Below are positions 1 through 64,000 of a stretch of DNA of 64,000 bases, piece after piece. The stretch is taken from the IMG/VR virus record IMGVR_UViG_3300028283_000001; one strand, given 5' to 3'. How positions within the stretch are numbered: position 1 is the first letter of the stretch; every line of letters begins with the position of its first letter. A program made the translations under genes and the position numbers. Source of the stretch: an uncultured virus (IMG/VR IMGVR_UViG_3300028283_000001). Its lineage: Duplodnaviria > Heunggongvirae > Uroviricota > Caudoviricetes. The notes under the pieces are model-generated. The model worked only from the letters and a program-made list of their open reading frames with translations, was not told the origin of the DNA and made no database searches.

Positions 1-261
1 GGTTTCAATGATCATCATGCCAAAGTACAAGCGAAAGCAAAAAGTCCCACCCGCTTTTTCAAAGAAAGCTCTGGAACTGGCGATCAGACAAGCTGTCTGG
101 ATGCGATATGGGAAGCTGGTGAAAAATGGGAGGATCAAGGAGACTGGAAATGGGGAACATGAACGAACGAATAATCATCGCTGATAACCCTGGGATTTTG
201 ACAAGGATCATTTTCCGCTTCATCAATCTTATAAAGGACTGGCTGATCACAAGGAAGCTCA

Positions 262-453
262 ATGGTTAAGAAACTTTTCTACAATGAAAAAGAAGAAATC
301 TGCAATATGTCAAAGGTAGGAATTTCTCAGAAAGAGATTGCAGAAAAGTTTGGGGTTTCTCAGTCCTCTGTTTGCAGAATAGCAACAGAGAATAACATTT
401 ATAGATTGTACTCTAAACGATACTACCAAAAGAAACGAAAGGGGTTGATATGA
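262..453 (+). CDS. Small helix-turn-helix DNA-binding protein
   Basis: SQKEIAEKFGVSQSSVCRIA is a classic HTH motif; 63 aa. Confidence 0.75.
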   Translation: MVKKLFYNEKEEICNMSKVGISQKEIAEKFGVSQSSVCRIATENNIYRLYSKRYYQKKRKGLI

Positions 454-1082
454 GAACGCGACTATTGTTTTTACTTTTACTTGTTGCTTTGTTGGCTTTG
501 TTTTGCAATGTCAAGTTTGGTCACGCTGATTGTACTTTTGGCTGCTTGTTTCAGCCGGGGACTAAATGCGTCGACAATAACTGCGTTTCCGTTGATGCGA
601 TTCCAGCACCTACTCCAACACCCGCTCCTGCACCAGCAGTGAACCCATCAGCAATCAAGATTGATTCTAAACCGCAGGTTGAGATAGTCGCCGTAAAAAT
701 AGATTGTTCCAAAATGGATTTAGGCAAACTCCAGGTCTATCTTGCACGGCGCGTTCCTGCGCCAATGGCATCGTATTATTCAAGTATCTTTTATTTCTAT
801 AACGATATGCAAGGCGCTTCTAAGGTTGATTATTGGTTTGCAAGAAAGGATCTTTTAAATCGTTACTCGTTTCTCTATACCGATACAACTAAAGAAGTCT
901 TGAGGCCACAGTCACAAGGCGCTGATTTTGTTTTTAACGTCTGGGAGAATCCGGCATTCAACGAGTTTATCAAGTCAAAAACTTGTGAGGAACTGAAGGT
1001 GTCCGGATTATTCTTCAGTTATGGCATTTCTATCAAAGGGGATTGCTCTGATTATGAAGGTGCAATTTTTTACTTTCAATAA
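450..1082 (+). CDS. Hypothetical exported/membrane-anchored protein
   Basis: Hydrophobic N-terminal signal, Cys-rich stretch, Pro/Ala linker (PAPTPTPAPAPA); ATGA overlap with upstream gene. Confidence 0.6.
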   Translation: MRTRLLFLLLLVALLALFCNVKFGHADCTFGCLFQPGTKCVDNNCVSVDAIPAPTPTPAPAPAVNPSAIKIDSKPQVEIVAVKIDCSKMDLGKLQVYLARRVPAPMASYYSSIFYFYNDMQGASKVDYWFARKDLLNRYSFLYTDTTKEVLRPQSQGADFVFNVWENPAFNEFIKSKTCEELKVSGLFFSYGISIKGDCSDYEGAIFYFQ

Positions 1083-1097
1083 CATGGAGAACCGCAA

Positions 1098-3128
1098 ATG
1101 ATATTGGCTGCATGGTTTTCATCCGCCGGGGTACCCGCAACGGGCCTGTCCCCGACTATTATTGTTCGGGACTTATCTGATGGTTCTTTGGCTGTAAACG
1201 GTTCCGCAATGACCGAAACCGGAAGTGGTTTTTACAAATATTCATTCGCCGGGTATGACCCTACAAAGGACTACGTTATTATTTGTGATGGAGGGGCAGG
1301 CCAGCCGGTTGGAGAACGCTATACCACTGCTTCTACGATCAACGCCGGAGACACTGCACAAATTAAAACAAAGACGGATGGCTTGAATTTTACTGGCAAT
1401 TATGTGCAATCGCAAGTAAAGGGTTTTGATGATATTGATTTTAGCACTTCACAAAAGACCAGCCTTAATGCGGCCACCCCGGCCAGCGTGCAGAATATTC
1501 CAGCCACTGGATCAGGATTCACGGCTTTGGGGGATACTCGGCTTGCAAATCTTGATGCCGCCATCAGCACCCGGACCAAACCTGCTGATACGCAGGCACG
1601 AGTTACCTTGGTTGACACAACAACGGTAAACTCTGATATGCGAGGCACCGATAGTGCGGCTTTGGCTTCAGTCTGCACTGAAACAAGACTGGCGGAATTA
1701 GATGCTGGGAATCTTCCAACTGATATCGCCGCACTCCCAACCGATGCAGACGTTAATGCAGCTTGTGATAGTGCCATAGCTGATGCGGCGATTCCTGCAG
1801 CCCTGGCCACTGCACATGGGGCTGGTTCTTGGTTGACTGCCACTGGCTTCAGCACCCATTCGGCGGCGGATGTTTGGGCTGTCAGCGTTCGGACCCTTTC
1901 CACTTTTGGCTCTTTGGTTGCAGATATTGCTACAGCGGTATGGGGGGCGTCAGTTCGGACCCTTTCTGCCTTTGGATTTGCTTTGGGGTTTGCTACACCT
2001 ACTGATGTAACGGGTTCACAGGCTGCGGTTGAATCTGCAATATCAGGGTTGAAGGATTTTGACCCGGCAGTGGATGTGGTGGCCCGTGTTACTTTGGTTG
2101 ATACGGTGACGGCCAATTCTGATATGCGGGGAACGGATAGCGCAGCATTGGCTTCAGTATGTACAGAAGGGCGATTGGCGCACCTTGATGCGGATATCAG
2201 CTCCAGGACAAAGCCAGCGGACACTCAGGCTGCAGTAACCACTGTAACAAACTTGACTAATGCCCCGACCGTAGGGGACTTCACCAGCACGATGAAAGGA
2301 AGCATCACCTCCGCAGTGCCCAGCGTATTGGACATTCAGAGCGGGATGGCAATTCCAACTACGCTTCAAATTCGTACAGACCTGGATGCGAACAGTTCTA
2401 AATTGGCGCACTTGGATGCCAATGTCAGCAGCCGTTCTTCTCATTCGGTCGCAGATATTTGGCAGTACAGCACCCGGACCCTTACTGCTATCGGGGCCGC
2501 TTCGGCTGATATTGCTGCGGCAGTATGGGGCTATGTGGCAAGAACAATTACTTCTTTTGGATTTAACTTGGGGTTTGCTACTCCGGCCAATGTGACCACT
2601 GCGCAGAACCATATTGAATCTGTAATTGGGGGTGAGATTGCCGCTCTAAATGATTTTGATCCGTTGCATGATACCGTAGCGCGGGTTACGCTGGCTGATT
2701 CGGTGGGGAATATTGAAAATATTACTGTGCCAGAATCTTTTGCCACTGATATTGCGGAGGCGGTTTGGAATGGAACAGATCGCAGTCTTACGGAGTTTGG
2801 CTTCGTCACTGGGCTTGCTACTTCTGCAGAATTGGAAGCAGCGAAAACTCATATTGAATCCGCAGCGGATGCCACTTTGCAATCCTTATTAAATGGTACC
2901 GGGGCGATTGCTTGGACATATGTTTTAACTCAAGCAGGGGATGGGCTCCCTATTGCGGATGCGGAGATTTGGATTACAACTGATTCCAGTGGACTTAACA
3001 TCATCGCCTCTGGACGGACCGATAATTATGGGGAAGTGGATTTTATGGTGGATGCGGGCACTTTGTATGTATGGCGGAAGAAGGCGGGCTACAACTTTAT
3101 AAATCCTGATATTGAGGTGGTATCATGA
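1098..3128 (+). CDS. Ala/Thr/Ser-rich repetitive virion protein (head decoration or neck fibre candidate)
   Basis: 676 aa; duplicated block ARVTLVDT..NSDMRGTDSAALASVCTE.RLA and about 5 A.(A/D)VW....R(T/S)L repeats; GGAG RBS; directly upstream of head-tail adaptor. Confidence 0.6.
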   Translation: MILAAWFSSAGVPATGLSPTIIVRDLSDGSLAVNGSAMTETGSGFYKYSFAGYDPTKDYVIICDGGAGQPVGERYTTASTINAGDTAQIKTKTDGLNFTGNYVQSQVKGFDDIDFSTSQKTSLNAATPASVQNIPATGSGFTALGDTRLANLDAAISTRTKPADTQARVTLVDTTTVNSDMRGTDSAALASVCTETRLAELDAGNLPTDIAALPTDADVNAACDSAIADAAIPAALATAHGAGSWLTATGFSTHSAADVWAVSVRTLSTFGSLVADIATAVWGASVRTLSAFGFALGFATPTDVTGSQAAVESAISGLKDFDPAVDVVARVTLVDTVTANSDMRGTDSAALASVCTEGRLAHLDADISSRTKPADTQAAVTTVTNLTNAPTVGDFTSTMKGSITSAVPSVLDIQSGMAIPTTLQIRTDLDANSSKLAHLDANVSSRSSHSVADIWQYSTRTLTAIGAASADIAAAVWGYVARTITSFGFNLGFATPANVTTAQNHIESVIGGEIAALNDFDPLHDTVARVTLADSVGNIENITVPESFATDIAEAVWNGTDRSLTEFGFVTGLATSAELEAAKTHIESAADATLQSLLNGTGAIAWTYVLTQAGDGLPIADAEIWITTDSSGLNIIASGRTDNYGEVDFMVDAGTLYVWRKKAGYNFINPDIEVVS

Positions 3129-3568
3129 GTGGAGCAGGCACCGGAACACCGGCAGTCATAGAAGGGGTAAGGGAAGACTACACAACCCCCCCAACCTACA
3201 ATGAGTTTGTGATTTTATATCCAGCCTTTAACACTTTGGCTTCATTGATCGTGGAGAACGCTCTTACGGCTTCGGCCCGGTTACTGGATTTTACCGCTTG
3301 GGGCGATTTTTACTTTGACGCCGTAGGGTTGGATGTGGCACATCAGCTAACTTTAGCGTCACAGGCAGCCACGTCGCTGCTGGCGGGTTTCCAGGGGGCG
3401 GCTGGCCCGGTTACCTCCGTTTCCGCTGCGGGGGTTTCCACGGGCTTCTCAGGACCCGATGTGGCTTCCGGGAGCAAGGCAGACAGCTGGTATTCCAAAA
3501 CGGTTTATGGGCAACAGTTTTTACGCCTCCGGGATAATGTTCTTTCTTTGGGGGTGATGACATGTTGA
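3125..3568 (+). CDS. Head-tail adaptor (DUF4054-like)
   Basis: F..YPAF near N-terminus, 'VAHQL', 'VTSVSAAGVS', C-terminal 'WYSKTVYGQQFLRLR', all typical of this adaptor family. Confidence 0.75.
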   Translation: MSGAGTGTPAVIEGVREDYTTPPTYNEFVILYPAFNTLASLIVENALTASARLLDFTAWGDFYFDAVGLDVAHQLTLASQAATSLLAGFQGAAGPVTSVSAAGVSTGFSGPDVASGSKADSWYSKTVYGQQFLRLRDNVLSLGVMTC

Positions 3569-4563
3569 ATATTGCCATTACCGTGCCGAGCCTCAGTGTA
3601 CCGCATGGCGGAATACGGGTGATTGTGGAATGGGCCAACCGTTTGGTTCGTAATAATGCTGTAACTCTATTTTGCCGAAAGGGCAGCGCGGTACCATCTT
3701 GGATCGATATTCAACCTGCAGTGCGGCTGGTGGATAATATTAGAGACCTGAAGAATTGCGATACTTTGATCACCTGCTCTCCCCATGATATTGATTTGCG
3801 ATGGTCGGTGCACGCCCCTCAGCGGAAGTTTCTGTTTTTGCAGATGCTGGAACACCTATTCCGCCCTACGGATATGCCGTGGCTGGAATTGTGCAATAAA
3901 TGTTATGGAAGTGATTTGCCAACTTTTTTTATTAGTCAGTGGAATATCCAGTATGTAAAAAATATGTTTCCCGCACGCAGGGGGGCAATTCATTACGTAG
4001 GCAATGGCGTAAACTTTGATGACTTTCCATTGGAACCAGACTGTAAGAAAGATGGCAAGACCGTATTGGTGGAAGGGTGGGAATCCATTAATCCTACAAA
4101 GGATCCTGATGCTATTGGTCCTACAGCCGCACAATTGCTCCGGGAAGATGGGTGCCGGGTTTTGGCTTATGGACAATTACCGTTAAACAGATTTCCGGAT
4201 ACCCCGAATGAGTATTATATGCGGCCGTCTTTGTCTCGGTTGAATGATTTATATAGGCGGGCTTCTGTACTCATAAAGGCTTCTCGATATGATGCGCGGG
4301 CTTGCGCCCCTATGGAAGCAATGACAAAGGGTTGCGTCACTGTTCGGGCGCTGCACAAAGGGGATGATGATCTTGTGAATGATGTCAATAGTGTTAGGAT
4401 CCCCTACGGCAATGAAATTAACTTGTACTTGGCCGTGAAGGAATTATTGCAGGAACAAGAAACCCTGGACCGACTGCGGGAAAATTGCTTGCAGTATGTG
4501 CGGGAATTTTCGTGGGATTACTGGATGCCGCAAATTGAAAAGGTTTTAACTGATGCCCAATAA
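3562..4563 (+). CDS. Glycosyltransferase, GT-B fold (GT4-like)
   Basis: HGGIRVIVEWANRL N-terminal motif, GNGVNFDDF, LYRRASV..KASRYD...PMEAMTKGC, C-terminal FSWD. Confidence 0.85.
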   Translation: MLNIAITVPSLSVPHGGIRVIVEWANRLVRNNAVTLFCRKGSAVPSWIDIQPAVRLVDNIRDLKNCDTLITCSPHDIDLRWSVHAPQRKFLFLQMLEHLFRPTDMPWLELCNKCYGSDLPTFFISQWNIQYVKNMFPARRGAIHYVGNGVNFDDFPLEPDCKKDGKTVLVEGWESINPTKDPDAIGPTAAQLLREDGCRVLAYGQLPLNRFPDTPNEYYMRPSLSRLNDLYRRASVLIKASRYDARACAPMEAMTKGCVTVRALHKGDDDLVNDVNSVRIPYGNEINLYLAVKELLQEQETLDRLRENCLQYVREFSWDYWMPQIEKVLTDAQ

Positions 4564-5218
4564 ATGTTCGGTTATATCTGTGATTTATAAAGAATTGGAA
4601 TGGGCAGATACGGAACGGTGCCTGGAGAAGCTGCCAAAAAGATATCCGATTCATTTTGTTGATCGGCGTGGGGTTGGGTCTTTGGCAAAGGCACTAAATT
4701 CCGGATTTAACGCTTGGGCCAATGGGGCAGAGTATGTTTGGTTTGTTACCAATGTTTTGTTTTCCAAACAATGCCTCGATAAATTGGTGCAGCAGATGGA
4801 GCAGACTGGCTACGCCGCTATTTCCCCGGCATTCCAAAGTGATCATCGTTTTTGCCGACCAATTGAAGGTTGCATAGAAACTCGGGAAGCCCCTTTTCTT
4901 GAATTTACTGCGCCGATAGTGCGGGCCGAGGTATTTAAGCAGTTTCCCTTGGATGAGAATATGCCCTACTGGGGGCATGATTTGGATTGGGGGTATAGGG
5001 TGCGGAAGGCTGGGCACAAGTTGGGGGTGTACTACGGGGAGCAGCTTGGTCATGTTTACATTCGCTATGCCTCCACACAAAACAATGATCGGATTACTGC
5101 CCGGCGCTATGAACTGCGGAGAAAGACAAATCAGATGACCCGGATTGCATTGATTGCAAAATACGGAGCAGCGTGGAAGCGGGAACTGATGCAAAAAGAA
5201 AATGAGCATGGGTGCTGA
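4553..5218 (+). CDS. Glycosyltransferase, GT-A fold (GT2-like)
   Basis: SLAKALNSG, LDENMPYWGHDLDWGYRVRKAGHKL, resembling the GT2 'DE.F..Y.ED.D...R....G' motif. Confidence 0.75.
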   Translation: MPNKCSVISVIYKELEWADTERCLEKLPKRYPIHFVDRRGVGSLAKALNSGFNAWANGAEYVWFVTNVLFSKQCLDKLVQQMEQTGYAAISPAFQSDHRFCRPIEGCIETREAPFLEFTAPIVRAEVFKQFPLDENMPYWGHDLDWGYRVRKAGHKLGVYYGEQLGHVYIRYASTQNNDRITARRYELRRKTNQMTRIALIAKYGAAWKRELMQKENEHGC

Positions 5219-5849
5219 TATGAACGCCACGAAAATGAAAGCTATTTATGATGAACTGGTTTTTTGGCAGGAGTTCGTTCAGTGGAATCGTTTTTTAAAG
5301 GGTTGGGTTGGCCGACAAAAAACTCCTGAACTGAATCAGTTTGTGGCGGATTTTATAGTAGGGCAACCACATCATCGAATAATGGATGTGGGATCCGGGG
5401 TGGTTTCAATTTTTCATGGATTAGTTCCAGACGCTACTTTACTCGCTGTGGATCCATTAGGGGATATGTACCGATTGGTTTTTGATTATGATGCTTACGA
5501 TTTAATCCCCCCTATGGCACTATCAGGGGAGGAATTAAAATCTAAAAATGAATTTGACATTGTTCACATGCGTAATGCCATTGACCATACGGACGAGCCG
5601 GGGCTTGTTTATGATAATTTGCTGAATGCGGTGCGGTCGGGGGGGTATCTGATCATCCAGGGCTTTGAACATGAAGGTACTGCAGAACACTACTCAGGGT
5701 TGCATCAATGGGATTGTTACTTGTTGGGGGATGAATTTTGGATTGAAGGCCGGGGCAGAAAAATGCTATTGGGCAAATCCAGTTGCATTGCTAAACGAAT
5801 AAAAACAGAACAGGGGCGGGACTGGTTCATATGGATTGTGCAAAAGTGA
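5202..5849 (+). CDS. Class I SAM-dependent methyltransferase
   Basis: IMDVGSG motif I, AVDPL, FDIVHMRNAIDHTDEP, VRSGGYLII. Confidence 0.85.
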   Translation: MSMGADMNATKMKAIYDELVFWQEFVQWNRFLKGWVGRQKTPELNQFVADFIVGQPHHRIMDVGSGVVSIFHGLVPDATLLAVDPLGDMYRLVFDYDAYDLIPPMALSGEELKSKNEFDIVHMRNAIDHTDEPGLVYDNLLNAVRSGGYLIIQGFEHEGTAEHYSGLHQWDCYLLGDEFWIEGRGRKMLLGKSSCIAKRIKTEQGRDWFIWIVQK

Positions 5850-6565
5850 AAATCGTAGTGGGCACGGAAATTTATTTTTCCGATCAGTTTTCTAATCTTT
5901 GGCTGCGGGCCGCAAAGGTGAATCTGCCGCCTGATGTAGAGGTTGTTGTATTTGACAATAACTTGGAAGACCGTGGGGAGTCCCTTGCAGTTCAGTACAA
6001 ATGTTTGCAACAAGGGTGTAAATATGTTCGGCTACTTCCTAACTGTCATCAGAATCACGCCGTGGAATTGCTCCGGATTCACGCCTTAAATGTAGGAGCA
6101 GAAGCCTATTTTCATTTGGATATTGATTGTCCGCCATTGAAAGGTCTTTATGAAACGATGATAGCCCATTTACAACCTGATGTAGCAATTGTGACAGAAA
6201 AAGCTGGAGCGCATTGTTTTATTGCCCGCACAATGGCAACTGTGGACATGACTTGCCAGCGAATCCCATTCCGAGAAGGGGAGCAGCGGACCATCTTTTC
6301 TGACTGCGCGGTGGAAACCAATAAGAAGGGCTTACGGTTCTTTGATCATTGCCGGTGGATGTTTCATGAGATGACTTTACGGGGTGGGTATGTTAAGGTT
6401 GTAGATCATGATTTTGTTCACGCTACTATCGCCTCATTGAAAGAACCAAAGTCACATAGGCTAATGGAAGCCGTAAAGTTTCCATCCCTGTTGACGCATG
6501 TTGCTAATGTGCATGATTCCTTTTGGGGCAATGCAGAAATAAAGGAACTGCTATGCCAAAAGTGA
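5831..6565 (+). CDS. Putative glycosyltransferase (GT-A-like)
   Basis: VVVFDNN and a DxD motif (FHLDIDC); embedded in the glycosyltransferase cluster. Confidence 0.55.
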   Translation: MDCAKVKIVVGTEIYFSDQFSNLWLRAAKVNLPPDVEVVVFDNNLEDRGESLAVQYKCLQQGCKYVRLLPNCHQNHAVELLRIHALNVGAEAYFHLDIDCPPLKGLYETMIAHLQPDVAIVTEKAGAHCFIARTMATVDMTCQRIPFREGEQRTIFSDCAVETNKKGLRFFDHCRWMFHEMTLRGGYVKVVDHDFVHATIASLKEPKSHRLMEAVKFPSLLTHVANVHDSFWGNAEIKELLCQK

Positions 6566-6978
6566 TTTTGATTGATTGCGATGGAGTGTTGACTGACGGT
6601 CGATTAACTATTGACCACCGGGGAGAGAAGCCTTTTAAGCAATTCCACACTCGGGATGTTCGGGCAATCCGGGAGCTTATTTACAACGGGTATGAAGTGG
6701 TGATTGTTTCCGCAGATGATTGGCCCGGTATTTATCATTTTGCAAAGAAGGTGGGGGCGGACGTTTGTATATCCAGAAATAAAGGGGTTTTGCCATATCG
6801 GGATTATATTGCCGTGGGGGACGACTCGTGGGATGTGGAGATGCTCCGCAATGCCCTTCGAGCTTTTTGCCCCAGCGATGCCGATTTTTCAGCCCTGGCA
6901 GTCCCTGGTATTCAACGGCTTGAGGAAGAAGGTGGCAACGGAGTTATTGCCGCCCTGGCAAGGGAGCTGCTACGATGA
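6553..6978 (+). CDS. KdsC/YrbI-like HAD phosphatase
   Basis: ILIDCDGVLTDG motif I, KQFHTRD, AVGDDSWD motif IV, AFCPSDA, GGNGVI; start placed at ATG 6553. Confidence 0.85.
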   Translation: MPKVILIDCDGVLTDGRLTIDHRGEKPFKQFHTRDVRAIRELIYNGYEVVIVSADDWPGIYHFAKKVGADVCISRNKGVLPYRDYIAVGDDSWDVEMLRNALRAFCPSDADFSALAVPGIQRLEEEGGNGVIAALARELLR

Positions 6979-7712
6979 CTTTAGACATTGTGTATCCATT
7001 GACACATCTGAGCAAGCATAGGGATGATTGGGAATTACGGTATTCTCTCCGCTCTCTGCAGCAGCAACCCTGGGTGGGGCAACTATATTTGGTGGGGCAT
7101 TGTCCTGGATGGGTTCATAATGCTATTCATGTTCCGTGTTCAGATCCTTATGCCGGCTGTAAAGATGCTAACATTATCAATAAAATTTTATTGATTTGCA
7201 ACTTGCCTGGGCTCAGTCAAGAGTTTGTTGTGAATAGTGATGATCAGTACTTTTTGCAATCTGTGCCGGAAGAAGAATTGCAGCCGGTATTGGAAAGCCC
7301 AAACAGATTGGCCGAATATAAAATGAAGTCCGGAATAAACACTTGGCATCGCCGGGTGGTGGATTCTGTTAAATGGTGCGTGGCCAGGAAGTTGCCAGAT
7401 TGGTTATTCCAAAGCCATGTTCCGTACATAGTTGATAAGGTGCAGTATCCAATGGCCATGAGTAAGGTTCCATGGGGAAATGGCAACGGCTTTACCACGC
7501 ATATTTATTTCAATTTAACGGCTACAAAGGAACCTGAAAAGGAATCTCGTGGGAGAACTTTGCGGGTAAAGATTCGAATTAATGAAGCGGAGCTGCGAAA
7601 GCAAACCGTTGGGGCGTTATTTTTTAACCACAACGATAATGGGCTTCAGCCTTGTGTTAAGAATTTTTTAGAGGAACGATTTCCAACACCATCCAGGTGG
7701 GAAAAAACATGA
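6975..7712 (+). CDS. Stealth-family-like sugar-1-phosphate transferase
   Basis: CR1-like LDIVYP; CR2-like ELRYSLRSL..PWVGQLYLVG..PGW and LPGLSQEFVVNSDDQYF; CR3-like HVP; CR4-like FFNHND. Confidence 0.75.
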   Translation: MTLDIVYPLTHLSKHRDDWELRYSLRSLQQQPWVGQLYLVGHCPGWVHNAIHVPCSDPYAGCKDANIINKILLICNLPGLSQEFVVNSDDQYFLQSVPEEELQPVLESPNRLAEYKMKSGINTWHRRVVDSVKWCVARKLPDWLFQSHVPYIVDKVQYPMAMSKVPWGNGNGFTTHIYFNLTATKEPEKESRGRTLRVKIRINEAELRKQTVGALFFNHNDNGLQPCVKNFLEERFPTPSRWEKT

Positions 7713-8188
7713 CGGCGACTGTATTTCATACTCAGCCAAAAGCATTGCGAAAAGTCTATCAGGATCTTTCCGGCGCTTGTGATAAAGTGGTGGCGGTGGG
7801 TTTTCCGGCTGAAAAGCAGAATGCATATCCGGATGGTACCCCGGTTGCTTCGGTGGCAGCGGTTCAAGTTTTCGGTGCTCCATCACAGGGGATTCCTTCC
7901 AGGGATTTTATGGCTGCTGCTAGATCAGATATAATGCGGCATCAGCATGAGGTGGCAGAAAAGGCGAATAGTCGAAGTCTGTCTGCTGCACAAATAGAAG
8001 CCCTACTGAATGCTTTGGGCAGGAAAGCGCAGGATGATATTAAGAAAGGGATCAAGGACACTAATGACCCCCCGTTGTCAGAACGAACCTTGGCATCTAG
8101 GAAGGCAAAGGGAAACATGGATCCGAAACCTTTAATTGACACGCATCACATGATTGATTCTGTCAGCTATATCGTGAGGAGGAAATAA
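7709..8188 (+). CDS. Neck/tail completion protein
   Basis: VGFP...YPDG..VA.VA....FG....IPSRDFM and PPLSERT...K....KPLIDT motifs; neck module position. Confidence 0.75.
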   Translation: MTATVFHTQPKALRKVYQDLSGACDKVVAVGFPAEKQNAYPDGTPVASVAAVQVFGAPSQGIPSRDFMAAARSDIMRHQHEVAEKANSRSLSAAQIEALLNALGRKAQDDIKKGIKDTNDPPLSERTLASRKAKGNMDPKPLIDTHHMIDSVSYIVRRK

Positions 8189-8195
8189 TGGGACT

Positions 8196-8277
8196 CAAAG
8201 CCTTTAAACATGAAAGATAAACGACGCAGGCAGACTGCTGCGACGTGCTTGGCCTTCGGCCCGTATAACCCCTTACC
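8196..8277 (+). repeat. Dispersed repeat element, copy A (82 bp)
   Basis: Identical to 23684-23765 apart from 2 mismatches; hairpin core ACGACGCAGGCAGACTGCTGCGACGT followed by TATAACCCCTTACC. Confidence 0.95.
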
Positions 8278-8313
8278 TTTAACCTTTTCGACGCTTGTAG
8301 CGGGGTTTAGAAG

Positions 8314-8730
8314 ATGTATCCGATAAGTTTCGCTTTGAAGTTGGCAATATCCTTTTTTTACATTCCTGTGGTGGTTTATGATACAGGCTATGTAACGGAT
8401 CCGGAAACTGGGGTGGATATCCGCACTATTATTGCCACCCGAGTAATACAGGCCGGAGTGGATCCATCCAGGAGCAAAGACTTGGAGCGGATTTTTGGGG
8501 GTAGTATAGGGGACGGGGATATTGGCGTTTACTGTGATACGGCCACCTTGTACATAGATGACGCATACAATCAAGGGGGCACTCGGCGACAGTCCTTTAT
8601 TTTGTATCAAGGGAATATGTTTCGGGCGATGCAAGATGCTGATTGGACCCCCCAGGCTGATGTTCGAGTTTATTTGGCAAAGCGGCATCTGGATCAGGAT
8701 GGGTTATTTGATGAGGAGGAAAGCGGATGA
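8314..8730 (+). CDS. Probable head-closure protein
   Basis: 138 aa, beta-rich, between neck and tail-terminator genes; assignment mainly by synteny. Confidence 0.55.
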   Translation: MYPISFALKLAISFFYIPVVVYDTGYVTDPETGVDIRTIIATRVIQAGVDPSRSKDLERIFGGSIGDGDIGVYCDTATLYIDDAYNQGGTRRQSFILYQGNMFRAMQDADWTPQADVRVYLAKRHLDQDGLFDEEESG

Positions 8731-9323
8731 CAACGATTAGACATACCACCCTGGAAGAGCTTTATGAGGCTTACGGGGCACTGATTCTCCGCTCTACCGG
8801 ACGTCCCTGGACTCGAAAGAAGGGCATTCAGGCAAGACCAAAGAAGCCCTATGCCACTTTGCATATTCAGCAGGTGGAAACTTTTGAGAAGACCATTGTA
8901 GAAAACGTGGAATTGTTTCCATTCGGGGTCAATGGAGAAATCTTTGAGCAACTACCCTGGAACACGTCCCTTTTAAATATGGAGGTGGCATTTTATAGTG
9001 ACAGGGCTGGGGACACGGTGGAGATAGCAGCCTCAAGATTTCGTTCCGCATTGGCGCTTGAGGCTCGATACTGGGATTTGTGGTTGTTGTCGGCTTTGGC
9101 TGGGCGGATTCAGGCTATTGATCTTTCCTTAATCTTCCGGGAAGACGTGGAGCCAAGAATTGAATTGCGTTTTCAGATCATGGCCAATATAGTGGAGCAA
9201 GCCCCATTGGCAGATTACGAAATTTATGAAATCAAACAACAGCAGATTGACATTACGCATGTTGGGATTGATACTGTAGAAACAGAAATACAAGTGGTAG
9301 TTAATGATAACGAATCATCATAG
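8727..9323 (+). CDS. Probable tail terminator/neck protein
   Basis: RPKKPYATL motif; immediately upstream of the sheath gene. Confidence 0.6.
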   Translation: MTTIRHTTLEELYEAYGALILRSTGRPWTRKKGIQARPKKPYATLHIQQVETFEKTIVENVELFPFGVNGEIFEQLPWNTSLLNMEVAFYSDRAGDTVEIAASRFRSALALEARYWDLWLLSALAGRIQAIDLSLIFREDVEPRIELRFQIMANIVEQAPLADYEIYEIKQQQIDITHVGIDTVETEIQVVVNDNESS

Positions 9324-9336
9324 GAGGAAATAAACA

Positions 9337-10857
9337 ATGCCGTACGTAACAGCAGATAGAAGTTTACCCCGGAGTCTGGATGTCCAGATTTCCCTTTCCC
9401 GACCACAGACTGAGCTGAGAACCAATTTGACGGTGCTTTGCGTGGCCTGTGAAGACCTGGGCTTTTTGCCCAATGCGAGCAGGCTGCGATTTTACAGTTC
9501 TTTGTTAGCAGTGGCGGATGACTTTGCCGTGAATAGTGAACCATATCTTGCCGCTTCCGCATTCTTTGCACAGACCCCCCGTGCGAACACTATGGCAATT
9601 GGGGAGGTGTTTAATGATGCGCAGCCGGCAAGAATTGTCAGCCCGGAACTTACCGCAGCGCAAATTGCCCTTATTGCCGCCGTGACAACGGGCAGCATGG
9701 TGATTTCCTGGTCGGATGGTTCCACAGAGGATGACATCACTATCAGTAGTTTGGATTTTAGCGGGCTAACTACAATCGCGGGGATTGTCGGGGTCATCAA
9801 TGCCGCTTTGGGTGAGGGAGCCGACATAATTGCAGCGAGTAAAACCCTTCCTGGCGGGACTGCTCGCGTAGCCATTTCCACGGTTGCCACCGGGGATGAA
9901 GTAACCATTACGCAAGCCGTGGCAGCTAATAGTGGTGTTTTTGTTGGCACTTTATTAGGGTTGACCACCGCAGCCAACGCCACAATCGTTCAGGGGTATA
10001 CCCCCGTGGGCATTGGGGATGAGCTGCTTTCCATTGCAAATGCCGCCACCGCTGTGGATAAGTTTATTTATGGCTGGTGTTTAGGGGCTTCTCTACGGGT
10101 ATCTGCGACTCAAGTCAGTGCGGCAGAATGGGCGTTGGGAATGACCGCAATGATGGCTCTGACCTCTAATGATTCTGATGCCCTGGACGCCAATATCTCT
10201 GATGATATGGGATCTATTATTGCGGCCACCGGCAATAGAAGGGTGGTTTGCATGTATCATGATAATGCACAGCGGTACCCGGACGTTTCCATTTTGGCCT
10301 ATATGTTGTCGGTTAATTACCGGCTCCAGGATTCTACGGTGACCGCAAAGTTTAAGGTTCTTCCTGGAATTGAAACTGTGCAGTTGACAGAGACTCAGTG
10401 GGCCGTGCTCCAAAGCAAGGGCTACAACACATATACCGCCATTGGCAATGCTGCGAGGACATATAGGGATGGCAATACGGATGAAACGGGCTGGTGGATG
10501 GATACGGTTATTAATCTGGACAATTTCGTGGAAGATCTTTCGGTCAATGTGTACAATGTCTTTCTTCGCAATAAGAAAGTCCCGTACACCCGGTTGGGGC
10601 AGATGCTTTTGGTTGATGCTTGTAAAGATGTTGGAGCCTTGTACAAATACAACGGCACGTTTGCGGATCGGGATGTGGCTGATACGACAAAGAAGTCCGG
10701 TTATTCTACTGTGGCGGCAGTCCAGGTGCTCCCCACCCCGATTTACAATATGGCCGTAGCGGACAGGGCCGCTCGTATTGGACCTCCAATTGAGATGATT
10801 GTACAGGAAGCCGGGGCGATTCATGAGATCGCAATTAACGTGGAGGTTGTAAGCTGA
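9337..10857 (+). CDS. Contractile tail sheath protein (DUF3383-like)
   Basis: 506 aa; SEPYLAASAFFAQTPR, TAKFKVLPG, WMDTVINLD, KVPYTRLG, AGAIHEIAINV; GGAGG RBS. Confidence 0.9.
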   Translation: MPYVTADRSLPRSLDVQISLSRPQTELRTNLTVLCVACEDLGFLPNASRLRFYSSLLAVADDFAVNSEPYLAASAFFAQTPRANTMAIGEVFNDAQPARIVSPELTAAQIALIAAVTTGSMVISWSDGSTEDDITISSLDFSGLTTIAGIVGVINAALGEGADIIAASKTLPGGTARVAISTVATGDEVTITQAVAANSGVFVGTLLGLTTAANATIVQGYTPVGIGDELLSIANAATAVDKFIYGWCLGASLRVSATQVSAAEWALGMTAMMALTSNDSDALDANISDDMGSIIAATGNRRVVCMYHDNAQRYPDVSILAYMLSVNYRLQDSTVTAKFKVLPGIETVQLTETQWAVLQSKGYNTYTAIGNAARTYRDGNTDETGWWMDTVINLDNFVEDLSVNVYNVFLRNKKVPYTRLGQMLLVDACKDVGALYKYNGTFADRDVADTTKKSGYSTVAAVQVLPTPIYNMAVADRAARIGPPIEMIVQEAGAIHEIAINVEVVS

Positions 10858-11002
10858 TGGCGGAAATAGAGATACAAGAGGATGATGCTCCAAAGGACTC
10901 AATCGTCCCTACTATGATTTCAACGGCGTATATGGCCGACATTAAGAAACAACTGGGCACTCCGCTCACCAAACCGAAAAAGAAAAGAAAGGAGAAAAGC
11001 AC

Positions 11003-11455
11003 ATGAGAATCAATTTGTATGCACAAGGACGCCACGTCCTGATTATTGATGGGGTGCCCTGTACTGGTTTTGCAGAAGGGGATCACATTCAAGTGAAACT
11101 GGATGGCAATGCGGCCAACCGCAGTCAGGGAGGGGATGGCCCGGCCATGAACCTTTCTGTAGCACAAGGTGGGAAGTTTACTTGCTCCCTGCAGCCGACA
11201 TCCCCGGTGTTGGGCATTTTATATGCGCTGAGAGATGAGCAGATGAGCAATCCGCGCCTTTTCAGCCTTGTGCTGATGACCGGGGTTGAAGAGGTTATCA
11301 CCGCCACCGGGTGTGCTTTTGGAGATTTGGCGCAATTTGTAACTGGTGGCCCGACGATGCAGCCTCGGCAGTTTGACATTGAGGCTTTGGAAATCGTTCT
11401 TGACACCGCAGCAGTGGAAGCCATTGCGGGTGGACTTTTAGGAGGGTTGATATAA
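11003..11455 (+). CDS. Tail tube protein (DUF3277-like)
   Basis: 150 aa after sheath; GFAEGD.I, G.DG, LQPTSP motifs. Confidence 0.8.
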   Translation: MRINLYAQGRHVLIIDGVPCTGFAEGDHIQVKLDGNAANRSQGGDGPAMNLSVAQGGKFTCSLQPTSPVLGILYALRDEQMSNPRLFSLVLMTGVEEVITATGCAFGDLAQFVTGGPTMQPRQFDIEALEIVLDTAAVEAIAGGLLGGLI

Positions 11456-11458
11456 ATT

Positions 11459-11893
11459 ATGGCAAATAATGAATGGATACAAGGGTTTAAAGATGTTGCC
11501 GGGGTAGATGATGCAATGGCGAATAATGTTTGGCATTGGATGTTAACTGCCAAGGAGGTTAAACTGGAAGATAAAAATAACAAATTAAAAGGAATGGATG
11601 CTGGCAAAATATTTAAACGGAATGGTGGTTACGGGTTCCGCAATTCTTTTCAAAATGGTCGACTGAAAGCCGAGAAGTATTTAAACGACAAAGCAATGGT
11701 AATTGGTGTGAAGCTGGAGAATGATAAAATACCAACTACAGTCGGATGGTACGTTACGGATTTTGATGGGCACATTAAGGCTGGGCCAATGTCTGAGGCT
11801 GAAGCAAAAAAGAAAAGAGATGCAAATCCAGATAAATTGGACGCATCTTATTTTTCTGATTATGACATAAAACGGATTCAGGAAAGAGACTAA
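11459..11893 (+). CDS. Modular hypothetical protein inserted in tail operon (candidate capsid cargo)
   Basis: AT-rich relative to flanks; shares the FQNGR..A......KA...GVKLEN linker with 62235..63116. Confidence 0.6.
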   Translation: MANNEWIQGFKDVAGVDDAMANNVWHWMLTAKEVKLEDKNNKLKGMDAGKIFKRNGGYGFRNSFQNGRLKAEKYLNDKAMVIGVKLENDKIPTTVGWYVTDFDGHIKAGPMSEAEAKKKRDANPDKLDASYFSDYDIKRIQERD

Positions 11894-11898
11894 CCATA

Positions 11899-12348
11899 AT
11901 GGAAAAACGTGAAAAAACAATTAATGATCGACACTATCAATTACTGCTCCCCCCGGTGCGTCCAGCTATGGCGCTTTGCACGCAAGTAGCAGCCCTGCTG
12001 GGGCCGGCGCTTGGAAGCCTTGGTAGTCAGGCAGATGGGGAAGGCTGGGGGCGGTTTTCCTCGGCCATCCGAGCAGTGGATCCCAGTAAAGTGGACGCCC
12101 TGTTTATGGAAGCGGTGCGGATCTCGCTGCTTTGTCATGATGGAAAACGGATCGTGGAGGAGAAAGAATTTAATCAGCACTTTGACACCTTTCGGTCCGA
12201 TGTGTACCCGGTTTGCCTATGGGCGCTTTGGGAGTGCGTCCGTGATTTTTTTCCGGACTCCATCGCCTTCTCCCAGCTTCTCAAAAGGGCGATGGTGGAG
12301 GGCTTTGCGGAGGGATTGCAATTCCCATCCCCGAAGGATGGGCGGTAG
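11899..12348 (+). CDS. Tail assembly chaperone (G); -1 frameshift product extends to 12503
   Basis: Between tube and tape measure; slippery T TTT TTT at 12246-12252; -1 frame open 12246-12503 (…DYWLGRPVWGGICQW…). Confidence 0.8.
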   Translation: MEKREKTINDRHYQLLLPPVRPAMALCTQVAALLGPALGSLGSQADGEGWGRFSSAIRAVDPSKVDALFMEAVRISLLCHDGKRIVEEKEFNQHFDTFRSDVYPVCLWALWECVRDFFPDSIAFSQLLKRAMVEGFAEGLQFPSPKDGR

Positions 12349-12499
12349 ATTACTGGCTGGGAAGACCCGTGTGGGGTGGAATTTGTCAATGGCGCGATTA
12401 TCGCAGAATGGGAATTGCTGAATTGATAGAATTGCACCGGAGTTTGAATTTGAAAAATTATCTGGAGCATGAGGAATATAAAATGACGGAGAACCAGAA

Positions 12500-13879
12500 A
12501 TGAAAATGATCATTGATGAATTGGTAACATTGCTGGGGCTGGAATTGGCCCCTGGCGTACTGCCAAAGCTCCAGAAATTTGAAGCGATGATTGGCTCCGT
12601 GGTAAAAACGGTTGGCTATGCTTCCACCGCATTACTGGGGGCGGCATCTGGTGCGGCGTACTTTGCGGAAAGAATGAATCAGACCTCATCCAATATGGCT
12701 CGAATGGGGAAATTAACCGGGCTTAATACGGACCAGTTGCAGGAGTTGGCCTTTGCCGCCCAATTGGCCGGGGGGAATGTCGATGATATGACGCAGGATA
12801 TTGCCCGGATGCAGGAATCAATGAATAGCCCTATTCCCGGCCAATACAACCATTCTTTGTTCATGATGCTAGGGCTGGAAGGGGCGAAGTCCAAAAGTGC
12901 TATTGAAGTGATGGACAAGATTAATCAGTTCATGAACAGTAAAGCCTGGACGCAACAGGAGAAGATGCAGTGGGGGAAGAGTTTAGGGCTATCCGATAGT
13001 GCGTTGATGCTGGTTACAAAAACCACAGCTGAATACCAGAAGCTCCGGGAACAGTCAAAGAAAACAGGATTTTTCTTATCGCAAAAAGATCTTGATAACG
13101 CTCTTAAATTCACTACACAAGTCAACGTACTGAAAGAAGTGATTGATGCATTAGGGAAAAGAGTATCTTCTGTTGCTGCCCCAGCAATGGAAAAGCTGAC
13201 CGGGGATTTTATCGCTTGGCTTGGTGTAAACAAGGAGTGGATCGAATTGGGTCTCCAATATGTTATGGAAGGCATCATTGGTGGATTTACAAGGTTCGGG
13301 GAATTGCTTGGGGCCACAAAAGGAAAGCTGTCTGAGTTTTCTGCAGTTCTGAAGGATTCATTCCCTGATTACCGGGAGTTTATAAAGGTGCTGGAACGGA
13401 CTAATATCGTCACCTGGGCGGTTTATGCGGCGCTTGTAGCCCTGAGTGGTATTTTGTTGGGGATGGTGGCAGGGCTGATTGCCGCACACCCATATATTGC
13501 CGTATTATCCATAGCGATAACCGCTTTGGCCGCTAACTGGGACAAGGTAACGACATCTTATAATGTCTTTATTGACAGGCTAAAAAGCACATGGAAAGAG
13601 GCCACCGGGTGGATTGACAATCTAATGGGGTTTGGGGCAAAAGGGGAGAATTATAATTCTAAATATGATTCCAATGAAGAGGCAATGGCCAATATCTTCA
13701 GGGCTAAAGGCTGGTCGCCGCCGCAAGTCTCTAAACCGCCCCAACCTAATAACATTACAATCAACCAAACTATCAGTGGTGATTCTTCTTTTGATATTGG
13801 TCAGGAAGTCAAACGAAAGACTCTCGATGCCCTCAGCCAAACCTCCGGCTCTGGGATGCTTGTGCCTACGGTGAATTGA
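12500..13879 (+). CDS. Tape measure protein (short)
   Basis: MIIDELVTLLG N-terminus, helical composition, hydrophobic segment, C-terminal NNITINQTI; position after chaperone. Confidence 0.8.
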   Translation: MKMIIDELVTLLGLELAPGVLPKLQKFEAMIGSVVKTVGYASTALLGAASGAAYFAERMNQTSSNMARMGKLTGLNTDQLQELAFAAQLAGGNVDDMTQDIARMQESMNSPIPGQYNHSLFMMLGLEGAKSKSAIEVMDKINQFMNSKAWTQQEKMQWGKSLGLSDSALMLVTKTTAEYQKLREQSKKTGFFLSQKDLDNALKFTTQVNVLKEVIDALGKRVSSVAAPAMEKLTGDFIAWLGVNKEWIELGLQYVMEGIIGGFTRFGELLGATKGKLSEFSAVLKDSFPDYREFIKVLERTNIVTWAVYAALVALSGILLGMVAGLIAAHPYIAVLSIAITALAANWDKVTTSYNVFIDRLKSTWKEATGWIDNLMGFGAKGENYNSKYDSNEEAMANIFRAKGWSPPQVSKPPQPNNITINQTISGDSSFDIGQEVKRKTLDALSQTSGSGMLVPTVN

Positions 13880-13880
13880 T

Positions 13881-14540
13881 ATGCAGAATCTTGAGATGGT
13901 TGGCAACGCTTTACTGGGCGGCAATATTGTTACAATAATGGCGCGGACCATTATTCGCATGAAAGCCCGAGCTGCGGCATTGGCTTTTCGCGCCCGAGCA
14001 GCGGGGTTGCAAGTGCTTGGTGGGGAACTGGAATATCAGCCTCCGCAGGTGGTCCTTGGCTGTATTCCTATCTCTGTGAAGAAGCAAGAGGCGCATACCT
14101 ATAGGGCGGACATTACACAGCATGCGGTGGAGTCAGGAGTTAACCTTACAGACCATATCATTTTGCAGCCAGTGCGGGTAGATGTTTCTTTTGAAATTAC
14201 TAACTGGGATCTTGCTAATGCTCAGCAATCTCATGATTTATTAACGAAACTGTGGGAAGATAGAATCCCGTTGGATTTAGAAACTAAACATGGCATTTTA
14301 AAAGATATGGTTATGACTTCCTACTCCGCAGAGAATAGTGTTCCAAATTGGGGGGCGCTGGACTGCCGGGCTTCTTTTACTCAGTTGAAATACATCACTA
14401 TCGAGTCCGTTAAATTTCCCAAGGAAAACGTGGCACCCACTGCAAACACCGGAGGGCCGGACAATTCTAAATCCGCAGTAACGGAGAAGAAGACTGGTCG
14501 TCAAGTTCCTCAAGAACCCGACACAACGAGCATGGACTGA
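13881..14540 (+). CDS. Baseplate/tube initiator (Dit-like)
   Basis: EAH...ITQHAVESG...TDHIILQP motif. Confidence 0.75.
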   Translation: MQNLEMVGNALLGGNIVTIMARTIIRMKARAAALAFRARAAGLQVLGGELEYQPPQVVLGCIPISVKKQEAHTYRADITQHAVESGVNLTDHIILQPVRVDVSFEITNWDLANAQQSHDLLTKLWEDRIPLDLETKHGILKDMVMTSYSAENSVPNWGALDCRASFTQLKYITIESVKFPKENVAPTANTGGPDNSKSAVTEKKTGRQVPQEPDTTSMD

Positions 14541-14541
14541 T

Positions 14542-14871
14542 ATGAAAATTATTCGACTGACAAATGATGGCTGCGGCAAGATGGATGTGGATATGGGGGA
14601 AGCGGGGTTCTATACCTTTGTTACTCGATATAATTATACGGCTGGATGCTGGACCCTGGATATTATTGATTCTGCAGGGGCGATGCTATTAGCTGGACTG
14701 ATGCTGGTGCCGGAGGTTAATATTCTTCATGCGCATCCGAATATTGTAGAAATAATTGGTGCATTGTATTTGGTGGAAAACAAGATAGGACAGTATTTAC
14801 TGCCGGATTCCCTGGGTGTTACAACCTATTTGATTTGGTATGCCCCGGAGGAGCTGATCGGAACATTATGA
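14542..14871 (+). CDS. Small baseplate protein
   Basis: YN....WTLDI.D..G..LL.G..LV motif; synteny. Confidence 0.7.
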   Translation: MKIIRLTNDGCGKMDVDMGEAGFYTFVTRYNYTAGCWTLDIIDSAGAMLLAGLMLVPEVNILHAHPNIVEIIGALYLVENKIGQYLLPDSLGVTTYLIWYAPEELIGTL

Positions 14872-16214
14872 CAACAACTGAAGACCCTACAAATATTGCA
14901 CATCCCTATCTCCGGCAGGTTGAGGTAATTATCGGCCCATTGCCTGAGTATAAAGGTGGGGGGAAGGAATCCGATGGAATCCGGATCTTTGGGGATGGCT
15001 CCAATGATGCTTTTCGCATTCAGTTCCAGATTAATAAACCTTGGCTCCCCAGTAATGTGCGGATTTACAACCTCAGTGCTTCTTTGCGGAATATTCTCCA
15101 CACTGAGGCGGCGCAAATGATTGTTCGGGCAGGCTGGAAGAACTTTGATTTGATTGATATTTTTCGGGGATCCCTCCTTGCCTCCTTCAGCAATCGACAG
15201 GGGGCCGACATTATTACTGAACTCATTGGGTTCTCTGGCTGGTATGGCAAGAATAGAGCCGTGACGAGCGTGACCTTTGCTGAAGGCACTCAGTTAAAGG
15301 ATGCCGTAATGCAATTGGCGCGGCAGCTGGAAGGGGTTACAGTTGATTCAAAAAGGATCAGCCTTTCCCCACGGGGGATTCAGGCCGGGGGCAGGAGTTT
15401 TTCAGAGGCGACCAATGAGGCTCTTCAGAAACTCAGCCGAGAATACGGCTTCTCATGGGGGATCGATTTGGGGGTGTTCTACGCGATTGATGATCACCTG
15501 TCTTTCGCTTCTAATTCTGTGCCGGTGATTTCAGGAAGAAATGGCTACTTATTGCGTTCAGAACCGATGTTGTCAAGTCCTATTCCAGCGGTGACCGGGG
15601 TATCCGTTTCCTCCTTGTTTAACCCTTATGTAGAGGTGCGAGGGCAGTTTGTTTTGGAAAGCATTATCAACCCGGAACTTAATGGAACTTACGTAGCACA
15701 TACGGTTGCGCATTCCGGGGATACCCATAGCAACCAGTTCAATACAGAGATTCAGAGCTGGGTCGTGGGCGGCACTTTGCCTGTTACTCGTACTGAATAC
15801 AAGGAGTGGTCAGATTTGGAACTGCTGGCGGGCACTATCTATGGGGAGGCCAGGGGGGAAACAACCCGAGGGAAGCAGGCCGTAGGGCTGACAATCAAGA
15901 CTCGTGCCACGCACCCTTCTTGGTGGGGTTCAGGTTGGCGTGGAGTGATGCTGCAGAAAGCGCAATTTACGTGTTGGAATGATCATAATGCAGCTGCCAT
16001 TGTTGCCGGCAAAGAGGCTAATAATCATGCTTGGCAAGACTGTTACAGAGTGGCACAACAGATTTATTCTGGGCAAGTGGTGGATGTCGGCCTCTCCTTA
16101 TCCCCTACCCATTATTGCGCAAAGTCCATTCGCCCCTATTGGGTAAAGTCTCTTCAATTTATCGAGACCATTGGTGGGCATAATTTTTATCATGATCCAG
16201 GACTGAGGGGGTAG
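14868..16214 (+). CDS. Baseplate hub fused to C-terminal SleB/Hydrolase_2-like cell wall hydrolase
   Basis: Hub motifs (IYNLS, RAGW, IFRG, HSGDTH) followed by LAGTIYGEARGE..GKQAVG, AQFTCWN, PTHY, PYW, IGGHNFY. Confidence 0.85.
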   Translation: MTTTEDPTNIAHPYLRQVEVIIGPLPEYKGGGKESDGIRIFGDGSNDAFRIQFQINKPWLPSNVRIYNLSASLRNILHTEAAQMIVRAGWKNFDLIDIFRGSLLASFSNRQGADIITELIGFSGWYGKNRAVTSVTFAEGTQLKDAVMQLARQLEGVTVDSKRISLSPRGIQAGGRSFSEATNEALQKLSREYGFSWGIDLGVFYAIDDHLSFASNSVPVISGRNGYLLRSEPMLSSPIPAVTGVSVSSLFNPYVEVRGQFVLESIINPELNGTYVAHTVAHSGDTHSNQFNTEIQSWVVGGTLPVTRTEYKEWSDLELLAGTIYGEARGETTRGKQAVGLTIKTRATHPSWWGSGWRGVMLQKAQFTCWNDHNAAAIVAGKEANNHAWQDCYRVAQQIYSGQVVDVGLSLSPTHYCAKSIRPYWVKSLQFIETIGGHNFYHDPGLRG

Positions 16215-16216
16215 CT

Positions 16217-16891
16217 GTGGATTTAAGAGGGGCAGATGCCAACACACAACAGCGAGAAGTTATTGATCGAGCCTTGGCCCGCATTAACACCTGCATGCCT
16301 GGAGTGGTGCAATCATTTGATACGGCCACGCAACGAGCCATTGTTCTTCCGGGGGTAAAGCTGAAAATTTTCTTGGACAACAGTTTGTCATACTTGGATT
16401 TGCCGCCGATTGTTAATGTCCCAGTGGTATTTCCGTTTGCCGGGGGCTTTGGATGCACCTTGCCGGTTAAGGCGGGAGATGCTTGCCTATTGGTGTTTAG
16501 CCAACGGAGTATTGATAATTGGTTGCAATCAGGAGGCGTTCAACCTCCGGAGACAGATATCCCTGGAGCACGGCATCATGATTTGACAGATGCCATTGCT
16601 ATTATGGGGTTGGCGGCAAACCCCGATGTATGGGGAAGCTGGAATGCTGCGGGGATTGAGCTTCGAAATAAAGCCCGAACATCTCGAGTGACCGTGGAAG
16701 AAGCGGCAGTGGGGATTGCAGTTAATGGCATGTCGATTCTGGTGGACGCTGTTGGGATTAACATTACTGCGCCTCTTGTAACCGTCACCGGCAACCTGAT
16801 GGTCACAGGGACTATTTCTGACACGAATCATGCCTTTGATACCCATACTCACAGTGACCCACAAGGTGGAACAACAGGAGGTCCGAACTGA
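16217..16891 (+). CDS. Baseplate central spike (Gp138/gpV-like)
   Basis: PG.VQSFD, LPPIVNVPVVFP, GD.CLLVFSQRSIDNW, RHHDLTDA, C-terminal metal-binding HTH motif (THTHSDPQGG). Confidence 0.9.
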   Translation: MDLRGADANTQQREVIDRALARINTCMPGVVQSFDTATQRAIVLPGVKLKIFLDNSLSYLDLPPIVNVPVVFPFAGGFGCTLPVKAGDACLLVFSQRSIDNWLQSGGVQPPETDIPGARHHDLTDAIAIMGLAANPDVWGSWNAAGIELRNKARTSRVTVEEAAVGIAVNGMSILVDAVGINITAPLVTVTGNLMVTGTISDTNHAFDTHTHSDPQGGTTGGPN

Positions 16892-16892
16892 C

Positions 16893-17336
16893 ATGCCTTT
16901 TACCTGGAAAGTCGATGCAACAAATTATGATCTATCCATTAAGGATGGGAAGTTAGAAACCGTCTACAATGTTTCTGAAGTCCAGCAACGGATTCTGGTC
17001 ACCTTGTGGCATTACTGGGAAGAGTATTTTTTAAATGTTCAGGCTGGCATTCCTTGGTATGAATTGATTCTGGGAAGCAAGAACAAGAGAATGGTGGAAG
17101 CCCTTTTGCGGTACGCGATTCTTGGTGTTCCGGGGGTTGTTTCTATTATCCGTTTTCAGGTGGTATCTCCATCTGCTGGCTTGCGGGATTTCGCTATTTA
17201 CGCTGATGTGGAAGTGCAAGGTGGGGCAATATCAATCTTTGAAACTACAAAACCAATTCGGGCAAATTATATTATGAATGAGGATGGAATTAGAGCAACG
17301 AATCAGAGCGGAGTTTACTTGGAGGTCGCTACATGA
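16893..17336 (+). CDS. Baseplate wedge subunit (gp25/W-like)
   Basis: V.QRI...L.....EYFLN...GIPW...ILG and I.GVPGV..I motifs. Confidence 0.75.
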   Translation: MPFTWKVDATNYDLSIKDGKLETVYNVSEVQQRILVTLWHYWEEYFLNVQAGIPWYELILGSKNKRMVEALLRYAILGVPGVVSIIRFQVVSPSAGLRDFAIYADVEVQGGAISIFETTKPIRANYIMNEDGIRATNQSGVYLEVAT

Positions 17337-18568
17337 CAACCTTTGGCATTACAGATGAGGGCTTTACGCTTAAAAGGCTTGCGGATATTTTGGCCACCAC
17401 TACAGCGGCACTGTCCACTGTGGTTGATGCGGTTTCCGGAGAAAGCCTTACACCGGACCTGACAGATGAAAACGATCCATTGGTACAAATTGTTAATTCT
17501 TTTTGTGATTCAATCTCTGTTTGTTGGGAACAATTGCAATTGGCGTACAATCAGTTTGACCCCTTGAAAGCTACTGGGGCAGGGCTTTCCGGGCTGGTTC
17601 AGCTTAATGGGTTGACTCGGCAATTGGGAGGCTATGCCACTGCAGCGTTTGATGTGACCGGGACCGCCAATAAAACCATATTGGCAGGGAAGCAGGTGGC
17701 CGATATCAATAGTACTATCGTTTTTGCCTTGCCTGAGTTTACGCTTGACGGTGATGGGGAAGCTACTGTTACCGGCACTTGCACCGTGAAGGGGCCGCTG
17801 GTAGCATTGACAGGTTCTGTTTTTAATATTCTCACCCCTACGGCGGGCCTGTTAACTGCAGTCAATACGAATGATTCCTCTGGAGGAAGTGATGACGAGA
17901 CGGATGCGGAGTTAAGAGCGCGACAACAGTTGAGCACCTCCGGCACGGCCCACTCTGTTATTGATTCTGTTTACAGCGTGTTGGGCGGGATTACAGGGGT
18001 GACAATGGTTCGGGTTTATCAGAATAATACTTTGGATGACCCGGATACTCGAAGCATTCCTGCAAAATCTATTGCGGTGGTAATTATGGGCGGGGCAGAT
18101 TTGGCGATTGCAATTGCTTTGTTTCGGGTGATTCCATTAGGGGTTGGGCTTTATGGCACCACCACGGTTACACAAACCGATGCACAAGGCGTGGAATATC
18201 CGATTGCCTTTACCCGTCCAGCCGAAATTGACGTATTTGTGCTGGTTGATTTGGACATTGTTATTTCTGGCCTTTGGACGGATGAAAGTGAAGATGATAT
18301 TAAGGCTGCGATAGTTGCGTGGTCATTGCTGGGGGCTTCTGGGGTTGGGATTGATTCCGGATATGATCGGGATGGATATCTGCCTGGAGATGCTGTTTAC
18401 TCTTCGGAATTATATGTGCCAGTGAATAAGCAATTAGGAATTAAAATCAATTCAATCACTGTGGGCATAACCAATCCAGCCACTGAGGATTCTGTAGTTA
18501 TTGACTGGAATGAAATTGCCGTGTTTGACAGCACCAATATCACCGTGACATATGGGGGATCATCATAA
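17333..18568 (+). CDS. Baseplate J-like wedge protein
   Basis: FDP..ATG..L, G.D.ETDAELRARQ, GV..VRVYQN, F.RP motifs. Confidence 0.9.
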   Translation: MTTFGITDEGFTLKRLADILATTTAALSTVVDAVSGESLTPDLTDENDPLVQIVNSFCDSISVCWEQLQLAYNQFDPLKATGAGLSGLVQLNGLTRQLGGYATAAFDVTGTANKTILAGKQVADINSTIVFALPEFTLDGDGEATVTGTCTVKGPLVALTGSVFNILTPTAGLLTAVNTNDSSGGSDDETDAELRARQQLSTSGTAHSVIDSVYSVLGGITGVTMVRVYQNNTLDDPDTRSIPAKSIAVVIMGGADLAIAIALFRVIPLGVGLYGTTTVTQTDAQGVEYPIAFTRPAEIDVFVLVDLDIVISGLWTDESEDDIKAAIVAWSLLGASGVGIDSGYDRDGYLPGDAVYSSELYVPVNKQLGIKINSITVGITNPATEDSVVIDWNEIAVFDSTNITVTYGGSS

Positions 18569-18569
18569 T

Positions 18570-19217
18570 ATGAGCGGATTTGTTTCCATTGCACAACCAG
18601 AAATTGATTTGCCAGCTCGTGCGGAATCAAGAACCCTGTTGCAGTTCCGGAGGTCACAGGTTCTGCAAGCGGTTTTACAGGCGTTTATTTCCGAGATTAC
18701 GGTTCTGCAGACCGCTATTTTGGATGTAATTAATAAGCGGGGGCCAGCCGATGCCCGTGGGGAAAACCTCAACGCTATTGGTAGAATCGTAGGGCAAGAC
18801 AGAACGGTGCTGGATTATTCTGATTTGCCTTGGTTTACGTTTGATGATGGTGATTTGACCTACGACATGGCTCCGGCTTGGGTCCAGGGGGCCGCTACCG
18901 GGGGTTCTTATCAGGCAGATGATACTTGGTTCCGTGAATTGATTGCCGCACGCATTTGCCGGAACTTTATTATGTATAGTTCTATTTACGAGATCCAGAC
19001 CGTGCTTAAAGCCGCCCTGGGCGTAGATGTCAGTTTTGAACGGGTGGGACCGATGGAAATCAATGTTATTGTCAATCAATTTACGCCTCTATGGGCGGTG
19101 AATTTTATTTCCCGCACATTGACTGATATCCACACTGAGCAGTTATTTTTTACCCCATTCGCGGCCACTCTGCGAATTGCTGATACTATTTATTTAGTGG
19201 ATGATTCCTCATCATAG
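18570..19217 (+). CDS. Baseplate wedge protein (DUF2612-like)
   Basis: A.GENLNAIGRIVGQDR and DD..FR.LI.ARI..N motifs. Confidence 0.8.
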   Translation: MSGFVSIAQPEIDLPARAESRTLLQFRRSQVLQAVLQAFISEITVLQTAILDVINKRGPADARGENLNAIGRIVGQDRTVLDYSDLPWFTFDDGDLTYDMAPAWVQGAATGGSYQADDTWFRELIAARICRNFIMYSSIYEIQTVLKAALGVDVSFERVGPMEINVIVNQFTPLWAVNFISRTLTDIHTEQLFFTPFAATLRIADTIYLVDDSSS

Positions 19218-19229
19218 GAGAAATAAAAC

Positions 19230-19865
19230 ATGGCAAACAGAACAAGTACAATTCCTGCAATATGGGCCACTGCAGCCCCGGATGTGGCTTCTCCGCCGGT
19301 TCCTGGAGATACGTATGCAAAATCTGATCTTTCTTCTGTAGAAATGGAAGACGGATATCCGTATAAGATTATCGCTGATTCTGCAACCACAAATGAATTG
19401 CTTAAACGCGTCACTACCCTGCTCCGTCTGTTGGAACAGTACGGGGTTCTCCCGTGGTGCGCAACCACAACATATGCGGCTGGAGGTTTGGCCACAGGAT
19501 CCAATGGGTTTGTTTATTACGCTGTAATTTCTTCCATTGATGTTGACCCGGTGACGGATGATGGCACCCATTGGATCAAAACACCTGGAGCAAGCACCCT
19601 GACTACCACCGGGCAACAGAAAATCTTTGGGGGCTTTATCATTAAGTGGGGCTATGTCAATAACGACAGTGCGGCGGACACAATTGATGTTATGTTTAGC
19701 CCGCCTTTCCCTTCTGATATGCTAAATTTTTCTATTACCCCATGGTCGCATGGATCCACCGGACCGATCTACTCTTTACATGATAAACTTACCGGGGGCG
19801 TGCGGATTGCAAAGGGTGGCACGGCAACGAATTTTTACTTTGACTGGATTGCAATTGGAGTCTAA
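19230..19865 (+). CDS. Short tail fibre protein
   Basis: GVLPW....YAAG attachment region; C-terminal gp53-like GFIIKWG..F...FP..WIAIG. Confidence 0.75.
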   Translation: MANRTSTIPAIWATAAPDVASPPVPGDTYAKSDLSSVEMEDGYPYKIIADSATTNELLKRVTTLLRLLEQYGVLPWCATTTYAAGGLATGSNGFVYYAVISSIDVDPVTDDGTHWIKTPGASTLTTTGQQKIFGGFIIKWGYVNNDSAADTIDVMFSPPFPSDMLNFSITPWSHGSTGPIYSLHDKLTGGVRIAKGGTATNFYFDWIAIGV

Positions 19866-19867
19866 AA

Positions 19868-22537
19868 ATGACAACAAATAGCATCGCAGAATCAGCATTA
19901 CCTCAGGTTGATGTCATTACTGATGATGACAAGATCCGCATTTTAGTTGGCGGGCAGATCAGTGCAGACATTCTGTGGAGTGTGATTAAGGACAATATTC
20001 TATCGCAGATTGAAACAGGGGGCGGAATCACTCTTCATGCTTCTGCTACGGCTTTGCTGGGGTTATCCCTTCAACAAATTTCCGTGAATGTTCAGGGGGC
20101 AAATAAAATCTTTGCTGGGCCCACTGTTGCGGGATTCGCCATTCCAACTTTTAGGGAATTGGTTTCTGCAGATCTTCCCCCGGTGGCCGATGGTTCGGTG
20201 ACCTTGGCGAAGTTGGCGAGCATTGCTTCACAGACATTCATCGGCCGGAACACTTCTGGGGTGGGTGCGCCGGAGGTGTTGTCCCTGGCCACGGCGTTGG
20301 GAATGTTGAATGTGGCCTCCTTTGACAACCCGGTGTTTACGGGTTTATTGACCACCCCGAATATCAAGATTTCCGCACTGGTTGGGGCGCTTAACCGGCT
20401 GCTATACGTGGGGACGGATGGGGCGGTGGGGGCGATTGCCGGTACCGCGTCAGGGGCTTTGGTCACCTCTGCGGGGGGTGTGCCGTCGATTGCTACGGAT
20501 CTTCCTACGGGAATGACAATCGGGACAAAGTATATTTACCGGCAAGCTGGCACTGATATTCCGGTAGCGGATGGGGGAACAGGGTTGAGTGCCATAGCTG
20601 CAGGATCCATTCTGATAGCAAACTCAGCAAATGTATTGTCTGTATTGACTTCAGGGGCGGATACTAAATTTCTAAGGAACACAGCCGGCACAATCTCTTG
20701 GGAAGCCCTGGCCTTGACCGGCAGTGATATTGCAGGGGCAGGACTAACGAAGGTTGACGACACAAATGTTACTCTGACTCTGGGCGGATTGCCGTCTACA
20801 GCTTTATTGCGTGCGGCTTCCTTAACTCTGGGTTGGGCAGGGTTGTTAGCTGTAGGCCGAGGCGGCACGGGACTGGCCACATTAGCAGCGGGTTACTTAC
20901 CTAAAGGGAATGGGGCTTCCGCTATGTCGGCATCCATTCTCTACGATTCAGGCACAAGGATTGCCATAGGTACCGCCACCCCTCAGGCGCTGCTACATTT
21001 GGAAAGCGCTGCGGATACTGGGGTCAGCTTATATTTGGCGGCTACGGCTGCTGCCGCCACAACAATGGCTGCTATTATGCTTGGGGCAACCAATGTCCCC
21101 GCCACTACTTCGGGTGGCATGTTTTACACCAAAGCCAGCTATACGCCCAGTGGCGTTTTGCAGCCCAACTCCCTTATTGTAGATTGTCTTGATGTAGGCG
21201 GGTTATGGATAGGGGCAAGAAATGCGGTAGGGAAGATCCACTTCTACACAGGGGGATTGGCAGCAGGGAATGAACGAGTCACTATATTAGAAACCGGATA
21301 CGTGGGCATTGCTAAAGTGCTCCCAGTTTATCCTCTGGATGTAGCGGGAATGGTCGGGGCAAGTGGGGCGTATGTTTTATCTGCTGCAAACACAACTATT
21401 CATAAGCCCGGAATTGTTTACACTGAAGATTATTGGGGGTCTGCGGTAGTCCATAAAAACGTATCTGCTACGCGCATAAGATCCGGGGCATTTTATGTTG
21501 AACATGTTGATGAAGATGTGACCGCATATATTCCAGATGATCCTTTAACTCCAACTGTAAATGAAGCAGAGCATTTCAATGGTGCTGGAGCTATGATTCA
21601 ATCTTGGTCAAAGCTTGGGCCCAACAATGTTGGCTTGGAAGAAAGCAGCAAAGATATAACAGGCGCATGGTTAATCGCGGCAACCAGAACCAGAATCAAT
21701 CGTCCTGATGTTGGGGCATCTGGGGTGTTGGGGATGTCGATGCAGTTTGGATATGGTTGCGCGACAAATGAGTTTGAAGCAATAAATCCGGCGTACCCTG
21801 CTTCCAGTGCGCAGGCAACGCAACTTTGTGCGGTATTGGCTTTTATTGAGCCGCAAGTGGGCCATGGCACAGGAAACTCTGCAGTCATTAATGGGACAAC
21901 ACTTTATTATAATTATGATGTAATAGCTTCAGTTAACTGTGGTCCTTTTGATGCCCGTTCTGGGCTGCTGGTTGTATGCCAGGGGACGGGAAGATTTCAA
22001 TCGGGCATTGATATCAGTAATGCCGCTATTACGCCTACAGGGCAGGTAATTTTATTTCCTTATAACGTGGCCAGGGGGTTGAACCTAAACTCTTGCGGGG
22101 TTATCAATGGCGGGCCGTGCAGTTTTACATCCATGACGATTAGTAGCATCGCCCTATTCTTGAGCACCGTTACCGTAAATGGATTGTTGTCTGCCAGCTC
22201 TTTAAACACTAATGCAATTTCCTGCACTTCTTTAAACGCTGGGTATGGGGCATTATCCGGTGGGGCGGTCAACTGCAGCTCCATCGCGTGTTCTGGAAAT
22301 TTAGTTCATAATAATAACACTGGCGTTTACGGCAAGAATACCGGAGGAACGCTTCGAAACCTCATTACGATGACCTCCGGGAACTCCGTGGAAATTGCCA
22401 CCCTTTGTGACAATTTGATAACCATAGGCTGGAGCGCAGCGGTTGCAAACCCGCTTTACATCCATGTCGGCGGGGTAAATAGGAACGTGCAATCTGTTTT
22501 TATTTCTGGCGTTGGGAATGTGTTGATAGGAGTTTAA
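19868..22537 (+). CDS. Long tail fibre / receptor-binding protein
   Basis: 889 aa, Gly/Ala/Thr-rich; PTFRELVSADLP, two V..GGTGL repeats, IGTATPQALLH and VGI...P.YPLDV.G beta repeats. Confidence 0.75.
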   Translation: MTTNSIAESALPQVDVITDDDKIRILVGGQISADILWSVIKDNILSQIETGGGITLHASATALLGLSLQQISVNVQGANKIFAGPTVAGFAIPTFRELVSADLPPVADGSVTLAKLASIASQTFIGRNTSGVGAPEVLSLATALGMLNVASFDNPVFTGLLTTPNIKISALVGALNRLLYVGTDGAVGAIAGTASGALVTSAGGVPSIATDLPTGMTIGTKYIYRQAGTDIPVADGGTGLSAIAAGSILIANSANVLSVLTSGADTKFLRNTAGTISWEALALTGSDIAGAGLTKVDDTNVTLTLGGLPSTALLRAASLTLGWAGLLAVGRGGTGLATLAAGYLPKGNGASAMSASILYDSGTRIAIGTATPQALLHLESAADTGVSLYLAATAAAATTMAAIMLGATNVPATTSGGMFYTKASYTPSGVLQPNSLIVDCLDVGGLWIGARNAVGKIHFYTGGLAAGNERVTILETGYVGIAKVLPVYPLDVAGMVGASGAYVLSAANTTIHKPGIVYTEDYWGSAVVHKNVSATRIRSGAFYVEHVDEDVTAYIPDDPLTPTVNEAEHFNGAGAMIQSWSKLGPNNVGLEESSKDITGAWLIAATRTRINRPDVGASGVLGMSMQFGYGCATNEFEAINPAYPASSAQATQLCAVLAFIEPQVGHGTGNSAVINGTTLYYNYDVIASVNCGPFDARSGLLVVCQGTGRFQSGIDISNAAITPTGQVILFPYNVARGLNLNSCGVINGGPCSFTSMTISSIALFLSTVTVNGLLSASSLNTNAISCTSLNAGYGALSGGAVNCSSIACSGNLVHNNNTGVYGKNTGGTLRNLITMTSGNSVEIATLCDNLITIGWSAAVANPLYIHVGGVNRNVQSVFISGVGNVLIGV

Positions 22538-22554
22538 TAAAAAAGGAGGCCGAC

Positions 22555-22866
22555 ATGAGCACAATGAGCAATACCTTTAAAGCTGGGATTATGATTGTAT
22601 TGATAACAATTGCCTACCTCTTTGGAGTAACCTTTACTCCGGAGCAATACGTCAATGAACTGTTTGCTAACAGAATTATTACCTATTTTCAAACCATTAT
22701 TACCGCGATAATTTGCTATTACTGGGGGGCCAGTACCAAGAGTCAAGGCACAATTTATCCCCCTGACAACACTACAACAAGAAAGGAGACCACCCAAGCC
22801 ACCACAACAACCACATCATCACCAACTACTGAAAGCATTTCTGAAACTGAAACTAATAAAATTTGA
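22555..22866 (+). CDS. Putative holin
   Basis: Two hydrophobic segments and a YYWGAS motif; follows the tail fibres. Confidence 0.6.
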   Translation: MSTMSNTFKAGIMIVLITIAYLFGVTFTPEQYVNELFANRIITYFQTIITAIICYYWGASTKSQGTIYPPDNTTTRKETTQATTTTTSSPTTESISETETNKI

Positions 22867-22878
22867 CTGAAAGGAGCA

Positions 22879-23073
22879 ATGAACATGGCTAAAGAAGTGT
22901 ATGAAATCAATATCAATGATCAGAAAGTGGAAATCACTTTCACCCCGAACAATGAAAACCCCTTCCGGAAATCCGATGCCGGCACCGCCACGGTGAAAAC
23001 CAATGGTGTATCCTCCGGGGATTTCCCTTATCAAAGAACCAGTTTCATCCCACTACCCTTTGCTACGGGTTGA
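22879..23073 (+). CDS. Hypothetical protein
   Basis: 64-aa ORF with AAGGAG RBS. Confidence 0.55.
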   Translation: MNMAKEVYEININDQKVEITFTPNNENPFRKSDAGTATVKTNGVSSGDFPYQRTSFIPLPFATG

Positions 23074-23089
23074 TAAGAAAGGAGCCTGA

Positions 23090-23467
23090 ATGATTAACCA
23101 CAGAAGGCTACAGTGCGTCCTGCTGATGCTTCTGGCGCTGGTGCTTGTGTCAGGCTGCGCCGAAAACAAAGCTATGCAGGACAAGCAGCAGGGGCTTGCT
23201 TTTGAGGCCCTTTATAAAAGCGTTTTCTTGGATGTTAAGGCGGTTTATGAGAATCCGGCCTCTACTCCAGCGGAATTGAAACTGGCGGATGAAAAGACAG
23301 TTGTTTTGAAAGAGGTCTACCCTTTACTCAAGGATTTTCTTCGTCCGGTAGATCCAGCGAATCCAAGCGGACCTATTGTTGGGTATGCCTTGTCAGATGC
23401 TAAAATAGAGGCGTTGTTAAAAGGCGTTGACAAGCTGACCAAGTTGGCGATAAAAGGAGGTGCTTAA
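23090..23467 (+). CDS. Lipoprotein (spanin-like candidate)
   Basis: Signal peptide with lipobox LVSG-C; lysis-region position. Confidence 0.65.
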   Translation: MINHRRLQCVLLMLLALVLVSGCAENKAMQDKQQGLAFEALYKSVFLDVKAVYENPASTPAELKLADEKTVVLKEVYPLLKDFLRPVDPANPSGPIVGYALSDAKIEALLKGVDKLTKLAIKGGA

Positions 23468-23468
23468 T

Positions 23469-23636
23469 ATGGATCCTGCAACTGTTTTGGTATTCGCGGG
23501 CATTATAAAAGGGGTTCTGGCGGTAATTGCGGAACAAATGAAAATGGCCGGAGCCACGGAGGATCAGATTAATCTTGCCATGGTCAAAGCCCGGACGGAA
23601 ATGGACGAGATGGATCCGGACACCTTGCGGAACTAA
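23469..23636 (+). CDS. Small hypothetical protein (55 aa, not in ORF track)
   Basis: MDPATVLVFAGIIKGVLAVIAEQ..., preceded by AGGAGG. Confidence 0.55.
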   Translation: MDPATVLVFAGIIKGVLAVIAEQMKMAGATEDQINLAMVKARTEMDEMDPDTLRN

Positions 23637-23657
23637 CCTTTAGGTTTTATTTGCAAT

Positions 23658-23693
23658 AAAGGCTTTGGCCTTTTACAGGAGGCCAAAGCCTTT
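23658..23693 (+). terminator. Intrinsic terminator hairpin ending the late operon
   Basis: AAAGGCTTTGGCCT-loop-AGGCCAAAGCCTTT inverted repeat. Confidence 0.75.
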
Positions 23694-23765
23694 AAACATG
23701 AAAGATAAACGACGCAGGCAGACTGCTGCGACGTGTTCGGCCTTCGGCCCGTATAACCCCTTACC
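23684..23765 (+). repeat. Dispersed repeat element, copy B (82 bp)
   Basis: Near-identical to 8196-8277. Confidence 0.95.
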
Positions 23766-24235
23766 CCCCATTTATTTTGCTCCCCTTGCCTTCTTATTGT
23801 TTTGCTATTTTTAACCCGCCTTTAAATTATAAAATAAATTTAGACATTAAATTAAACTTTATGTTTAAGCAAACATTTTTTAATAGCCATATCTATAAAA
23901 AATTATCCCCGCTTTAATAAATAAATACCATTTAGTGTTTTGCCGGCCTTAAACTTCAAGTTTTTAAAATAGCCTCCAGCAGTCCAGATATCAAGAGCAT
24001 TTTTAAGGGTGATTTGGCATAATTTCCATGGCGTCGTTTTTAGGACGAAGTTAAGGGTAAAGCCCGGATAAAAGTCAAAACCACGCCTGGGCGATTCTGC
24101 GACGATTTAAAGACGGTTTTTAAAAACGCTAACCCCTTATAATAATTTAGGGTTGACGTTTTTTGATAAATGACATTTTTTGTCAATAGCTATTTTATAG
24201 CTAAAAATAAATCGTTATAGGGGTCAAAATAATGC

Positions 24236-24264
24236 TTTACTTTCTTTCGTTTCTTTAATATATT
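24236..24264 (+). promoter_or_regulatory. Sigma70-like early promoter
   Basis: TTTACT-17 bp-TATATT in the large non-coding region upstream of the early genes. Confidence 0.5.
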
Positions 24265-24738
24265 GAATCTACCCTGGAGGTCAAGCCGAAACCCTTTAAC
24301 CCCACTAGGTTGGGCGAAATTCTTTAACAATTTAAGGCTTTTAAAACCGGCGGACGGCTCACCTTTGCCCCCAAGAACCAAACGAACCTATAACCCTTTA
24401 ACACCGGCATTAACCCCTTAAAACAACCCCTGAACGATCCTTACTCCCTCGGGCACGATGAAAATGGGTTTTTAACCCTTTAAAGATTTGGCGGGGCAAA
24501 AGGATAAGCGAATAATGTCAGCAGGAAATTTTCAGTTAATTTGCCTGCAGCCGACCTCTCCCCATCCCTACCCTTGAAACTTCACGGACTTTGATGAACC
24601 CCTTATTCGCTGGATTTGAAATCGGAGATGAAAGCCGATTAGGTCTTTTCACTATATAAAGGTGAAAAGGTCTGATAGTTTTTCATCGTTTGTCAATGTG
24701 TGTTAACCCAAACAAACCAATAAAAAGGAGAAGTTACC

Positions 24739-25398
24739 ATGACGAAAAAAGCCGAAGTTAAATCCGTTGTTGCCCCTGCCGCTACCGCAGGAAAAGTGTT
24801 AACCGGGAAAGCCGCCCTGGACGCTATTAAAAAGGCCGACCCTAAAGCCGCCCTGGACGCTGCAAAAAAAGCCATTAACCTGGACGCCGTTAAAAAGGCT
24901 TCCAAAGCCCCTGAGCCGACCGCTGTAACGCCGATTAAGGCTAACGAGGTAACCTCCGAGCCGGAAGCCGTTAAAGCCCCTGAAGCCTCTGCTGCTGCTC
25001 CTGTGGTCGTCAAAAAGCGCATTAAGGTTGTTAACCCGGAAGTTGCTGCCGCTCTGGAAGCTGTTAAGGTTGCAAAGGCAAAAGCCGCTGAGGTCAAAGC
25101 CAAAATTGCCGCTGATAAGGCTGCTGCCAAAGCCGCAAAGCCCAAACGTGAAAAAGGGGTTAAACGTCAGTCCGCTTATAAAACGGGTCTTTCGGTGCTT
25201 TGCAATGATCCCCATATGGATCGCGAAACCTTTACCCTGTTGGTTAAGGGTCGGGGTGTTGCAATGACGGAAAAGAATCAGGTTCGTGTCAATCGTGCGT
25301 GGGATCGGGCAACCGACATTTTTAAACGGCTGGACGTTGCAGGTTGGTTGATTTCTGTTGGCGCTGCAGCTATTAAAATGACTGAAGACGTGAAATAA
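24739..25398 (+). CDS. Lys/Ala-rich histone-H1-like protein
   Basis: KAALDA.KKA repeats and AKAKAAEVKAK stretches; AAGGAG RBS; first early gene. Confidence 0.6.
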   Translation: MTKKAEVKSVVAPAATAGKVLTGKAALDAIKKADPKAALDAAKKAINLDAVKKASKAPEPTAVTPIKANEVTSEPEAVKAPEASAAAPVVVKKRIKVVNPEVAAALEAVKVAKAKAAEVKAKIAADKAAAKAAKPKREKGVKRQSAYKTGLSVLCNDPHMDRETFTLLVKGRGVAMTEKNQVRVNRAWDRATDIFKRLDVAGWLISVGAAAIKMTEDVK

Positions 25399-25473
25399 TT
25401 TGGCTACCTGCCCTGAGGTTGCTTGGGGCAGGGAACGAGTTTGTTTCCAATAACAAATAATCGGAGGTGAATT

Positions 25474-25749
25474 ATGAGTCTTATGAAGTTTGAAAGACCG
25501 GCAATACGGAATCTTGGAGCACTTTGCTCTAAACTTTATGCTCTTAATCGTCAGTACGAATACGCTGCTGAAGATATAGCGGCATTTCATGCGCCCAGCG
25601 AATGTTACACGCTGGCTTGCAAAGGGGTTGATGCAGAAAAGGAAAAAATCTTTAACGGCATCCTTGAGGAAACGGGTCTTGATCAAAACGATTTTCTTTT
25701 TGAAGTTGCTCGGCGCGGAACGTACAAGTTTGTTTATTTTTATCTTTAA
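25474..25749 (+). CDS. Hypothetical protein
   Basis: GGAGGTG RBS, 91 aa. Confidence 0.65.
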   Translation: MSLMKFERPAIRNLGALCSKLYALNRQYEYAAEDIAAFHAPSECYTLACKGVDAEKEKIFNGILEETGLDQNDFLFEVARRGTYKFVYFYL

Positions 25750-25764
25750 TTGGAGGGATCAATT

Positions 25765-25956
25765 ATGGAAGAAAAACGGGTCAAAGTGAAATTACTTGGC
25801 AAGGATGGAAATGCTTTCTTCATTCTTGGAACAGTTTCAAAAGCTCTTAAACGGGCAGGCCTCAAGGCTGAAGCCGAAGCCTACATGAAAGAGGCGATGG
25901 GGGGTGACTATGATCACCTGCTGCAAACCACGATGAAGTACGTTGACATTGAATAG
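25765..25956 (+). CDS. Conserved small phage protein (DGNAF family)
   Basis: L.GKDGNAF.ILG.V.KAL...G....EAM.GDYDHLL motif; function unknown. Confidence 0.7.
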   Translation: MEEKRVKVKLLGKDGNAFFILGTVSKALKRAGLKAEAEAYMKEAMGGDYDHLLQTTMKYVDIE

Positions 25957-25967
25957 CTTTTAAATCG

Positions 25968-26011
25968 GCCTCCACACCCTACAATTGACCGTAGGGTGTG
26001 GAGGCTTTTTT
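25968..26011 (+). terminator. Intrinsic terminator
   Basis: GCCTCCACACCCTAC-loop-GTAGGGTGTGGAGGC followed by a T6 run. Confidence 0.85.
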
Positions 26012-26205
26012 GTACCATTTAAATGCGGGGGATGGTTATGTTATCGTTTACGGATGGAGTGGAAATAAATACGTCAGGAAAAATTAGAATCATTTTGTTG
26101 TCTGACGGCTATTACGTTATCGGCGGAGGAATGTGTATCCCTTGTAATTCCAAAAAGGAAGCCGAAGAGCTTGTAAACGAATTAAAATAATTGGAGGTGT
26201 TACTT

Positions 26206-26910
26206 ATGGCAAATGAGATTTTGACCCGCAGCGAAGTTATGGCAATTCCAAGTCCGGCTTTTACAAAAAGCTGGCATCCGTGGTCACACCGGGACATTAT
26301 CAATTCTTTGACCACCGTTCTGGAAAGCGAAAAAATCGGCGTTATTGCTGAGCGGTATTCAGCTAAAAAAGACGGCGCAAACCTGTTCGGTGCATGGACG
26401 CTGGATATAGGGACCGAAACTCAAGTTCAACTCGGATTCCGCAATTCCGTTTGCAAATCGTTTCTTTACGGCGTTTGTTCAGGGACTCACGTTGTTGTTT
26501 GTTCCAATATGTGCTTCAGCGGCGAATTTGTTGAGTTCCGTAAGCACACCGGACGGTTGGACTTTGACGAGTTGTTGGAAATCGGTGCTCGATCAATCAA
26601 AAAGGTTGTTGATGACGGAAAGAAAATGATCACCTGGCAAAACGATCTGCATCAGTTCGAACTGGATGAGATTCCTTTTAAGGCGCTCACCTATGACGCC
26701 ATGGAGGAAGGCGTGATTGCTCCGCAAAACTTTCATGATTACCTGGAGGCGTGGAATACGGAAGTGGAAACCTCCAAAGAACGGACTATGTACGAGTTCC
26801 ACGGAGCAGTGACCCGGATGATTCGTGAGAAGAACCTTTTCATCATCACCAAACATACCAAGTCCCTCAACTCGTTGTGCGACCGTTATATTAACTGTTT
26901 TGCTGATTAG
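26206..26910 (+). CDS. DUF932/DUF945-like phage protein
   Basis: SWHPWSH, LGFRNS, G.HVVVCSNMCFSG, RKHT motifs. Confidence 0.7.
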   Translation: MANEILTRSEVMAIPSPAFTKSWHPWSHRDIINSLTTVLESEKIGVIAERYSAKKDGANLFGAWTLDIGTETQVQLGFRNSVCKSFLYGVCSGTHVVVCSNMCFSGEFVEFRKHTGRLDFDELLEIGARSIKKVVDDGKKMITWQNDLHQFELDEIPFKALTYDAMEEGVIAPQNFHDYLEAWNTEVETSKERTMYEFHGAVTRMIREKNLFIITKHTKSLNSLCDRYINCFAD

Positions 26911-27360
26911 TGGATTGGCTACGGGGCTGAATTTTTCTTCAGCCTCGGAACGAGTCTATTAATGTTAACCTAAAAATGGAGGTTTGGTTATGGGTGTTAA
27001 TATGTATTTTTCTGGAGATCCGATTGCTTATTGCACAAGTCGCAATCATTATTCAGCTTGTTTTATCCATTTTGATAATGTTGATAAAATTTACAAGAAT
27101 GGTCTTTTGACTATGACTGGACGGCGTTTTAATTCTCGTGGTCAAGAAGTTAAAACAAAAAAGATTTAATTCCCTTCTTCTTATCTTGTTGATATCATTG
27201 TTGCTCGTGCATTGATTGAAGAGGACATAAGAAGAAAAGCGGATAGAAGGATTATCCGGGAAGTTCAGGGGTTATTGGAAGAAACTTCTAAACGACTTAA
27301 TGATCAGAAACGGAAAGCGATTGAAACTCTTATCGACCTCTTAAAAATGGAAGATTGATT

Positions 27361-27636
27361 ATGAACTATGAAGTTTTCAAATCAGGTTTACGCAAGGGGC
27401 AACCCAAAACCTTAACCGATAGGGTTATTCGTTTTATTGAGAAAGGTTTACGGAGGCCGAAACACTATAATGTTCGAAACAATTTTCTTCAGTTTGAAGG
27501 CCTCGTTTCTGGATCCTTCTGGTTTATCGGCAAGAATGGAGCTGTCCGCACCGGCCAAAGCAAGTCAAGTTCCATCTCTATTACCGAGCGGGTTCATCGT
27601 CAAATGGAAATTTGGGAAAAAGAAAACAACTTATAA
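27361..27636 (+). CDS. Hypothetical protein
   Basis: About 91-aa basic ORF. Confidence 0.55.
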   Translation: MNYEVFKSGLRKGQPKTLTDRVIRFIEKGLRRPKHYNVRNNFLQFEGLVSGSFWFIGKNGAVRTGQSKSSSISITERVHRQMEIWEKENNL

Positions 27637-27687
27637 TTTTAATTAGCCCCAGGGAGGAGCCAATTCCTCGCCTGGGGCGAAGGAGTA

Positions 27688-28182
27688 TTGATGCAACAAT
27701 ATGAAGACTATGAGAAAATGATTAAATCAATAGCGTGGAAGTTTGCCTACACCACAGATCATTTCAAAGATCTTGTTTGCGAGGGTAACCTGGAATATGT
27801 TAAAGCCCTTATTTCTTACGATTCAACCGAAGACGCTGCCTTTTCTACTTACCTTTGGAAATGCCTTTTCAATAGGATGAACGTATTGCGTAAGAAAAAG
27901 AAAATGGATTATCTTGAAGAAATTGATAAACAGTTTTCTTGTAAAGAACCTGATATTGTGCGTTTCATTATTCTTAAGGATATGATATCATCACTCAGCG
28001 CAAACGCTAAAGAAATTATTCATCTGGTGCTTGAAACACCAGATGATCTTTACGACGTTATTAAGGACGAAGCAAAACTTAATCGTCGTATTTTAACTGA
28101 TTACCTTGTTTCCCGAGGGTGGAAATTCCAGAATATCTGGGATAGTTTCAAAGAAATTAAAATGGCTTTAAACAATTTTTAA
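27688..28182 (+). CDS. Phage RNA polymerase sigma-factor-like protein
   Basis: Region 2-like MIKSIAWKF..DLVCEG....KAL.SYD....FSTYLW; region 4-like LSANAKEII. Confidence 0.75.
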   Translation: MMQQYEDYEKMIKSIAWKFAYTTDHFKDLVCEGNLEYVKALISYDSTEDAAFSTYLWKCLFNRMNVLRKKKKMDYLEEIDKQFSCKEPDIVRFIILKDMISSLSANAKEIIHLVLETPDDLYDVIKDEAKLNRRILTDYLVSRGWKFQNIWDSFKEIKMALNNF

Positions 28183-28196
28183 TGGAGGATTAAAAA

Positions 28197-30236
28197 ATGA
28201 CTACTGCCGATAAAGCATCTCCGCGACCGGCAACTGAAGCTGCTTTTATGGATCTTTTCCAAACGAGCGACGAATGGGTTGTTGGTTCTTTGATCACCAT
28301 CTATAACAAACAAGAAATGGATGAAAAGGAAAAAGGAACAACGATTCGTCAAAACAATGTTGGATTCAACGGGATTGATGCTCCAATTCTTTCTGACATA
28401 GCTCGTTTTTACTTAGAAAAAGGACGGTTATCTGAAAAGCAAGTTTCTTTTATCCGCAGAACGATTCCTAAATACATCCGACAATTGATGGCATTCGGCG
28501 TTGAGCCGTTGCCTGTTACGGTTCATGTAGCGCCGAAATTCAATCCTGAAGAACCCCCTGCCGCTCTTATGCGTGCGGGGATTGTGGCTGGCAAGATTGC
28601 TATCAGTTTTTATTTCCCCAAAGGGGATCAGCGATTTGACGAAATATTGGGAAAGGTTAAATCATTAACGGGTCGGCGCTGGATATCATCAGAAAAGCGA
28701 TGGGAAGCCCCTGTGGCTTATGATACGCTGCTCAAATTAGTGGAATGGGGTTTTACCTTGAGCGACGCTGCTCAGGCCCGTCTGGACGCGCTCAAGGCTC
28801 CTGCTCCGGTTAAAACCAAAGCCGTTATGAAACTTGACAAAAGACTTTTCCCTTATCAAAAGGAAGGCGTTATTTTTCTTCAAGGCAAAAACGGGTCAGC
28901 AATTATTGGCGATGAGCAAGGGTTGGGTAAAACTTGTCAATACCTTACGTGGTTAGATCTTAACCCTTCCATTCGGCCAGCACTTATTATTTGCCCTGCA
29001 AGTCTTAAGCTGAATTGGGAAAAGGAAATAAAAATGTGGGTCAAGTCAAAAAATAAGACTCACATTATCACCGGCAAAACGCTTCATGCGCTTCCAAAAC
29101 GAGATATTTATATCATTAATTATGATATCCTCGGTGACGCAAAACTCGATCGTAAAGATCAGAAGCCAAAACCCAAAGGCTGGATTGTTGAATTGGAAAA
29201 GATTGGTCTGGAGTCTATTGTTTGTGACGAAATTCAACGGATTAAGTCCAGTGATGCACAAAGAAGCCGTGCGGCTTTATGGTTGGCCAAAAGGGTTGAA
29301 AGACGTTGTGGCCTCAGCGGGACCCCGATTAAAAATAAAGCTGTTGAATTGTTCAACCCTGTCAATTTTGTTTCGGATAGTATTTTTCCATCTTTTTGGC
29401 GGTTTACTGATGAGTTTACCGTTAAAGAACATAACGGTTTTGGGTGGTCATTTAAAGGGGTTAGAAATGCAGAAAAATTGCATAAAATTTTAACGGAAAC
29501 AATAATGATTCGCAGGAAAAAAGATCAAGTGCTTAAAGACTTGCCTCCTAAGACCCGTGCAACGATCCCGATGGAAATAAAAAACAAAAAAGAATATGAA
29601 AAGGTTATGGCCGGATTTCGGGCTTGGCTTCACGGAACGTATCGTGATAAGGCTGGCGGCTTACATAGTAATGCTGATAATCCGGCAGCCCGAATGGTGG
29701 AAATGGAAAAGTTAAAACAAGCCGTTATCGCCGGAAAGATGGACATGTGCATCGAGTGGATTGAAGACTTCCTGGAAAGCGAAAAGAAACTGGTGATTTT
29801 TGCTGTCCATAAAGAAACTTTGGATATTTTGCAGAAAAGGTTCCCCGATATATCTGTTCGTCTTGATGGCGGGACTGCTGCCAAGAATAGACAAAAGATT
29901 GTTGACCAATTTCAAACCGATGACAATATCAAATTGTTTCTTGGAAATATAATCGCCGCTGGTGAAGGAATCACTCTTACCGCAGCCAATGATGTCGCCT
30001 TTATGGAATACCCCTTTTGCCCCAGTGATGTTGTTCAAGCTGAGGACAGAACTCACCGCATTGGTCAAAAGAATAATGTTTCATGCTGGTACTTGGTTGC
30101 GGCTGGAACGATTGAAGAAAAGATTGTTACGATGCTTCAAGAAAAAGCAAAGGTTCTTGACCAAATACTTGACGGAAAAAGTGTTGACGACAGTTCAATA
30201 TTCGATGATCTTTTAAAATCAATAAGGGAGGAATAA
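28197..30236 (+). CDS. SNF2-family (HARP/SMARCAL1-like) helicase
   Basis: LFPYQKEGV, DEQGLGKT, CPASLKLNW, DEIQ, LSGTP, GEGITLTAA, QAEDRTHRIGQ. Confidence 0.92.
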   Translation: MTTADKASPRPATEAAFMDLFQTSDEWVVGSLITIYNKQEMDEKEKGTTIRQNNVGFNGIDAPILSDIARFYLEKGRLSEKQVSFIRRTIPKYIRQLMAFGVEPLPVTVHVAPKFNPEEPPAALMRAGIVAGKIAISFYFPKGDQRFDEILGKVKSLTGRRWISSEKRWEAPVAYDTLLKLVEWGFTLSDAAQARLDALKAPAPVKTKAVMKLDKRLFPYQKEGVIFLQGKNGSAIIGDEQGLGKTCQYLTWLDLNPSIRPALIICPASLKLNWEKEIKMWVKSKNKTHIITGKTLHALPKRDIYIINYDILGDAKLDRKDQKPKPKGWIVELEKIGLESIVCDEIQRIKSSDAQRSRAALWLAKRVERRCGLSGTPIKNKAVELFNPVNFVSDSIFPSFWRFTDEFTVKEHNGFGWSFKGVRNAEKLHKILTETIMIRRKKDQVLKDLPPKTRATIPMEIKNKKEYEKVMAGFRAWLHGTYRDKAGGLHSNADNPAARMVEMEKLKQAVIAGKMDMCIEWIEDFLESEKKLVIFAVHKETLDILQKRFPDISVRLDGGTAAKNRQKIVDQFQTDDNIKLFLGNIIAAGEGITLTAANDVAFMEYPFCPSDVVQAEDRTHRIGQKNNVSCWYLVAAGTIEEKIVTMLQEKAKVLDQILDGKSVDDSSIFDDLLKSIREE

Positions 30237-31147
30237 TGCCAATTTTTGATTCAGAAAAATTTTTGAATGAATATCGAATTGAAACGCATCCGGCTGGAAG
30301 CAAAAACGTGCCTTCCGGGTGCGTTGGTATTTGTTGCCCCTTTTGCGGCGATGGTTCCAACCATATGCATTTTCGTCTTAAGGGGTTTTACGTTCGATGT
30401 TGGCGTTGCGGTCCGCATAAATTGTTAAGCGTTGTTAGCCGACTGTTGCGGGTTTCGGAAATGGAGGCTCGGGCTATCATAGCCCCTTTTATTAGCGACT
30501 CACCTGCGACGCCACAGAGCGCTCAGCCTCGTGTTTTTGCCTCAACCGTTAAACTCCCTGGAGGCACTGGGGTGTTAATGGAAATCCACCAAAGGTATTT
30601 GCTTGATCGACAATTTGACCCGTTTAAAATCGAAAGAGAATGGGGAATAAAAGGAACAAATCATATTGACCCGTATTATAAATTCAGGATTGTTGCTCCA
30701 GTTTATGTTAACAACCAAATGGTTAGTTATCAGGCTCGTGATGTTACAAACATGCAAGCTCCACCATATAGGGCTTGCCGTCCGGAAGATGAAGTAATGA
30801 GTCATAAGGATGTTCTTTATGGAACTGATTTAGCCCGAGGAACATCAATTGTTGTGGTAGAAGGAATTACAGACGCTTGGAGGTTGGGCTCGGGGGCTGT
30901 AGCCACTTTTGGTGTTAAATGGACTGTTGCTCAAGCTATGAAAATTGTTCAGCATCCTTATTGGAATAGGGTATTTATTTTGTACGATGCTGATGAGGCA
31001 GGCCAAGTAGGAGGCGTAACGCTTTTCCATTTTTTGCGAGGGTTTATGAATAATGTAGAATTGCTTGAATTAAGTGAGTTTAGTGATCCTGGGTCAATGC
31101 CTGATGTTGAGGCACGTTATTTGATGAGAAAAGAACTAAAGATATAA
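30236..31147 (+). CDS. DNA primase (Zn finger + TOPRIM)
   Basis: CPFCGD...CWRCG zinc-binding domain; VVEGITD and YDADEAG TOPRIM motifs. Confidence 0.88.
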   Translation: MPIFDSEKFLNEYRIETHPAGSKNVPSGCVGICCPFCGDGSNHMHFRLKGFYVRCWRCGPHKLLSVVSRLLRVSEMEARAIIAPFISDSPATPQSAQPRVFASTVKLPGGTGVLMEIHQRYLLDRQFDPFKIEREWGIKGTNHIDPYYKFRIVAPVYVNNQMVSYQARDVTNMQAPPYRACRPEDEVMSHKDVLYGTDLARGTSIVVVEGITDAWRLGSGAVATFGVKWTVAQAMKIVQHPYWNRVFILYDADEAGQVGGVTLFHFLRGFMNNVELLELSEFSDPGSMPDVEARYLMRKELKI

Positions 31148-31169
31148 AATTAATAAAGGAGATAATAAA

Positions 31170-31568
31170 ATGATCGTAAATTGCACGCCCCACAGAATTA
31201 ATTTCAACAATCGCCAAGTCCTGGAACCTTCGGGAATTGTAGCAAGGGTTTTTTCAGTTCATACCCGAACAGGATCCGTAGCCGTTGAACCTTGTTTGGG
31301 AGGAATTGACGAGCATGAGCATCGGGTGTATTGTGGATGTCCATGCCAAGAAGAGGGATGGACCGTCCCATCCTTTTCTATCACTTTTGGGGAGATCGTG
31401 GATCTCCCGGAACCTGCAGCAGACACAATTTTTGTGGTAGCTGCAATTGTCAAAGACGCTGCAAAAGCATTGGGCAGGACTGATGTTTGCAGCCCAGCTA
31501 CCGGCCATCCTGATTGCGTTCGCAATGATAAGGGGCAGATCGTGTCTGTTCCAGGTCTTGTGTTCTAA
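31170..31568 (+). CDS. Conserved hypothetical phage protein
   Basis: N.TPH, PSG.VARV, LPEP, RNDKGQI motifs; AAGGAG RBS. Confidence 0.7.
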   Translation: MIVNCTPHRINFNNRQVLEPSGIVARVFSVHTRTGSVAVEPCLGGIDEHEHRVYCGCPCQEEGWTVPSFSITFGEIVDLPEPAADTIFVVAAIVKDAAKALGRTDVCSPATGHPDCVRNDKGQIVSVPGLVF

Positions 31569-31605
31569 GGGGCAATGAAATTCATTTAATAAAGGAGTTA
31601 CGAGT

Positions 31606-32121
31606 ATGAAAATTATAAATAGATTTACTGGCAATATTATTTTTGAGCATGAATCAGATAATTTGAAAATAGTGGTTGAAGCTGCTGTTTCGCTGAAAGT
31701 TTCCTTGAGATCCGCCAACCTGGGATACGCCGACCTGAGATACGCCGACCTGAGATACGCCGACCTGAGATCCGCCAACCTGGAATACGCCAACCTGGGA
31801 TACGCCAACCTGGGATCCGCCAACCTGAGATCCGCCAACCTGGAATTCGCCAACCTGGAATTCGCCAACCTGAGATCCGCCAACCTGGGATACGCCGACC
31901 TGAGATACGCCGACCTGGACTTTACATCAGGATTAAATTTTTCATGCAAAACATTCGGTATAAAAGCTGATATGCGACTTGCCGCTCAAATAGCGTACCA
32001 CTTTTGTCGTATTGATTTTGGGGATTGCGATGATGCGAAAAAGGCACAGTCTGATATTCGACTGTTAGCTAATAAATTTCATCGCGTTGCCGAATGTGGG
32101 AAAATAGAGGAGCCTAAATAA
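31606..32121 (+). CDS. Pentapeptide repeat protein
   Basis: About 14 A(N/D)Lxx repeats. Confidence 0.92.
   Translation: MKIINRFTGNIIFEHESDNLKIVVEAAVSLKVSLRSANLGYADLRYADLRYADLRSANLEYANLGYANLGSANLRSANLEFANLEFANLRSANLGYADLRYADLDFTSGLNFSCKTFGIKADMRLAAQIAYHFCRIDFGDCDDAKKAQSDIRLLANKFHRVAECGKIEEPK
31711..31920 (+). repeat. 15-bp tandem repeat (14 units) encoding the pentapeptide repeats
   Basis: T(C/A/T)CGCC(A/G)ACCTG(A/G)(G/A)A-type units. Confidence 0.9.
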
Positions 32122-32555
32122 TGATAAAATATATTCTTGTATTTATATTGATCGTGCTAATGGCGCTGCTATGTTCCCTGGAATCATGGGGCGGCTGCAC
32201 GGATTGTGAAGGGTATGGGCACTTCAGCCAGCAGATGCAGAAAACAATTGAGGAAAAGATCACCATCATTCCCGGTTTTAGCGTTAAATGCTACCCGTGG
32301 GGCCGTTCATTGCAGTCGGAAACCTATTGCACTTGTGACTTGCGTTTTCCGGTGTTTCCTGCAGGGAATCAGGTGGAAAATGCGCGTTCGGTCCATGCTG
32401 CACAAAATATTGCTGACATCTTTGCGGCCCGGTTCCGGGAGGAGGTCCCTCTTAACACACTGCTTCAAGCGTGGGTGGGGAATCGGCTGGTGTACCAAAT
32501 TTATTATTTTCATCAATTTGATTTATTTCAGCGTGGGTTGACGGCGCCATGGTAG
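32121..32555 (+). CDS. Hypothetical exported protein
   Basis: N-terminal hydrophobic signal followed by CxxC. Confidence 0.55.
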   Translation: MIKYILVFILIVLMALLCSLESWGGCTDCEGYGHFSQQMQKTIEEKITIIPGFSVKCYPWGRSLQSETYCTCDLRFPVFPAGNQVENARSVHAAQNIADIFAARFREEVPLNTLLQAWVGNRLVYQIYYFHQFDLFQRGLTAPW

Positions 32556-32642
32556 TTTTAATTAACCTTATACAAAAATTAATAACGGTTTACTTTTAAT
32601 TATAAAGATTATAAAAGTATAAGTGATTTGTTCCCCCATTAC

Positions 32643-32730
32643 AAGCGGCGCTGACTGGCCAGTCGGTTAAAAACAGAAGATGCTCGTAACATTTTCAAGC
32701 CGCTTTTCTTATTAACCTTTTACGAGGAGG
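32643..32730 (+). promoter_or_regulatory. Structured 5' leader upstream of the replication initiator
   Basis: Stem AAGCGGC/GCCGCTT, inner palindrome GACTGGCCAGTC, and CTCGTAA complementary to TTACGAG overlapping the GAGGAGG RBS. Confidence 0.55.
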
Positions 32731-32824
32731 TACCTCTGTATGAATCAAATAAAACAATTAGAATATTATCGTATTAACCATGACATTCTTAACAATGATA
32801 TTGCATTGAAGATTGGAGAATGTC

Positions 32825-34189
32825 ATGGTTAAATTATATTACGATGATACTGAACAAGAGTTTGGACTACCAGATATAACTATTCCTGCTGTTGCTCATT
32901 TTAATAAGGAATTATCTCAAACAGATAAAATAATATTTGGAATTATTAGAAACCTTTCTCATTCTCCAAAAGGATGTTGGGCAACAAATAGATATATAAG
33001 TTTTTATGTAAGTGTAAGTGCTGATGTTGTTTCAAAATCTATTTCTTACCTTGCAAAGTTAGAATATCTTATAGTTAAATTTTTAAGAAAAAATGATAAT
33101 ACAACTGTTAGGGAAATCCATATAAACCCTAATGTTGAAAATATTTATATGGATATGTTAAGAAATAGATTCTTAGAAATTCAACATTTAAGATATCCTA
33201 AAATAGATGATTTTGATTATACCCCCATAGTTAAAAATAACTACCCCCCCCCGGTGAAAACGCCTAACAATATACTAGACTATAATACTACCTCTAGAGA
33301 GGTAGTTCAAGCACTTCCTGCGGAAGCGTCATTAATTCGATCTTTTTCTCGAAGATCAAAACCAGTAATTCTGCCTCAAGAAAAAACCCCTAATCAAAAA
33401 ATTTATCATATCCCTAAAAGACATCCTGCATGGCAATTGATTACAATCTGGAATGCCGCTCCAGGGTATCATCGCAAACATAAGATAGATCCTATTTCAA
33501 AAACACTTTATGATGTTCGTGTTTATTATGACCAGTTGGTCAATGGAACATTCTTTCGAAACAATAAAGTTGAAAGCAAACTTCCTTTGATTAGCAATAA
33601 GTTTCTTCAATGGGAAAAAGATCGAAAGAAATTTACTTACCAGGAAATTAGTAAAGCCCTTGAAGGCGTTATGCTCAGTTATTGCGGTGGCTATTGGCCA
33701 AAAAATAAAAAATGGTTGCCCAAATCATTATCATCATTAATTTTCAATCCTCGCAATAATCAATCCATGTTGTTAGAATCAATGATCATTCCCTCTAAGA
33801 AGTTAAACCAAGAAATTATAGAAAAAGAATATGATGTTGAAATGAATGCAGAAATTCTTAAAACTGTTTTTGCCGAACGGAATAACAACAATGTGCGAAC
33901 AGTAAACAATTTTTGCTTATGGATGGAAAAGATTCATTCCAAAACATGGTCTTTATTTGTTGAAAACCAATTCAGCACAGCTGGCCTCAACTTTAAGGAT
34001 AGGTTTCCTTCATGGCAACGATTTGTAAATGGATATATGGAATGGAGGAAAGAAAAGAAACAGACTTTGGCCCTTGACGATTTTCGAGTAGGGTGTCAGC
34101 CAGTGTTTTGGTGGTTTGAATTATTGGAGACCACCGGGGATAAAGGACTGGGGTATGAGGATGAAGACTTTAAAATAGTCAGGCCGTAA
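32825..34189 (+). CDS. Replication initiator-like protein (N-terminal winged HTH)
   Basis: LSQTDKIIFG.I.NLS....GCWATNRYIS......VSKSIS.L....YL; upstream of the DnaB-like helicase; very AT-rich. Confidence 0.65.
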   Translation: MVKLYYDDTEQEFGLPDITIPAVAHFNKELSQTDKIIFGIIRNLSHSPKGCWATNRYISFYVSVSADVVSKSISYLAKLEYLIVKFLRKNDNTTVREIHINPNVENIYMDMLRNRFLEIQHLRYPKIDDFDYTPIVKNNYPPPVKTPNNILDYNTTSREVVQALPAEASLIRSFSRRSKPVILPQEKTPNQKIYHIPKRHPAWQLITIWNAAPGYHRKHKIDPISKTLYDVRVYYDQLVNGTFFRNNKVESKLPLISNKFLQWEKDRKKFTYQEISKALEGVMLSYCGGYWPKNKKWLPKSLSSLIFNPRNNQSMLLESMIIPSKKLNQEIIEKEYDVEMNAEILKTVFAERNNNNVRTVNNFCLWMEKIHSKTWSLFVENQFSTAGLNFKDRFPSWQRFVNGYMEWRKEKKQTLALDDFRVGCQPVFWWFELLETTGDKGLGYEDEDFKIVRP

Positions 34190-34204
34190 AAAGGGTTATT
34201 AAAT

Positions 34205-34308
34205 AGCCTTAAACACAAAAGATAGACGACCTGTGGCGATCGCTGCGTCGTGTTTAGGGGTTGGGGTAAGGGGTTATAAGGGGGGTTGTTTTTGACCATG
34301 TAGCGGGG
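34205..34308 (+). repeat. Divergent copy of the dispersed element
   Basis: AGCCTTAAACACAAAAGATAGACGAC..GATCGCTGCGTCGTG, the box in inverted form (GGTAAGGGGTTATA), and TGTAGCGGGG as downstream of copy A. Confidence 0.7.
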
Positions 34309-34329
34309 CTGTGAGAAAGGAAGATATAA

Positions 34330-35871
34330 ATGTCAATAATTAAACGGGTTGCTCCTGTTGATTCCCGAATTGAGAGGCAAATTCTTACCGGGATTATTGT
34401 AAACACTCGATTCTGTCAATGTGTTAAGCCGTTATGGAGAGAAGACGCGTTGCAGTTTCCTTATTCAAAAATTATTGGGAGGTGGTGCCAGGAATATTAT
34501 GACAGATATAATGAAGCTCCTGGTCGGCACATAGAGGATATTTTTCTTGATAAATCTAGCACATTAAATCCAGATGATAGAGAAGCGATTCGAGAATTTC
34601 TTAATGGTATAAGTGAAGAATATGATGGAGTTTTTAACGTAGATTATATTATGGATAACACAGAGAAACATTTCCGTATTGCTTCTCTTGCTCGGTTGCA
34701 GGAAAAAATTGGGTCAATGCTTTTATCGGGGAATACGGAAGAGGCTGAAGGGTTGGTAAGGAAATATGTGCGTCCTGCGTTGCCGGAAAATAAAGGGGGA
34801 AAGCCGCTGACAGATTTACCTCGTATATTGGATATGTTTGCTATACAGGAAACTAATTCTGTGTTTGTTTTTCCAGGGGCATTAGGGCAAATGATAGGCC
34901 CGATAAGTAGAGGGGAGTTGGCAGCGATTGTTGGACCTTCTGGAGTGGGGAAAACGTGGTGGTTGATTATGATTGCTGTTAGCGCGGCATTGCGTGGGTT
35001 AAATGTGGCATTTTTTAGTTTTGAAATGCCTGAGCATCAGATTTTTCGACGAATACAACAAATGATTACTGGCACGACGAAAGTTGGGAAAGGGGGGTCA
35101 GTGTTGATCCCTGTTTGGGATTGTGCTAAGAATCAAACTAACGAATGTGAGAATGTAAACCGAGTTAATTATGTTAAGCTGTGGACTGGGCAAGGGGAAA
35201 AGCCAAGTTTTAAGTATGCCCCGGTGGGGTATAAACCTTGTGATTATTGCCGGTTGAATAACCCTAAAGAGTGGTTTTGTAACACATGGTATGAATTGCA
35301 GGTTAGAAATGAAATTAGTGAACAATTAATTAGAGAAAAGCATAGAGCGTTGATGGGGGCATATAATGGAAGAATAGGGGATTTTCATGTTATTGCGGAA
35401 CCGAGCGGGACAATGTCTGTTTCGGATATTAGGATATATTTGAAGAATCGTGAATACTATGATGGGGTTGTTGTAGATATGGTTATTACTGATAGCGCAG
35501 ATAAAATGAAAGCGGATGGGAAATATGATGAACCTCGTCATGGCCTTTATCAAATCTGGATGCAACATAAGGCATTGGCAGAAGAGTTGCATGCTGGGGT
35601 TATAACTGTTAGCCATAGCAATACGGAAAGAAGCGGGAAGAGAATAAAACAAGGGGACTGGGCTGAAGATATTAGGAAGTTGCGTGAATCAGATGTGGCT
35701 TGGGCATTGAACCAAACATTGCAAGATAAAGAACGGGGAATATATTCTGTTAACATGCTTAAAAAGCGTGATGATGAATTTCATGTTAACCAAGCAGTTA
35801 CAGTTTTAACCTCATTAACTATTGGGCGTCCGTGTTTAGATTCGGCACCTGAAAGGAGGGCAATAAAATAA
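34330..35871 (+). CDS. dnaB: DnaB-like replicative helicase
   Basis: Walker A GPSGVGKT, FFSFEMP, VITDSADKM, KALAEEL, AEDIRK; Cys-rich insert. Confidence 0.85.
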   Translation: MSIIKRVAPVDSRIERQILTGIIVNTRFCQCVKPLWREDALQFPYSKIIGRWCQEYYDRYNEAPGRHIEDIFLDKSSTLNPDDREAIREFLNGISEEYDGVFNVDYIMDNTEKHFRIASLARLQEKIGSMLLSGNTEEAEGLVRKYVRPALPENKGGKPLTDLPRILDMFAIQETNSVFVFPGALGQMIGPISRGELAAIVGPSGVGKTWWLIMIAVSAALRGLNVAFFSFEMPEHQIFRRIQQMITGTTKVGKGGSVLIPVWDCAKNQTNECENVNRVNYVKLWTGQGEKPSFKYAPVGYKPCDYCRLNNPKEWFCNTWYELQVRNEISEQLIREKHRALMGAYNGRIGDFHVIAEPSGTMSVSDIRIYLKNREYYDGVVVDMVITDSADKMKADGKYDEPRHGLYQIWMQHKALAEELHAGVITVSHSNTERSGKRIKQGDWAEDIRKLRESDVAWALNQTLQDKERGIYSVNMLKKRDDEFHVNQAVTVLTSLTIGRPCLDSAPERRAIK

Positions 35872-35872
35872 T

Positions 35873-35903
35873 TTTAAGAAACCATAAGTAAATATTATTA
35901 TAT
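35873..35903 (+). promoter_or_regulatory. Candidate phage-specific promoter, copy 1
   Basis: TTTAAGAAAC-N8-AATATTATTATAT; same layout at 43554. Confidence 0.55.
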
Positions 35904-35953
35904 GTTATAGGTAGGACAAGAACCAAAAAACAAATTTTTAAAGGAGACAAGTT

Positions 35954-36583
35954 ATGCCAAGAAAAAAAGTTGAACCTGTTGTTGAACCTGTTGTTGAACC
36001 TGTTGTTGAACCTGTTGTTGATGACGACGCTGTTGTTGAGGCTGCAGAAGACATGAATGATGTTCTCTGCCTTGATCCCGAAATTGATGTCACTCGGCCC
36101 ATTGACGTGGTCCGGAAAGAGGTGCTTAAATCTGCGGAACTGATTCTTTACACGGATATTGCGGATATTGGTCAAGTGGACGAAGATGGAAACAAGCCTC
36201 CGTTGTTGAGTGAAGAAACGCAGACCACTTTAACCGGATTGGGCTTTGTTTTTCCTGGGGCAGAAGATGCGCCTAAACCTGCCAAGGAATCCAAACCTGC
36301 CAAGGAATCCAAACCTGCCAAGGAATCCAAACCTGCCAAGGAATCCAAACCTGCCAAGGAATCCAAACCTGCCAAGGAAGATTTAGGGAAAACTGCGTAT
36401 GGCCATCGGGTTGGTTCGATGAGGGGGGACATTGATATGTTTGTTGAAGGCGTTTTAAAAACAGGCAAAAAGAAAATTAGTTGTGTTGCAACGGAAAAGG
36501 GCACTGGGGCTGCGCCCAGAAAGGTAAAAAAACATTTGGCCCGGTTGAAACAGGAAGGGTTGGAAATTGAAATCGTAGATTAA
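35954..36583 (+). CDS. Hypothetical protein with VEPV x4 and KPAKES x5 repeats
   Basis: AAGGAG RBS; acidic N-terminal half and basic C-terminus. Confidence 0.75.
   Translation: MPRKKVEPVVEPVVEPVVEPVVDDDAVVEAAEDMNDVLCLDPEIDVTRPIDVVRKEVLKSAELILYTDIADIGQVDEDGNKPPLLSEETQTTLTGLGFVFPGAEDAPKPAKESKPAKESKPAKESKPAKESKPAKESKPAKEDLGKTAYGHRVGSMRGDIDMFVEGVLKTGKKKISCVATEKGTGAAPRKVKKHLARLKQEGLEIEIVD
36275..36379 (+). repeat. Perfect 18-bp tandem repeat (5.8 units)
   Basis: AAACCTGCCAAGGAATCC; also GTTGAACCTGTT x4 at 35969-36016. Confidence 0.95.
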
Positions 36584-36613
36584 TTAATTTTTCAGCCGCG
36601 TAATTTAAAATAA

Positions 36614-36645
36614 AAAGGTCCCCTAATAAAAAAGGGGATCTTTTG
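36614..36645 (+). terminator. Possible terminator hairpin
   Basis: AAAGGTCCCCT...AGGGGATCTTTT. Confidence 0.55.
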
Positions 36646-36669
36646 TTATTAAACAACAAAGAAAAGGAA

Positions 36670-37458
36670 ATGGAAATGGCAAGAGCAAAGAAAGGTTCTG
36701 CATTGGTCACACCTAAACAGGCGGTTGCATCATTTACGGCGAGTTCTTTATTGAAGATTCTTAATGCTGGGCATTTGGGCGGTGCCATTGAGGAGTTGGT
36801 TCTTACTGTTGAGGATGGTGTTGGAACTGTTTCCGCAGTGGATAAAACGTCTTGCGTGTTTGCTTTTGCGCAAGGTGATGTTGGTGAAATTAAAAATGCA
36901 GTCATCGGCCTCAAGGAAGTAGGCTTCTTTATTAAGGCGATTGGCGCTGCTGGCTCAGAAAAGATTGAATTTCTTGTTGAAGATGATCGGTGGTTTAAGT
37001 TGCAGATGGTCAATGCGGGTGAGATCAAAATTCTTTTGACAGCTCCAGATATGATTCCAACAGCAATCTCCAATTACAACGAGCCTATCGATAAAATGAA
37101 GGCTTCTGTCACTCATGCGATGGGACTGAACAAGGAAGCTGTTGACAAGTTTCTTTACTTCCAGGAATTGGTCAAGAATACCACGACAACGATCAGTGTC
37201 AAAAACGGGTTATTGTCAATTGGTTCAGGCAAGTATGAGACCCGTACGTTTCAGGTCCCGATGGGGCCAATTGCTGGGCCGGATATGACCGTGGTTGTGT
37301 TTGGTGAATTTCTTAAGGCGGTTCTTTCGGTTCTGGATTGGTCTGAAGGGGCCTGTGGAAAACCCACTATTTTTTTGGGCAAAGACGCTCCAGTTTTGAT
37401 TGAGCAAGATCCGGATTATTTTTGGAGCCTCAGCCCTTCTGCAGAGGGAGGAGAATAA
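36670..37458 (+). CDS. Putative DNA sliding clamp
   Basis: About 260 aa with the beta-alpha-beta pattern of clamps (SAVDKTS, FGEFLKAVLS, KDAPVLIE..YFWSLSP); lies in a module with DnaE and a clamp loader. Confidence 0.6.
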   Translation: MEMARAKKGSALVTPKQAVASFTASSLLKILNAGHLGGAIEELVLTVEDGVGTVSAVDKTSCVFAFAQGDVGEIKNAVIGLKEVGFFIKAIGAAGSEKIEFLVEDDRWFKLQMVNAGEIKILLTAPDMIPTAISNYNEPIDKMKASVTHAMGLNKEAVDKFLYFQELVKNTTTTISVKNGLLSIGSGKYETRTFQVPMGPIAGPDMTVVVFGEFLKAVLSVLDWSEGACGKPTIFLGKDAPVLIEQDPDYFWSLSPSAEGGE

Positions 37459-37853
37459 TGGGATTTGAACAGTTTTTCAATATCAGTGGGGATAAGGTTA
37501 AAAAGTATGAATCTCTGCTGAAGACCGCTAAAACGGAAAATGAAAAACGAGAATTTGAATCCGCATTATTGGTTCCTGTGGCGTTGCCTGATTTTGGGGG
37601 GCAACGTCCAACCGCTGATGCAATAGAGGATTTAACGGCTCGTTTGGTGTTTGCGAATGAAGAGGAGGCTGCTCTATTTAATCGACATTTCAAAGTCAGC
37701 CAATACGTGGAACGATCTTGTCATGATTTGAAGTTATTGATTGGGTTACTCCAATTGGTTGAAGAAGGGAAAATTAATTATGACGCAAGAACAGGAGCAG
37801 TGCATATCGTTGTTAGAGAAACAACTTATCAAAGACGGTCAAAAGTGGGTTAA
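37458..37853 (+). CDS. Hypothetical protein
   Basis: GGAGG/GGAG RBS; overlaps the start of the radical SAM gene. Confidence 0.6.
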   Translation: MGFEQFFNISGDKVKKYESLLKTAKTENEKREFESALLVPVALPDFGGQRPTADAIEDLTARLVFANEEEAALFNRHFKVSQYVERSCHDLKLLIGLLQLVEEGKINYDARTGAVHIVVRETTYQRRSKVG

Positions 37854-39240
37854 TGAAAACCGTGGTTTAAAATGTTCTAATGAACATTATAGTTCTCCTC
37901 GCATTAGTTCTGAAATTGGTGATTGTTCAATGCCCCTTACATTTGATCATTACAATTGGTGTTCGTTGCAATGCCAATATTGTTTTGCATACTTCTTTAA
38001 ATCCAATAATCCGGCAATAACAAAACTTACCTTGAAAGCTGTTGATGAAAAAGCATTGATCAATACGATATCCGGAAAAGCAAAAAGCAAACGTGAGAAG
38101 GAAATGTACGAGGTGTTTTACAAGAAGAAATTCCTTTTGCACTGGGGCGGGTTGGCGGATCCTTTTTGCAATTTTGAAAAGGCTAATCGTGTTGGATATA
38201 CGTTGATGTCGGCTTTGGGTGAAATGAATTACCCTACATTGTTTTCTTTCAAAGGGGCAACGATATTTGAAGAGGATTATCTTGCTCTTTTCCAAAAGTA
38301 TTCTGCGCAAAAGAATTTTGCTTTTCAGGCCAGTATAATCACGGCAGATGAAAAACTTGCAAAGAAAGCGGAGATTGGGGTTCCTTCCCCAACCCGTAGG
38401 CTGGAAGCACTCAAGACGTTGTCTGACATGGGCTATTGGACAATATTGAGGCTCCGCCCGTTTATCATTGGGGTGAGCGATAGCCATTTGGATGAGCTGT
38501 TGGGTCGTGCACTGGAGGCCGGGATTAAAGGTGTTTCTATGGAGTTCTTTGCAATGGATGCTCGGGTTTCAGAAGGGATGAGGTTGCGGTATGAATGGTT
38601 GGCTGGCATCATTGGAGTACAGGGTGGTGCAGACGGATTAATGGATTATTTCAAAAAACTATCTCCTTCTGAACGAGGAGGATATCGGCGGTTGAATCGT
38701 TTAGTTAAAGAAGTTTATGTTCGTAAGGTGTATGAGTTTTGTTTAAAGAATGATTTGGTGTTTGGTTGTTCAGACCCTGATTTTAAGGAATTGAACATGT
38801 CAGGATCATGTTGTGCAATGCCAGACAACCATCCCGGCAATCGGCTATTGGAAAACTGGAGTCGTCATCAATTGACTTACGCCTTAAAAGAAGCCCGTTT
38901 AAATTATCACCGAAACGGAGTAAAGCAAAAAGTAACTTTTGCGGGGGTTTACGGTGGGCCTGAAGTGTTGGCTGCTGGATATTTGGATAGTAAGGGTTTA
39001 TCTCAAGATCACGTGGCAGTAGTGGGCCAATGCAATGCGGTTCGCCAGAATCTTACTCATCGTATAATTCTTCAACGTCAATGGAATAATTTAAGATCAC
39101 CTGCTAATCCACGTAATTATCTTCATGGCAAGCTGATGCCAACAGGAATTGATTCGGAAGGGAATCTTGAATATATTTATTCGCCAATGGAGTATGAGCG
39201 CCGTTGGATAAAAGAGGGTGTTGATCTTTCAATACGATGA
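37780..39240 (+). CDS. Radical SAM enzyme (spore photoproduct lyase-like)
   Basis: CSLQCQYC (CxxxCxxC), GGLADPF, E.GVPSPTRRLEAL, LRLRPFI. Confidence 0.88.
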   Translation: MTQEQEQCISLLEKQLIKDGQKWVNENRGLKCSNEHYSSPRISSEIGDCSMPLTFDHYNWCSLQCQYCFAYFFKSNNPAITKLTLKAVDEKALINTISGKAKSKREKEMYEVFYKKKFLLHWGGLADPFCNFEKANRVGYTLMSALGEMNYPTLFSFKGATIFEEDYLALFQKYSAQKNFAFQASIITADEKLAKKAEIGVPSPTRRLEALKTLSDMGYWTILRLRPFIIGVSDSHLDELLGRALEAGIKGVSMEFFAMDARVSEGMRLRYEWLAGIIGVQGGADGLMDYFKKLSPSERGGYRRLNRLVKEVYVRKVYEFCLKNDLVFGCSDPDFKELNMSGSCCAMPDNHPGNRLLENWSRHQLTYALKEARLNYHRNGVKQKVTFAGVYGGPEVLAAGYLDSKGLSQDHVAVVGQCNAVRQNLTHRIILQRQWNNLRSPANPRNYLHGKLMPTGIDSEGNLEYIYSPMEYERRWIKEGVDLSIR

Positions 39241-39252
39241 GCGGAGGATAAG

Positions 39253-39798
39253 ATGAAAAGAAAAATTATTGCGATTGGTGGGGTTCCTGGAAGCGGGAAA
39301 ACAACTTTGGTTAAAAATTTTATGGAGGGTTACAGTTGGGTTGAATGTAAACCTTCTAAATTGATTGTTTCAATGTATAATAAAGATAATGATCTTCATA
39401 TTTTTGGGTCTTATAAAGATGAAGAAATTTATGCTGGAACAGACCGGTTATCAATGGCGGTTCAACCGGAAATTAAAAAATGGATAACAAACGAAAGTTT
39501 TAATTTTATTTTTGAGGGTGATCGTCTTTTTAATTCTACTTTTTTAGAATTTTTAAAAACATTAAATTGTGATCTTTATATTGTTTTTTTAAAATGTAAA
39601 GATGAAGTTTTAAAAAGACGATATTCTCAAAGGGGGTCTAACCAATCATCTACATTTTTGAAAGGCAGGTGGACAAAGCAGCGTAAATTAAAATTTAATT
39701 TTAAATTAATGATGGATACTTTTAATTTTGAAAATGAAACTGTTGATGATCAATTTAAAATTTTAGATTTTTTAAAAACAAAAATGGAGTTAAAGTGA
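39253..39798 (+). CDS. P-loop nucleotide kinase of the type linked to phage base modification
   Basis: IAIGGVPGSGKTT, G.Y...E.YAGTDRLSMAVQP, FEGDRLFN, RGSNQS.TFLKGR. Confidence 0.75.
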   Translation: MKRKIIAIGGVPGSGKTTLVKNFMEGYSWVECKPSKLIVSMYNKDNDLHIFGSYKDEEIYAGTDRLSMAVQPEIKKWITNESFNFIFEGDRLFNSTFLEFLKTLNCDLYIVFLKCKDEVLKRRYSQRGSNQSSTFLKGRWTKQRKLKFNFKLMMDTFNFENETVDDQFKILDFLKTKMELK

Positions 39799-42632
39799 TG
39801 TTTGTTAATCTTCATAATCATGACGAGTTTAGCCAACTTGATGGGTTTGGGTCTGCAAAGGCTTATGCGGAAAGAGCAAAGTTTTTTAACCAAACGGCGC
39901 TTGCTTCAACGAATCATGGAAATGTTGATGGTTTAATTAAACATCAGAAAGCCTGTTTAGCCGTTGGGATAAAGCCGATTCTTGGATGCGAGCTTTATGT
40001 TGTTCCTAACCCTATTGTTAAGGAAAAAGGGGAACACCGGGGGCACATGGTAGTTCTTGTTCGTAATGAGGCCGGGTGGCAAGGGTTGTGCGCTCTTTTG
40101 TCTCGGGCAAATATAGAAGGTTTTTATAATCGCCCTCGGGTTGGGTTTGATTGGTTTGAAGAATTACCTCCTGAACAACTTCATGGCATGGTGATATTAA
40201 CGGGTTGCATCGCGTCATTTATTTGGTTGCCTGGTGGTGAGGATTTATTTCGATGGCTGGCACTATCAGCATATATTTATTTGGAAGTGATGCCATGGCC
40301 GTCTAAAGATCAGGTGGAATGGAACATGCGGTGCGTGCGGTTGGCTCAAGAAACGGGGGTTAATCTTGTTGCCACGAATGATACGCATTATGTGTTGCCT
40401 GAGGATTCAAAGGCGCAAGAGGTGTTGTTGGCTATTCAGCGGAAAGTAAAATGGGATGACCCTACCCGATTTAAATTTGATTATGAAGGGTTGCATTTAA
40501 GATCGGAACGTGAAATGATGAGGGCATTTTATAAACATGGTTCTTTATTGGAACCCGCTTATAGGGCTGCTATTGAAAGGACGGTTGAGGTGGCTGATTT
40601 ATGTAATTTTATTATACCTAAAATGAAAATGAATTTACCTGGATCCAATATTGATCAGGAAGCGCAAATTGGGGATATGGTTTCCTTTGGATTGCGTAAG
40701 CGATTTAACGGGGGGGCTGGCTTATCTCAAGAATATTCTGATCGGATTGCGGAAGAAATGTTATTGATCCGTGAAAAGAAATTTAATTCATATTTTATTA
40801 TTGTAGCTGATTTTTGTGATTGGTGTCGCAAAAATGGTATTACTGTTGGCCCCGGTAGAGGTAGTGTTGGTGGGTCGTTGATTGCTTATTTGCTTGGAAT
40901 TACGGATGTTGATCCAATAAAATATGGGCTGCTATTTAGCCGATTTATTTCGCCAGATAGAAATGATTATCCTGATATTGATTTAGATATTGACGCGCTT
41001 CGTATTGGAGAAGCTCGTCAATATCTTGAGGATAAGTATGGGAGAAATAATGTGGCTGGAATTAGTACATTTACGAGGATGAAGGCTCGGGGGGTAATAC
41101 GGGATGTTGCTCGGGTATTTGATGTACCTTTGAAGGAGGTGGATGAATTTGCAAAGAGTATTTCGCAGGAAAAAAGTGATGGCCTTATTAAGATGGCCGC
41201 TGAAAGTAAAACGGGGAGGTCGTTTGCCAATAAGTATGGGGCTGTCGTTGAGATGGCGCAAAAGTTGGAGGGACAAGTACGTGGTTCAGGCCAGCATCCA
41301 GCTGCAATAGTTATATCATCTGATTCGTTGTTGGATTCCGGACGGTGCGTGGTTAAAAACATTGATGAAACAAGGGTTATTAATTGGGACATGGAGGACA
41401 GTGAGCATGTGGGGTTGATGAAACTGGATGCGTTGAAACTGGAAACCCTTACAATAATCAAAGAATGTCTTTTGCACATTAGTGATGGAATACCGGAATC
41501 ACTTGATTTAAATACTTTGCCAATGGACGATCAAGAGGTGTTTAACGATTTGTCAAGAGGCGAAACATCTGGGGTGTTTCAGCTTTCTGGTTATGCATGT
41601 AAGAAGATTTGTGTGGAAATGGGTATTGGGAAATTTGATGATATTGTAGCTATTATTGCATTAGCAAGGCCGGGGCCGATGCAATCTGGAATGACGCCGG
41701 ATTACATTCAAAGAAAAAAAACGGGAAGGTGGGAAAAAACACATTGTCAGGAATATAATGATATTGTTAAAAATACTTTTGGGGTTCTTGTTTATCAGGA
41801 ACAAGTAATGCGGGTGTTTACTGATGTGGCTGGAATGACCGCGAGTCTTGCTGACAAGATAAGAAAGGTTATTGGGAAAAAACGGGATGCGGCTGAATTT
41901 GAGCCTTTTCGTGTTCAGTTTATTGAAGGGTGTAAAAAACAAAAAACATTTACGGGACAAGAGGCTGAAGAGTTTTGGCATGGGTTGTTGGAGTGGGCTC
42001 AGTATGGCTTTAATTTATCGCATTCTGTTGAATATGGAATTATTTCTTATAGAACGGCGTGGTTAAAGCATCATTACCCGATGGAATACTTGGCTGCATT
42101 TTTAACTTACGGTACAGAAGATCAAAAAGTTGATTTGCTAAAGGAGGTAAGCCGCAGGGTTGAAATTAAACTTGTTACTCCGAAAATAAAGTATTCAGAT
42201 GCACACGTATGGAGAATTCATGGAGCACATTTGTATATGCCTTTTAATTCTATAAAAGGCATAGGGGAAAAGGATGCAGAAAAATGTTTGTTGATTAAGC
42301 CTGTTGCGCAAAGCAATGGGGTGTTGGCCGGGTTTTTTAATCTTCCAAAGCCGGAAACAAAAAGAGAATTGTCAAAACTTCAGCAGTTATTGGAAGAAGT
42401 GAAGGCGTTTGATGTGGATGTGGATTCGGCTCCTTTGGATATGGGTAAATATTTTGGTTGTGAGTATGTTGTTAGTTCCGCTTGTGTTGCATTGCAACGT
42501 GGGGGGGAATCATTTATTTCTTATCGTGATAAACGACGCAGGCAGACTGCTGCGGGGCGCTTGGGGGTGGGGGTTGATAACCCTATAGATGAGAGAAAAA
42601 AAGCGGTTATTATTCCAAAGCGTAGAAAATAA
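39795..42632 (+). CDS. dnaE: DNA polymerase III alpha subunit (family C)
   Basis: PHP domain HNHDEFSQLDG/TNHGN/ATNDTHY; GPGRGSVGGS; PDIDLD; KLDAL; GVFQL; RPGP; YQEQVM; YGFNLSH. Confidence 0.97.
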   Translation: MMFVNLHNHDEFSQLDGFGSAKAYAERAKFFNQTALASTNHGNVDGLIKHQKACLAVGIKPILGCELYVVPNPIVKEKGEHRGHMVVLVRNEAGWQGLCALLSRANIEGFYNRPRVGFDWFEELPPEQLHGMVILTGCIASFIWLPGGEDLFRWLALSAYIYLEVMPWPSKDQVEWNMRCVRLAQETGVNLVATNDTHYVLPEDSKAQEVLLAIQRKVKWDDPTRFKFDYEGLHLRSEREMMRAFYKHGSLLEPAYRAAIERTVEVADLCNFIIPKMKMNLPGSNIDQEAQIGDMVSFGLRKRFNGGAGLSQEYSDRIAEEMLLIREKKFNSYFIIVADFCDWCRKNGITVGPGRGSVGGSLIAYLLGITDVDPIKYGLLFSRFISPDRNDYPDIDLDIDALRIGEARQYLEDKYGRNNVAGISTFTRMKARGVIRDVARVFDVPLKEVDEFAKSISQEKSDGLIKMAAESKTGRSFANKYGAVVEMAQKLEGQVRGSGQHPAAIVISSDSLLDSGRCVVKNIDETRVINWDMEDSEHVGLMKLDALKLETLTIIKECLLHISDGIPESLDLNTLPMDDQEVFNDLSRGETSGVFQLSGYACKKICVEMGIGKFDDIVAIIALARPGPMQSGMTPDYIQRKKTGRWEKTHCQEYNDIVKNTFGVLVYQEQVMRVFTDVAGMTASLADKIRKVIGKKRDAAEFEPFRVQFIEGCKKQKTFTGQEAEEFWHGLLEWAQYGFNLSHSVEYGIISYRTAWLKHHYPMEYLAAFLTYGTEDQKVDLLKEVSRRVEIKLVTPKIKYSDAHVWRIHGAHLYMPFNSIKGIGEKDAEKCLLIKPVAQSNGVLAGFFNLPKPETKRELSKLQQLLEEVKAFDVDVDSAPLDMGKYFGCEYVVSSACVALQRGGESFISYRDKRRRQTAAGRLGVGVDNPIDERKKAVIIPKRRK
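42528..42554 (+). repeat. Dispersed element core, copy C (within 3' end of dnaE)
   Basis: GATAAACGACGCAGGCAGACTGCTGCG, identical to copies A and B. Confidence 0.9.
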
Positions 42633-42643
42633 AAAAGGGGGGA

Positions 42644-43558
42644 GTGATGCCATTACACATAGACTATCGGCCAAATGATTTTAAAGATGTTATTGGGAAT
42701 AAAGGAGTAGTGGAAAGCCATAAGGCTATTTTTCAGCGTGAATTTGATTTTCCTCATGCTGTTTTGTATATTGGCCCCAGCGGTTGTGGCAAGACAACTA
42801 TGGCGCGGATATATGCAAAAATGTTGAAATGCGCTGATCGTGATTTGCAGGAAATTAATGCTGCCAATAATCGGGGAATTGATACGGCAAGGCAAATGCA
42901 ATCTTCAATGTCATTTGTTCCTTTTGCTGGTCCGGTTAAAGTTTTTCTTATTGATGAAGTGGGTGCTACGAGTAAGGATTTTCAAAATGCTATGCTTAAA
43001 GCATTGGAGGACGCTCCGAAGCATGTTTATTTTTTGATGGCTACTACCGACCCGCAAAATCTTTTGCCTACTCTTCGTAATCGCTGCGCTACATTTGAAA
43101 TGTCGTTGTTAAACCATAATGAAATTTTTACTTTAATTCAGGGAGTGTTGAAGAAGGAAAATGTTGATGACATTTCGCATGATGTTATAAAGGAAATTGC
43201 GGAAGTTTGTGATGGATGCCCCCGTCAAGCGTTGGTGATTCTTGATCAGGTTATTGATTTGCCTATTGAATCTATGGTATCTGCAATTCAGGATTTACGG
43301 GTTACGGAAAAGACAGTGAAAGATTTTTGTCAAGCCTTATTGAAACGAGCTTCGTGGAAAGAGGTTGCTGGTATTCTTAAAACAATTGACATGACAAATG
43401 CAGAAGGGATTAGACGTAATGTTCTTGGATATATGTGTGCTGTTCTTTTGAATGACGATAACCCTCAAGCGGCTTTGGTTATGGAGTTCTTTAAAGAACC
43501 AACTTATAACAGCGGAAAGGCGGGATTGGTTTGGTCCGCATACAATTCAATTATTTAA
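42644..43558 (+). CDS. Clamp loader AAA+ ATPase (DnaX/RFC-like)
   Basis: YRPNDFKDVIG, GPSGCGKTT, EINAANNRGID, IDEV, NAMLKALED, LRNRC. Confidence 0.92.
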   Translation: MMPLHIDYRPNDFKDVIGNKGVVESHKAIFQREFDFPHAVLYIGPSGCGKTTMARIYAKMLKCADRDLQEINAANNRGIDTARQMQSSMSFVPFAGPVKVFLIDEVGATSKDFQNAMLKALEDAPKHVYFLMATTDPQNLLPTLRNRCATFEMSLLNHNEIFTLIQGVLKKENVDDISHDVIKEIAEVCDGCPRQALVILDQVIDLPIESMVSAIQDLRVTEKTVKDFCQALLKRASWKEVAGILKTIDMTNAEGIRRNVLGYMCAVLLNDDNPQAALVMEFFKEPTYNSGKAGLVWSAYNSII

Positions 43559-43584
43559 GAAACTTGTCTTTAATATTATAATAT
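43554..43584 (+). promoter_or_regulatory. Candidate phage-specific promoter, copy 2
   Basis: TTTAAGAAAC-N8-AATATTATAATAT. Confidence 0.55.
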
Positions 43585-43602
43585 AAATATGGAGGAAAAC
43601 AA

Positions 43603-44115
43603 ATGGATACAAATGAATTGAATAATGATCTTAAAATTGATTTGAATGCTTTGCATACAGAATGGATAAAGCAACCGTCCTTGTACATGAAATATTCATC
43701 CCTGGCTGCGAAAGCACAAGGTGAAAGGGATCGGGCAAAGGAACGTATTGATGTTATTCGTGCTGAATGTGACAATGATATTCGAGAGCATCTTGTTTCC
43801 TACAATTGCCCGGAAGATAAGAGCGGAAATTATAAACCGACTGAAGCGTGGATCAGTTCAACAATTCAGCGACAAGAGAAATTTCAAAAAGTAAATGAGG
43901 AATTTCATTCTGCGAATTATGTTTTGAATCTTTTGCAAGGGGCAGTAAGAGCATTTGACCATCGCAAGAAAGCGTTGGAAATGGAAGTGCAACTTTGGCA
44001 GGGGAATTATTATTCTTCCCCTGTTGATAAAAGCGGGCAAGTTGTTTCCGTAGCGGCCGAAAAAGTCGCTGATAAACAACGGGACACTCTTAGAAGGAGG
44101 AGCCAGGGGGGATAA
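43603..44115 (+). CDS. UvsY-like recombination mediator (putative)
   Basis: L.ID...L..EW.KQP.LY, helical, AFDHRK.ALE; upstream of SSB and RecA. Confidence 0.55.
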   Translation: MDTNELNNDLKIDLNALHTEWIKQPSLYMKYSSLAAKAQGERDRAKERIDVIRAECDNDIREHLVSYNCPEDKSGNYKPTEAWISSTIQRQEKFQKVNEEFHSANYVLNLLQGAVRAFDHRKKALEMEVQLWQGNYYSSPVDKSGQVVSVAAEKVADKQRDTLRRRSQGG

Positions 44116-44241
44116 TGAGCGTTTTTGAATGGGGGGTAGTAATTTGTGGCGGATTTTTTGTTTTTGGATTTTTTGCTAAAGTTTTGGCTCGATTGGTTAG
44201 TAAGGACATAATTAAATATTTATTTAAGAAAGGAAAATGAA

Positions 44242-45399
44242 ATGACACCGGAAGAAAGAAGAGCAAGGTTACGTCAAAGAACTGTGGAATCTGCAACAGA
44301 CCGGGGGCAGCGAGGATTAGGCAAAGGGCTGCGGGTGCCTTTTGATTTGGCGGTGTTGGGGGGCAAAGAGGTTGTGTGGTATGAATTGACCGCTAATCAC
44401 AGAGAATCTAACATGTTTGATATTATCCCGTGGGAAGTGCGCAATCCTGCTTATTCTTCTATGCGGCAGTTTACCGGAAAGGCTAATAACCGGGTCGTTG
44501 GAGATTGGGATTATAAATTGGAAATTTGTATCCATAAAAAGATTGGTGTTTCTCAATCTCCAGTGCTTTGCCTCCGGGAGATGTTTGGCCATAAGTGTGC
44601 CATATGTGATGATATGTTTGATGAATACAAAAAACGGGGGACAAGTGAGTTTAATGAAAAAACTGCAAAAGCATTGCAGCCCCAATGGCGGGTGGTTTAT
44701 GTTGTTTATGATTATCGTGACCAAAAACACGTGGGTTTTAAGTTGTGGGATATTGCTTACAAGTCTTTTGAGGAATATCTTATGACGAAGGCTGAAAATG
44801 ACCCTTCTGGTTTGGTTGTTTTTAGTGATCCGTTTGACGGAAGGATCATCCAGGTTGAAGGCAAGATTAAAAAGATTGGAACCAAGGATTATGTTGAGCC
44901 AGCAGGGCTGACATTTCTTTCTCGTGAAGAACCTTACACTGAAGAGGATGTTACCGGGAATTATCCTTTGGATAAAATGCTGATAATTCCTACCGTTGAA
45001 GAAGTAACTCGGCTTTATTTGGGAATGGATAGTGAAGGGGCCGATCAGGAAGCGGAGCCTTCTATGGTTTCTTCCGGGCGTAGGCGTCAAGCGGCTCAAC
45101 AACCGATAGTGGATGAAATGTGCCCTGCGGGTGGAACTGTAGGAAAAAGTTTGTTTACTTTTTCTGAATGTGACCAAACTTGTCCTGAAAATTTGTTTCA
45201 AAGGTGTTCCCAATTGAATGCTGAATTGGGACCGGGGGAAAAGGGGGATATTAAGGTTGCTCCGGTTGCAGAAATCATTCCCAAGACGACGCCTGTGCCC
45301 CCACAACGGGCGACCCGCCATTCGGGTGGAGCTTCCCCTACGCCACCTTCTGAGGCCAGCTCTGCGACGCTTGGGGGGGCAAGAAGGAGTAGACGATAA
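44242..45399 (+). CDS. Single-stranded DNA-binding protein (gp32-like)
   Basis: H..IG....VLC.....GHKCAICD zinc site, F.DP.DGR; position in the recombination module. Confidence 0.65.
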   Translation: MTPEERRARLRQRTVESATDRGQRGLGKGLRVPFDLAVLGGKEVVWYELTANHRESNMFDIIPWEVRNPAYSSMRQFTGKANNRVVGDWDYKLEICIHKKIGVSQSPVLCLREMFGHKCAICDDMFDEYKKRGTSEFNEKTAKALQPQWRVVYVVYDYRDQKHVGFKLWDIAYKSFEEYLMTKAENDPSGLVVFSDPFDGRIIQVEGKIKKIGTKDYVEPAGLTFLSREEPYTEEDVTGNYPLDKMLIIPTVEEVTRLYLGMDSEGADQEAEPSMVSSGRRRQAAQQPIVDEMCPAGGTVGKSLFTFSECDQTCPENLFQRCSQLNAELGPGEKGDIKVAPVAEIIPKTTPVPPQRATRHSGGASPTPPSEASSATLGGARRSRR

Positions 45400-45587
45400 T
45401 GAAACCGAAATTGACGACCAATGAAGCTATGGTTGTCGCTTGTGATTATGGTTACCCTGTTACTCGGGTAACCATAATCAATTGGGCAAAAAAGCGGGGG
45501 GTGGGCCGTAAGGTTGGCGGCAGATGGTATATAGATAAGGATAAATTGCAAAAAGTGTTGAAAGGGGTTGATGATGGGGGATATTAG
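45399..45587 (+). CDS. Small excisionase/MerR-like HTH protein
   Basis: LTTNEA....VTRVTIINW....GRKVGGRWYID. Confidence 0.7.
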   Translation: MKPKLTTNEAMVVACDYGYPVTRVTIINWAKKRGVGRKVGGRWYIDKDKLQKVLKGVDDGGY

Positions 45588-46701
45588 GCGAAGGTCAGTT
45601 ACGTATATTGTTGCTCAACAGGTGGCGATTCGTTCTGAAGAAAAAGCTGATATTGACAGGGTGGATTTTATTAGCACCGGGTGTACCCTTTTAAATCTTG
45701 CGGCGTCTCAGAAGGGTCGTAAAGGCGGTTGGGCTCGGGGTCGGATTATTAATATTGTTGGTGATAAATCAACTTGTAAAACTCTTTTGACCCTGGAGGC
45801 GTTTGCGCAAGCATTTTATAATATTAAAAAAATTAAGAGCACTTTATGGCCAACCCCTTCCAAAATTAGTCTTGTTTATAACAATGGCGAAGGCGTAATG
45901 GATTTGCCTGTGGAAAGAATGTATGGGCAAAGGTTTGTGGATGCTGTTGAATGGATTCCTGACGGAAATAATGAACGGCAGGGCCCAATGACGTGTGAGG
46001 GGTTTGGGCGTGATTTGTTGGGCCGGATAGATAAGTTGCAAAAAGGGGAAGCTCTTTTTTATGCTATGGATTCTTTAGATTCTTTGATGCCTGAATCTGG
46101 TGTAAATAAAATGGAAAAGTCTATAAAGACGGGTGATGCTTTGGAGGTTGGTTACGGTTCAGGAATGGCGAAGGCGAATTATTTTTCTAATGAGTTTTTT
46201 GGAAATCTTTGTTCTCGAATGGCTGGTAAGGATGTAACTGTTTTTATGATTTCTCAAATCAGGGATATTATAAATGCTCAGTCGTTTGGTGAAAAGAAAA
46301 AGCGCACTGGGGGCAAAGCCCTTGATTTTTATGCTCATCAAGTTCCGTGGTTGGCTCAGGTTGGAAAATTGAAAAATAAGTTTGGTGATGAGTCAAGGGT
46401 TTACGGCACGACAAACAAGGCGTTATTTAAGAAAAATAAATGCGGGATTCCTTTTCGTGAAGCAGAATTTAATATTCTTTTTAATTATGGCATTGATGAC
46501 ATTATGTCGTGCGCTGAGTTTTTAACCCCTGCTGAATTGACGGAGGTTCATGGCGGAAAGAGAATGAGCCGTGAAGAGTTTGTTAAATTGGCTGACGACA
46601 ACAGTGAAATCAAGGAAAAATTAATAAACGCTGTGGAAAAGAAGTGGGCGTTGATTGAGGAAAATACAAGGGTTTGCCGGAATGATAGATGGGGAGGGTA
46701 A
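45568..46701 (+). CDS. recA: RecA/UvsX-like recombinase
   Basis: ISTGC..LN, GG..RGRI..IVG.KSTCKT, MDSLDSL, ISQIRD, GGKALDFYA, KNK...PFREAEF, YGID. Confidence 0.92.
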   Translation: MMMGDIRRRSVTYIVAQQVAIRSEEKADIDRVDFISTGCTLLNLAASQKGRKGGWARGRIINIVGDKSTCKTLLTLEAFAQAFYNIKKIKSTLWPTPSKISLVYNNGEGVMDLPVERMYGQRFVDAVEWIPDGNNERQGPMTCEGFGRDLLGRIDKLQKGEALFYAMDSLDSLMPESGVNKMEKSIKTGDALEVGYGSGMAKANYFSNEFFGNLCSRMAGKDVTVFMISQIRDIINAQSFGEKKKRTGGKALDFYAHQVPWLAQVGKLKNKFGDESRVYGTTNKALFKKNKCGIPFREAEFNILFNYGIDDIMSCAEFLTPAELTEVHGGKRMSREEFVKLADDNSEIKEKLINAVEKKWALIEENTRVCRNDRWGG

Positions 46702-46705
46702 ATAA

Positions 46706-47185
46706 ATGGTATACGTGGGGATAGACCCTGGATTATCTGGGGCCGTTGCTACAATTTATTCGGACGGTACGGTTGATTTGATTGATACTCCAGTAATGAT
46801 GACGACAAAAAAGGGGGGGAAATCAAAAAATGACTATCTTCCGTATCAGATGGCAGCGATGTTGGCAGATAAAGAAAAATGTTTGGTTTTTATCGAGTCT
46901 GTTCATGCGATGCCGGGCCAGGGGTCGACTTCAATGTTTCGATTTGGCTATGGGTGCGGTTTATGGGAGGGTATTATTGCGGCTCTTGGGTTGTCACTTA
47001 CAAAAGTGACTCCACAAGCATGGAAAAAAGAATTAATGAAAGGCATGAAGGATAAAGATGCGGCGCGTATACGGGCGCAAGAATTATTTCCTAATTGCAC
47101 AAAAGAATTATCTCGTAAAAAGGATTGTGGGCGTGCTGACGCATTATTAATTGCGGAATATGGAAGAAGGGTAACAGGAAGGTGA
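46706..47185 (+). CDS. ruvC: RuvC-like Holliday junction resolvase
   Basis: GIDPGLSGA, FIESVHAMPGQG..S.F.FG, VTPQAWKK, ADALLIA. Confidence 0.88.
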   Translation: MVYVGIDPGLSGAVATIYSDGTVDLIDTPVMMTTKKGGKSKNDYLPYQMAAMLADKEKCLVFIESVHAMPGQGSTSMFRFGYGCGLWEGIIAALGLSLTKVTPQAWKKELMKGMKDKDAARIRAQELFPNCTKELSRKKDCGRADALLIAEYGRRVTGR

Positions 47186-47568
47186 AAATTCAAGGGGTAA
47201 GAGCAAAAGGGCAACGGCTTCAAAAGTATGTTTGCGGGATGATATCTGAGCTTTCTGGCATTCCATGGGGAAAAGATTGTTTGATTGGATCAAGAGAATC
47301 AGGAAGAACCGGTGTTGACATTAAGTTAATAGGGGAAGCCCAAAAGGTTTATCCTTTTTCTATTGAATGTAAAAATGCAGAAATATGGTCATTGCCGGCT
47401 GCGATTAAACAAGCCCAGGAGAACCAGAAGTTGGGTACAGATTGGCAGGTTTTTCTTTCTCGCAATAGAGTGAGGCCTGTTGTTGTTATGGATGCAGAAG
47501 TTTGGTTTAAGATTTGGAAAAGAGTTTTAGAAAACTCACCTGAAGAATATAAAAGGAGGAAGAGATGA
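47182..47568 (+). CDS. PD-(D/E)xK nuclease (T5 D14/Hjc-like)
   Basis: KG..LQ, G.DI.L, SIECKN, QAQEN. Confidence 0.75.
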   Translation: MKIQGVRAKGQRLQKYVCGMISELSGIPWGKDCLIGSRESGRTGVDIKLIGEAQKVYPFSIECKNAEIWSLPAAIKQAQENQKLGTDWQVFLSRNRVRPVVVMDAEVWFKIWKRVLENSPEEYKRRKR

Positions 47569-48416
47569 ATATTGCCTTTATTGATTCGAATAATTTAGGG
47601 TACAGGGCTTTTCACACCACTGGGCATTTAACTTACGGGGCTGATTTAACTGGGGTTGCTTTTGGGTTTCTTAACCAGGTATTTACTTTTATGAAGCATG
47701 CGCCTGCGGGGATTCAGTTGGTTTTTTGCTGGGATAGTAAGGAAAGTTTGAGAAAAAAGATTTATTCGGATTATAAAAGAAGAGACCCTGTTACTTCTGA
47801 AAGCTATGAGAATCGCTTGGCTTTGTATTCTCAATTTGATATTATCCGAAAAGAAATATTACCTGCTTTGGGGTGGACGGATTGTTGGTTGCGCGATGGG
47901 TATGAAGCTGATGACCTTATTTCTTGGGGGTGTAAGCAGGTATCGGCACAACGGGTTATTGTTTCTGGTGATGAGGATTTATATCAGTGTTTGAATTATG
48001 GGGTTAGGATATTTAACCCTGGAACAAATGAGTTTTTTACTGATGTTGATTTTGGCAAAAAGTATGGGGTAACGCCTGACCGTTGGGCTGAGGTAAAGGC
48101 AATTGCAGGGTGTAAGTCTGATAATATCTCAGGGGCTTTTGGGGTTGGAGAAAAGACTGTTATTCGTTATTTTAAAGGTCTTTTGAAACCCTTTGGAAAA
48201 CCGGCTCAGGCTATTGCGGAAGTGGTAAAAAACGGAACATACGAAAGGAATTATCTTCTTGTTAAATTGCCATTTGGTGATTGGCGATCATTGCAATTTG
48301 GTGTTGGCCCGAGGGTGTTAAAAAAACAAGATTTTTTGAATGTATTTGAGAAATACGGAATGAAAAGTTTTATCAAACGGATGGGGGAATTATCTAACTT
48401 ATTGGAGTTGACATGA
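47565..48416 (+). CDS. 5'-3' exonuclease/flap endonuclease
   Basis: ID.NNL.YRAFH, WDS, R..IY.DYK, YEADD, SGDEDL.Q, SDNI.G..GVGEKT. Confidence 0.92.
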   Translation: MNIAFIDSNNLGYRAFHTTGHLTYGADLTGVAFGFLNQVFTFMKHAPAGIQLVFCWDSKESLRKKIYSDYKRRDPVTSESYENRLALYSQFDIIRKEILPALGWTDCWLRDGYEADDLISWGCKQVSAQRVIVSGDEDLYQCLNYGVRIFNPGTNEFFTDVDFGKKYGVTPDRWAEVKAIAGCKSDNISGAFGVGEKTVIRYFKGLLKPFGKPAQAIAEVVKNGTYERNYLLVKLPFGDWRSLQFGVGPRVLKKQDFLNVFEKYGMKSFIKRMGELSNLLELT

Positions 48417-49459
48417 AAATTCAAATATTAAATTTTCAGTCCCATAAGAACACTGTTTTGGATTTGTGCCCTGGGGTAAATGCAATTATTGGAAATTCTG
48501 GCACCGGCAAGTCTTCTGTTTTAAGAGCGATTAATTGGTTGATTAATAATACTCCAACTGGAGATGATTTTGTTTCTTGGGGTGGGGATTGTGTTGTTTC
48601 AATTTCTGATGATGATTGGGAAGTTAGCAGGATTAAGGGCAAGGGTAAGAACCAGTACGCTGTAAGGCGAAATGGGGCGGTTCAGGTTTATGAGGGGTTT
48701 GGCCGTGACGTGCCTGAGCCGATTAAAAATTTGTTAAACATGCAAGATTTTAACTTGCGGTTTCAGTATCAAAAACCGTTTTTGATTGGTGAATCTTCTG
48801 GTGAAGTTACTCGGTATTTAAACAGGGTTGCTCGGTTGGATATTATTGATAAGGCGATGAGCAATATTGATTCTCGGTTGCGTCGAGAGAAAAATCAATT
48901 GGATGTTGAGACATCCGTTGTTGAAAAGACTGATATTCAATTGTTAAAATTTAAAGATGTTGATCAAATTGAATGCCAGGTTCAAGAAGTGGAAAGTTTG
49001 GATAAAGATATCAAAGGGCAGGTTTACCGCTATAACGGAATTTATGATTCTGTTAAGGAAATTAAGTCTGTTCAAGCGTTACGGGTTGAGTGCGGGAAAA
49101 CAGTTAAAATGGAAAAAGGGGTTGCTGTTGCATTGGTTTTATTTGAAGAGATGAGAAAGGTTCAGAAACGATTTGATTCTTTAGAACCCCTTGAGCAGTC
49201 TGCATCTATAATAATTCCCGAAATAAAGCGGCAAAAGGCGGTGTTAAAATTATCTTTAAAAGTGGGAAAGATTGTTTTGGCAATTAATGATTTTGATGAA
49301 TTAAAAAGTAAACGGGTTGGGCTTAAAACCCTTATTGAACAGTTGAGTGATACTTCTGTTAATTTAAAAGGGGCTCTTGATTATGAACAGAAGTGTAAAA
49401 CTGTTTTTAGCCAGTTGATGCCTGACGTGTGTCCACTTTGCGGTCAGGGGGTAAAATGA
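48413..49459 (+). CDS. Rad50/SbcC-like ATPase, N-terminal half with zinc hook
   Basis: NFQSH, Walker A GNSGTGKS, coiled coil, ends CPLCGQ; no Walker B. Confidence 0.85.
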   Translation: MKIQILNFQSHKNTVLDLCPGVNAIIGNSGTGKSSVLRAINWLINNTPTGDDFVSWGGDCVVSISDDDWEVSRIKGKGKNQYAVRRNGAVQVYEGFGRDVPEPIKNLLNMQDFNLRFQYQKPFLIGESSGEVTRYLNRVARLDIIDKAMSNIDSRLRREKNQLDVETSVVEKTDIQLLKFKDVDQIECQVQEVESLDKDIKGQVYRYNGIYDSVKEIKSVQALRVECGKTVKMEKGVAVALVLFEEMRKVQKRFDSLEPLEQSASIIIPEIKRQKAVLKLSLKVGKIVLAINDFDELKSKRVGLKTLIEQLSDTSVNLKGALDYEQKCKTVFSQLMPDVCPLCGQGVK

Positions 49460-50412
49460 TAGTTCGGAAAAGAAAAGTGCTTATAATTAAACAGGAAAAG
49501 GTTGAAAAAGTTTCTGCAGTTTTGTGTTCTGATTTACATATTCGCGCTGATGCGCCCTTGTGCCGCACAGATGATTTTCAAGCAGCGATGTTTGAAAAAC
49601 TTGATTTTATTTTTAATCTTTGTCGGCAATATGATGTTCCTTTGCTTTGCGGTGGAGATATTGGGCATCGTTCTCAATGGCCAAATTGGTTGCTTGAGCG
49701 ATTTATGGCTTTGGCGGAAGGCGTTAAGATTATATCGGCTTTAGGCCAGCATGATCTTCCGGGCCATAATTTAAATGAGTTGTCTCGATCTGCTTGTGGC
49801 GTATTTCAAAGAGCAAAGGTGGTAAACTTTGAAAATGGTGTTGTTGACGATAAATATATTATGACTTGTCATTTTGACGAAGGTCTTCCTAAAATTCATG
49901 ATGATGGTAGAAAAAGTAAATTGCCAATGGTTTTGCTTACCCACCGCATGGTGATTGATGGAAAACAAGATTGGCCTGGTCAACAGACGGAACAGGCGAT
50001 GTCCTTGCTTAATCAGCTTTCTTTTTGCCAATTGGTTTTAACGGGGGATAATCATATTCCTTTTGTTGTTCAGGCAAAAGACAAGCGGTTGCTTGTTAAT
50101 CCTGGGTCAATGATGCGGATGACGGCGGGTCAGTTGAACCATCGGCCACGGGTATACTTGTGGGACGCGGTGGCGTCGCAGGTGAGTCCTGTTTACCTAC
50201 CCGTAGCTAAAGGGGTTATTGACCGTAATTATATTGAGGCTGAGTCTTTAAGGGACGAAAGAATGCGTGCTTTTACTGATCGAATTAAAATTGATTATCG
50301 GGCGGGGGTTGATTATATAGATGATTTACATCGATACTTTGAAAATAATCGGACTTGGGATAAGGCTCAACAACGGGTTTGGGAAGCGTGTGAAATGGAG
50401 GGAGTAAGATGA
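49456..50412 (+). CDS. Mre11/SbcD-like metallophosphoesterase
   Basis: SDLH, GGD, GQHD, TH, GDNH, NPGS motifs. Confidence 0.88.
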   Translation: MIVRKRKVLIIKQEKVEKVSAVLCSDLHIRADAPLCRTDDFQAAMFEKLDFIFNLCRQYDVPLLCGGDIGHRSQWPNWLLERFMALAEGVKIISALGQHDLPGHNLNELSRSACGVFQRAKVVNFENGVVDDKYIMTCHFDEGLPKIHDDGRKSKLPMVLLTHRMVIDGKQDWPGQQTEQAMSLLNQLSFCQLVLTGDNHIPFVVQAKDKRLLVNPGSMMRMTAGQLNHRPRVYLWDAVASQVSPVYLPVAKGVIDRNYIEAESLRDERMRAFTDRIKIDYRAGVDYIDDLHRYFENNRTWDKAQQRVWEACEMEGVR

Positions 50413-50663
50413 CACAGGATTTGGGAGTAAGGTTGTTGGCGATGAAAGATAAAATTATTGTGGCCGAAAAGAAAGCAGCAACCCTTCAGGGTCGACTTGA
50501 TGGGATTTATGAAAGAATGAAGTCTGAGTTTGGTGTTTCAACACTGGATGAGGCTGATTCGGTGTTGGCTGCGTTGGATAAGGAATTAGAGGAAAAGGAA
50601 AGACAATTGAAGGCGAACGTTGCGTTATTGGAATGTGAATTTCAAAAATTGGAGGTGGGCTAA
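50409..50663 (+). CDS. Small coiled-coil protein
   Basis: Heptad pattern; lies between the Rad50 halves. Confidence 0.65.
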   Translation: MTQDLGVRLLAMKDKIIVAEKKAATLQGRLDGIYERMKSEFGVSTLDEADSVLAALDKELEEKERQLKANVALLECEFQKLEVG

Positions 50664-50804
50664 TGGATAAGAAAGAAGCGGTTCAATTGATTTCTCAGAT
50701 GGTAGTTTCTGCGGCTGATTATTATGTTAATGAAAAGACTTTTTGTAGAAAGGTGTGGAAAGTGTTGATGGATGTTTATCGTTTGGCAAAGGGGGAGGAA
50801 ATTT

Positions 50805-51074
50805 ATGAAAACGAAAATTAAAGAAATCACTGTTGAATATTTTTATACCAAACAACCGGCAGCGTATGAATCGGAAAGGGTTACTGTTGGATTTACTATG
50901 GATGTTGACGTTGATAGCCCTGATGTGGAATCTACTATGGACGCAGCCGTTGACCATTGTATGTCTGTAGTGCATCGGCGGTTGGGCTTGGTTAAAAAAG
51001 AAAAGGAATGCCTTGCCTTTGAGGGAGGCTCCGTTAATCAGCTTTCTCGTAGGAGAAAATATGAAGGTGCTTGA
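50805..51074 (+). CDS. Hypothetical protein
   Basis: GGAGG RBS; YESERV motif. Confidence 0.6.
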   Translation: MKTKIKEITVEYFYTKQPAAYESERVTVGFTMDVDVDSPDVESTMDAAVDHCMSVVHRRLGLVKKEKECLAFEGGSVNQLSRRRKYEGA

Positions 51075-51681
51075 ACTGAGAGCAAAGATTGAGCAACTGA
51101 AGGGCGAGCAACAAGTTTTACAGCGGCAACGGGATTCTGCAATTAAATCTGTTGCTATTATAAAAGTGGAAATAAAAGCCACTGAAGAAGCCAAAATGAT
51201 AATGCAAGCGGTTGCAAAGAAGACTCAAGATAAATTGAGGGCTTACATTGAGGAACCAGTTTCATTGGCAATGGCGGCGGTGTTTAATGATCCTTATCAA
51301 TTGCGGTTGGACATGGTAGAACGGCGGGGCCGAACGGAATGTGATTTTAAATGGGTTAGACGGGATCAGGAGTATGACGATCTTATGTTTAGTGATGGAG
51401 GAGGGTTGGTGGACGTGGCCGCATTTGGGTTGCAGATTGCGGTTCTTTCTTTTATGCGTTATCATGCGCGTCCTTTACTTATTCTTGATGAACCGCTTAA
51501 ATGGTTAAAAGGAGGCGAGTTGCCTGAGCGGGGGGCGCTTATGATTTCTGCGGTTGCAAAGGAATTAGGTATTACCGTTCTTATGGTTAGCCATATTCCA
51601 GAACAAAAGGCTGGGGCCGATAAGCTGTTTAATTTTACGTTGAGGGCTGATAGATCAACCAAAACACAGGAGGGGGCCTAA
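51061..51681 (+). CDS. Rad50/SbcC-like ATPase, C-terminal half
   Basis: Coiled coil, degenerate signature SDGGG, Walker B LILDEP, H-loop VSH. Confidence 0.85.
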   Translation: MKVLELRAKIEQLKGEQQVLQRQRDSAIKSVAIIKVEIKATEEAKMIMQAVAKKTQDKLRAYIEEPVSLAMAAVFNDPYQLRLDMVERRGRTECDFKWVRRDQEYDDLMFSDGGGLVDVAAFGLQIAVLSFMRYHARPLLILDEPLKWLKGGELPERGALMISAVAKELGITVLMVSHIPEQKAGADKLFNFTLRADRSTKTQEGA

Positions 51682-52103
51682 TGTCTTTACGCAAGGATTT
51701 GATTAAAATATCGGAAAAGGAAGGGTTTGATTGTGTTGAAGATTTTGTTCGTTTTTTTATTGTTGATGGGAATCGAACCTTTATGGAATTGAAATTGTGG
51801 TTAGAGCAAAAGTATCGACGGTATTATAGTTGGGTTTGGGTGTATACGTGGTGTTCCCCCATGGTGCCTCAATACAGAGTAAGTAAAAGAGAACGATTGA
51901 TAAATGTTTCGGGGTTGTGTAACAGTTTGGTAGAAAAACAGTGGGATGAAAAGGCTCAGGCTATAGGCCGGTTATCTATTGATATGGTGTTTCGGGAATG
52001 GGTGGGGCCGTTGCCTGCTTTGGCCCAACGGTTGGGCGTTAAATATATGACTCTTTATTCTCGTTATCGTAAATGGGAGAAGATAAATAATGGCAAGCCA
52101 TGA
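51681..52103 (+). CDS. Hypothetical protein with possible C-terminal HTH
   Basis: LAQRLGVKYMTLYSR. Confidence 0.55.
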   Translation: MSLRKDLIKISEKEGFDCVEDFVRFFIVDGNRTFMELKLWLEQKYRRYYSWVWVYTWCSPMVPQYRVSKRERLINVSGLCNSLVEKQWDEKAQAIGRLSIDMVFREWVGPLPALAQRLGVKYMTLYSRYRKWEKINNGKP

Positions 52104-52278
52104 TTGGGTTGAATTAGAAGGGGTGGTTAATGCAGAAACGGCGGATGCTATTTTAGTTGATTTTGGCGGGCAAGAGGAATGGGTTCCTAAATCACAATGT
52201 ATAGATTTTCCTGATGTTGGCGATTTTGGAACATTGTTTGTTCGTGAATGGCTTGCATATAATCGGGGGCTAATATGA
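52090..52278 (+). CDS. Small conserved phage protein
   Basis: ET.DAILVD.....WVPKSQ....REWLA...GL motif. Confidence 0.7.
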   Translation: MASHDWVELEGVVNAETADAILVDFGGQEEWVPKSQCIDFPDVGDFGTLFVREWLAYNRGLI

Positions 52279-52601
52279 GCGGTTCGATGGAAACGCAACT
52301 TATTTTTGAGAATCAGAAAAAGGAGGATTCTACATGGAGAGAAGCCCTTTATACCAAATTTTTACTGATGGCGAAAGGGTGTCCGTGCAGATCAAAAAGT
52401 GCCTGGACACAAGGTCAGTGTGTAATATTCAACGACGCTTGCGGCGATATGGAGCGTTGTCCCTTTGTTTACTGGGGTGGCTTGCGTTGATGCCAGCTCA
52501 ACAAACAGGAGATTCAGTAATTTCAAATCCTGATAAGTCATTGATCCTTGTAGAAGGGGGGATGCTTTGGATCCCTATAACAGAAATGGAGGAAATATTT
52601 A

Positions 52602-52925
52602 ATGCCACTTCAAACATATCGGATAATCGACCAAAACGGCAAGTGTCTCGGAACGGCACACCTACAAAAAGATTGCGACGTATTGCTGCGGCCCGGTGAC
52701 TGTTCTTCATATCGGGATAGCGTACAGGCAGTTGTAGCAGAAAAGACTGCGATGGAGCAACGGGTTTCCGCTATAATTGAAGCGGAGATTAAAGCATTCG
52801 AGCAATCGGTGCGGATTCCAATCAAGACCATTTCTGTCCAGATGATTGTAGTGGAGGGGACATCTTTTACCGTGGAGAACAAAGTCATCCAGGTAAAGGT
52901 GGGATTAGACCTCGACGCGCTTTGA
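52602..52925 (+). CDS. Hypothetical protein
   Basis: GGAGG RBS before ATG. Confidence 0.5.
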   Translation: MPLQTYRIIDQNGKCLGTAHLQKDCDVLLRPGDCSSYRDSVQAVVAEKTAMEQRVSAIIEAEIKAFEQSVRIPIKTISVQMIVVEGTSFTVENKVIQVKVGLDLDAL

Positions 52926-52942
52926 CGGTTTGTTGATGGAGG

Positions 52943-53149
52943 GTGAAAATGGAAGAAGACCAACTGGCTAAATACTCACCGTTTTGCTCATTTTGTGGCG
53001 GGAGGCAGAATGAAGTGGAGATGCTGATTGTAGGTGGGGCTGGTACAATCTGTTCTGGATGTGTGGAGATATGCTCTGAACTTATAAAAGAGAAAAGGAG
53101 GCTTAAAATTGAAGCTAAAAGAAATGAACAGGCTGAACAAACGGATTGA
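52943..53149 (+). CDS. Stand-alone ClpX C4-type zinc finger protein
   Basis: CSFCG..Q.EV..LI.G....ICSGCVEIC. Confidence 0.85.
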   Translation: MKMEEDQLAKYSPFCSFCGGRQNEVEMLIVGGAGTICSGCVEICSELIKEKRRLKIEAKRNEQAEQTD

Positions 53150-53258
53150 GGCTAACGCTTTTATAACTCCGGTGTTGAATGTTACGCCAGCCGGGCGCAC
53201 CAGCACGGAGCGAAACCGGGTAAAGCGGGTAGCACGGAGATTGAGAGGAAAATAACAG

Positions 53259-53325
53259 TTTGCGCTTGCGGCGTGGTGGAACTGCCTGGAATCATGATCC
53301 AGTTCGAATCTGGGGCAAGCGCAAA
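53259..53325 (+). ncRNA. Degenerate tRNA-like element
   Basis: 11-bp closing stem TTTGCGCTTGC/GCAAGCGCAAA; T-arm CCAG-TTCGAAT-CTGG; CAT-centred 7-nt loop; too short for a canonical tRNA. Confidence 0.45.
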
Positions 53326-53761
53326 ACAAACAGGTCGTAGCATACGGTAATGCCGGAGAGTTGAAATGTATGCAGATCACAGGCCGGAACCTGTTTTATT
53401 GGCAAAGGAGAACTACAATGCAAACCCGACAATTCCACCAATGGCCCCGTAAGGCAGAGGCCCTTACACCGGGGAAAATAAAACGATCCAGCCCTTACAA
53501 CTAAATGGATCACTTCAGCCATAGAGAATTCCAAAGTTCCGGATATCGCTCAATCAGGAGCAGGCAAAGGGAGGATAAATGAACGGGAAAGGCGATGGCA
53601 AAGAACGATTTAAACTATCTTCTATATATTTAAAATAACCTTTATTTTGTTTTACTCGGCTTCGGCTGAAAACTGTAATATTTCTTGTGCGAAAGCCAGC
53701 ACCGTGGAATTCCAGAAACAGGCTTGACGGCCCGGAGAGACGGGCAAAGGAGAACTGAGAA

Positions 53762-53953
53762 ATGGGTCAAGAAATTACAAATAAGATAAATCCTGAAATT
53801 GGGAAAATGAATTGGAAGGCATGCGAATACTGCAAAAACCAGGCCGGCCCAAAAGGTTGCAACTCATTTGCTTGCTTCGAGGATTTAATTGAATACGAAG
53901 AAAAAAATGGAATTATTATTTGTTCTTATTTTGTAGAAAAGGAATTGGCATAA
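53762..53953 (+). CDS. Small Cys-rich hypothetical protein
   Basis: AAGGAG RBS; CEYC..C..C..C. Confidence 0.55.
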   Translation: MGQEITNKINPEIGKMNWKACEYCKNQAGPKGCNSFACFEDLIEYEEKNGIIICSYFVEKELA

Positions 53954-53957
53954 CTTA

Positions 53958-54174
53958 TAGCGGGTGGCGGAATTAGACGCGACCGTCAATTAAGTAGATG
54001 GAGAATGATGCTCCGACACGTTGGAATAATCGACCAGTAGGGAATTGATGATAATGGCTTAGGCTAAGAGTAAACTCACGATGGGTAAAGCCAAGTAGAC
54101 CGAAATGAGACGCCTTGTAAGGGAGATTTTAAACTCTGGGAATCCATTCCAGGTATTGAATCCTGGCTCGCTAT
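53958..54174 (+). ncRNA. RNA with tRNA-like ends and a ~165-nt structured insert
   Basis: Acceptor TAGCGGG/CTCGCTA; U8; D-arm GCG-GAATTAGA-CGC; T-arm CCAGG-TATTGAAT-CCTGG. Confidence 0.55.
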
Positions 54175-54203
54175 TTTAAGTTGATGAATCACAAGGAGGT
54201 ATA

Positions 54204-54383
54204 ATGTCAAAAGGACTTGAGTTAAAATATTTTGTGCTGAAACCGAATGGAGACAATGCCTATGCCGAAGCAAGCAGGGCAGCATTAAAGAAGTATGCAA
54301 TTAAAATCAGACCCACAAACGTGGACTTGGCCAATGATATTGAATCCTGGCTATCCGCCCTAAAAGGAAAGGAAATCCAATGA
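54204..54383 (+). CDS. Small hypothetical protein (59 aa, not in ORF track)
   Basis: AAGGAGG RBS; MSKGLELKYFVLKP...ASRAAL..YA. Confidence 0.65.
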   Translation: MSKGLELKYFVLKPNGDNAYAEASRAALKKYAIKIRPTNVDLANDIESWLSALKGKEIQ

Positions 54384-54661
54384 AAAGTATAGTTAAAATA
54401 AAGGCGTTAGCAGAAGAAATTATTCGATGTAATGAGCAACTTGATAGGTTTGTAATATTTGATTATCCTGCATCTGATGAAACTACAAGTTCTGGAGGAG
54501 AGCCTTCTCCAATTAATATTGTGCTTGAAGGCCCATGCGCTCATATAAAGATACATGGTTTATCCAGAATCGAACTTGACTGTATGAGATCTACACTTAA
54601 TTCAATTCTTCAAGAACGTAAAAGAGTTGCAACGGAAGAACTTAACAAACAATTTTCTTAG
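54380..54661 (+). CDS. Hypothetical protein
   Basis: ATGA coupling to the previous gene. Confidence 0.55.
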   Translation: MKSIVKIKALAEEIIRCNEQLDRFVIFDYPASDETTSSGGEPSPINIVLEGPCAHIKIHGLSRIELDCMRSTLNSILQERKRVATEELNKQFS

Positions 54662-54684
54662 GTTTGGCATCAAAAGGAAATCCA

Positions 54685-54948
54685 ATGACCGATGACACAA
54701 CAGTAAAAACAGATAGAGATATTGCAATCGAAGTGAACAAAAGGCTGGATGCGCTTGAAAAAGAAGTTGAGCGGCTGAAAAGAAAATTTACGGATCTGAA
54801 AGATATTCACTATTCAATTCAAGCGTCAATTTGGATTGTTGGGGCATTATTATTTAGAAGTATCAATCATGATTCTCCTATATGTTGGTTATTGGCAGGC
54901 ATTGGAGTGGTTTGGTTTATTTTATCCCTGTTAGAAAAAGAAAGGTAA
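54685..54948 (+). CDS. Small membrane protein
   Basis: Coiled coil followed by two hydrophobic helices. Confidence 0.55.
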   Translation: MTDDTTVKTDRDIAIEVNKRLDALEKEVERLKRKFTDLKDIHYSIQASIWIVGALLFRSINHDSPICWLLAGIGVVWFILSLLEKER

Positions 54949-54953
54949 ATCAA

Positions 54954-55190
54954 ATGAAACTTTGTATATTTAATGAACCAGAAAAAACAGAACCTGTAGT
55001 ATTTGTAAAACTTGAGAGTTATTTAGATGACGTACATTTGGTAGTATGTGATGCATCTGGTGTTACTGTAATAGGCAGTAATATTCTAAGGATTTCCAGC
55101 AACGGAACATTAATACGATTTATAGACATTGATAAAGAACTTGGTTTTCAACTCGATGAAGAGGGCAGAATTAAATTAGCGGGAGAATAA
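54954..55190 (+). CDS. Hypothetical protein
   Basis: AAGG RBS; ends GFQLDEEGRIKL. Confidence 0.55.
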   Translation: MKLCIFNEPEKTEPVVFVKLESYLDDVHLVVCDASGVTVIGSNILRISSNGTLIRFIDIDKELGFQLDEEGRIKLAGE

Positions 55191-55549
55191 AAATGTGCTG
55201 TTGTGGCCCATAAAGAAAGGGAAATTAAAATGGATGTTCTCAGTGAATACGCAATAATAGTTTATGTAGCAACGGTATTCATAGGACTCATTGGAGTTAT
55301 TCTGATGTTCAAAATTATGTCAATCAAAAGCGATATTGAATTTCTTGAGTATTTGATAAAAGAGATTAGGCGCTGTGTCAACAGATAGTGAAATATACGA
55401 AGCAGCAATACCCGATTGTTGCCAATTTCAGACCTACCGGGAACATCACGACTGGCTCATGCTTTGTTGGGGGCTTTTAAGCGCAATAAATGAACAAGAA
55501 CCAATGGATTGTGGAATGTGCGAGTTTGCAACAAGAAAGGAGAAATAAT

Positions 55550-55894
55550 ATGGAACCAGCCCCGAAAGAAAAAGAGGGAAAGGACCGATGGCATATCTTC
55601 CCATTTAGGGAATGCCGCGAAGTGCTGAAGGCGTTTGAGTTTGGGGTGCAGAAGTATGGGAAGCCCTTCACTTATCGCCAGGGCGATGGACTGCCTCAGG
55701 AGGATATGTTTGATGCAACTATGCGGCATTTGGAACAGATCCAGGCGGGGGAGCACTCTGCGGCGGATTCCAATTGCCTTCATTGGGCCCATATTGCGGC
55801 TGATGCATTGATGGCTATCACAAGAGAATTGAAAGAACGGGAGGCGGAAAGAAATGCAATGAGTGCAGCTTCTTTAGAAATAGATAGAAAATAA
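55550..55894 (+). CDS. dATP/dGTP diphosphohydrolase-like domain protein (DUF5664-like)
   Basis: GK.RW...P.......AFEFG..KYG.....G........A..RHL.....GE....SN.LHWAH. Confidence 0.75.
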   Translation: MEPAPKEKEGKDRWHIFPFRECREVLKAFEFGVQKYGKPFTYRQGDGLPQEDMFDATMRHLEQIQAGEHSAADSNCLHWAHIAADALMAITRELKEREAERNAMSAASLEIDRK

Positions 55895-55945
55895 CATTTA
55901 ATTTTATCCTACCTTATAGATTGTTCCCTCAGTATTAAAAAATCC

Positions 55946-55995
55946 TTTACTTCCTCTAAAAAGATAGATTATAGTTGATCTACGATCAACTATAA
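55946..55995 (+). promoter_or_regulatory. Promoter plus palindromic operator upstream of terminase
   Basis: TTTACT-18 bp-TATAGT overlapped by the perfect inverted repeat TTATAGTTGATC-TAC-GATCAACTATAA (55969-55995). Confidence 0.6.
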
Positions 55996-56017
55996 CATCA
56001 CAAAAAAAGAAATCATT

Positions 56018-56704
56018 ATGTTTAGTGCTGAAGAAATTCCTCGGATTCGAAGGCGTTCATTGCCGATGTTGCCACCCTCCGTTCTTCAACGGCAAAGGGG
56101 GGAAAGGATTTGCCCAGCGCGCAATCAGAACGGTCAGCTTACATTAAAGGAAGCGTTGTTTGTTAGGGCCATCTGCTGTTGCCCCGAAGATCCCACGTTT
56201 GATAACATGTGTGCCGCCATGCGCAAGGCTGGTTATAATGGTAAGCACGTGGGGGTGGCTGCGTATGAGTTGATGAAGAAACCAAAGATCGCCAATGCAA
56301 TAGAAAAATATCGTCAAAATATTATGCAAGAATTTGATATCACACCAAAAAAAGTATTGCAAGAAATAGCGGCTACCGCATTTAGCGATTTCGGTGATTT
56401 TTATAATAATGACGGTACCCTAAAGAACTTAAAGCGACTCTCAAAGGCTGCTAGAGTCGCTTTGCATGGGGTTGATATTCAGTATGGATTGAATTCTGAT
56501 GGAATTCCAGCAGTAACACAAAAGATTAAGTTGCATGATAAGTTAAAAGGGTTAGAATTATTGGGTAAATATCATAAGCTGTTTACTGATAACGTGAATA
56601 TCACTAATTTGGATTCTGACATCACGCAGGATGAACGGGCGGCGCAAACAAGGAGCCGATTATTGGCTGAGCTTTCAAACGATAAGGATGATGGAGGCGA
56701 ATGA
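56018..56704 (+). CDS. terS: Terminase small subunit
   Basis: AMRKAGY, LMKKPKI..AI, VLQEIA..AFSD, KIKLHDKLKGLELLGKY..LF. Confidence 0.88.
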   Translation: MFSAEEIPRIRRRSLPMLPPSVLQRQRGERICPARNQNGQLTLKEALFVRAICCCPEDPTFDNMCAAMRKAGYNGKHVGVAAYELMKKPKIANAIEKYRQNIMQEFDITPKKVLQEIAATAFSDFGDFYNNDGTLKNLKRLSKAARVALHGVDIQYGLNSDGIPAVTQKIKLHDKLKGLELLGKYHKLFTDNVNITNLDSDITQDERAAQTRSRLLAELSNDKDDGGE

Positions 56705-58233
56705 CCGCATTATCTCTTATAGATTTTTGGCGCATAAGAAGGCGACATGAAGGGTTGAAAACAATCGTGCGCCCATGCCATCACACTATTGCTGAAGCAT
56801 TAACACATTTAATGCTGGGCAAGCTCTCCACTCCTAACCTTATGATATTGCAACCTCCACGTACGGGCAAATCAGATCTTTTGCGTGCGTTTCAAGAATG
56901 GGCGTTTTCATACTTTCCAGACTCAGAATTTATTGATGCGGCTTACGGCACGGATCTTGCCACGAAGATGTGTGAAGACACCCGGACAACCTTGTCGGCA
57001 TCTTGGTATAGAGATTGTTGTGATTCTACTTGGGGCGCACATGTGGCGTCAAGGGGGGCAAGCGTAGGAGGAAGAAAAGATTACTTTCACACTGTAGAAG
57101 GCGGCAGCGTGAAGGCGGTGGGTAGTGGAACGGGGTCTTTGGGTTTTGGGGCAGGAAAGTTACGACCAGAGTTTGGCGGGGCGGTTTTGATAGATGATCC
57201 TTTGAAGCTACAGGATGCCACTTCTGTAGCGGTGAGAAAAAGCACTGTTGAATGGATTCATGGGGCATTAGAATCCAGACGGAACAGGAAAAAAGATCCT
57301 ATGACCCCATTGGTTCTTGACATGCAAAGATTACATCCACAAGACCCTGCTGGTCATCTTTTGTCTACAGAGCGTCACCGGTGGACGGTGATCCAAGTTC
57401 CTGCACATGATGAAAACAATCAATCTATTTGGCCTGCTCGGATTAGTATGAATGAGCTTGAACACCTTAAAATATATGATCTTGATACGTACCTTTCTCA
57501 GTACATGCAATCACCATCTACCACCGCGTACGAATTATTAATATCTGATTGGTGGCGATTTTGGGTTGATAGAAGTGAAGTGGAGAAACGCATTACCCTG
57601 AAGTTGATCACCGCTGATACCGCTTTTAAAGAAGGGGATAGCAACGATTACAGTGTTTTACAATGTTGGGGGTGTTTAGGAGTAGGCGGAATGGTTCTTC
57701 TTGATCAGGTTCGGGGCAAGTGGGATTTTCCTGATTTATGTAAAGAGGCCATAGATTTTTTGAAGAAGCATCGACAGCCGATCCCCGGCATCACCCCTGT
57801 GACGGAGTGTTGGGTAGAAGACCGGGCCAGTGGAACTTCTCTTGTGCAAACACTTCGAAAGGCTGGGCTTCCTTTTCGACAATGGCTCCCTCCGCATGCT
57901 GATCAAAAACTGATTGATGGAAGCCAGGTTTTATCAGGCCCGGATAAGGTGAGCCGAGTAAAGCAGAGCAGTATGACAATTAAGCCTGGTAGAATCTTTT
58001 TACCCTGGCCAGGACTTTCTGATTGCCGTTGGGTGGAGGGGCTGGTTAATGAGTGCATGTCTTTTAGTAATGATGATTCTCATCTTTATGATGATCAGGT
58101 GGACGCAATGACCATGGCTAACCTTATTTGGCAACAACGGGGCGGGGGCGTAGGGGCCATTTCAGTTGTTCGGAGTAACGGGTGGCAAGATTGGTTGCAT
58201 CGGAACGAACAGCATTGGAGGAAAGCCGCATAA
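56701..58233 (+). CDS. terL: Terminase large subunit
   Basis: PPRTGKS Walker A, LIDDPLK Walker B, MQRLH..D, YMQSP, DTAFK...NDYS, VEDRASG, DDQVDAMT. Confidence 0.95.
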   Translation: MTALSLIDFWRIRRRHEGLKTIVRPCHHTIAEALTHLMLGKLSTPNLMILQPPRTGKSDLLRAFQEWAFSYFPDSEFIDAAYGTDLATKMCEDTRTTLSASWYRDCCDSTWGAHVASRGASVGGRKDYFHTVEGGSVKAVGSGTGSLGFGAGKLRPEFGGAVLIDDPLKLQDATSVAVRKSTVEWIHGALESRRNRKKDPMTPLVLDMQRLHPQDPAGHLLSTERHRWTVIQVPAHDENNQSIWPARISMNELEHLKIYDLDTYLSQYMQSPSTTAYELLISDWWRFWVDRSEVEKRITLKLITADTAFKEGDSNDYSVLQCWGCLGVGGMVLLDQVRGKWDFPDLCKEAIDFLKKHRQPIPGITPVTECWVEDRASGTSLVQTLRKAGLPFRQWLPPHADQKLIDGSQVLSGPDKVSRVKQSSMTIKPGRIFLPWPGLSDCRWVEGLVNECMSFSNDDSHLYDDQVDAMTMANLIWQQRGGGVGAISVVRSNGWQDWLHRNEQHWRKAA

Positions 58234-60738
58234 ATGCTAAAAAATACATTGACTCCACAATTCACTCGTAAATCACGGGTTCAAAATGCTTCTTTCGCCT
58301 CTTCTATTAATGGGGCATTAGGAGAGGGGGATAGAGGCGCTTTTCAACGAGTCCCTGCTATTACTGGAAACCCATACGAATTTCAGAACTATCTTGACCG
58401 CTGGCGGCAGTATTGCCATCTGTATGAAATCTGTTGGGAAGCCCGTAAAATAGTCCGTATCCCTGTGGAGGACGCATTACGAAAAGACTGGGAAATAGAG
58501 AATATTCCAGAGGGGATTACCAAAATACTTCGTAAGGAAGAAAAGAAGTTTAAGTTCCGTGATTCCCTTGCCCGTGCATGGATGCTGGAGCGGTTATTGG
58601 GAGGGTGTATACAGTTTTTTGGCCTGGAGCAGAATACAGATGATGTTTCTAAGCTGTACCAACCATTACTGGGAATGTCAAAGCTGCGGTTTATCAATGT
58701 TATCCCTGTCAGCAGAATCTCCCGTGTAAATTGGGAGACTGACCCCCTGAAGATAGGCTATATGCGGCCTAACGAGTTCATAATTAATGGGCATAATATG
58801 CATATCAGCCGGTGTATTCTGTGGGATGGAGAACCGCTGTTCGACCCATATGATTTCGCTCTTACTCAGTTCAGGGCGAACCTGGCGGGATTTGGGCCCA
58901 GTAAACTTGCTCCTATATGGGATGATATCGTAAAGGCTGTAGGTACCAGGCAGGCTGCATATCAACTTATCCAAACCAATAATGCTCTGATAATGGCCGT
59001 CAGCCAGTTGCAGGATCTTGTGGGGACCAACCCCGGAAAGGCAAAGCTGGCAGAACTAAAAGAGATCACCAAACATTTATCCCTTTATCGAGCGGCCATT
59101 ATAGATAAGGAAAAAGTTACGATTAGTCAGCAGTCCGCAGCCTTTGGCAGTGTTCCGGAATTGCTGATGACATTCTTACAAGTCTTATCGGCCGCTTCCG
59201 ACATACCGGCCACCCGGTTTCTGGGGCAGGCCCCCGGTGGGCTGAACGCCACAGGAGAAAGTGATTTGGAGAATTACTATAATGTGGTGGATGCCATGCA
59301 GCGGCAGAAACTGGAACCTGCCATTCGACAATTTTATGATATCCTCGGGTATCATAAGTGGCCAGACAGCTGGGGGAGAATCCGGGAAGACCTGGAGATC
59401 AAGTTTCCACCCCTTTGGAATATCAATGAGCTGGAAGAAGCACAAAAGAATCAAATCGAGATTGCCAATGTTATGCAGTGTTGGGAAGCGGGGGTTTTGC
59501 CTGATGAAAAGTTGGTTGAGGAGCTTAATCTGAAACAGGTTTTTTCCTGTGACTTGGACGAGAAAGATATTGACCTGATGAAGTCCATGCAGGATGATTC
59601 TGGTTTTTATGGGGCTGATCAGGGGGTTGATTCTTCTGAGGAGAGACGCAGGCAGACTGCTGCGACGCGTTCGGCTGGGGGTCAAGGGGGTTATAAGGGT
59701 GAAGGTGAGGGGGAGAAACCTGCGACCGCTGAGGGGCCACCCCTTAAAAAACCACCTTTGTCTAAAATTGGGAACAAAGCCGAATTTAAAGAAGAAGAAC
59801 ACCCACGGGCTGATGATGGTAAGTTTGGTTCTGGGGCGGGTGAAGCTTCTGTGACAGATAAAAAACCAAAGCCTGCTAAAATGTCTGACGAAGAAAAGAA
59901 TCAACAGAAGGAAGAACAATTTCAAGAGTTGTTGGCGACTAAAAACCCGCATGATCAAGAAGCCTTTAAAAAGGCACAAACATTAGGGATAAATGTTCAG
60001 CCCGCTTGGACAGATGTGTGGGTAAACGATGATCCTAACGCTGATATTTTAGCTTTGGGCCGCGATAAGAAAGGAAAATTGCAATATACCAGGAGTGCAG
60101 CAGCCTCCAAACGGGCTGAAATTAAAAAGTATAACCGCTTACGAGATTTTAGTAATGATTATGCGGGAATTATGAATGCTGTTGATAAAGATTTTTATCG
60201 GTCTGTTGAATCTCAAGTTCTTTATTTGATTAGCAAAACGGGTTTCCGCGTGGGCGGGGAAGAAGGTTCCACGGCGGCTGAAGAGCAAGCATATGGGGCA
60301 TCTACACTGACTTCTGATATGGTGAAGATAGACGGTGATGTTATTCAGTTTACCTTTACGGGTAAGCATGGGGTAAAACAAAATCATTTGTTGACAGACC
60401 CTAAAATGGCCAATTTGCTTCGTCATAAACAGGGACAACTTTTTAACACTAATGATGCAAAAGTTTTAAAGTATATGAAAAAAACAAGCGGTAAGGATTA
60501 CTTGACGAAAGATTTAAGAACTTATGTTGGGACAAAGACCGCCCTGGTTGCAATAGAAAAGATGGACACCCCCGTGGGGGAAAAGGCAATTAAGAAGGCC
60601 ATGATGGAAGTGGCTAAAATTGTGAGCGCTAAATTAGGCAATGCCCCTAAAATGGCGCTTGATAGTTATATTGATCCAATGGTATTTGATCGGTGGAAGG
60701 GGTTAGCTGATGCTACAAAGCAACAACAAAAAGGATGA
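58234..60738 (+). CDS. Portal protein (DUF1073-like) fused to a C-terminal DNA topoisomerase IB domain
   Basis: Portal motifs ARKIV.IP.EDA.R and AASDIP.TRFLGQAPGGLNATGESDLENYY; TopIB motifs PAWTDVW..GRDKKGKLQY, TGFR, YGASTL, FTGKHG, KDLRT, LGN....SYIDP. Confidence 0.9.
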   Translation: MLKNTLTPQFTRKSRVQNASFASSINGALGEGDRGAFQRVPAITGNPYEFQNYLDRWRQYCHLYEICWEARKIVRIPVEDALRKDWEIENIPEGITKILRKEEKKFKFRDSLARAWMLERLLGGCIQFFGLEQNTDDVSKLYQPLLGMSKLRFINVIPVSRISRVNWETDPLKIGYMRPNEFIINGHNMHISRCILWDGEPLFDPYDFALTQFRANLAGFGPSKLAPIWDDIVKAVGTRQAAYQLIQTNNALIMAVSQLQDLVGTNPGKAKLAELKEITKHLSLYRAAIIDKEKVTISQQSAAFGSVPELLMTFLQVLSAASDIPATRFLGQAPGGLNATGESDLENYYNVVDAMQRQKLEPAIRQFYDILGYHKWPDSWGRIREDLEIKFPPLWNINELEEAQKNQIEIANVMQCWEAGVLPDEKLVEELNLKQVFSCDLDEKDIDLMKSMQDDSGFYGADQGVDSSEERRRQTAATRSAGGQGGYKGEGEGEKPATAEGPPLKKPPLSKIGNKAEFKEEEHPRADDGKFGSGAGEASVTDKKPKPAKMSDEEKNQQKEEQFQELLATKNPHDQEAFKKAQTLGINVQPAWTDVWVNDDPNADILALGRDKKGKLQYTRSAAASKRAEIKKYNRLRDFSNDYAGIMNAVDKDFYRSVESQVLYLISKTGFRVGGEEGSTAAEEQAYGASTLTSDMVKIDGDVIQFTFTGKHGVKQNHLLTDPKMANLLRHKQGQLFNTNDAKVLKYMKKTSGKDYLTKDLRTYVGTKTALVAIEKMDTPVGEKAIKKAMMEVAKIVSAKLGNAPKMALDSYIDPMVFDRWKGLADATKQQQKG
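59645..59700 (+). repeat. Dispersed element core, copy D (in the portal-TopIB linker)
   Basis: GACGCAGGCAGACTGCTGCGACGCGTTCGGC followed by GGGGTTATAAGGG. Confidence 0.9.
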
Positions 60739-60739
60739 A

Positions 60740-61048
60740 ATGCCAGTAACGGATGGGGACGTGTTAATGCAAGATTATGTGCATTCGATGATCTTTCAAA
60801 ACGCTGATGGCACTATATTTGATGAATCTGCAGATGGAACGGAAGCGTCGTCCCCTCAGGTTGTTATTCACAACATGGTTTCTGCCCCCGTTATTTATAA
60901 CCCAGAACAGGTTATGGCAGGAATGAAGGTAGAGTTTGAGCATAACGATTTAACACAAGGGGATCCGGTTAAGATTGCAGAAATTGTTAAGGCCCATCTG
61001 GATGAGGATCCTGAATACTACACCAAACTTGAAAAGGCGGGGTTATGA
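60740..61048 (+). CDS. DUF5661-like small protein
   Basis: GMKVEFEH......IV.AHL.EDPEYYTKL. Confidence 0.7.
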   Translation: MPVTDGDVLMQDYVHSMIFQNADGTIFDESADGTEASSPQVVIHNMVSAPVIYNPEQVMAGMKVEFEHNDLTQGDPVKIAEIVKAHLDEDPEYYTKLEKAGL

Positions 61049-61302
61049 ATTCTTTTGAAAACGGTAGGCAAAAAGCATTGAATGCATTCAAAAAGAAAGA
61101 AGCTGAGCAGGGTTTAATTTTTGGGCGTACGTGGGAAGAGGTTCAATCAATGCAGCAAAAAACATATATTCCCAAAACGGTTGATGTTTCCCCTGTTGGG
61201 GATTATGGTGCAGACCCATTGGGAAATGGTAAATTTAAAATGGTTCCATCTGGGGATATTGTTGACTTGGCAGAAATGAAGCGAAGGCGGGGTTATAAAT
61301 AA
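61045..61302 (+). CDS. Small hypothetical protein with NSFENGRQKA motif (candidate capsid cargo)
   Basis: N-terminal motif shared with 11459 and 62235 ORFs; in the head operon. Confidence 0.65.
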   Translation: MNSFENGRQKALNAFKKKEAEQGLIFGRTWEEVQSMQQKTYIPKTVDVSPVGDYGADPLGNGKFKMVPSGDIVDLAEMKRRRGYK

Positions 61303-61303
61303 A

Positions 61304-62218
61304 ATGCCGCTTATCCTTGACATACGGCAGGCAAAAGCGCTGAAGCGGAAAAAACGGGTGAAGAAACTTCGACCTGTGAAATCCCCGGCTATGGCGCAGA
61401 AGCTGTTGCAGCAGCAAACAGAACGTCTATGGGAACAGATTATTTTCCCTTCCCTGGAGCGGATTAAACAGGCCGTGACCAATGGGGTAGATCTTGAGCA
61501 GCTTTCCCAGCTGTTGCAGCAGGAAATGGAGCAAGCCGCGTGGATGTATGGAATGGAAACCGAACAAATTGTAGATATGTGGAGGTTGACGGTAGATAAG
61601 TTAACCAAAATCAAGTTGAATGCTGTGCTTAACAGGTCTTTGGGTATTGATTTGACTGCGGTGCTGGATGACCCCTCTGTAGCAGAAGCCTTGGCGGTGG
61701 GAGCGTTTCAGGCGGAGGAGCTTATCAAAACCATGCCGACAAAAGTCATGGGGCAGGTTGCGCAGGCGGTAATGGCCAATATGCGGGGGATCCCGCTACC
61801 GGAGGGGCGCAGCCTTCTTCAGCAGATAGAGTTTCTGGGCACCCGGAGTAAAAAATGGGCCCATGTTATTGCTCGTGATCAAACTGCGAAACTCAACGCC
61901 ACGCTGAATCAAACCCGGCAACAGGCGCTGGGCATTGACACTTATATTTGGCGTACGATGGAGGATTTACGGGTAGTGGGCAATCCTGCAGGGCAGTATC
62001 CTGGGTGGAATGATAAGCATATGGACCATTATGTAATGGACGGGTTATATTGCCGGTGGGATGATCCCACTGTATTCAGCACGGATGAAGGGAAGAGCTG
62101 GAGAAAGCGCACCGGAAAGATGCCAAAGAATCACCCAGCGGATGACATTCTTTGCCGCTGTTATACGGAAGCTGTGATGGACTTGGATAAAATACTGGCG
62201 CATGCCACTGTACAGTGA
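61304..62218 (+). CDS. Head morphogenesis protein (MuF/SPP1 gp7-like)
   Basis: IARDQTAKLN......RQ..LGI..Y.W.T..D.RV, H..MDG..C.WDDP, HP.DDILCRC. Confidence 0.9.
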   Translation: MPLILDIRQAKALKRKKRVKKLRPVKSPAMAQKLLQQQTERLWEQIIFPSLERIKQAVTNGVDLEQLSQLLQQEMEQAAWMYGMETEQIVDMWRLTVDKLTKIKLNAVLNRSLGIDLTAVLDDPSVAEALAVGAFQAEELIKTMPTKVMGQVAQAVMANMRGIPLPEGRSLLQQIEFLGTRSKKWAHVIARDQTAKLNATLNQTRQQALGIDTYIWRTMEDLRVVGNPAGQYPGWNDKHMDHYVMDGLYCRWDDPTVFSTDEGKSWRKRTGKMPKNHPADDILCRCYTEAVMDLDKILAHATVQ

Positions 62219-62234
62219 GGGGGGTAGATAAAAA

Positions 62235-63116
62235 ATGAGTTATAATGTTATGATTTCAGATAAATCTAAACCGAATACCGCACCGACAATGAAATTTGCT
62301 AAAGATGAAGCGGAGGCAAAAGCAATCGTTTCTCATGCAAAAGGGATGGGGTTAGAAGCTATTATGAAATTGGTAAGTAAAGATTATGATGAAAAAGCAT
62401 TTATTGCTTCCAGAAAAAAATCAGAAAAACATAATAAGAAAATTAATAATGTTTTCCAAAACGCAATTATTGATTATGGTGGGGGTTACCGAGTTGCTTC
62501 AACGCCTGTTGGCTGGATTGTTTTTTATTCTGGGATTAAGGTTGGGCATGGAAATAATGAAGAGGAAGCGAAACAGGTTATTAGAGATGATAGCAAGAAA
62601 AGGTTTTTTGGTCATCCACATGAGCCTGTTGCAAATTGTGCTTTCCAAAATGGTCGCACCCGCGCACTCGATCATATTACAAACAAGGCAGGGTTGGTTG
62701 GTGTGAAGCTGGAGAATGCGGGTGATGCGTATGAAGAAGGTGAGAATGCTGCACAGAATAATGTTTCACGAAATGCAAATAAATACCCCAAAGGATCAGG
62801 GCAATGGAAACAATGGGATTCTGGATGGAGTAACGCAACAGGAAACAGGTTGAAAAAGAAAGTAGCAAACATGGCAAGTAAGATTGGGGTACGGGTGGAG
62901 AATGCGGCAGTGTTGTATAAAACAGAATCAAAAAGCAAAAAATTTATCATTACGGTTACGAATGATAAAGAAGGTATTATTGAAGTAGTTAGCACAAGGG
63001 CAGATGGGTTTTATCCAACAGTAGAAGATCGAAGTAAATATACGGATGATAAGTCGAGACAACAGGTGATTACTATGGCTAAATCCTTTGCGGATAGTTT
63101 TGCAAGAAATAATTAA
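62235..63116 (+). CDS. Modular hypothetical protein (candidate cargo polyprotein)
   Basis: Short modules separated by FQNA, FQNG, VKLENA and VRVENA; between MuF and protease genes. Confidence 0.65.
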   Translation: MSYNVMISDKSKPNTAPTMKFAKDEAEAKAIVSHAKGMGLEAIMKLVSKDYDEKAFIASRKKSEKHNKKINNVFQNAIIDYGGGYRVASTPVGWIVFYSGIKVGHGNNEEEAKQVIRDDSKKRFFGHPHEPVANCAFQNGRTRALDHITNKAGLVGVKLENAGDAYEEGENAAQNNVSRNANKYPKGSGQWKQWDSGWSNATGNRLKKKVANMASKIGVRVENAAVLYKTESKSKKFIITVTNDKEGIIEVVSTRADGFYPTVEDRSKYTDDKSRQQVITMAKSFADSFARNN

Positions 63117-63126
63117 GGCTAAAATC

Positions 63127-64000
63127 ATGAAAATTACAAACCAGTTTACGCCAATCGCTCCCGAGTCTCCGAAGTGGGAAAAGACTGAGGACGGCTTTCT
63201 CCGCTGCAAGGCAAGGGTATTGATGGAGACCATAATGCCTTATGGTAGAAACGAGCTTGAAGGGCTGCCAGAGGGCTTTAAAAATTCAACCGTAAATATG
63301 TACGTACCCCTTGATGAAATAGTCGCCAGTGACGCCCTGCGGTCTCTGGAGGGGATGCCTATAGTGGCTGGGGACCATACTTGGATGACTCCGGAACTGA
63401 TATCCGATTATTCAATGGGCAATGTTTCTGGCACTCCGGTGGTAGAAGGGGGTAGTTTGATTTGTAACATTCTGGTGACGAATCCTGAAGCCATCGCCGC
63501 TATAGAGAATGGAAAGATCGGAGAGATTTCTGCAGCCTACCGAGCAGAGACAGAATTTGTCAATGGCACGTGGAATGAACAAACCTATGACGCAGTGCAA
63601 CGGGGCTTGCGTTTCAATCATATTGCTGTGATTCCGAAAGGACACGGCCGAGGCGGAAGTGAAGTACGAATCTTAAACAAAAAACAGGAGGACGTGAATA
63701 CCATGAGTGATGAAAAGAAAAAAGTCAGAGTGAAACTCCGGAACACCGGGAAGTATGTCAATGTGGATGAGGATGTGGCTCCGGACATCGAAGCTGAGGC
63801 CGATGCGGGGGAAGCCAAAACGGCGGGTATGGATGATAAGATCAGTACCCTGGAAGGGAAGAACGCTGATCTTGAAGCTCTCCAGGCAGAGATTGAGGAA
63901 CTGAAAGGGGAGCTGTCCGTGTACAAAGAGAAACTGGATCAGCTGCTCTCAGAGGAATCTGTTGAAGCTGCGGCTGAAGGCATGGTGGCAGAAACGGGCG
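63127..64000 (+). CDS. Prohead protease/scaffold (DUF2213-like), truncated by the window edge
   Basis: Read manually: MKITNQF..TEDGFL..SLEGMPI..H..EISAAY..FNHIAVIPKGHGRGGSEVRILN, then an acidic coiled coil; open to the end. Confidence 0.85.
   Translation, partial: MKITNQFTPIAPESPKWEKTEDGFLRCKARVLMETIMPYGRNELEGLPEGFKNSTVNMYVPLDEIVASDALRSLEGMPIVAGDHTWMTPELISDYSMGNVSGTPVVEGGSLICNILVTNPEAIAAIENGKIGEISAAYRAETEFVNGTWNEQTYDAVQRGLRFNHIAVIPKGHGRGGSEVRILNKKQEDVNTMSDEKKKVRVKLRNTGKYVNVDEDVAPDIEAEADAGEAKTAGMDDKISTLEGKNADLEALQAEIEELKGELSVYKEKLDQLLSEESVEAAAEGMVAETG

What the first reader, a model, noticed from the sequence alone, without database searches (positions are those of the whole stretch)
53958..54174. 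217-nt RNA with tRNA acceptor, D and T arms and a large structured insert in place of the anticodon arm
Seen: acceptor TAGCGGG/CTCGCTA, U8, a Leu/Ser-type D-arm and a T-arm with an atypical 8-nt loop enclose about 165 nt containing further helices (CGTCAATT/AATTGATG, GGAG/CTCC, TGGCTT/AAGCCA, GAG-TAAA-CTC). It has no G3:U70 pair and is shorter than tmRNA. Inference: a tRNA scaffold that uses RNase P/Z processing to release and stabilise a novel ncRNA, or a decoy for host anticodon nucleases.
Basis: partly seen in the sequence, partly recalled or inferred. Interest (0 to 1): 0.7.

Follow-up and report, generated by a model that had tools for sequence, protein, structure and literature searches.

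The report
Anticodon-less leucine-tRNA frame with swappable insert
A lake phage carries an RNA gene that keeps the outer frame of a leucine tRNA but holds a 168-base insert where the codon-reading arm should be; many phages carry the same frame with different, exchangeable inserts, and what these RNAs do is not known.

Summary
The frame is real: 53958-54173 (+) has a 7-bp acceptor, a tRNA-Leu D-arm lacking G18-G19-U20, U48 and a T-arm with an 8-nt loop around a 168-nt insert. It is not a tRNA, tmRNA, intron-split tRNA or Rfam member. The frame is conserved, the insert is not: I collected 85 elbow-less frames (this class) and 88 elbow-intact ones; their 173 inserts fall into 155 clusters. Close relatives carry an unrelated 83-87-nt insert in the same slot, and two insert types occur in both frame classes. 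No homolog of this insert was found, so its helices are predictions only. Elbow-intact frames keep U-1 and A73-C74; this class does not, which weakens the RNase P/CCA reading. Anticodon-like loops are not enriched, which speaks against an anticodon-nuclease decoy. Nearest known: T5 RNA1 (annotated tRNA-like, function unknown) and Rfam manA, which appears to be a divergent version of the frame. Best guess: a non-decoding chassis presenting exchangeable RNA payloads (0.45). Expression of this element was not shown. The scan found this family before on other DNA; the notes I saw did not mention the elbow-less class as a set, or manA.

The parts
53958..54173 (+). Whole element (216 nt): tRNA-Leu-derived frame of the elbow-less class with a 168-nt insert
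   Evidence: model R1 39.7 bits, E 1.7e-7; ARAGORN and Rfam negative
53958..53964 (+). Acceptor stem, 5' strand
   Evidence: pairs 7 of 7 with 54167-54173; same strand in relatives L001, L191, L192
53965..53980 (+). U8, G9 and Leu-type D-arm lacking G18-G19-U20
   Evidence: family consensus recovered independently from a T-arm-only search; compare canonical tRNA-Leu in L268
53981..54148 (+). Insert replacing anticodon and variable arms; ends in U48; no homolog found
   Evidence: best match among 172 other inserts not significant, 28 of 200 shuffles
53984..54050 (+). Predicted insert domain 1 (closing helix 53984-53991 / 54043-54050)
   Evidence: constrained fold, pairing probability 0.85-0.90; prediction only
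54055..54093 (+). Predicted insert domain 2 (closing helix 54055-54060 / 54088-54093)
   Evidence: pairing probability 0.75-0.93; prediction only
54137..54146 (+). 3-bp hairpin ending 2 nt before the T-stem, the position of the variable-arm stem in the family
   Evidence: probability 0.46-0.63; family-level geometry 38 of 72 against 21.5% of shuffles
54149..54166 (+). T-arm with non-canonical 8-nt loop
   Evidence: 8-nt loops in 36 of 62 distinct frames
54167..54174 (+). Acceptor 3' strand and U discriminator; followed by a short U run, no CCA
53730..53745 (+). 5-bp hairpin with a 6-nt purine loop; lies about 8 nt before the frame in relatives and within 300 nt upstream of 21 of 173 frames (0 on the opposite strand)
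53762..53953 (+). 63-aa ORF without PHROG match, lying between the hairpin and the frame; absent from relatives
   Evidence: joint 53742->53947 in DNA run X2
53262..53322 (+). Element A: a different tRNA-like frame (8-bp closing stem, canonical T-loop), 61 nt here and 131 nt with another inside in L001
   Evidence: not hit by R1
53330..53394 (+). Element B: closed by the same terminal stem as in L001 but with a different inside
   Evidence: not hit by R1

Best explanation
The element is the gene for a non-decoding RNA of a widespread phage family: a chassis derived from tRNA-Leu (acceptor, D-stem, U8-A14 and A15-U48 core, variable-arm stem, T-arm) whose anticodon and variable arms are replaced by a folded payload. 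SHOWN: the frame, its conservation as structure, the loss of the anticodon arm, two frame classes, and payloads that differ wholesale between close relatives and recur in different frames. INFERRED: (1) tRNA-Leu is the donor, and suits the role because bacterial LeuRS does not read the anticodon (recalled), so the ancestor could lose that arm and still be handled as a tRNA; (2) payloads move between frames by recombination in the short conserved D-arm and T-arm ends; (3) the frame folds independently, protects the ends and presents the payload; (4) the payload is the business end and binds a host protein or RNA during infection (take-over or counter-defence), which would explain its turnover. 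This element is of the derived elbow-less class, probably uncharged and possibly not matured by RNase P and CCA addition; its 3' end may come from termination or exonuclease trimming up to the acceptor stem.
For: 73 of 92 D-arm pattern matches (91 viral loci plus the window) close into the frame, 62 distinct, null 1 of 1240; 7 of 43 matches in genomes do, in five phyla by record title. Acceptor pairs vary freely in sequence yet stay paired: 99.3% of cells, covariation 0.68 against 0.155 (rows were selected for pairing, so the shuffle null is the independent test). A T-arm-only search gives back the GG-less D-arm in 21 distinct frames from 58 matches. A helix ends 2 nt before the T-stem in 38 of 72 elbow-less and 33 of 81 elbow-intact inserts against about 21.5% of shuffles (P 2.6e-9, 8.8e-6). 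173 inserts form 155 clusters, 139 singletons; 41 frames with one acceptor sequence carry 38 insert types; two insert types are shared between the classes under different acceptors. Relatives 77-93% identical in the flanks have an unrelated 83-87-nt insert between the same ends. In 8 groups of homologous inserts RNAalifold helices show 30 compensatory, 9 one-sided and 4 broken pairs (alifold favours such pairs). T5 RNA1, annotated as a stable tRNA-like RNA, has the same plan.
Against: No transcript, end or binding partner of this element was shown. Its insert has no homolog, folds no better than shuffles and has only a weak variable-arm stem. Family inserts are only modestly more stable than shuffles (median z -0.6; 26 of 64 below -1). 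No neighbouring protein family recurs in more than two loci and 150 of 192 neighbours scanned in Pfam show no common partner. The elbow-less class lacks the U-1 and A73-C74 signature. Two of ten groups aligned gave no common structure. Payload turnover could also be tolerated drift inside a frame kept for another reason.
Confidence: 0.45

Rival explanations
1. Cis element: the frame stays in, or punctuates, the long phage transcript, acting as a processing site, 3' stabiliser or 5'-leader regulator of neighbouring genes (the role proposed for manA); the insert is a sensor or tolerated filler.
For: Elbow-less frames lack the marks of tRNA maturation and more often have a U-rich tail (20 of 85 against 4 of 88); 47 of 73 loci have no tRNA gene nearby; here an ORF with a ribosome-binding site starts 30 nt downstream; manA was described in potential 5' UTRs (PMC2864571).
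Against: No fixed distance to a downstream gene (start within 60 nt in 19 of 78, median 109 nt); downstream genes are unrelated; manA of S-CREM1 sits between two tRNA genes; frames occur in tandem in 13 of 100 loci.
Confidence: 0.25
2. The frame itself is the active part: a tRNA-body mimic that titrates a host tRNA-binding factor (synthetase, EF-Tu, T-box, a toxin that reads the tRNA body); inserts only need to fold out of the way.
For: Frame conserved while inserts are 21-230 nt and unrelated; minimal frames with 21-nt inserts exist (L056, L065, L175); the elbow-intact class keeps A73 (75 of 88).
Against: Acceptor sequence and discriminator are free in this class (A73 35 of 85), so no aminoacylation identity is kept; homologous inserts keep their own helices; one frame would suffice, yet tandem frames carry different inserts.
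Confidence: 0.17
3. Functionless or selfish: decayed tRNA-Leu genes whose conserved ends act as recombination handles and collect stray RNA pieces.
For: Canonical T-arms of other tRNAs are nested in 4 of 80 inserts against 0.08 expected; this insert shows no folding signal; region is a mosaic hot spot.
Against: Acceptor stems stay paired through free sequence change; loss of the D-loop GG goes with a recurring alternative T-loop (canonical loop in only 4 of 62) instead of random decay; variable-arm geometry is kept.
Confidence: 0.1
4. Intron-split tRNA, tmRNA-like rescue RNA, or anticodon-nuclease decoy.
For: A tag-like frame (GIDDNGLG then stop) lies at 54041-54067; length is near that of small group I introns.
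Against: No Rfam hit; group I core words in 0 of 173 inserts and no tested excision restores an anticodon arm; G3:U70 in 1 of 173 frames; anticodon-like hairpins at chance; the PARIS nuclease AriB recognises the anticodon stem-loop (PMC11464382), which is absent.
Confidence: 0.03

Closest known systems
Phage T5 RNA1 (NC_005859 30501-30644, annotated 'tRNA-like stable RNA with unknown functions')
   Same: tRNA-Leu D-arm, no anticodon arm, large insert, variable-arm stem ending 2 nt before a T-arm; hit by model R1 at 23.6 bits, E 6e-4.
   Different: RNA1 keeps G18G19 and a canonical T-loop (elbow-intact class), 144 nt, unrelated insert, lies in a tRNA array. I saw only the record's annotation, not the original papers. 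T5 RNA2 was not hit by R1.
manA RNA motif (Rfam RF01745; Weinberg et al. 2010, PMC2864571)
   Same: Its consensus and seed rows show acceptor-like stem, U8-G9, a D-arm beginning like this family's and lacking G18G19, a helix ending 2 nt before a 5-bp T-stem, and a T-loop with the same first and last bases. The manA model hits family members weakly: L210 44.3 bits (gathering 55.2), L203 24.1, L052 23.8, L078 23.4.
   Different: manA has a 5-bp acceptor (75 of 93 closed loci), a hairpin inside the D-loop, a 10-12-nt T-loop and a largely shared core; it was described as a cis-regulatory riboswitch candidate. The window's element gets no manA hit, and R1 hits only 2 of 40 manA-pattern loci (E 0.035) and not S-CREM1 manA. 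Relationship inferred, about 0.75.
Canonical bacterial tRNA-Leu (class II)
   Same: D-arm sequence, A15/U48, variable-arm geometry, 7/5 acceptor branch; R1 scores S-CREM1 tRNA-Leu 33.4 bits.
   Different: No anticodon arm, no G18G19, no canonical T-loop, U73.
Phage T4 RNA C and RNA D (rnaC, rnaD)
   Same: Small stable RNAs of a phage tRNA region, function unknown (PMC3014915, PMC9697503); rnaC ends in a canonical T-arm.
   Different: Not hit by R1; no Leu D-arm; analogy only.
Allo-tRNAs and polycistronic irregular tRNAs (Mukai et al., PMC5389517)
   Same: Irregular tRNA-like RNAs with extra stems, some charged but not used in translation.
   Different: 8/4 or 9/3 acceptor branch and retained anticodon arms; this frame is 7/5 without an anticodon arm.

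Membership tests
tRNA-Leu | Detected as tRNA by ARAGORN or Rfam RF00005 | tested here: not met
tRNA-Leu | 5-bp anticodon stem with 7-nt loop after position 26 | tested here: not met
   0 of 85 elbow-less frames, window included
tRNA-Leu | G18G19 and canonical T-loop | tested here: not met
tRNA-Leu | A73 discriminator (identity rule recalled) | tested here: not met
   U at 54174; A73 in 35 of 85 of this class
tRNA-Leu | Leu-type D-stem, A14, A15 and U48 | tested here: met
   U48 was part of my frame score, so its invariance is not independent
tmRNA | G3:U70 and Rfam tmRNA match | tested here: not met
   G3-C70
tmRNA | Internal tag reading frame | tested here: inconclusive
   8-codon tag-like frame at 54041-54067; no homolog to test conservation
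Group I intron-containing tRNA | Catalytic core motifs and an anticodon arm restored by excision | tested here: not met
   no Rfam hit; 0 of 173 inserts with three recalled core words; 0 restoring excisions among those tried
manA (RF01745) | Score at or above gathering 55.2 bits | tested here: not met
   no hit at E up to 10
manA (RF01745) | 5-bp closing stem and hairpin inside the D-loop | tested here: not met
   7-bp acceptor, minimal D-loop
manA (RF01745) | U8-G9, GG-less D-arm start, helix ending 2 nt before T-stem, U-A...A-A-U T-loop | tested here: met
   read from alignments; bridging locus L210
T5 RNA1-like anticodon-less tRNA-Leu RNAs | Leu frame with insert in place of the anticodon arm | tested here: met
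T5 RNA1-like anticodon-less tRNA-Leu RNAs | Intact elbow | tested here: not met
T5 RNA1-like anticodon-less tRNA-Leu RNAs | Accumulates as a discrete stable RNA | not testable with these tools
   only assembled contigs of RNA runs were available
Allo-tRNA | 8/4 or 9/3 acceptor branch | tested here: not met
   7/5; definition from PMC5389517
Bacterial Y RNA (YrlA; features recalled) | Circularly permuted tRNA domain next to a Ro60/TROVE gene | tested here: not met
   ends pair as the acceptor; no TROVE among 150 of 192 neighbouring ORFs

The most novel reading that the evidence does not exclude
Phages keep a natural RNA display system: a tRNA-Leu chassis, in a chargeable and an elbow-less version, into which folded RNA payloads are swapped by recombination and selected as aptamer-like effectors against host factors; T5 RNA1 and manA are two long-known members whose common plan was missed.
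Probability: 0.25. Interest if true: 0.9.

Novelty: new variant of a known kind. Interest (0 to 1): 0.65.

Why it matters
These genes are invisible to standard tRNA and Rfam annotation (ARAGORN called 1 of 88 elbow-intact frames) yet are common in phages and prophages of several phyla. Seeing them as one family gives a handle on the decades-old question of what the 'stable RNAs of unknown function' in phage tRNA regions do, suggests that the riboswitch candidate manA is a remodelled tRNA-Leu, and supplies lab systems (T5, SPP1, S-CREM1, a Sphingobacterium prophage). If payloads are effectors, this is a large unexplored set of phage RNA weapons and a natural version of the tRNA scaffold used in RNA engineering.

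Tried and rejected
No whole genome is held for the window. BLASTN of the element against phages and plasmids: chance hits only. T-arm 16-mer of the window in viral contigs: 49 loci, none used; they look like chance matches. Promoter and terminator scan at chance level. Guide or spacer idea: inserts have no significant match in the window or in their own genomes (three genomes, two inserts, plus four inserts against the window). Multi-anticodon decoy idea: rejected. A 26-column likeness between this insert and L184: not significant. A 13-nt word shared by L001 and L002 inserts: about 0.4 such matches expected, set aside. FuFi-1 (RF02986) hit in L286: chance pattern match, no frame. snoRNA hits at E 0.4-5: chance. 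Partner protein: none. T4 rnaC/rnaD: not hit by R1. L144 (terminase 69% identical) has an apparently ordinary tRNA-like gene instead, no R1 hit. Dropped rows: 19 of 92 D-arm matches did not close at first (4 of them were added with a wider loop range, 2 more closures were left out as doubtful); 36 of 43 genome matches did not close; 15 of 58 T-arm matches had no acceptor and those with D-arm identity under 9 of 16 were not counted; 19 of 119 elbow-intact matches did not close; near-duplicate inserts (6 ids) and inserts under 45 nt were removed.

Full report
1. Observation. The window is a tailed-phage genome segment: UvsX/RecA-like recombinase, terminase small and large subunits by PHROG; the terminase is at most about 35% identical to named phages among the rows shown. 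Runs holding most of the stretch are lake-water metagenomes. ARAGORN and Rfam find nothing in the window, and relaxed Rfam scans give only chance snoRNA hits. The described frame is there: acceptor 53958-53964/54167-54173, U8, D-stem, T-arm 54149-54166 with an 8-nt loop, U at 54174, no CCA.

2. The frame is the conserved unit. A 21-base pattern over acceptor and D-arm found two viral contigs with the same ends and different insides. A 17-base degenerate D-arm pattern gave 91 viral loci; with the window, 73 of 92 matches close into a 7-bp acceptor plus T-arm (62 distinct), against 1 of 1240 shuffles. In one-per-species genomes 7 of 43 matches close: two Sphingobacterium, Saprospiraceae, two Bacillota, Sericytochromatia, Leptolyngbya; the S. 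zeae copy follows a portal gene among tRNA genes. A T-arm-only pattern returned the same GG-less D-arm in 21 distinct frames from 58 matches, so the D-arm conservation is not an artefact of the query. In an alignment of 40 frames 99.3% of cells pair and 10 of 15 pairs change on both sides (rows were chosen for pairing). The model built from it (R1) finds the window's element, which was not in training, at E 1.7e-7, and canonical tRNA-Leu at 33.4 bits: the D-arm is that of tRNA-Leu minus G18-G19-U20. An archaeal-host virus record (vir555, host given as Methanomicrobiales) also has a frame.

3. Two classes. R1 found further frames beside the query frame in 13 of 100 loci; most of these keep the D-loop GG and a canonical T-loop yet also lack the anticodon arm. 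A targeted scan gave 88 distinct elbow-intact frames from 119 matches (scan truncated). They keep A73 (75 of 88), A73-C74 (67 of 88) and U-1 (66 of 87 against 36 at -2), marks expected of RNase P, CCA-adding enzyme and LeuRS substrates (rules recalled). The 85 elbow-less frames, to which the finding belongs, do not (35, 11 and 41 of 85); only 4 of 62 have a canonical T-loop. A canonical anticodon arm is present in 1 of 88 and 0 of 85. Some members carry extra hairpins in the D-loop or T-loop.

4. The inserts. They span 21-230 nt; 173 inserts form 155 clusters. A helix ending 2 nt before the T-stem, the geometry of the class II variable arm, is enriched in both classes; no such signal marks the anticodon-arm side (17 of 72 against 17.9%, P 0.47). 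Homologous inserts mostly keep their helices through compensatory change. They are exchanged as units: relatives L001/L190, L191 and L192, 77-93% identical in flanking stretches, have the same acceptor and T-stem but an unrelated 83-87-nt insert; L193 matches the window over the stretch printed and is not independent; a DNA run shows a joint from 53980 to 54148 with other sequence between, as expected from such relatives (short side 29 bases). Inserts of L067/L392 and L131/L428 are 80-84% identical although frame class and acceptor differ; L105 and vir555 share an insert but differ in T-loop type. Four of 80 inserts hold a canonical T-arm (0.08 expected), anticodon-like hairpins are at chance, GNRA hairpins slightly above (26 against 16). 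No match to the own genome, no partner protein, no intron or tmRNA features.

5. Surroundings. Two more frames of other kinds lie upstream (A 53262-53322, B 53330-53394) with conserved ends and different insides in L001. A hairpin that precedes 21 of 173 frames lies at 53730-53745; here a 63-aa ORF separates it from the frame. Contigs of RNA libraries from three studies cover 53272-53601, including a relative's versions of A and B; this is a weak hint of transcription of the cluster, since such libraries can hold DNA. Nothing shows expression of the finding itself.

6. Known relatives. T5 RNA1 has the elbow-intact plan and is annotated as a tRNA-like stable RNA of unknown function; this lead and SPP1 came from earlier notes of the scan and I checked both: SPP1 6647-6755 scores 42.4 bits and Bacteroides phage BS-TP2 56.9. 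A weak manA hit on one member led to the manA consensus and seed, which show the same frame with a 5-bp acceptor, a D-loop hairpin and a longer T-loop; L210 is intermediate. The link is not reciprocal by model score, so it is an inference and the element is not a manA member.

7. Literature. Ten searches found no description of the family or of manA as tRNA-derived; the library lacks most subscription papers, including the original T5 and T4 RNA work. Seen: PMC5389517 (passages, section 16); PMC2864571 (passages; parts 119-120 of one supplement; its Additional files 1 and 3, which discuss each motif, could not be read and may mention a tRNA likeness of manA); PMC9964418, PMC5737381, PMC3014915, PMC9697503, PMC11464382 (passages); PMC6316719 (term search: 'tRNA' 0 times). 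Identity rules of LeuRS, RNase P, tmRNA and Y RNA are recalled.

8. Mechanism and verdict. Shown: a conserved, non-decoding tRNA-Leu frame in two states with exchangeable folded inserts. Inferred: a chassis that protects and presents a payload acting on a host factor (0.45); rivals are a cis processing or regulatory element (0.25), a tRNA-body mimic (0.17), functionless cassettes (0.10), intron, tmRNA or anticodon decoy (0.03). New variant of a known but uncharacterised kind; interest 0.65.

Noticed in passing
window 53262-53394 and 53515-53601: Elements A and B and a conserved stretch after them are covered by contigs of three RNA libraries (53272-53601); relatives swap the insides of A and B too. 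They are not hit by the tRNA-Leu frame model and may be other chassis types.
   Followed up: partly
window 53730-53745: Recurrent 5-bp hairpin with a purine-rich 6-nt loop directly before many frames (15 of 88 elbow-intact, 6 of 85 elbow-less, none on the opposite strand); perhaps a leader or processing signal.
   Followed up: partly
L267 about 1505-1575 (Prevotella phage Lak-B2): T-arm of the elbow-less type followed by an acceptor-like stem closed by a loop and then a manA-type D-arm start: looks like a circularly permuted frame.
   Followed up: no
L266 1999-2164 (vir555): Frame lies inside an annotated hypothetical CDS of a virus assigned to Methanomicrobiales; the CDS call may be wrong.
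   Followed up: partly
L268 1216-1430 (S-CREM1 manA): manA lies between tRNA-Leu and tRNA-Asn with no protein gene directly downstream, which fits a tRNA-like RNA better than a 5' UTR element.
   Followed up: partly
L184 1200-2770 (Leptolyngbya): The longest insert (230 nt) follows an RNA ligase gene (PF09414); seen in one locus only.
   Followed up: no
L090 111-452, L099 1537-1830: Acb2/Tad1-like and Tad2-like anti-defence domains next to frames in 2 of the loci scanned; too few to call an association.
   Followed up: no
window 58234-60738: The 834-aa portal-like ORF seems to carry a C-terminal domain resembling a type IB topoisomerase (by eye, not tested).
   Followed up: no
L144 about 5205-5285: The relative with 69% terminase identity has a tRNA-Tyr-like gene before the small terminase where this phage has its RNA cluster further upstream.
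   Followed up: no

Follow-up and report, generated by a model that had tools for sequence, protein, structure and literature searches.

What is a type IB topoisomerase (TopIB) doing at the C-terminal end of a phage portal protein? This question is raised by an ORF at 58234..60738 (stop codon 60736-60738) in the window, that is, the whole 64,000-nucleotide stretch of DNA analysed here. The source is an uncultured myovirus from lake water with a circular genome of about 70.5 kb. All genes and gene parts discussed below lie on the + strand. The preliminary description had proposed an in-frame fusion of portal and TopIB of 834 aa, and the ORF listing and its translation confirmed this: the frame opens with ATG, contains no internal stop codon and is a single unbroken ORF. 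Two functions had been offered for the TopIB, relief of torsion during packaging or ejection, and cargo that is cut off and injected.

The portal part was readily identified. Pfam places Phage_portal_3 (PF06381, formerly DUF1073) at aa 59-410 (58408..59463; E 3.4e-62, 210.7 bits versus a cutoff of 33.8), and PHROGs assigns phrog_146, portal protein (E 1.2e-71). The folded portal reaches to about aa 456. An AlphaFold model of the whole 834-aa chain was confident in both the portal and the TopIB part, and the full-length model matched solved portals (8hds_A, E 9.8e-17; 8fvh_O; 9l01_M); the portals of Pam3, E217, T1 and XM1 were matched. The gene sits in a head-gene neighbourhood with the order terminase small subunit, terminase large subunit, portal, DUF5661, MuF, protease/scaffold and major head protein. 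The small subunit gene (56018..56704) encodes a Terminase_2 domain (E 8.1e-23; phrog_51), and the large subunit gene (56701..58233; phrog_38, E 2.4e-68; Terminase_6C) ends one base ahead of the portal start codon. Downstream lie a MuF-type head morphogenesis gene (61304..62218; PF04233, E 1.1e-7; phrog_324, E 4e-38) and a head maturation protease/scaffold gene of the DUF2213 type (63088..64000; PF09979, E 1.9e-30; phrog_530, E 4e-47). The latter runs beyond the window; its complete product of 416 aa is encoded at 7088-8335 of the contig L001, which also carries the major head protein gene at 9023-10045.

The C-terminal part (aa 581-821, 59974..60696) is a type IB topoisomerase module with an N-terminal beta-sheet domain and a catalytic domain. 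Pfam detects Topoisom_I (PF01028) at aa 627-802 (E 3.2e-16, 59.8 bits versus a cutoff of 23.7) and, as a borderline hit, Top1B_N_bact (PF21338) at aa 588-611 (27.0 bits versus a cutoff of 27); the model places three strands of the DNA-binding beta-sheet domain at aa 593-620. A phmmer search of the PDB returned the TopIB of Deinococcus (2f4q, E 2.4e-26). The five catalytic motifs read from the sequence at the outset are all present, within a codon span of 60247..60669: R672 (60247), K711 (60364), R762 (60517), N803 (60640) and Y812 (60667) align with R137, K174, R239, N280 and Y289 of 2f4q, numbered by counting along the printed alignment of the chain, which are the catalytic residues of that enzyme. 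This pentad is invariant in nine of nine portal–TopIB proteins. In an alignment of 31 TopIB sequences sharing 35–44% identity (alignment A1), R, K, R and Y never vary, and conservation of N is 90% or higher. Modelled separately, the module reached a pLDDT of 95 and a pTM of 0.88. A TopIB fold was indeed found with Foldseek: the model matched 2f4q (E 5.8e-14) and, across both domains, the DNA complexes of variola TopIB (2h7f and 3igc; TMq 0.74, rmsd 3.4–3.6, about 277 columns). The best tyrosine recombinase, XerH, scored E 1e-3 and TMq 0.41, so that the TopIB fold is the closer one. Judged by sequence and model, the TopIB module is complete and apparently catalytically competent.

Between the two parts lies a linker of about 90 residues (aa 459-549, 59608..59880) that is predicted to be disordered and is rich in G, E, K, A and P. 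The pLDDT is below 50 at aa 459-470, 472-520 and 526-549 of the whole-chain model, and G, E and K each account for 17 of 130 residues; both observations are consistent with the low-complexity linker noted before. Embedded in the linker is the segment KIGNKAEFKEEEHPRADDGKFGSG (aa 511-534). It begins with the motif KIGN (aa 511-514, 59764..59775), which marks a border, as relatives split into different modules beyond it. LPKIGN or LPKIQN occupies the equivalent position in four relatives (P0002, P0006, P0009 and P0012). The general form [KQ][IV]xN occurs 75 times in C-terminal extensions, versus 21.7 +/- 4.3 in shuffled sequences, an enrichment that is inflated by shared ancestry, because the portal body is enriched as well (68 versus 34.8). 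The preliminary description had placed a cut at KIGN|KAEF. KIGN/KIQN proved to be a recurrent border in close relatives, with [KQ][IV]xN enriched, which lends the putative cut partial support. Sites of the I-x-N|A type also occur in the C-terminus of the scaffold, according to a tally made without statistical control. A domain tethered to a portal must be cut in order to leave the head.

Shortly after the border follows a putative cargo tag, FKEEEHPRADDGKFG (aa 518-532, 59785..59829), here called HPR tag. From 75 distinct instances we derived the consensus [FW]xE[SE]xHPRxxDG[KR]FG; in these instances the sequence that precedes the tag shows only weak conservation. A regular expression found the tag in 58 of 215 TopIB-bearing sequences, about 265–280 residues upstream of the LGN..Y motif. 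It is also present at the N-terminus of stand-alone TopIBs, and in one relative (P0033) it stands ahead of an ADP-ribosyltransferase (ART). We considered whether the tag is a general protease site in head proteins and rejected this, since the genome of about 70.5 kb contains a single copy, in an open frame. Overall, the anatomy first proposed for the protein is correct: a portal is followed by a linker, by the KIGN border with its HPR segment and by an intact TopIB whose fourth catalytic residue is Asn.

Is this fusion an isolated case? The same portal–TopIB architecture is found in 8 of the 120 portal homologs listed, at 46–60% identity. Among close relatives the C-terminal module is exchanged, as a survey of related portals for other C-terminal cargo revealed: they carry InPase, two types of ART, unknown domains or no module at all. 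The TopIB clade in turn counts 707 representatives at E <= 1e-30. Its members are joined to portals of four families, to MuF and to prohead proteases of two families, and they often share one polypeptide with InPase, ART, NUDIX, 2H or Acb1 domains. TopIB representatives number 4,322 in all. In the first 72 scanned, fusions to three portal families accounted for 11, those to MuF for 6 and that to a prohead protease for 1; InPase, ART-PolyVal, SLT, 2H, GNAT and ligase domains were also present in this set. A single search pattern retrieved 323 IMG/VR stretches encoding a relative. A set of 49 IMG/VR ORFs with a length of 430 aa or more included 21 portal fusions (19 with PF06381 and one each with PF05136 and PF06074), 4 MuF fusions and 1 fusion to a DUF2213 protease. 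Members of the clade are also found in proteins of 1,500–4,668 aa together with ART, NUDIX, Acb1, GNAT and ligase domains. Fusions to MuF and tethering at the DNA channel would be just as compatible with a function at the portal vertex. In a FastTree phylogeny of the TopIBs, in which many forks are weakly supported, the carrier labels are mixed, and the PF06381 label changes at least eight times on well-supported branches. By these sequence comparisons, the fusion belongs to a broader pattern among uncultured phages.

With the whole fusion protein as query, tblastn against 50,697 deposited phage records found 992 that match the portal part, none of which reaches a coverage of 80%; the TopIB domain alone had two matches, both below 30% identity. 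No cultured phage with a portal–TopIB or MuF–TopIB fusion was found among these 50,697 records. A scan of genome contigs yielded eight loci, all in metagenome-assembled genomes (Dehalococcoidia, other Chloroflexi, Clostridiaceae and Balneolaceae).

Tailed phages are known to bring a few proteins into the cell along with their DNA. Portals are dodecamers at one capsid vertex, and their C-terminal end points into the capsid interior. It is a sound inference that each prohead receives about 12 TopIB domains, because the fusion is the only portal found (there was no second portal gene among the ORFs scanned of the 70.5-kb genome) and portals are dodecameric with the C-terminus inward. Situated on the inward C-terminus of the sole portal, the enzyme would therefore be loaded without a separate packaging step. 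We lean, with modest confidence, towards the reading that the TopIB is capsid-internal cargo, which is probably cut free, expelled with the DNA and active in relaxing DNA early in infection. The assembly of the portal dodecamer would bring up to twelve TopIB modules into every prohead, and during head maturation the module would be severed from the portal, presumably at or near the border and the tag. The freed TopIB would exit the head together with the DNA. Once in the cell, it could remove supercoils without ATP from the incoming phage genome, the host chromosome or both, and this relaxation would precede the expression of any phage gene. Type IB enzymes relax DNA through a covalent 3'-phosphotyrosyl intermediate. 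Of the two functions originally offered, comparative sequence evidence favours the cut-off and injected cargo, because MuF and prohead proteases bear the same TopIB, large multi-enzyme proteins contain it, and it carries a portable tag even when it stands alone. Portal-InPase, portal-PBECR and portal-2H fusions have likewise been interpreted as injected effectors in the text of PMC5512222.

The other function originally offered, in which twelve TopIBs stay on the portal and nick and reseal DNA next to the channel to release the twist of packaging or ejection, seems unlikely to us, though it accounts for several observations. All DNA passes through a single protein, to which the enzyme is covalently linked, the linker of about 90 residues could, judging from the model, allow it to reach DNA near the crown, and cleavage from the portal is itself a proposal. 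The same TopIB module is moreover found on MuF, and some MuF-type proteins bind the portal. However, the clade also occurs in the very large multi-enzyme proteins and as tagged stand-alone enzymes. In close relatives the portal carries InPase or ART instead, for which a part in packaging is implausible, and the presence of TopIB in only 8 of the 120 listed portals of the family indicates that it is not required for packaging as such. An elaborated version, with the TopIBs as a permanent swivel at the vertex that nicks and reseals the genome during packaging and ejection and with AACCCYTTA repeats as preferred cleavage sites, appears improbable. Seven such repeats, each containing CCCTT, are clustered at 23755-24605, and CCCTT is the poxvirus TopIB pentamer. 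Across the genome CCCTT is neither avoided nor favoured (189 sites versus 178.8 +/- 12 expected; 18 of 100 shuffles reach 189).

A freed TopIB might also be a weapon that does not serve the phage genome but is directed mainly at host DNA (by global relaxation and host shut-off) or at a topology-dependent defence. We give this only a small chance. In its favour, TopIB shares polypeptides with known or predicted conflict domains, namely Acb1 anti-CBASS (in one IMG/VR polypeptide, L030), ART-PolyVal, Zeta toxin, NUDIX and 2H, and the framework of polyvalent proteins is laid out in the text of PMC5512222. On the other hand, about twelve molecules per cell would be up against host gyrase. This explanation overlaps with the cargo explanation, and the two are inseparable by sequence. 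We know of no defence system that a TopIB would neutralise.

A non-catalytic role, with the TopIB fold as a mere DNA clamp or anchor that holds the genome end at the portal, is very doubtful. TopIB does clamp duplex DNA, the fold matches DNA-bound variola TopIB in its closed form, and the location is at the DNA channel; yet a pentad that never varies among the nine fusions, and hardly varies among 31 sequences, would be unexpected for a clamp. Finally, the fusion is almost certainly not an artefact of two separate genes joined by chimeric assembly or a sequencing frameshift: the window is metagenome-derived and the run X1, of which a 13,160-base contig covers 58234..60738 with no differences, may be its own source, but the junction region (59292-60138) is tiled piecewise and without indels by short contigs of three other runs (X5, X6 and X7, the last two being RNA libraries that may contain DNA, so that coverage of parts of the gene is no proof of transcription), and the same fusion recurs in eight diverged homologs on separate contigs and at 21 IMG/VR loci.

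How does the protein compare with known systems? The TopIBs of Deinococcus radiodurans (2f4q, 3m4a) and variola (2h7f, 3igc) share the two-domain fold, and bacterial TopIBs have the same Arg-Lys-Arg-Asn-Tyr pentad with Asn at position four. The Deinococcus enzyme is about 30% identical and is a free cellular enzyme, whereas here it is a tagged C-terminal module of a portal; the TopIBs of this clade are often embedded in phage head proteins. An architectural parallel is offered by the polyvalent proteins and the portal- or MuF-fused effectors of Iyer et al. 2017 (PMC5512222), for example the portal-InPase of Burkholderia phage BcepF1, which likewise combine a domain for incorporation into the head with a swappable enzyme. 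Our fusion joins portal and TopIB, and its relatives carry InPase, ART, 2H, DUF5661 or unknown modules. It differs from the polyvalent proteins described there in lacking their metallopeptidase domain; Pfam detected neither such a domain nor any processing peptidase in the 834-aa polypeptide. TopIB is absent from the main text of that paper, where the word topoisomerase occurs once, in a reference.

The HPR tag can be set beside a second system. The internal proteins of phage T4 (IPI-III, Alt) carry a capsid targeting sequence that is removed by the prohead protease. Both that sequence and the HPR tag are short portable peptides ahead of otherwise unrelated head cargo, but they differ in sequence, and the tag is internal here, as the cargo is already covalently loaded. 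Together with the [KQ][IV]xN borders, the tag may form a transferable code by which head cargo is loaded and possibly also cut, and in that case both could serve in the engineering of phage cargo.

The nearest parallel to the proposed cargo is the TopIB within the vaccinia virus particle. According to passages of PMC12188299, vaccinia TopIB acts mainly in early transcription, and titles in its reference list state that the enzyme is encapsidated and that its knockout lowers early transcription. The phage enzyme would likewise be a type IB enzyme inside the particle. The poxvirus enzyme is, in contrast, a free core protein of a eukaryotic virus that transcribes within the core, while the phage TopIB forms one polypeptide with the portal and would need to be cut and to pass through the tail. 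Stand-alone, phage-specific TopIBs are reported for the jumbo phages phiRSL1, Lu11, PaBG, Motura and NCTB in PMC7824862, which treats them together with other functions in DNA recombination and topology and reports no fusion to a head protein. These five phages gave no tblastn match to the TopIB of the window at 1e-5.

We found no description of a portal–TopIB fusion, or of a phage TopIB packaged in the capsid, in open-access papers or bioRxiv preprints. If the cargo reading is true, a preformed enzyme that relaxes DNA without ATP is delivered by many uncultured phages at the moment of infection, supercoiling control would be an early battleground between phage and host, and the system would be an independent parallel to the poxvirus virion TopIB. 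Should the enzyme remain on the portal, it would be relevant to the long-standing question of how twist is handled during packaging and ejection, and a permanent swivel would be the first known case of an enzyme that controls DNA twist within a phage head.

A small acidic protein with a DUF5661 domain (PF18905, E 1.1e-8) is encoded directly downstream of the portal, at 60740..61048 in the +1 frame. A programmed frameshift from portal to DUF5661 was considered and rejected, as it would need a +1 shift and the sequence CAA CAA AAA GGA TGA offers no plausible slip. Its ATG at 60740 lies four bases past AAAGGA and one base past the portal stop codon, with an alternative ATG at 60710. The Shine-Dalgarno-like AAAGGA and the ATG at 60740 fit a separate, coupled gene. 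A contig from an RNA library spans the portal end and the DUF5661 start (60501-60769) with no differences, and in relatives the DUF5661 module is found inside the portal polypeptide.

The preliminary description had placed a portal protein and an intact type IB topoisomerase (TopIB) in one ORF at 58234..60738. The ORF indeed lies there on the + strand, with 834 codons, an ATG start and no internal stops, and both parts were confirmed by Pfam, PHROGs, a sequence search of the structure database and AlphaFold. The Phage_portal_3 domain (PF06381) occupies aa 59–410 (Pfam E 3.4e-62), PHROGs likewise assigning the N-terminal part to portal family phrog_146 (E 1.2e-71). Further along the chain are the bacterial TopIB N-terminal domain (PF21338, aa 588–611, Pfam score right at the cutoff) and the TopIB catalytic core (PF01028, aa 627–802, E 3.2e-16). 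Among solved structures, aa 551–834 matched the Deinococcus radiodurans TopIB 2f4q by sequence (E 2.4e-26). Counted along this alignment, R672, K711, R762, N803 and Y812 lie opposite R137, K174, R239, N280 and Y289 of the 2f4q chain, the catalytic residues of the Deinococcus enzyme. The AlphaFold model of aa 560–834 (31 sequences; mean pLDDT 95, pTM 0.88) had a bacterial TopIB as top Foldseek match (E 5.8e-14) and superposed across about 277 columns on the variola TopIB bound to DNA (TMq 0.74, rmsd 3.4–3.6); tyrosine recombinases were far weaker matches than TopIBs. Among solved structures, the whole-chain model (46 sequences, mean pLDDT 80) has matches both to TopIBs and to the portals of phages Pam3, E217, T1 and XM1. 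Its portal is confident to about aa 456 and its TopIB from about aa 550, with pLDDT below 50 at aa 459–470, 472–520 and 526–549 in between. No second portal or second topoisomerase was found among the genome ORFs scanned. Sequence comparison and modelling thus show a sole portal bearing TopIB on a predicted flexible tether, and a TopIB predicted to be complete, its catalytic residues under clear selection.

The portal is shared with close relatives as far as a conserved L-P-K-I-G/Q-N, beyond which the sequences diverge. The window protein runs on with KAEFKEEEHPRADDGKFG and then TopIB; the portal homologs P0002, P0006 and P0012 continue with DUF5661, and P0009 with a module of about 240 residues lacking a Pfam match. 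This switching of modules supports the earlier view of KIGN (aa 511–514) as a border. Across 121 portals the pattern [KQ][IV]xN is also enriched within the C-terminal extension (75 vs 21.7 ± 4.3 shuffled, maximum 32 in 200 shuffles), an excess inflated by common descent, since the portal body shows one too (68 vs 34.8). It recurs at the DUF5661 end (YYxKLEKVEN) and immediately ahead of further copies of the HPR-containing peptide, or tag, that precedes TopIB. The tag consensus is [FW]-x-E-[SE]-x-H-P-R-x-x-D-G-[KR]-F-G with a run of Gly and Ser behind it (75 distinct instances, picked by a regular expression with E, H and R fixed). Of 215 TopIB-bearing sequences, 58 have it about 265–280 residues ahead of LGN..Y, among them stand-alone TopIBs with the tag at their N-terminus. 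In the portal homolog P0033 it lies ahead of an ART domain; this phage's genome has one copy.

When 1.84 billion representatives were searched in full by HMMER with aa 560–834, 4,322 matched at E <= 1e-3 (707 at E <= 1e-30), the best 150 being 210 to 4,668 residues long. In the first 72 of these 150, which were scanned with Pfam, TopIB shares its chain with PF06381 portals (7), Portal_Mu (2), PF04860 portals (2), MuF (6) and InPase (6), and further with ART-PolyVal, SLT, an XkdF-type prohead protease, DNA ligase, SNF2, GNAT and 2H. In IMG/VR, one peptide pattern retrieved 323 stretches encoding a relative. Of the 79 non-self loci retained, the 49 whose TopIB ORF reaches 430 aa or more were Pfam-scanned, and the 30 shorter ORFs were left out. 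Their carriers include portals (PF06381, 19; lambda-type, 1; Portal_Mu, 1), MuF (4) and a DUF2213 protease (1); other partners are InPase, NUDIX, ART, 2H, Zeta toxin, a rubrerythrin-like domain and the anti-CBASS enzyme Acb1. Some portal extensions hold several modules by Pfam, such as Zeta toxin plus TopIB (L012:1662-5531) or 2H phosphoesterase plus TopIB (L016, L017). Related portals carry InPase, ART, DUF5661 or Pfam-less modules as other C-terminal cargo. The Pfam-less ones are about 200–300 residues long (P0009 aa 505–745, P0014 aa 470–770, P0002 aa 590–760; no match at E <= 0.001); with these border and tag motifs on their flanks too, they are putative cargo domains. In a FastTree phylogeny of 153 TopIB segments, with many weak forks and with fragments and unscanned ORFs among the 'solo' and 'other' labels, carrier labels are mixed, and the PF06381 label changes at least 8 times on well-supported branches. 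Two of 50,697 deposited phage records match this TopIB, and none of the records holds a portal-TopIB fusion. Such fusions to portals and other head proteins are widespread in uncultured phages.

A portal is a dodecamer with its C-terminal crown pointing into the capsid; up to twelve TopIB modules would accordingly sit inside each head. We infer that TopIB belongs to a set of exchangeable cargo modules that includes InPase and ART; on this view any head-assembly protein may carry it, with a portable tag to mark it and a recurring motif at its border. Such a module would most likely be cut free while the head matures and leave it with the DNA. In the cell it would remove supercoils without ATP, ahead of phage gene expression, from the host chromosome and/or the phage genome. 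On this comparative pattern we hold the cargo reading to be somewhat better than an even bet. The first interpretation offered torsion relief and released cargo as alternatives; it is partly supported, the pattern favouring released cargo, with a tethered swivel as rival. That TopIB stays on the portal as such a swivel seems unlikely, as InPase or ART can take its place and it also occurs within giant multi-enzyme proteins. A mainly anti-host or anti-defence role, a variant of the cargo reading inseparable from it by sequence data, we regard as slightly less probable still. A 1,508-aa viral protein (L030:4792-9315) joins GNAT, TopIB and the Acb1 anti-CBASS phosphodiesterase in one chain, so that TopIB shares a cargo-type polyprotein with an established counter-defence enzyme. 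Misassembly is highly improbable as the origin of the fusion, since contigs from four runs span it piecewise or whole without indels and the same architecture recurs in 8 of 120 homologs listed (46–60% identical, separate contigs) and in 21 of the 49 long IMG/VR ORFs.

This recurrence is more telling than contig cover of the junction. The stretch is present in lake-water metagenome runs: run X1, possibly the window's own source, has a 13,160-base contig that covers 58234–61100 with no differences, and short contigs of X5, X6 and X7 (the latter two RNA libraries) cover 59292–60138 piecewise, and also 60501–60769, with no indels.

The main text of Iyer et al. 2017 (PMC5512222) puts forward injected polyvalent proteins and describes portals fused to InPase, PBECR or 2H; TopIB is absent from that main text. 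Excerpts of a 2021 jumbo-phage survey (PMC7824862) report a phage-specific topoisomerase I in a few jumbo phages and do not mention its fusion to a head protein. Vaccinia TopIB functions primarily in early transcription according to an excerpt of PMC12188299, and titles cited there have it encapsidated, its knockout lowering early transcription. It is the closest parallel to the proposed virion-borne phage TopIB. Full-text literature searches found no report of portal-TopIB or capsid-packaged phage TopIB; a TopIB cargo would add to the portal- or MuF-borne effectors already known.

Coding in the window is nearly all on the + strand and includes tail sheath, baseplate, tape measure, DNA polymerase, helicases, primase, clamp loader, UvsX/UvsY-like proteins and resolvases, with no tRNA genes in the window. 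The 100%-identical IMG/VR contig L001 extends beyond the window end and re-enters at 1–280 (L001 14456–14735, 99.3% over 280 bases). Because it links end to start, the phage genome is circular or circularly permuted, at about 70,455 bp. The head module runs TerS, TerL, portal::TopIB, DUF5661, an 85-aa ORF, MuF, a 293-aa ORF, a DUF2213-type head maturation protease/scaffold, a structural protein and the major head protein. DUF5661 (60740–61048, +), a small acidic protein, has its own Shine-Dalgarno-like AAAGGA and an ATG at 60740, one base past the portal stop; mostly within, ending or following the portal chain in relatives, it is here encoded by its own, translationally coupled gene. This acidic module of about 65 residues has E-x-E-H and A-H-L-x-E motifs, and a Rubrerythrin Pfam match at its position in locus L057 hints at a ferritin-like metal-binding half-bundle. 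Sites that resemble, perhaps by chance, the portal extension's [IV]-x-N borders occur at the protease/scaffold C-terminus (L001 7088–8335, window from 63088; QICN|AM and MIQN|AG) and in the 293-aa ORF (62235–63116; KKINN|V and KKVAN|M).

The largest non-coding stretch, AT-rich, lies at 23640–24740. It holds a perfect 15-nt hairpin (23657–23694) and seven + strand copies of AACCCYTTA (23755, 24131, 24290, 24392, 24412, 24474 and 24597); across the whole window the element occurs 12 times where 1.7 ± 1.3 would be expected, a count reached in none of 100 shuffles. The repeats and hairpin are probably promoters or iterons. A small ORF at 27688–28182, a candidate sigma factor by a weak match to phrog_351 (RNA polymerase sigma factor, E 4.6e-7), may be linked to phage-specific promoters such as these elements. 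The CCCTT within AACCCYTTA is the poxvirus TopIB pentamer, and a tie between the elements and the portal-borne TopIB through it is speculation.

Follow-up and report, generated by a model that had tools for sequence, protein, structure and literature searches.

Organization of the head gene region

The window, a stretch of 64,000 nucleotides, originates from a myophage of about 70 kb that possesses a DUF2213 protease-scaffold and that, as judged from its genes alone, has a Pam3/E217-like virion, differing in this from T4. The features described below are all encoded on the plus strand. The portal gene (58234..60738; PF06381, PF01028 and PF21338) encodes a leader site RVQN/A (N18; a slash follows the Asn in question), a joint KIGN/K (N514) and an HPR motif, and carries a type IB topoisomerase as a fusion. 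It is followed by genes for a free-standing DUF5661 protein (60740..61048; PF18905), an 85-aa protein (61045..61302), a MuF minor head protein lacking any cargo domain at its C-terminus (61304..62218; PF04233), a 293-aa modular protein (62235..63116), and a DUF2213 prohead protease (residues 1-184) joined to a scaffold (63127..64000). The ATG of the latter gene is placed at 63127, which corrects an earlier start; the gene runs off the window, encodes 403 aa in the identical contig L001, and lies upstream of the cement and PF09950 capsid genes. A 144-aa two-module protein (11459..11893) is encoded among the tail genes, between those for the tail tube and the tail chaperone. The 85-, 293- and 144-aa proteins (referred to as 61045, 62235 and 11459) have in common a short sequence that we call the tag, and their genes are AT-rich, with a GC content of 39.5%, 38% and 38%, respectively, versus 47-55% in the core genes. 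Contigs from RNA libraries, from which transcription is not inferable, span parts of the region 56000-64000 (28 of 30 bins for X5 and 17 of 30 for X7).

A DUF2213 protease with asparagine at its borders

The protease matched PF09979 with an E-value of 1.7e-30, above the curated cut-off, and PHROG 530 (head maturation protease). Its best fold match was T4 gp21 (5jbl; Foldseek probability 1.00, E=1.4e-3), with the herpesvirus proteases next, and a T4 gp21/assemblin fold is thus supported for the modelled protein. His84, Ser135 and Arg175 are invariant in 14 aligned rows; His84 and Ser135 are putative catalytic residues and Arg175 the putative oxyanion residue. The protease domain is bordered by KITN/Q (N5) and RILN/K (N184), and a possible internal start of the scaffold is located at Met193. 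The statement in the earlier note that other DUF2213 proteins usually have Asp at the protease/scaffold border was correct: the cultured members sampled, including that of phage TLS, have Asp at both ends, a trait that is replaced by Asn in a clade of 18 rows. By its sequence, this lineage is a variant inside the DUF2213 family.

In a tree of 32 DUF2213 rows, the 18 proteases that end in Asn all fall together as a single clade (100/99), and both ends switch together; L067, which ends in R-I-F-D, was counted with Asp, and L063 and L064, for which the domain end was not found, are outside the tree. Two positions separate the groups: a basic residue at position 33 is found in 14 of 14 Asp rows versus 3 of 18 Asn rows, and Arg60 in 13 of 14 versus none of 18. 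Sequence comparison suggests that the switch at P1 may stem from losing two conserved arginines. TLS gp33, a DUF2213 protein according to Pfam, keeps both arginines, and the Edman N-terminus of the TLS capsid protein, given as ASDMGIW in the text of PMC11447400, falls on the TLS gene product directly after K-N-D, i.e. after Asp27.

The scaffolds display the same exchange. A hydrophobic P3 residue precedes Asn in 119 of 166 cases in 14 Asn-clade scaffolds, which are related and not independent sequences (hydrophobic frequency 0.25), versus 16 of 62 cases in 11 Asp-clade scaffolds. This bias is peculiar to Asn, the next best residue reaching 0.34. Scaffold composition moves from 2.6% Asn and 10.1% Asp in the Asp clade to 5.3% and 4.3% in the Asn clade. 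In this lineage Asn has taken the place of Asp at the two ends of the protease, within the scaffold, and in the joints between portal and cargo. Because of the crowding of hydrophobic-x-Asn (h-x-N) in the scaffold, the Asn clade, and the Asp relatives including the TLS capsid, we consider it quite probable that the protease lineage cuts after Asn.

The earlier note named, as a result that would count against its idea, a motif equally frequent in non-head proteins; the outcome depends on the form of the motif. Bare h-x-N is not enriched: it accounts for 158 of 407 Asn in non-virion proteins and for 20 of 42 in four small ORFs (p=0.17), and 16 of the 38 portal Asn fit it (p=0.41). The longer form with Ala, Ser or Gly at P1', a class picked after inspection of the data, is enriched in the scaffold (5/11, p=0.0009) and in the small ORFs (9/42, p=0.005) relative to the non-virion proteins (29/407). 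The fact that 39% of the Asn in non-virion proteins fit h-x-N, together with N-G being, as is generally known, a common helix cap, gives some weight to the view that there is no Asn preference at all, and that h-x-N reflects helix capping and composition in AT-rich, acidic proteins. We regard this as improbable, since Asp was exchanged for Asn in concert at protease ends, scaffold sites and cargo joints along one branch, and since no other scaffold residue has such a P3 bias.

A conserved h-x-N leader is missing from the major capsid protein, which counts against the code. A term search of the cryo-EM papers on E217, XM1 and Milano returned no mapped cleavage site. The published literature, as covered by main texts and few of the subscription papers, yielded no Asn-specific prohead protease, no DUF2213 specificity and no such tag, and none of the papers found to mention DUF2213 has a title concerning protease specificity.

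Portal joints and portal-borne cargo

Among 55 matches, the topoisomerase IB module is seen fused to portal, MuF and DUF2213 proteins. Among 25 instances of the HPR-topoisomerase cargo, h-x-N precedes 5 and Asp 17, and each of the three portal fusions whose joint has Asn also has an h-x-N leader. A point against the code is that bare h-x-N also occurs inside the folded topoisomerase, including at its family-conserved active-site Asn. DUF5661 alternates in relatives between a free form and a portal-fused form located behind an h-x-N site. For the free-standing protein at 60740, the earlier note had placed a domain edge at IFQN/A; the actual edge of the DUF5661 domain is VIHN/M (residue 45), which matches VKN/A in the portal-fused relatives. 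The FxNGR helix is absent from this protein.

A conserved helical tag in small proteins

The strings quoted in the earlier note were all located where it had placed them, and the motif common to 11459, 61045 and 62235 was confirmed, N-G-(R/K)-x-x-A being confined in the window to these three ORFs. The tag consensus is a helix of about 15 residues, F-x-N-G-R-x-(K/R)-A-x-x-E-I-x-x-K. Over the six frames of the window, F-x-N-G-R occurs six times: in 11459 (nt 11648), 61045 (61054) and 62235 (62643), while the remaining three copies fall where no gene is called or within a short frame that overlaps another. G-V-(K/R)-x-E-N is found solely at 11705, 62700 and 62886.

An HMM of the tag, run on 1.24 M residues of fetched sequence, gave 45 distinct matches at E<0.05, versus 0, 1, 0, 0 and 0 in five shuffled controls of that set. 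L050 and L051, which come from an unrelated phage without this protease, were dropped, leaving 43; L044 and L046, whose contigs are fragments without the protease gene, were retained. Three other candidates (L048, L052 and L053) scored poorly and were taken as chance, and a degenerate DNA pattern of the tag detected 14 stretches on 12 viral contigs. The 43 copies, which again stem from related sequences and are not independent, are spread over related phages, proteins and satellite-like elements, versus none in 26 Asp-clade loci, a set that does not comprise TLS itself. A tblastn search of the tag region against 50,697 GenBank phage records gave no match and no cultured member.

The position of the tag in the protein is N-terminal, internal or C-terminal. 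A second h-x-N follows in 32 of the 43 copies versus 25% of control stretches; the other 11 have no second site, and several tags end the protein. The conserved tag is longer than the FxNGRxxA that the earlier note took as a capsid-targeting signal, extending over about 15 residues and usually followed by the second h-x-N. With an HMM of the linker, a check suggested in the same note, the segments flanking the tag were compared: the 66 segments group into 50 clusters, and the tag is common to many small proteins with rearranged modules. The Gly after the first tag Asn is invariant. Since Gly stands at this position in only 3 of 119 scaffold sites, the first Asn (FxN/G) may have a structural role and not mark a place of cleavage; it may be a helix cap, for which N-G is a common sequence.

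The two full copies in the window (11459 and 62235) have 21 identical nucleotides in common, agree at 53 of 93 nt and lie in AT-rich genes, as would be expected if the conserved stretch served as a joint at which DNA recombination shuffles cassettes, with its peptide incidental. The codon usage largely refutes this reading, and we consider it very improbable: in 35 copies with DNA, every synonymous codon is found at the conserved residues (Ala GCG 11, GCT 9, GCC 8 and GCA 7; Phe 16/14; Asn 17/15). Synonymous codons vary freely, and therefore selection acts on the protein, although the tag DNA may help shuffling as a side effect.

Tagged proteins and the RMF-like module

Protein 62235 consists of module M1 (residues 1-48), a helical spacer up to VFQN/A (N76), M2 (77-125), the tag (137-161), M3 (162-205), a half-tag ending in RVEN/A (N223), and M4 (224-293). 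Its full tag (62643..62717) combines the F-x-N-G helix, modelled as residues 136-154, with a second site K-L-E-N/A; the half-tag helix (62850..62903) ends in I-G-V-R-V-E-N/A, is without FxNG, and has a counterpart in an ORF of L002 at 11168. The proposal in the earlier note that this protein is a polyprotein releasing about four small effectors was supported to the extent that the structure model shows separate small domains joined by helices, at a pTM of 0.32. M1 and M3 recur beside the tag in other orders. The tag of 11459 is internal and full (nt 11648-11722). That of 61045 is N-terminal, in a CTS-like layout, and of a short form with L-N/A at residue 13 and no later h-x-N.

M3 (62718..62849) matched Pfam RMF with E=0.11 and 13 bits, versus a cut-off of 27.9 (PF04957); P0006, a tag-bearing homolog, matched it with E=7e-8 and 32.8 bits. 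The best structural match of M3 was RMF itself (4v8g chain AV), with a middling Z of 6.6 and an rmsd of 2.0 over 51 residues, and the helix-NPY-helix pattern is common to both, but M3 differs from RMF by staying below the Pfam cut-off and by being without its basic N-terminal stretch. We therefore describe the modelled M3 as RMF-like, the sole recognisable fold among the modules of 62235. M1, M2, M4, 11459 and 61045 had no Pfam or PHROG match above cut-off, named polyvalent domains included, and ESM Atlas searches with 62235 and 11459 gave no usable match.

In general, the modules flanking the tag are compact, folded and poor in internal sites, and they are highly diverse. These properties speak against a reading in which the tag is an extended protease-recognition (exosite-binding) helix presenting Asn sites, and the tagged proteins are prohead core parts degraded with the scaffold; the module diversity fits conflict effectors, not assembly parts. 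In its favour, T4 does have small core proteins that are destroyed, and processed fragments are mentioned in the text of PMC9026906. Another point for it is that the protease is retained in satellite-like elements, where the tag follows it immediately. The tag also weakly resembles one scaffold helix, but the idea of a scaffold mimic was rejected as unsupported: a PSSM gave p<0.05 in only 1 of 16 scaffolds (best p=0.02), its scores fell well short of those for real tags, and the profile-profile similarity to the protease-scaffold was insignificant (hhalign probability 0.3%). We rate this reading as unlikely. A complex prediction of protease-scaffold, capsid protein and tag scored 0.00, with the fold of the partner uncertain, and weighs neither for nor against any of these readings.

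In the complete phage G001, all four tag copies lie inside 13 kb around the head genes, and tagged genes are in general interspersed with head, neck and tail genes. In two Asn-clade phages, L031 and L056, no tag was seen over 20 kb spanning genes for head and tail, and the tag is therefore considered accessory. This dispensability would suit a different role, in which there is indeed an Asn code but the helix serves late accessory proteins for self-association or for binding a partner. These proteins would act in the cell that produces the phage, and their cutting by the head protease would be a late-infection timer that, for instance, frees the RMF-like domain. The tag-like helices in RHH-type regulators of satellite-like elements, which lack the Asn and are not obvious virion proteins, point in the same direction. 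However, the interspersion of tagged genes with virion genes, the alternation of DUF5661 between free and portal-fused forms, and about eight copies with the exact T4 CTS layout (N-terminal leader plus site) argue against it, and we give this role roughly a one-in-several chance. The location of 11459 among tail genes counts against loading into the head. That the tag helix targets cargo to the capsid is nevertheless, judging from the sequences, the reading we lean towards.

Comparison with known systems

The T4 system, in which IPI-III and Alt carry a CTS and gp21 is the protease (PMC9026906, PDB 5jbl), resembles the present one in the protease fold, the hydrophobic-x-P1 code (probable here), and a short common tag that joins, or here would join, targeting and processing ahead of divergent small proteins. 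It differs in its P1 residue (Glu, versus predicted Asn here) and in its CTS, which is N-terminal, has 10 residues and ends in Glu, whereas the unrelated helix found here has about 15 residues and may be N-terminal, internal or C-terminal. Multi-module chains and a protease fused to the scaffold are further differences. By analogy, the present system would function like T4 CTS/gp21, yet is outside that family. For T4-like phages, shuffling of cargo behind a common tag has already been proposed (PMC9026906).

The T1-like coliphage TLS has the same protease (gp33, a PF09979 protease-scaffold) and capsid (gp36, PF09950) families, but cuts its capsid protein after Asp27 and keeps both arginines (PMC11447400), versus a probable Asn code without a conserved capsid leader site here. 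Polyvalent and MuF/portal-fused effectors (PMC5512222, PMC5576092) are similar in placing effector-like domains, proposed to be packaged and injected, on the portal; such domains are topoisomerase IB in the window, and InPase-like and DUF5661 domains in relatives. Embedded peptidases are proposed there for processing, or processing is undiscussed ('cleav' does not occur in the text of PMC5576092), and, supplements aside, these papers give no linker code or common tag. In giant phages (SPN3US gp245, phiKZ gp175; PMC10052503), many head proteins are likewise cleaved at a motif, but with Glu specificity. The CTS of P1 DarB (PMC9024508) is also a short peptide, sufficient for packaging; the text of that paper reports no common consensus for the Dar N-termini.

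Proposed mechanism and significance

As the overall explanation we favour, by somewhat more than even chances, two layered signals, a cleavage code and a docking tag. The DUF2213 serine protease of this Desulfobacterota-phage lineage would cut hydrophobic-x-Asn before a small residue or Lys at exposed joints, thereby trimming both its own ends, chopping the scaffold, and freeing the leader of the portal together with the cargo carried on it, for instance topoisomerase IB. The helix of about 15 residues would bind a prohead component and load small accessory proteins into the head from any position in the chain, and the second h-x-N, located 13-29 residues further on, would release the module behind it, so that 62235 could be split into as many as four small domains, the RMF-like one among them. 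The modules might then reach the next host and act there to take it over or to counter its defences; this injection is the least supported step, and we hold it to be somewhat less than an even bet.

A more speculative scenario, to which we give a minor share of belief, is that in one DUF2213 lineage an Asn-specific protease and a position-independent loading helix make any small domain injectable, including an RMF-like ribosome binder, and that capsid-less Desulfosarcina satellite-like elements captured both protease and helix, on a shortened scaffold and on an RHH regulator, so as to hijack the prohead of the helper phage or to sense it. Reuse of protease and tag by these elements would represent a possible hijack route.

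The idea of a head protease acting on tagged cargo is already established in general, and the surprise is moderate. The finding offers a sharp, testable rule for a large and barely studied protease family, in which one branch is predicted to have changed from Asp to Asn with two candidate switch residues. If the tag loads capsids, it would join the peptides of T4 and P1 as a third portable signal for capsid targeting, and the injected cargo of a phage would become readable from its sequence.

Genome organization and host

The + strand carries the direction of transcription across the window, which comprises most of one myophage genome. The head gene region (56018-64000, + strand) encodes, in this order, the small and large terminase subunits, a portal (PF06381)-topoisomerase IB fusion, DUF5661, an 85-aa ORF, MuF, a 293-aa ORF and a DUF2213 protein. 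A related contig (L001), which overlaps the window from 56000 on and carries an identical protease, continues beyond the protease with a cement gene and a PF09950 capsid gene and then returns to window position 1, which makes the genome a circle of about 70 kb. The closest genome-resident relatives are found in Desulfosarcina widdelii PP31, a Desulfobacterales MAG and a Syntrophobacteraceae MAG, which points to Desulfobacterota as the putative hosts. Among sequencing datasets, lake-water metagenomes gave the best matches and may be where the phage comes from.

Several other gene groups were observed. Glycosyltransferase-, methyltransferase- and phosphatase-like ORFs, recognized by eye from translations, are clustered at 3562-7712 between head-tail adaptor and neck genes; this cluster is kept in L003, L005 and L031 and possibly has a role in virion glycosylation. 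A possible DNA base-modification pair at 37741-39798, next to the gene for DNA polymerase III alpha, consists of a radical SAM protein (Pfam E=2.9e-6) and a downstream ORF resembling P-loop kinases. Two histone-like ORFs rich in Lys, Ala and Pro are located at 24739-25398 and 35954-36583, one of them with PAKESK repeats, and a pentapeptide-repeat-like protein was recognized by eye at 31606-32121.

The prohead protease and its cleavage specificity

The protease belongs to family PF09979 (DUF2213), and its structural model matches T4 gp21 first, followed by the herpesvirus proteases. No variation occurs among 14 relatives at His84, Ser135, Arg175, Asn5, Asn184 or one Asn of the scaffold (alignment numbered from residue 2). 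When 32 protease domains were placed in a tree (L067 counted as Asp; L063 and L064 excluded), the 18 rows ending in Asn formed a single clade (100/99), and the identity of the residue, Asp or Asn, changes jointly at both ends of the domain. This bears out the proposal of the earlier note that the protease/scaffold border has Asn here where other DUF2213 proteins usually have Asp. A basic residue occupies position 33 in 14/14 Asp rows versus 3/18 Asn rows, and Arg60 is present in 13/14 versus 0/18; we infer that these basic residues, lost in the Asn clade, would bind the P1 carboxylate. The scaffolds differ as well: a hydrophobic P3 precedes Asn at 119 of 166 positions in 14 Asn-clade scaffolds (background 0.25, next residue type 0.34) and at 16 of 62 in 11 Asp-clade scaffolds, which have over twice the Asp frequency of those of the Asn clade.

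Phage TLS, whose gp33 belongs to DUF2213, provides an experimental anchor. Edman sequencing of its capsid protein gave the N-terminus ASDMGIW (PMC11447400), which directly follows Asp27 in the translated capsid gene (L079 6088-7062), a position at odds with the 45 removed residues estimated in that paper. Co-variation, together with this anchor in the Asp branch, makes it likely that the Asn-clade protease cleaves after hydrophobic-x-Asn (h-x-N).

A shared tag in otherwise unrelated proteins

The motifs that the earlier note quoted from the ORFs starting at 11459, 61045 and 62235 are indeed present. Within the window, N-G-(R/K)-x-x-A is confined to these three ORFs, and G-V-(K/R)-x-E-N occurs once in 11459, twice in 62235 and nowhere else. 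Taken by itself, bare h-x-N is weak evidence: it is found at 158/407 Asn of 31 non-virion proteins, compared with 20/42 in the four small ORFs (p=0.17) and 16/38 in the portal (p=0.41). When followed by a small P1' residue, a class picked after inspecting the data, h-x-N is enriched in the window scaffold (5/11, p=0.0009) and the small ORFs (9/42, p=0.005), and not in the portal, relative to non-virion Asn (29/407).

Relatives were gathered via the protease, the 293-aa protein and a tag profile. An HMM built from 18 copies of the tag helix, F-x-N-G-R-x-(K/R)-A-x-x-E-I-x-x-K, retrieved 45 distinct copies from 1.24 M residues (E<0.05), with the consensus residues present as F40, N42, G45, R34, K/R44, A45, E27, I39 and K37 (numbers of copies out of 45); five shuffled controls gave 0, 1, 0, 0 and 0 matches. 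Removal of the L050 and L051 copies, which came from a DNA-pattern scan and an unrelated phage, left 43. All synonymous codons are used at the conserved residues, which shows selection on the peptide. The tag is a real feature. It was absent from the 26 Asp-clade loci and from 20 kb of L031 and L056, which have an Asn protease. One complete phage was searched over its full length, and its four copies all lie around the head genes (3132 to 15909). A second h-x-N lies 13-29 residues past the Phe in 32/43 tags, counts that are not independent as the copies are related, versus 25% of 1277 control stretches. Comparison of the tag with scaffold sequences gave no significant similarity. The first Asn of the tag may serve to cap the helix, because the invariant following Gly is rare at scaffold sites (3/119) and the helix persists in regulators that lack this Asn.

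The tag is N-terminal in about eight proteins, C-terminal in about five and internal in the remainder. Its flanks of at least 30 residues (66 segments) fall into 50 clusters. Two modules occur on either side of it, one RMF (ribosome modulation factor)-like (8 segments) and the other module 1 of 62235 (4 segments), in agreement with the modular, shufflable layout proposed earlier. The AlphaFold model of 62235, the 293-aa protein (pTM 0.32), is confident for modules 1 and 3 and of low confidence for modules 2 and 4, with both tags modelled as helices. Among 48,161 chains, module 3 best matches RMF, with a middling score (Z 6.6, rmsd 2.0, 51 residues), and a tag-bearing homolog exceeds the Pfam RMF cut-off; sequence family and ESM Atlas searches assigned no family to the remaining modules.

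Portal joints and topoisomerase cargo

The portal-borne type IB topoisomerase (59800-60738) retains apparently intact what we take to be its catalytic motifs; among 55 homologs, it is also found on other portals, MuF and DUF2213 proteins. As an independent check on the cleavage code, the start of this cargo was compared: it opens with [F/W]-x-E-x-x-H-P-R-x-x-D-G-K-F-G (59800-59830), found 25 times in 21/55 homologs and preceded by h-x-N in 5/25, Asp in 17/25 and neither in 3/25. Many unrelated head-protein fusions share this HPR motif, possibly a second docking tag of wider distribution. Where a portal fusion has its joint at Asn (three cases), an h-x-N leader is present as well. Joints in portals of the Asn clade have h-x-N, and several Asp-clade phages have Asp before the added domain. 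DUF5661 (60740-61048), a free gene here, is fused to the portal in most relatives and seems to have been split from it by the topoisomerase insertion.

Satellite-like elements

Integrated, capsid-less satellite-like elements were found in Desulfosarcina and relatives (L054 8961-17871; L055 about 9000-17442; L028 744-9256). Their Asn-clade protease has a short tail in place of the scaffold, with the tag first in this tail, followed by copies of the R-L-G-F-like motif that ends a normal scaffold. All three have a tyrosine recombinase close by, and L054 and L028 also a serine recombinase; an upstream RHH-like ORF bears a tag-like helix, and L028 additionally encodes a baseplate hub protein (PF22759). 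The top two tag matches in the 7.3-Mb and 6.7-Mb host genomes both fall within such an element, and no capsid gene of Asn-clade phages was found in either genome. A C-terminal domain related to the histone-like ORFs is also present in the L054 element (14678).

Proposed mechanism and significance

Most likely, the prohead would be assembled by the protease-scaffold; small tagged proteins would dock via the helix and become enclosed, after which the protease would cleave exposed h-x-N sites, destroying the scaffold and releasing the modules. Gene position, a layout resembling a leader, and the analogous T4 CTS (PMC9026906) and P1 DarB signal (PMC9024508) moderately favor a role of the tag in capsid targeting. 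Injection and effector action of the modules are a more tentative proposal, by analogy with T4 internal proteins and with portal/MuF-fused effectors (PMC5512222, PMC5576092).

Head proteases guided by motifs, with tagged cargo, are already described for T4, SPN3US and phiKZ. Searches of openly accessible main texts turned up no account of Asn specificity in a prohead protease, of DUF2213 specificity or of this tag. The present locus adds a shared tag independent of position, an Asp-to-Asn switch followed both on the tree and at the cargo joints, and the reuse of protease and tag by satellite-like elements.
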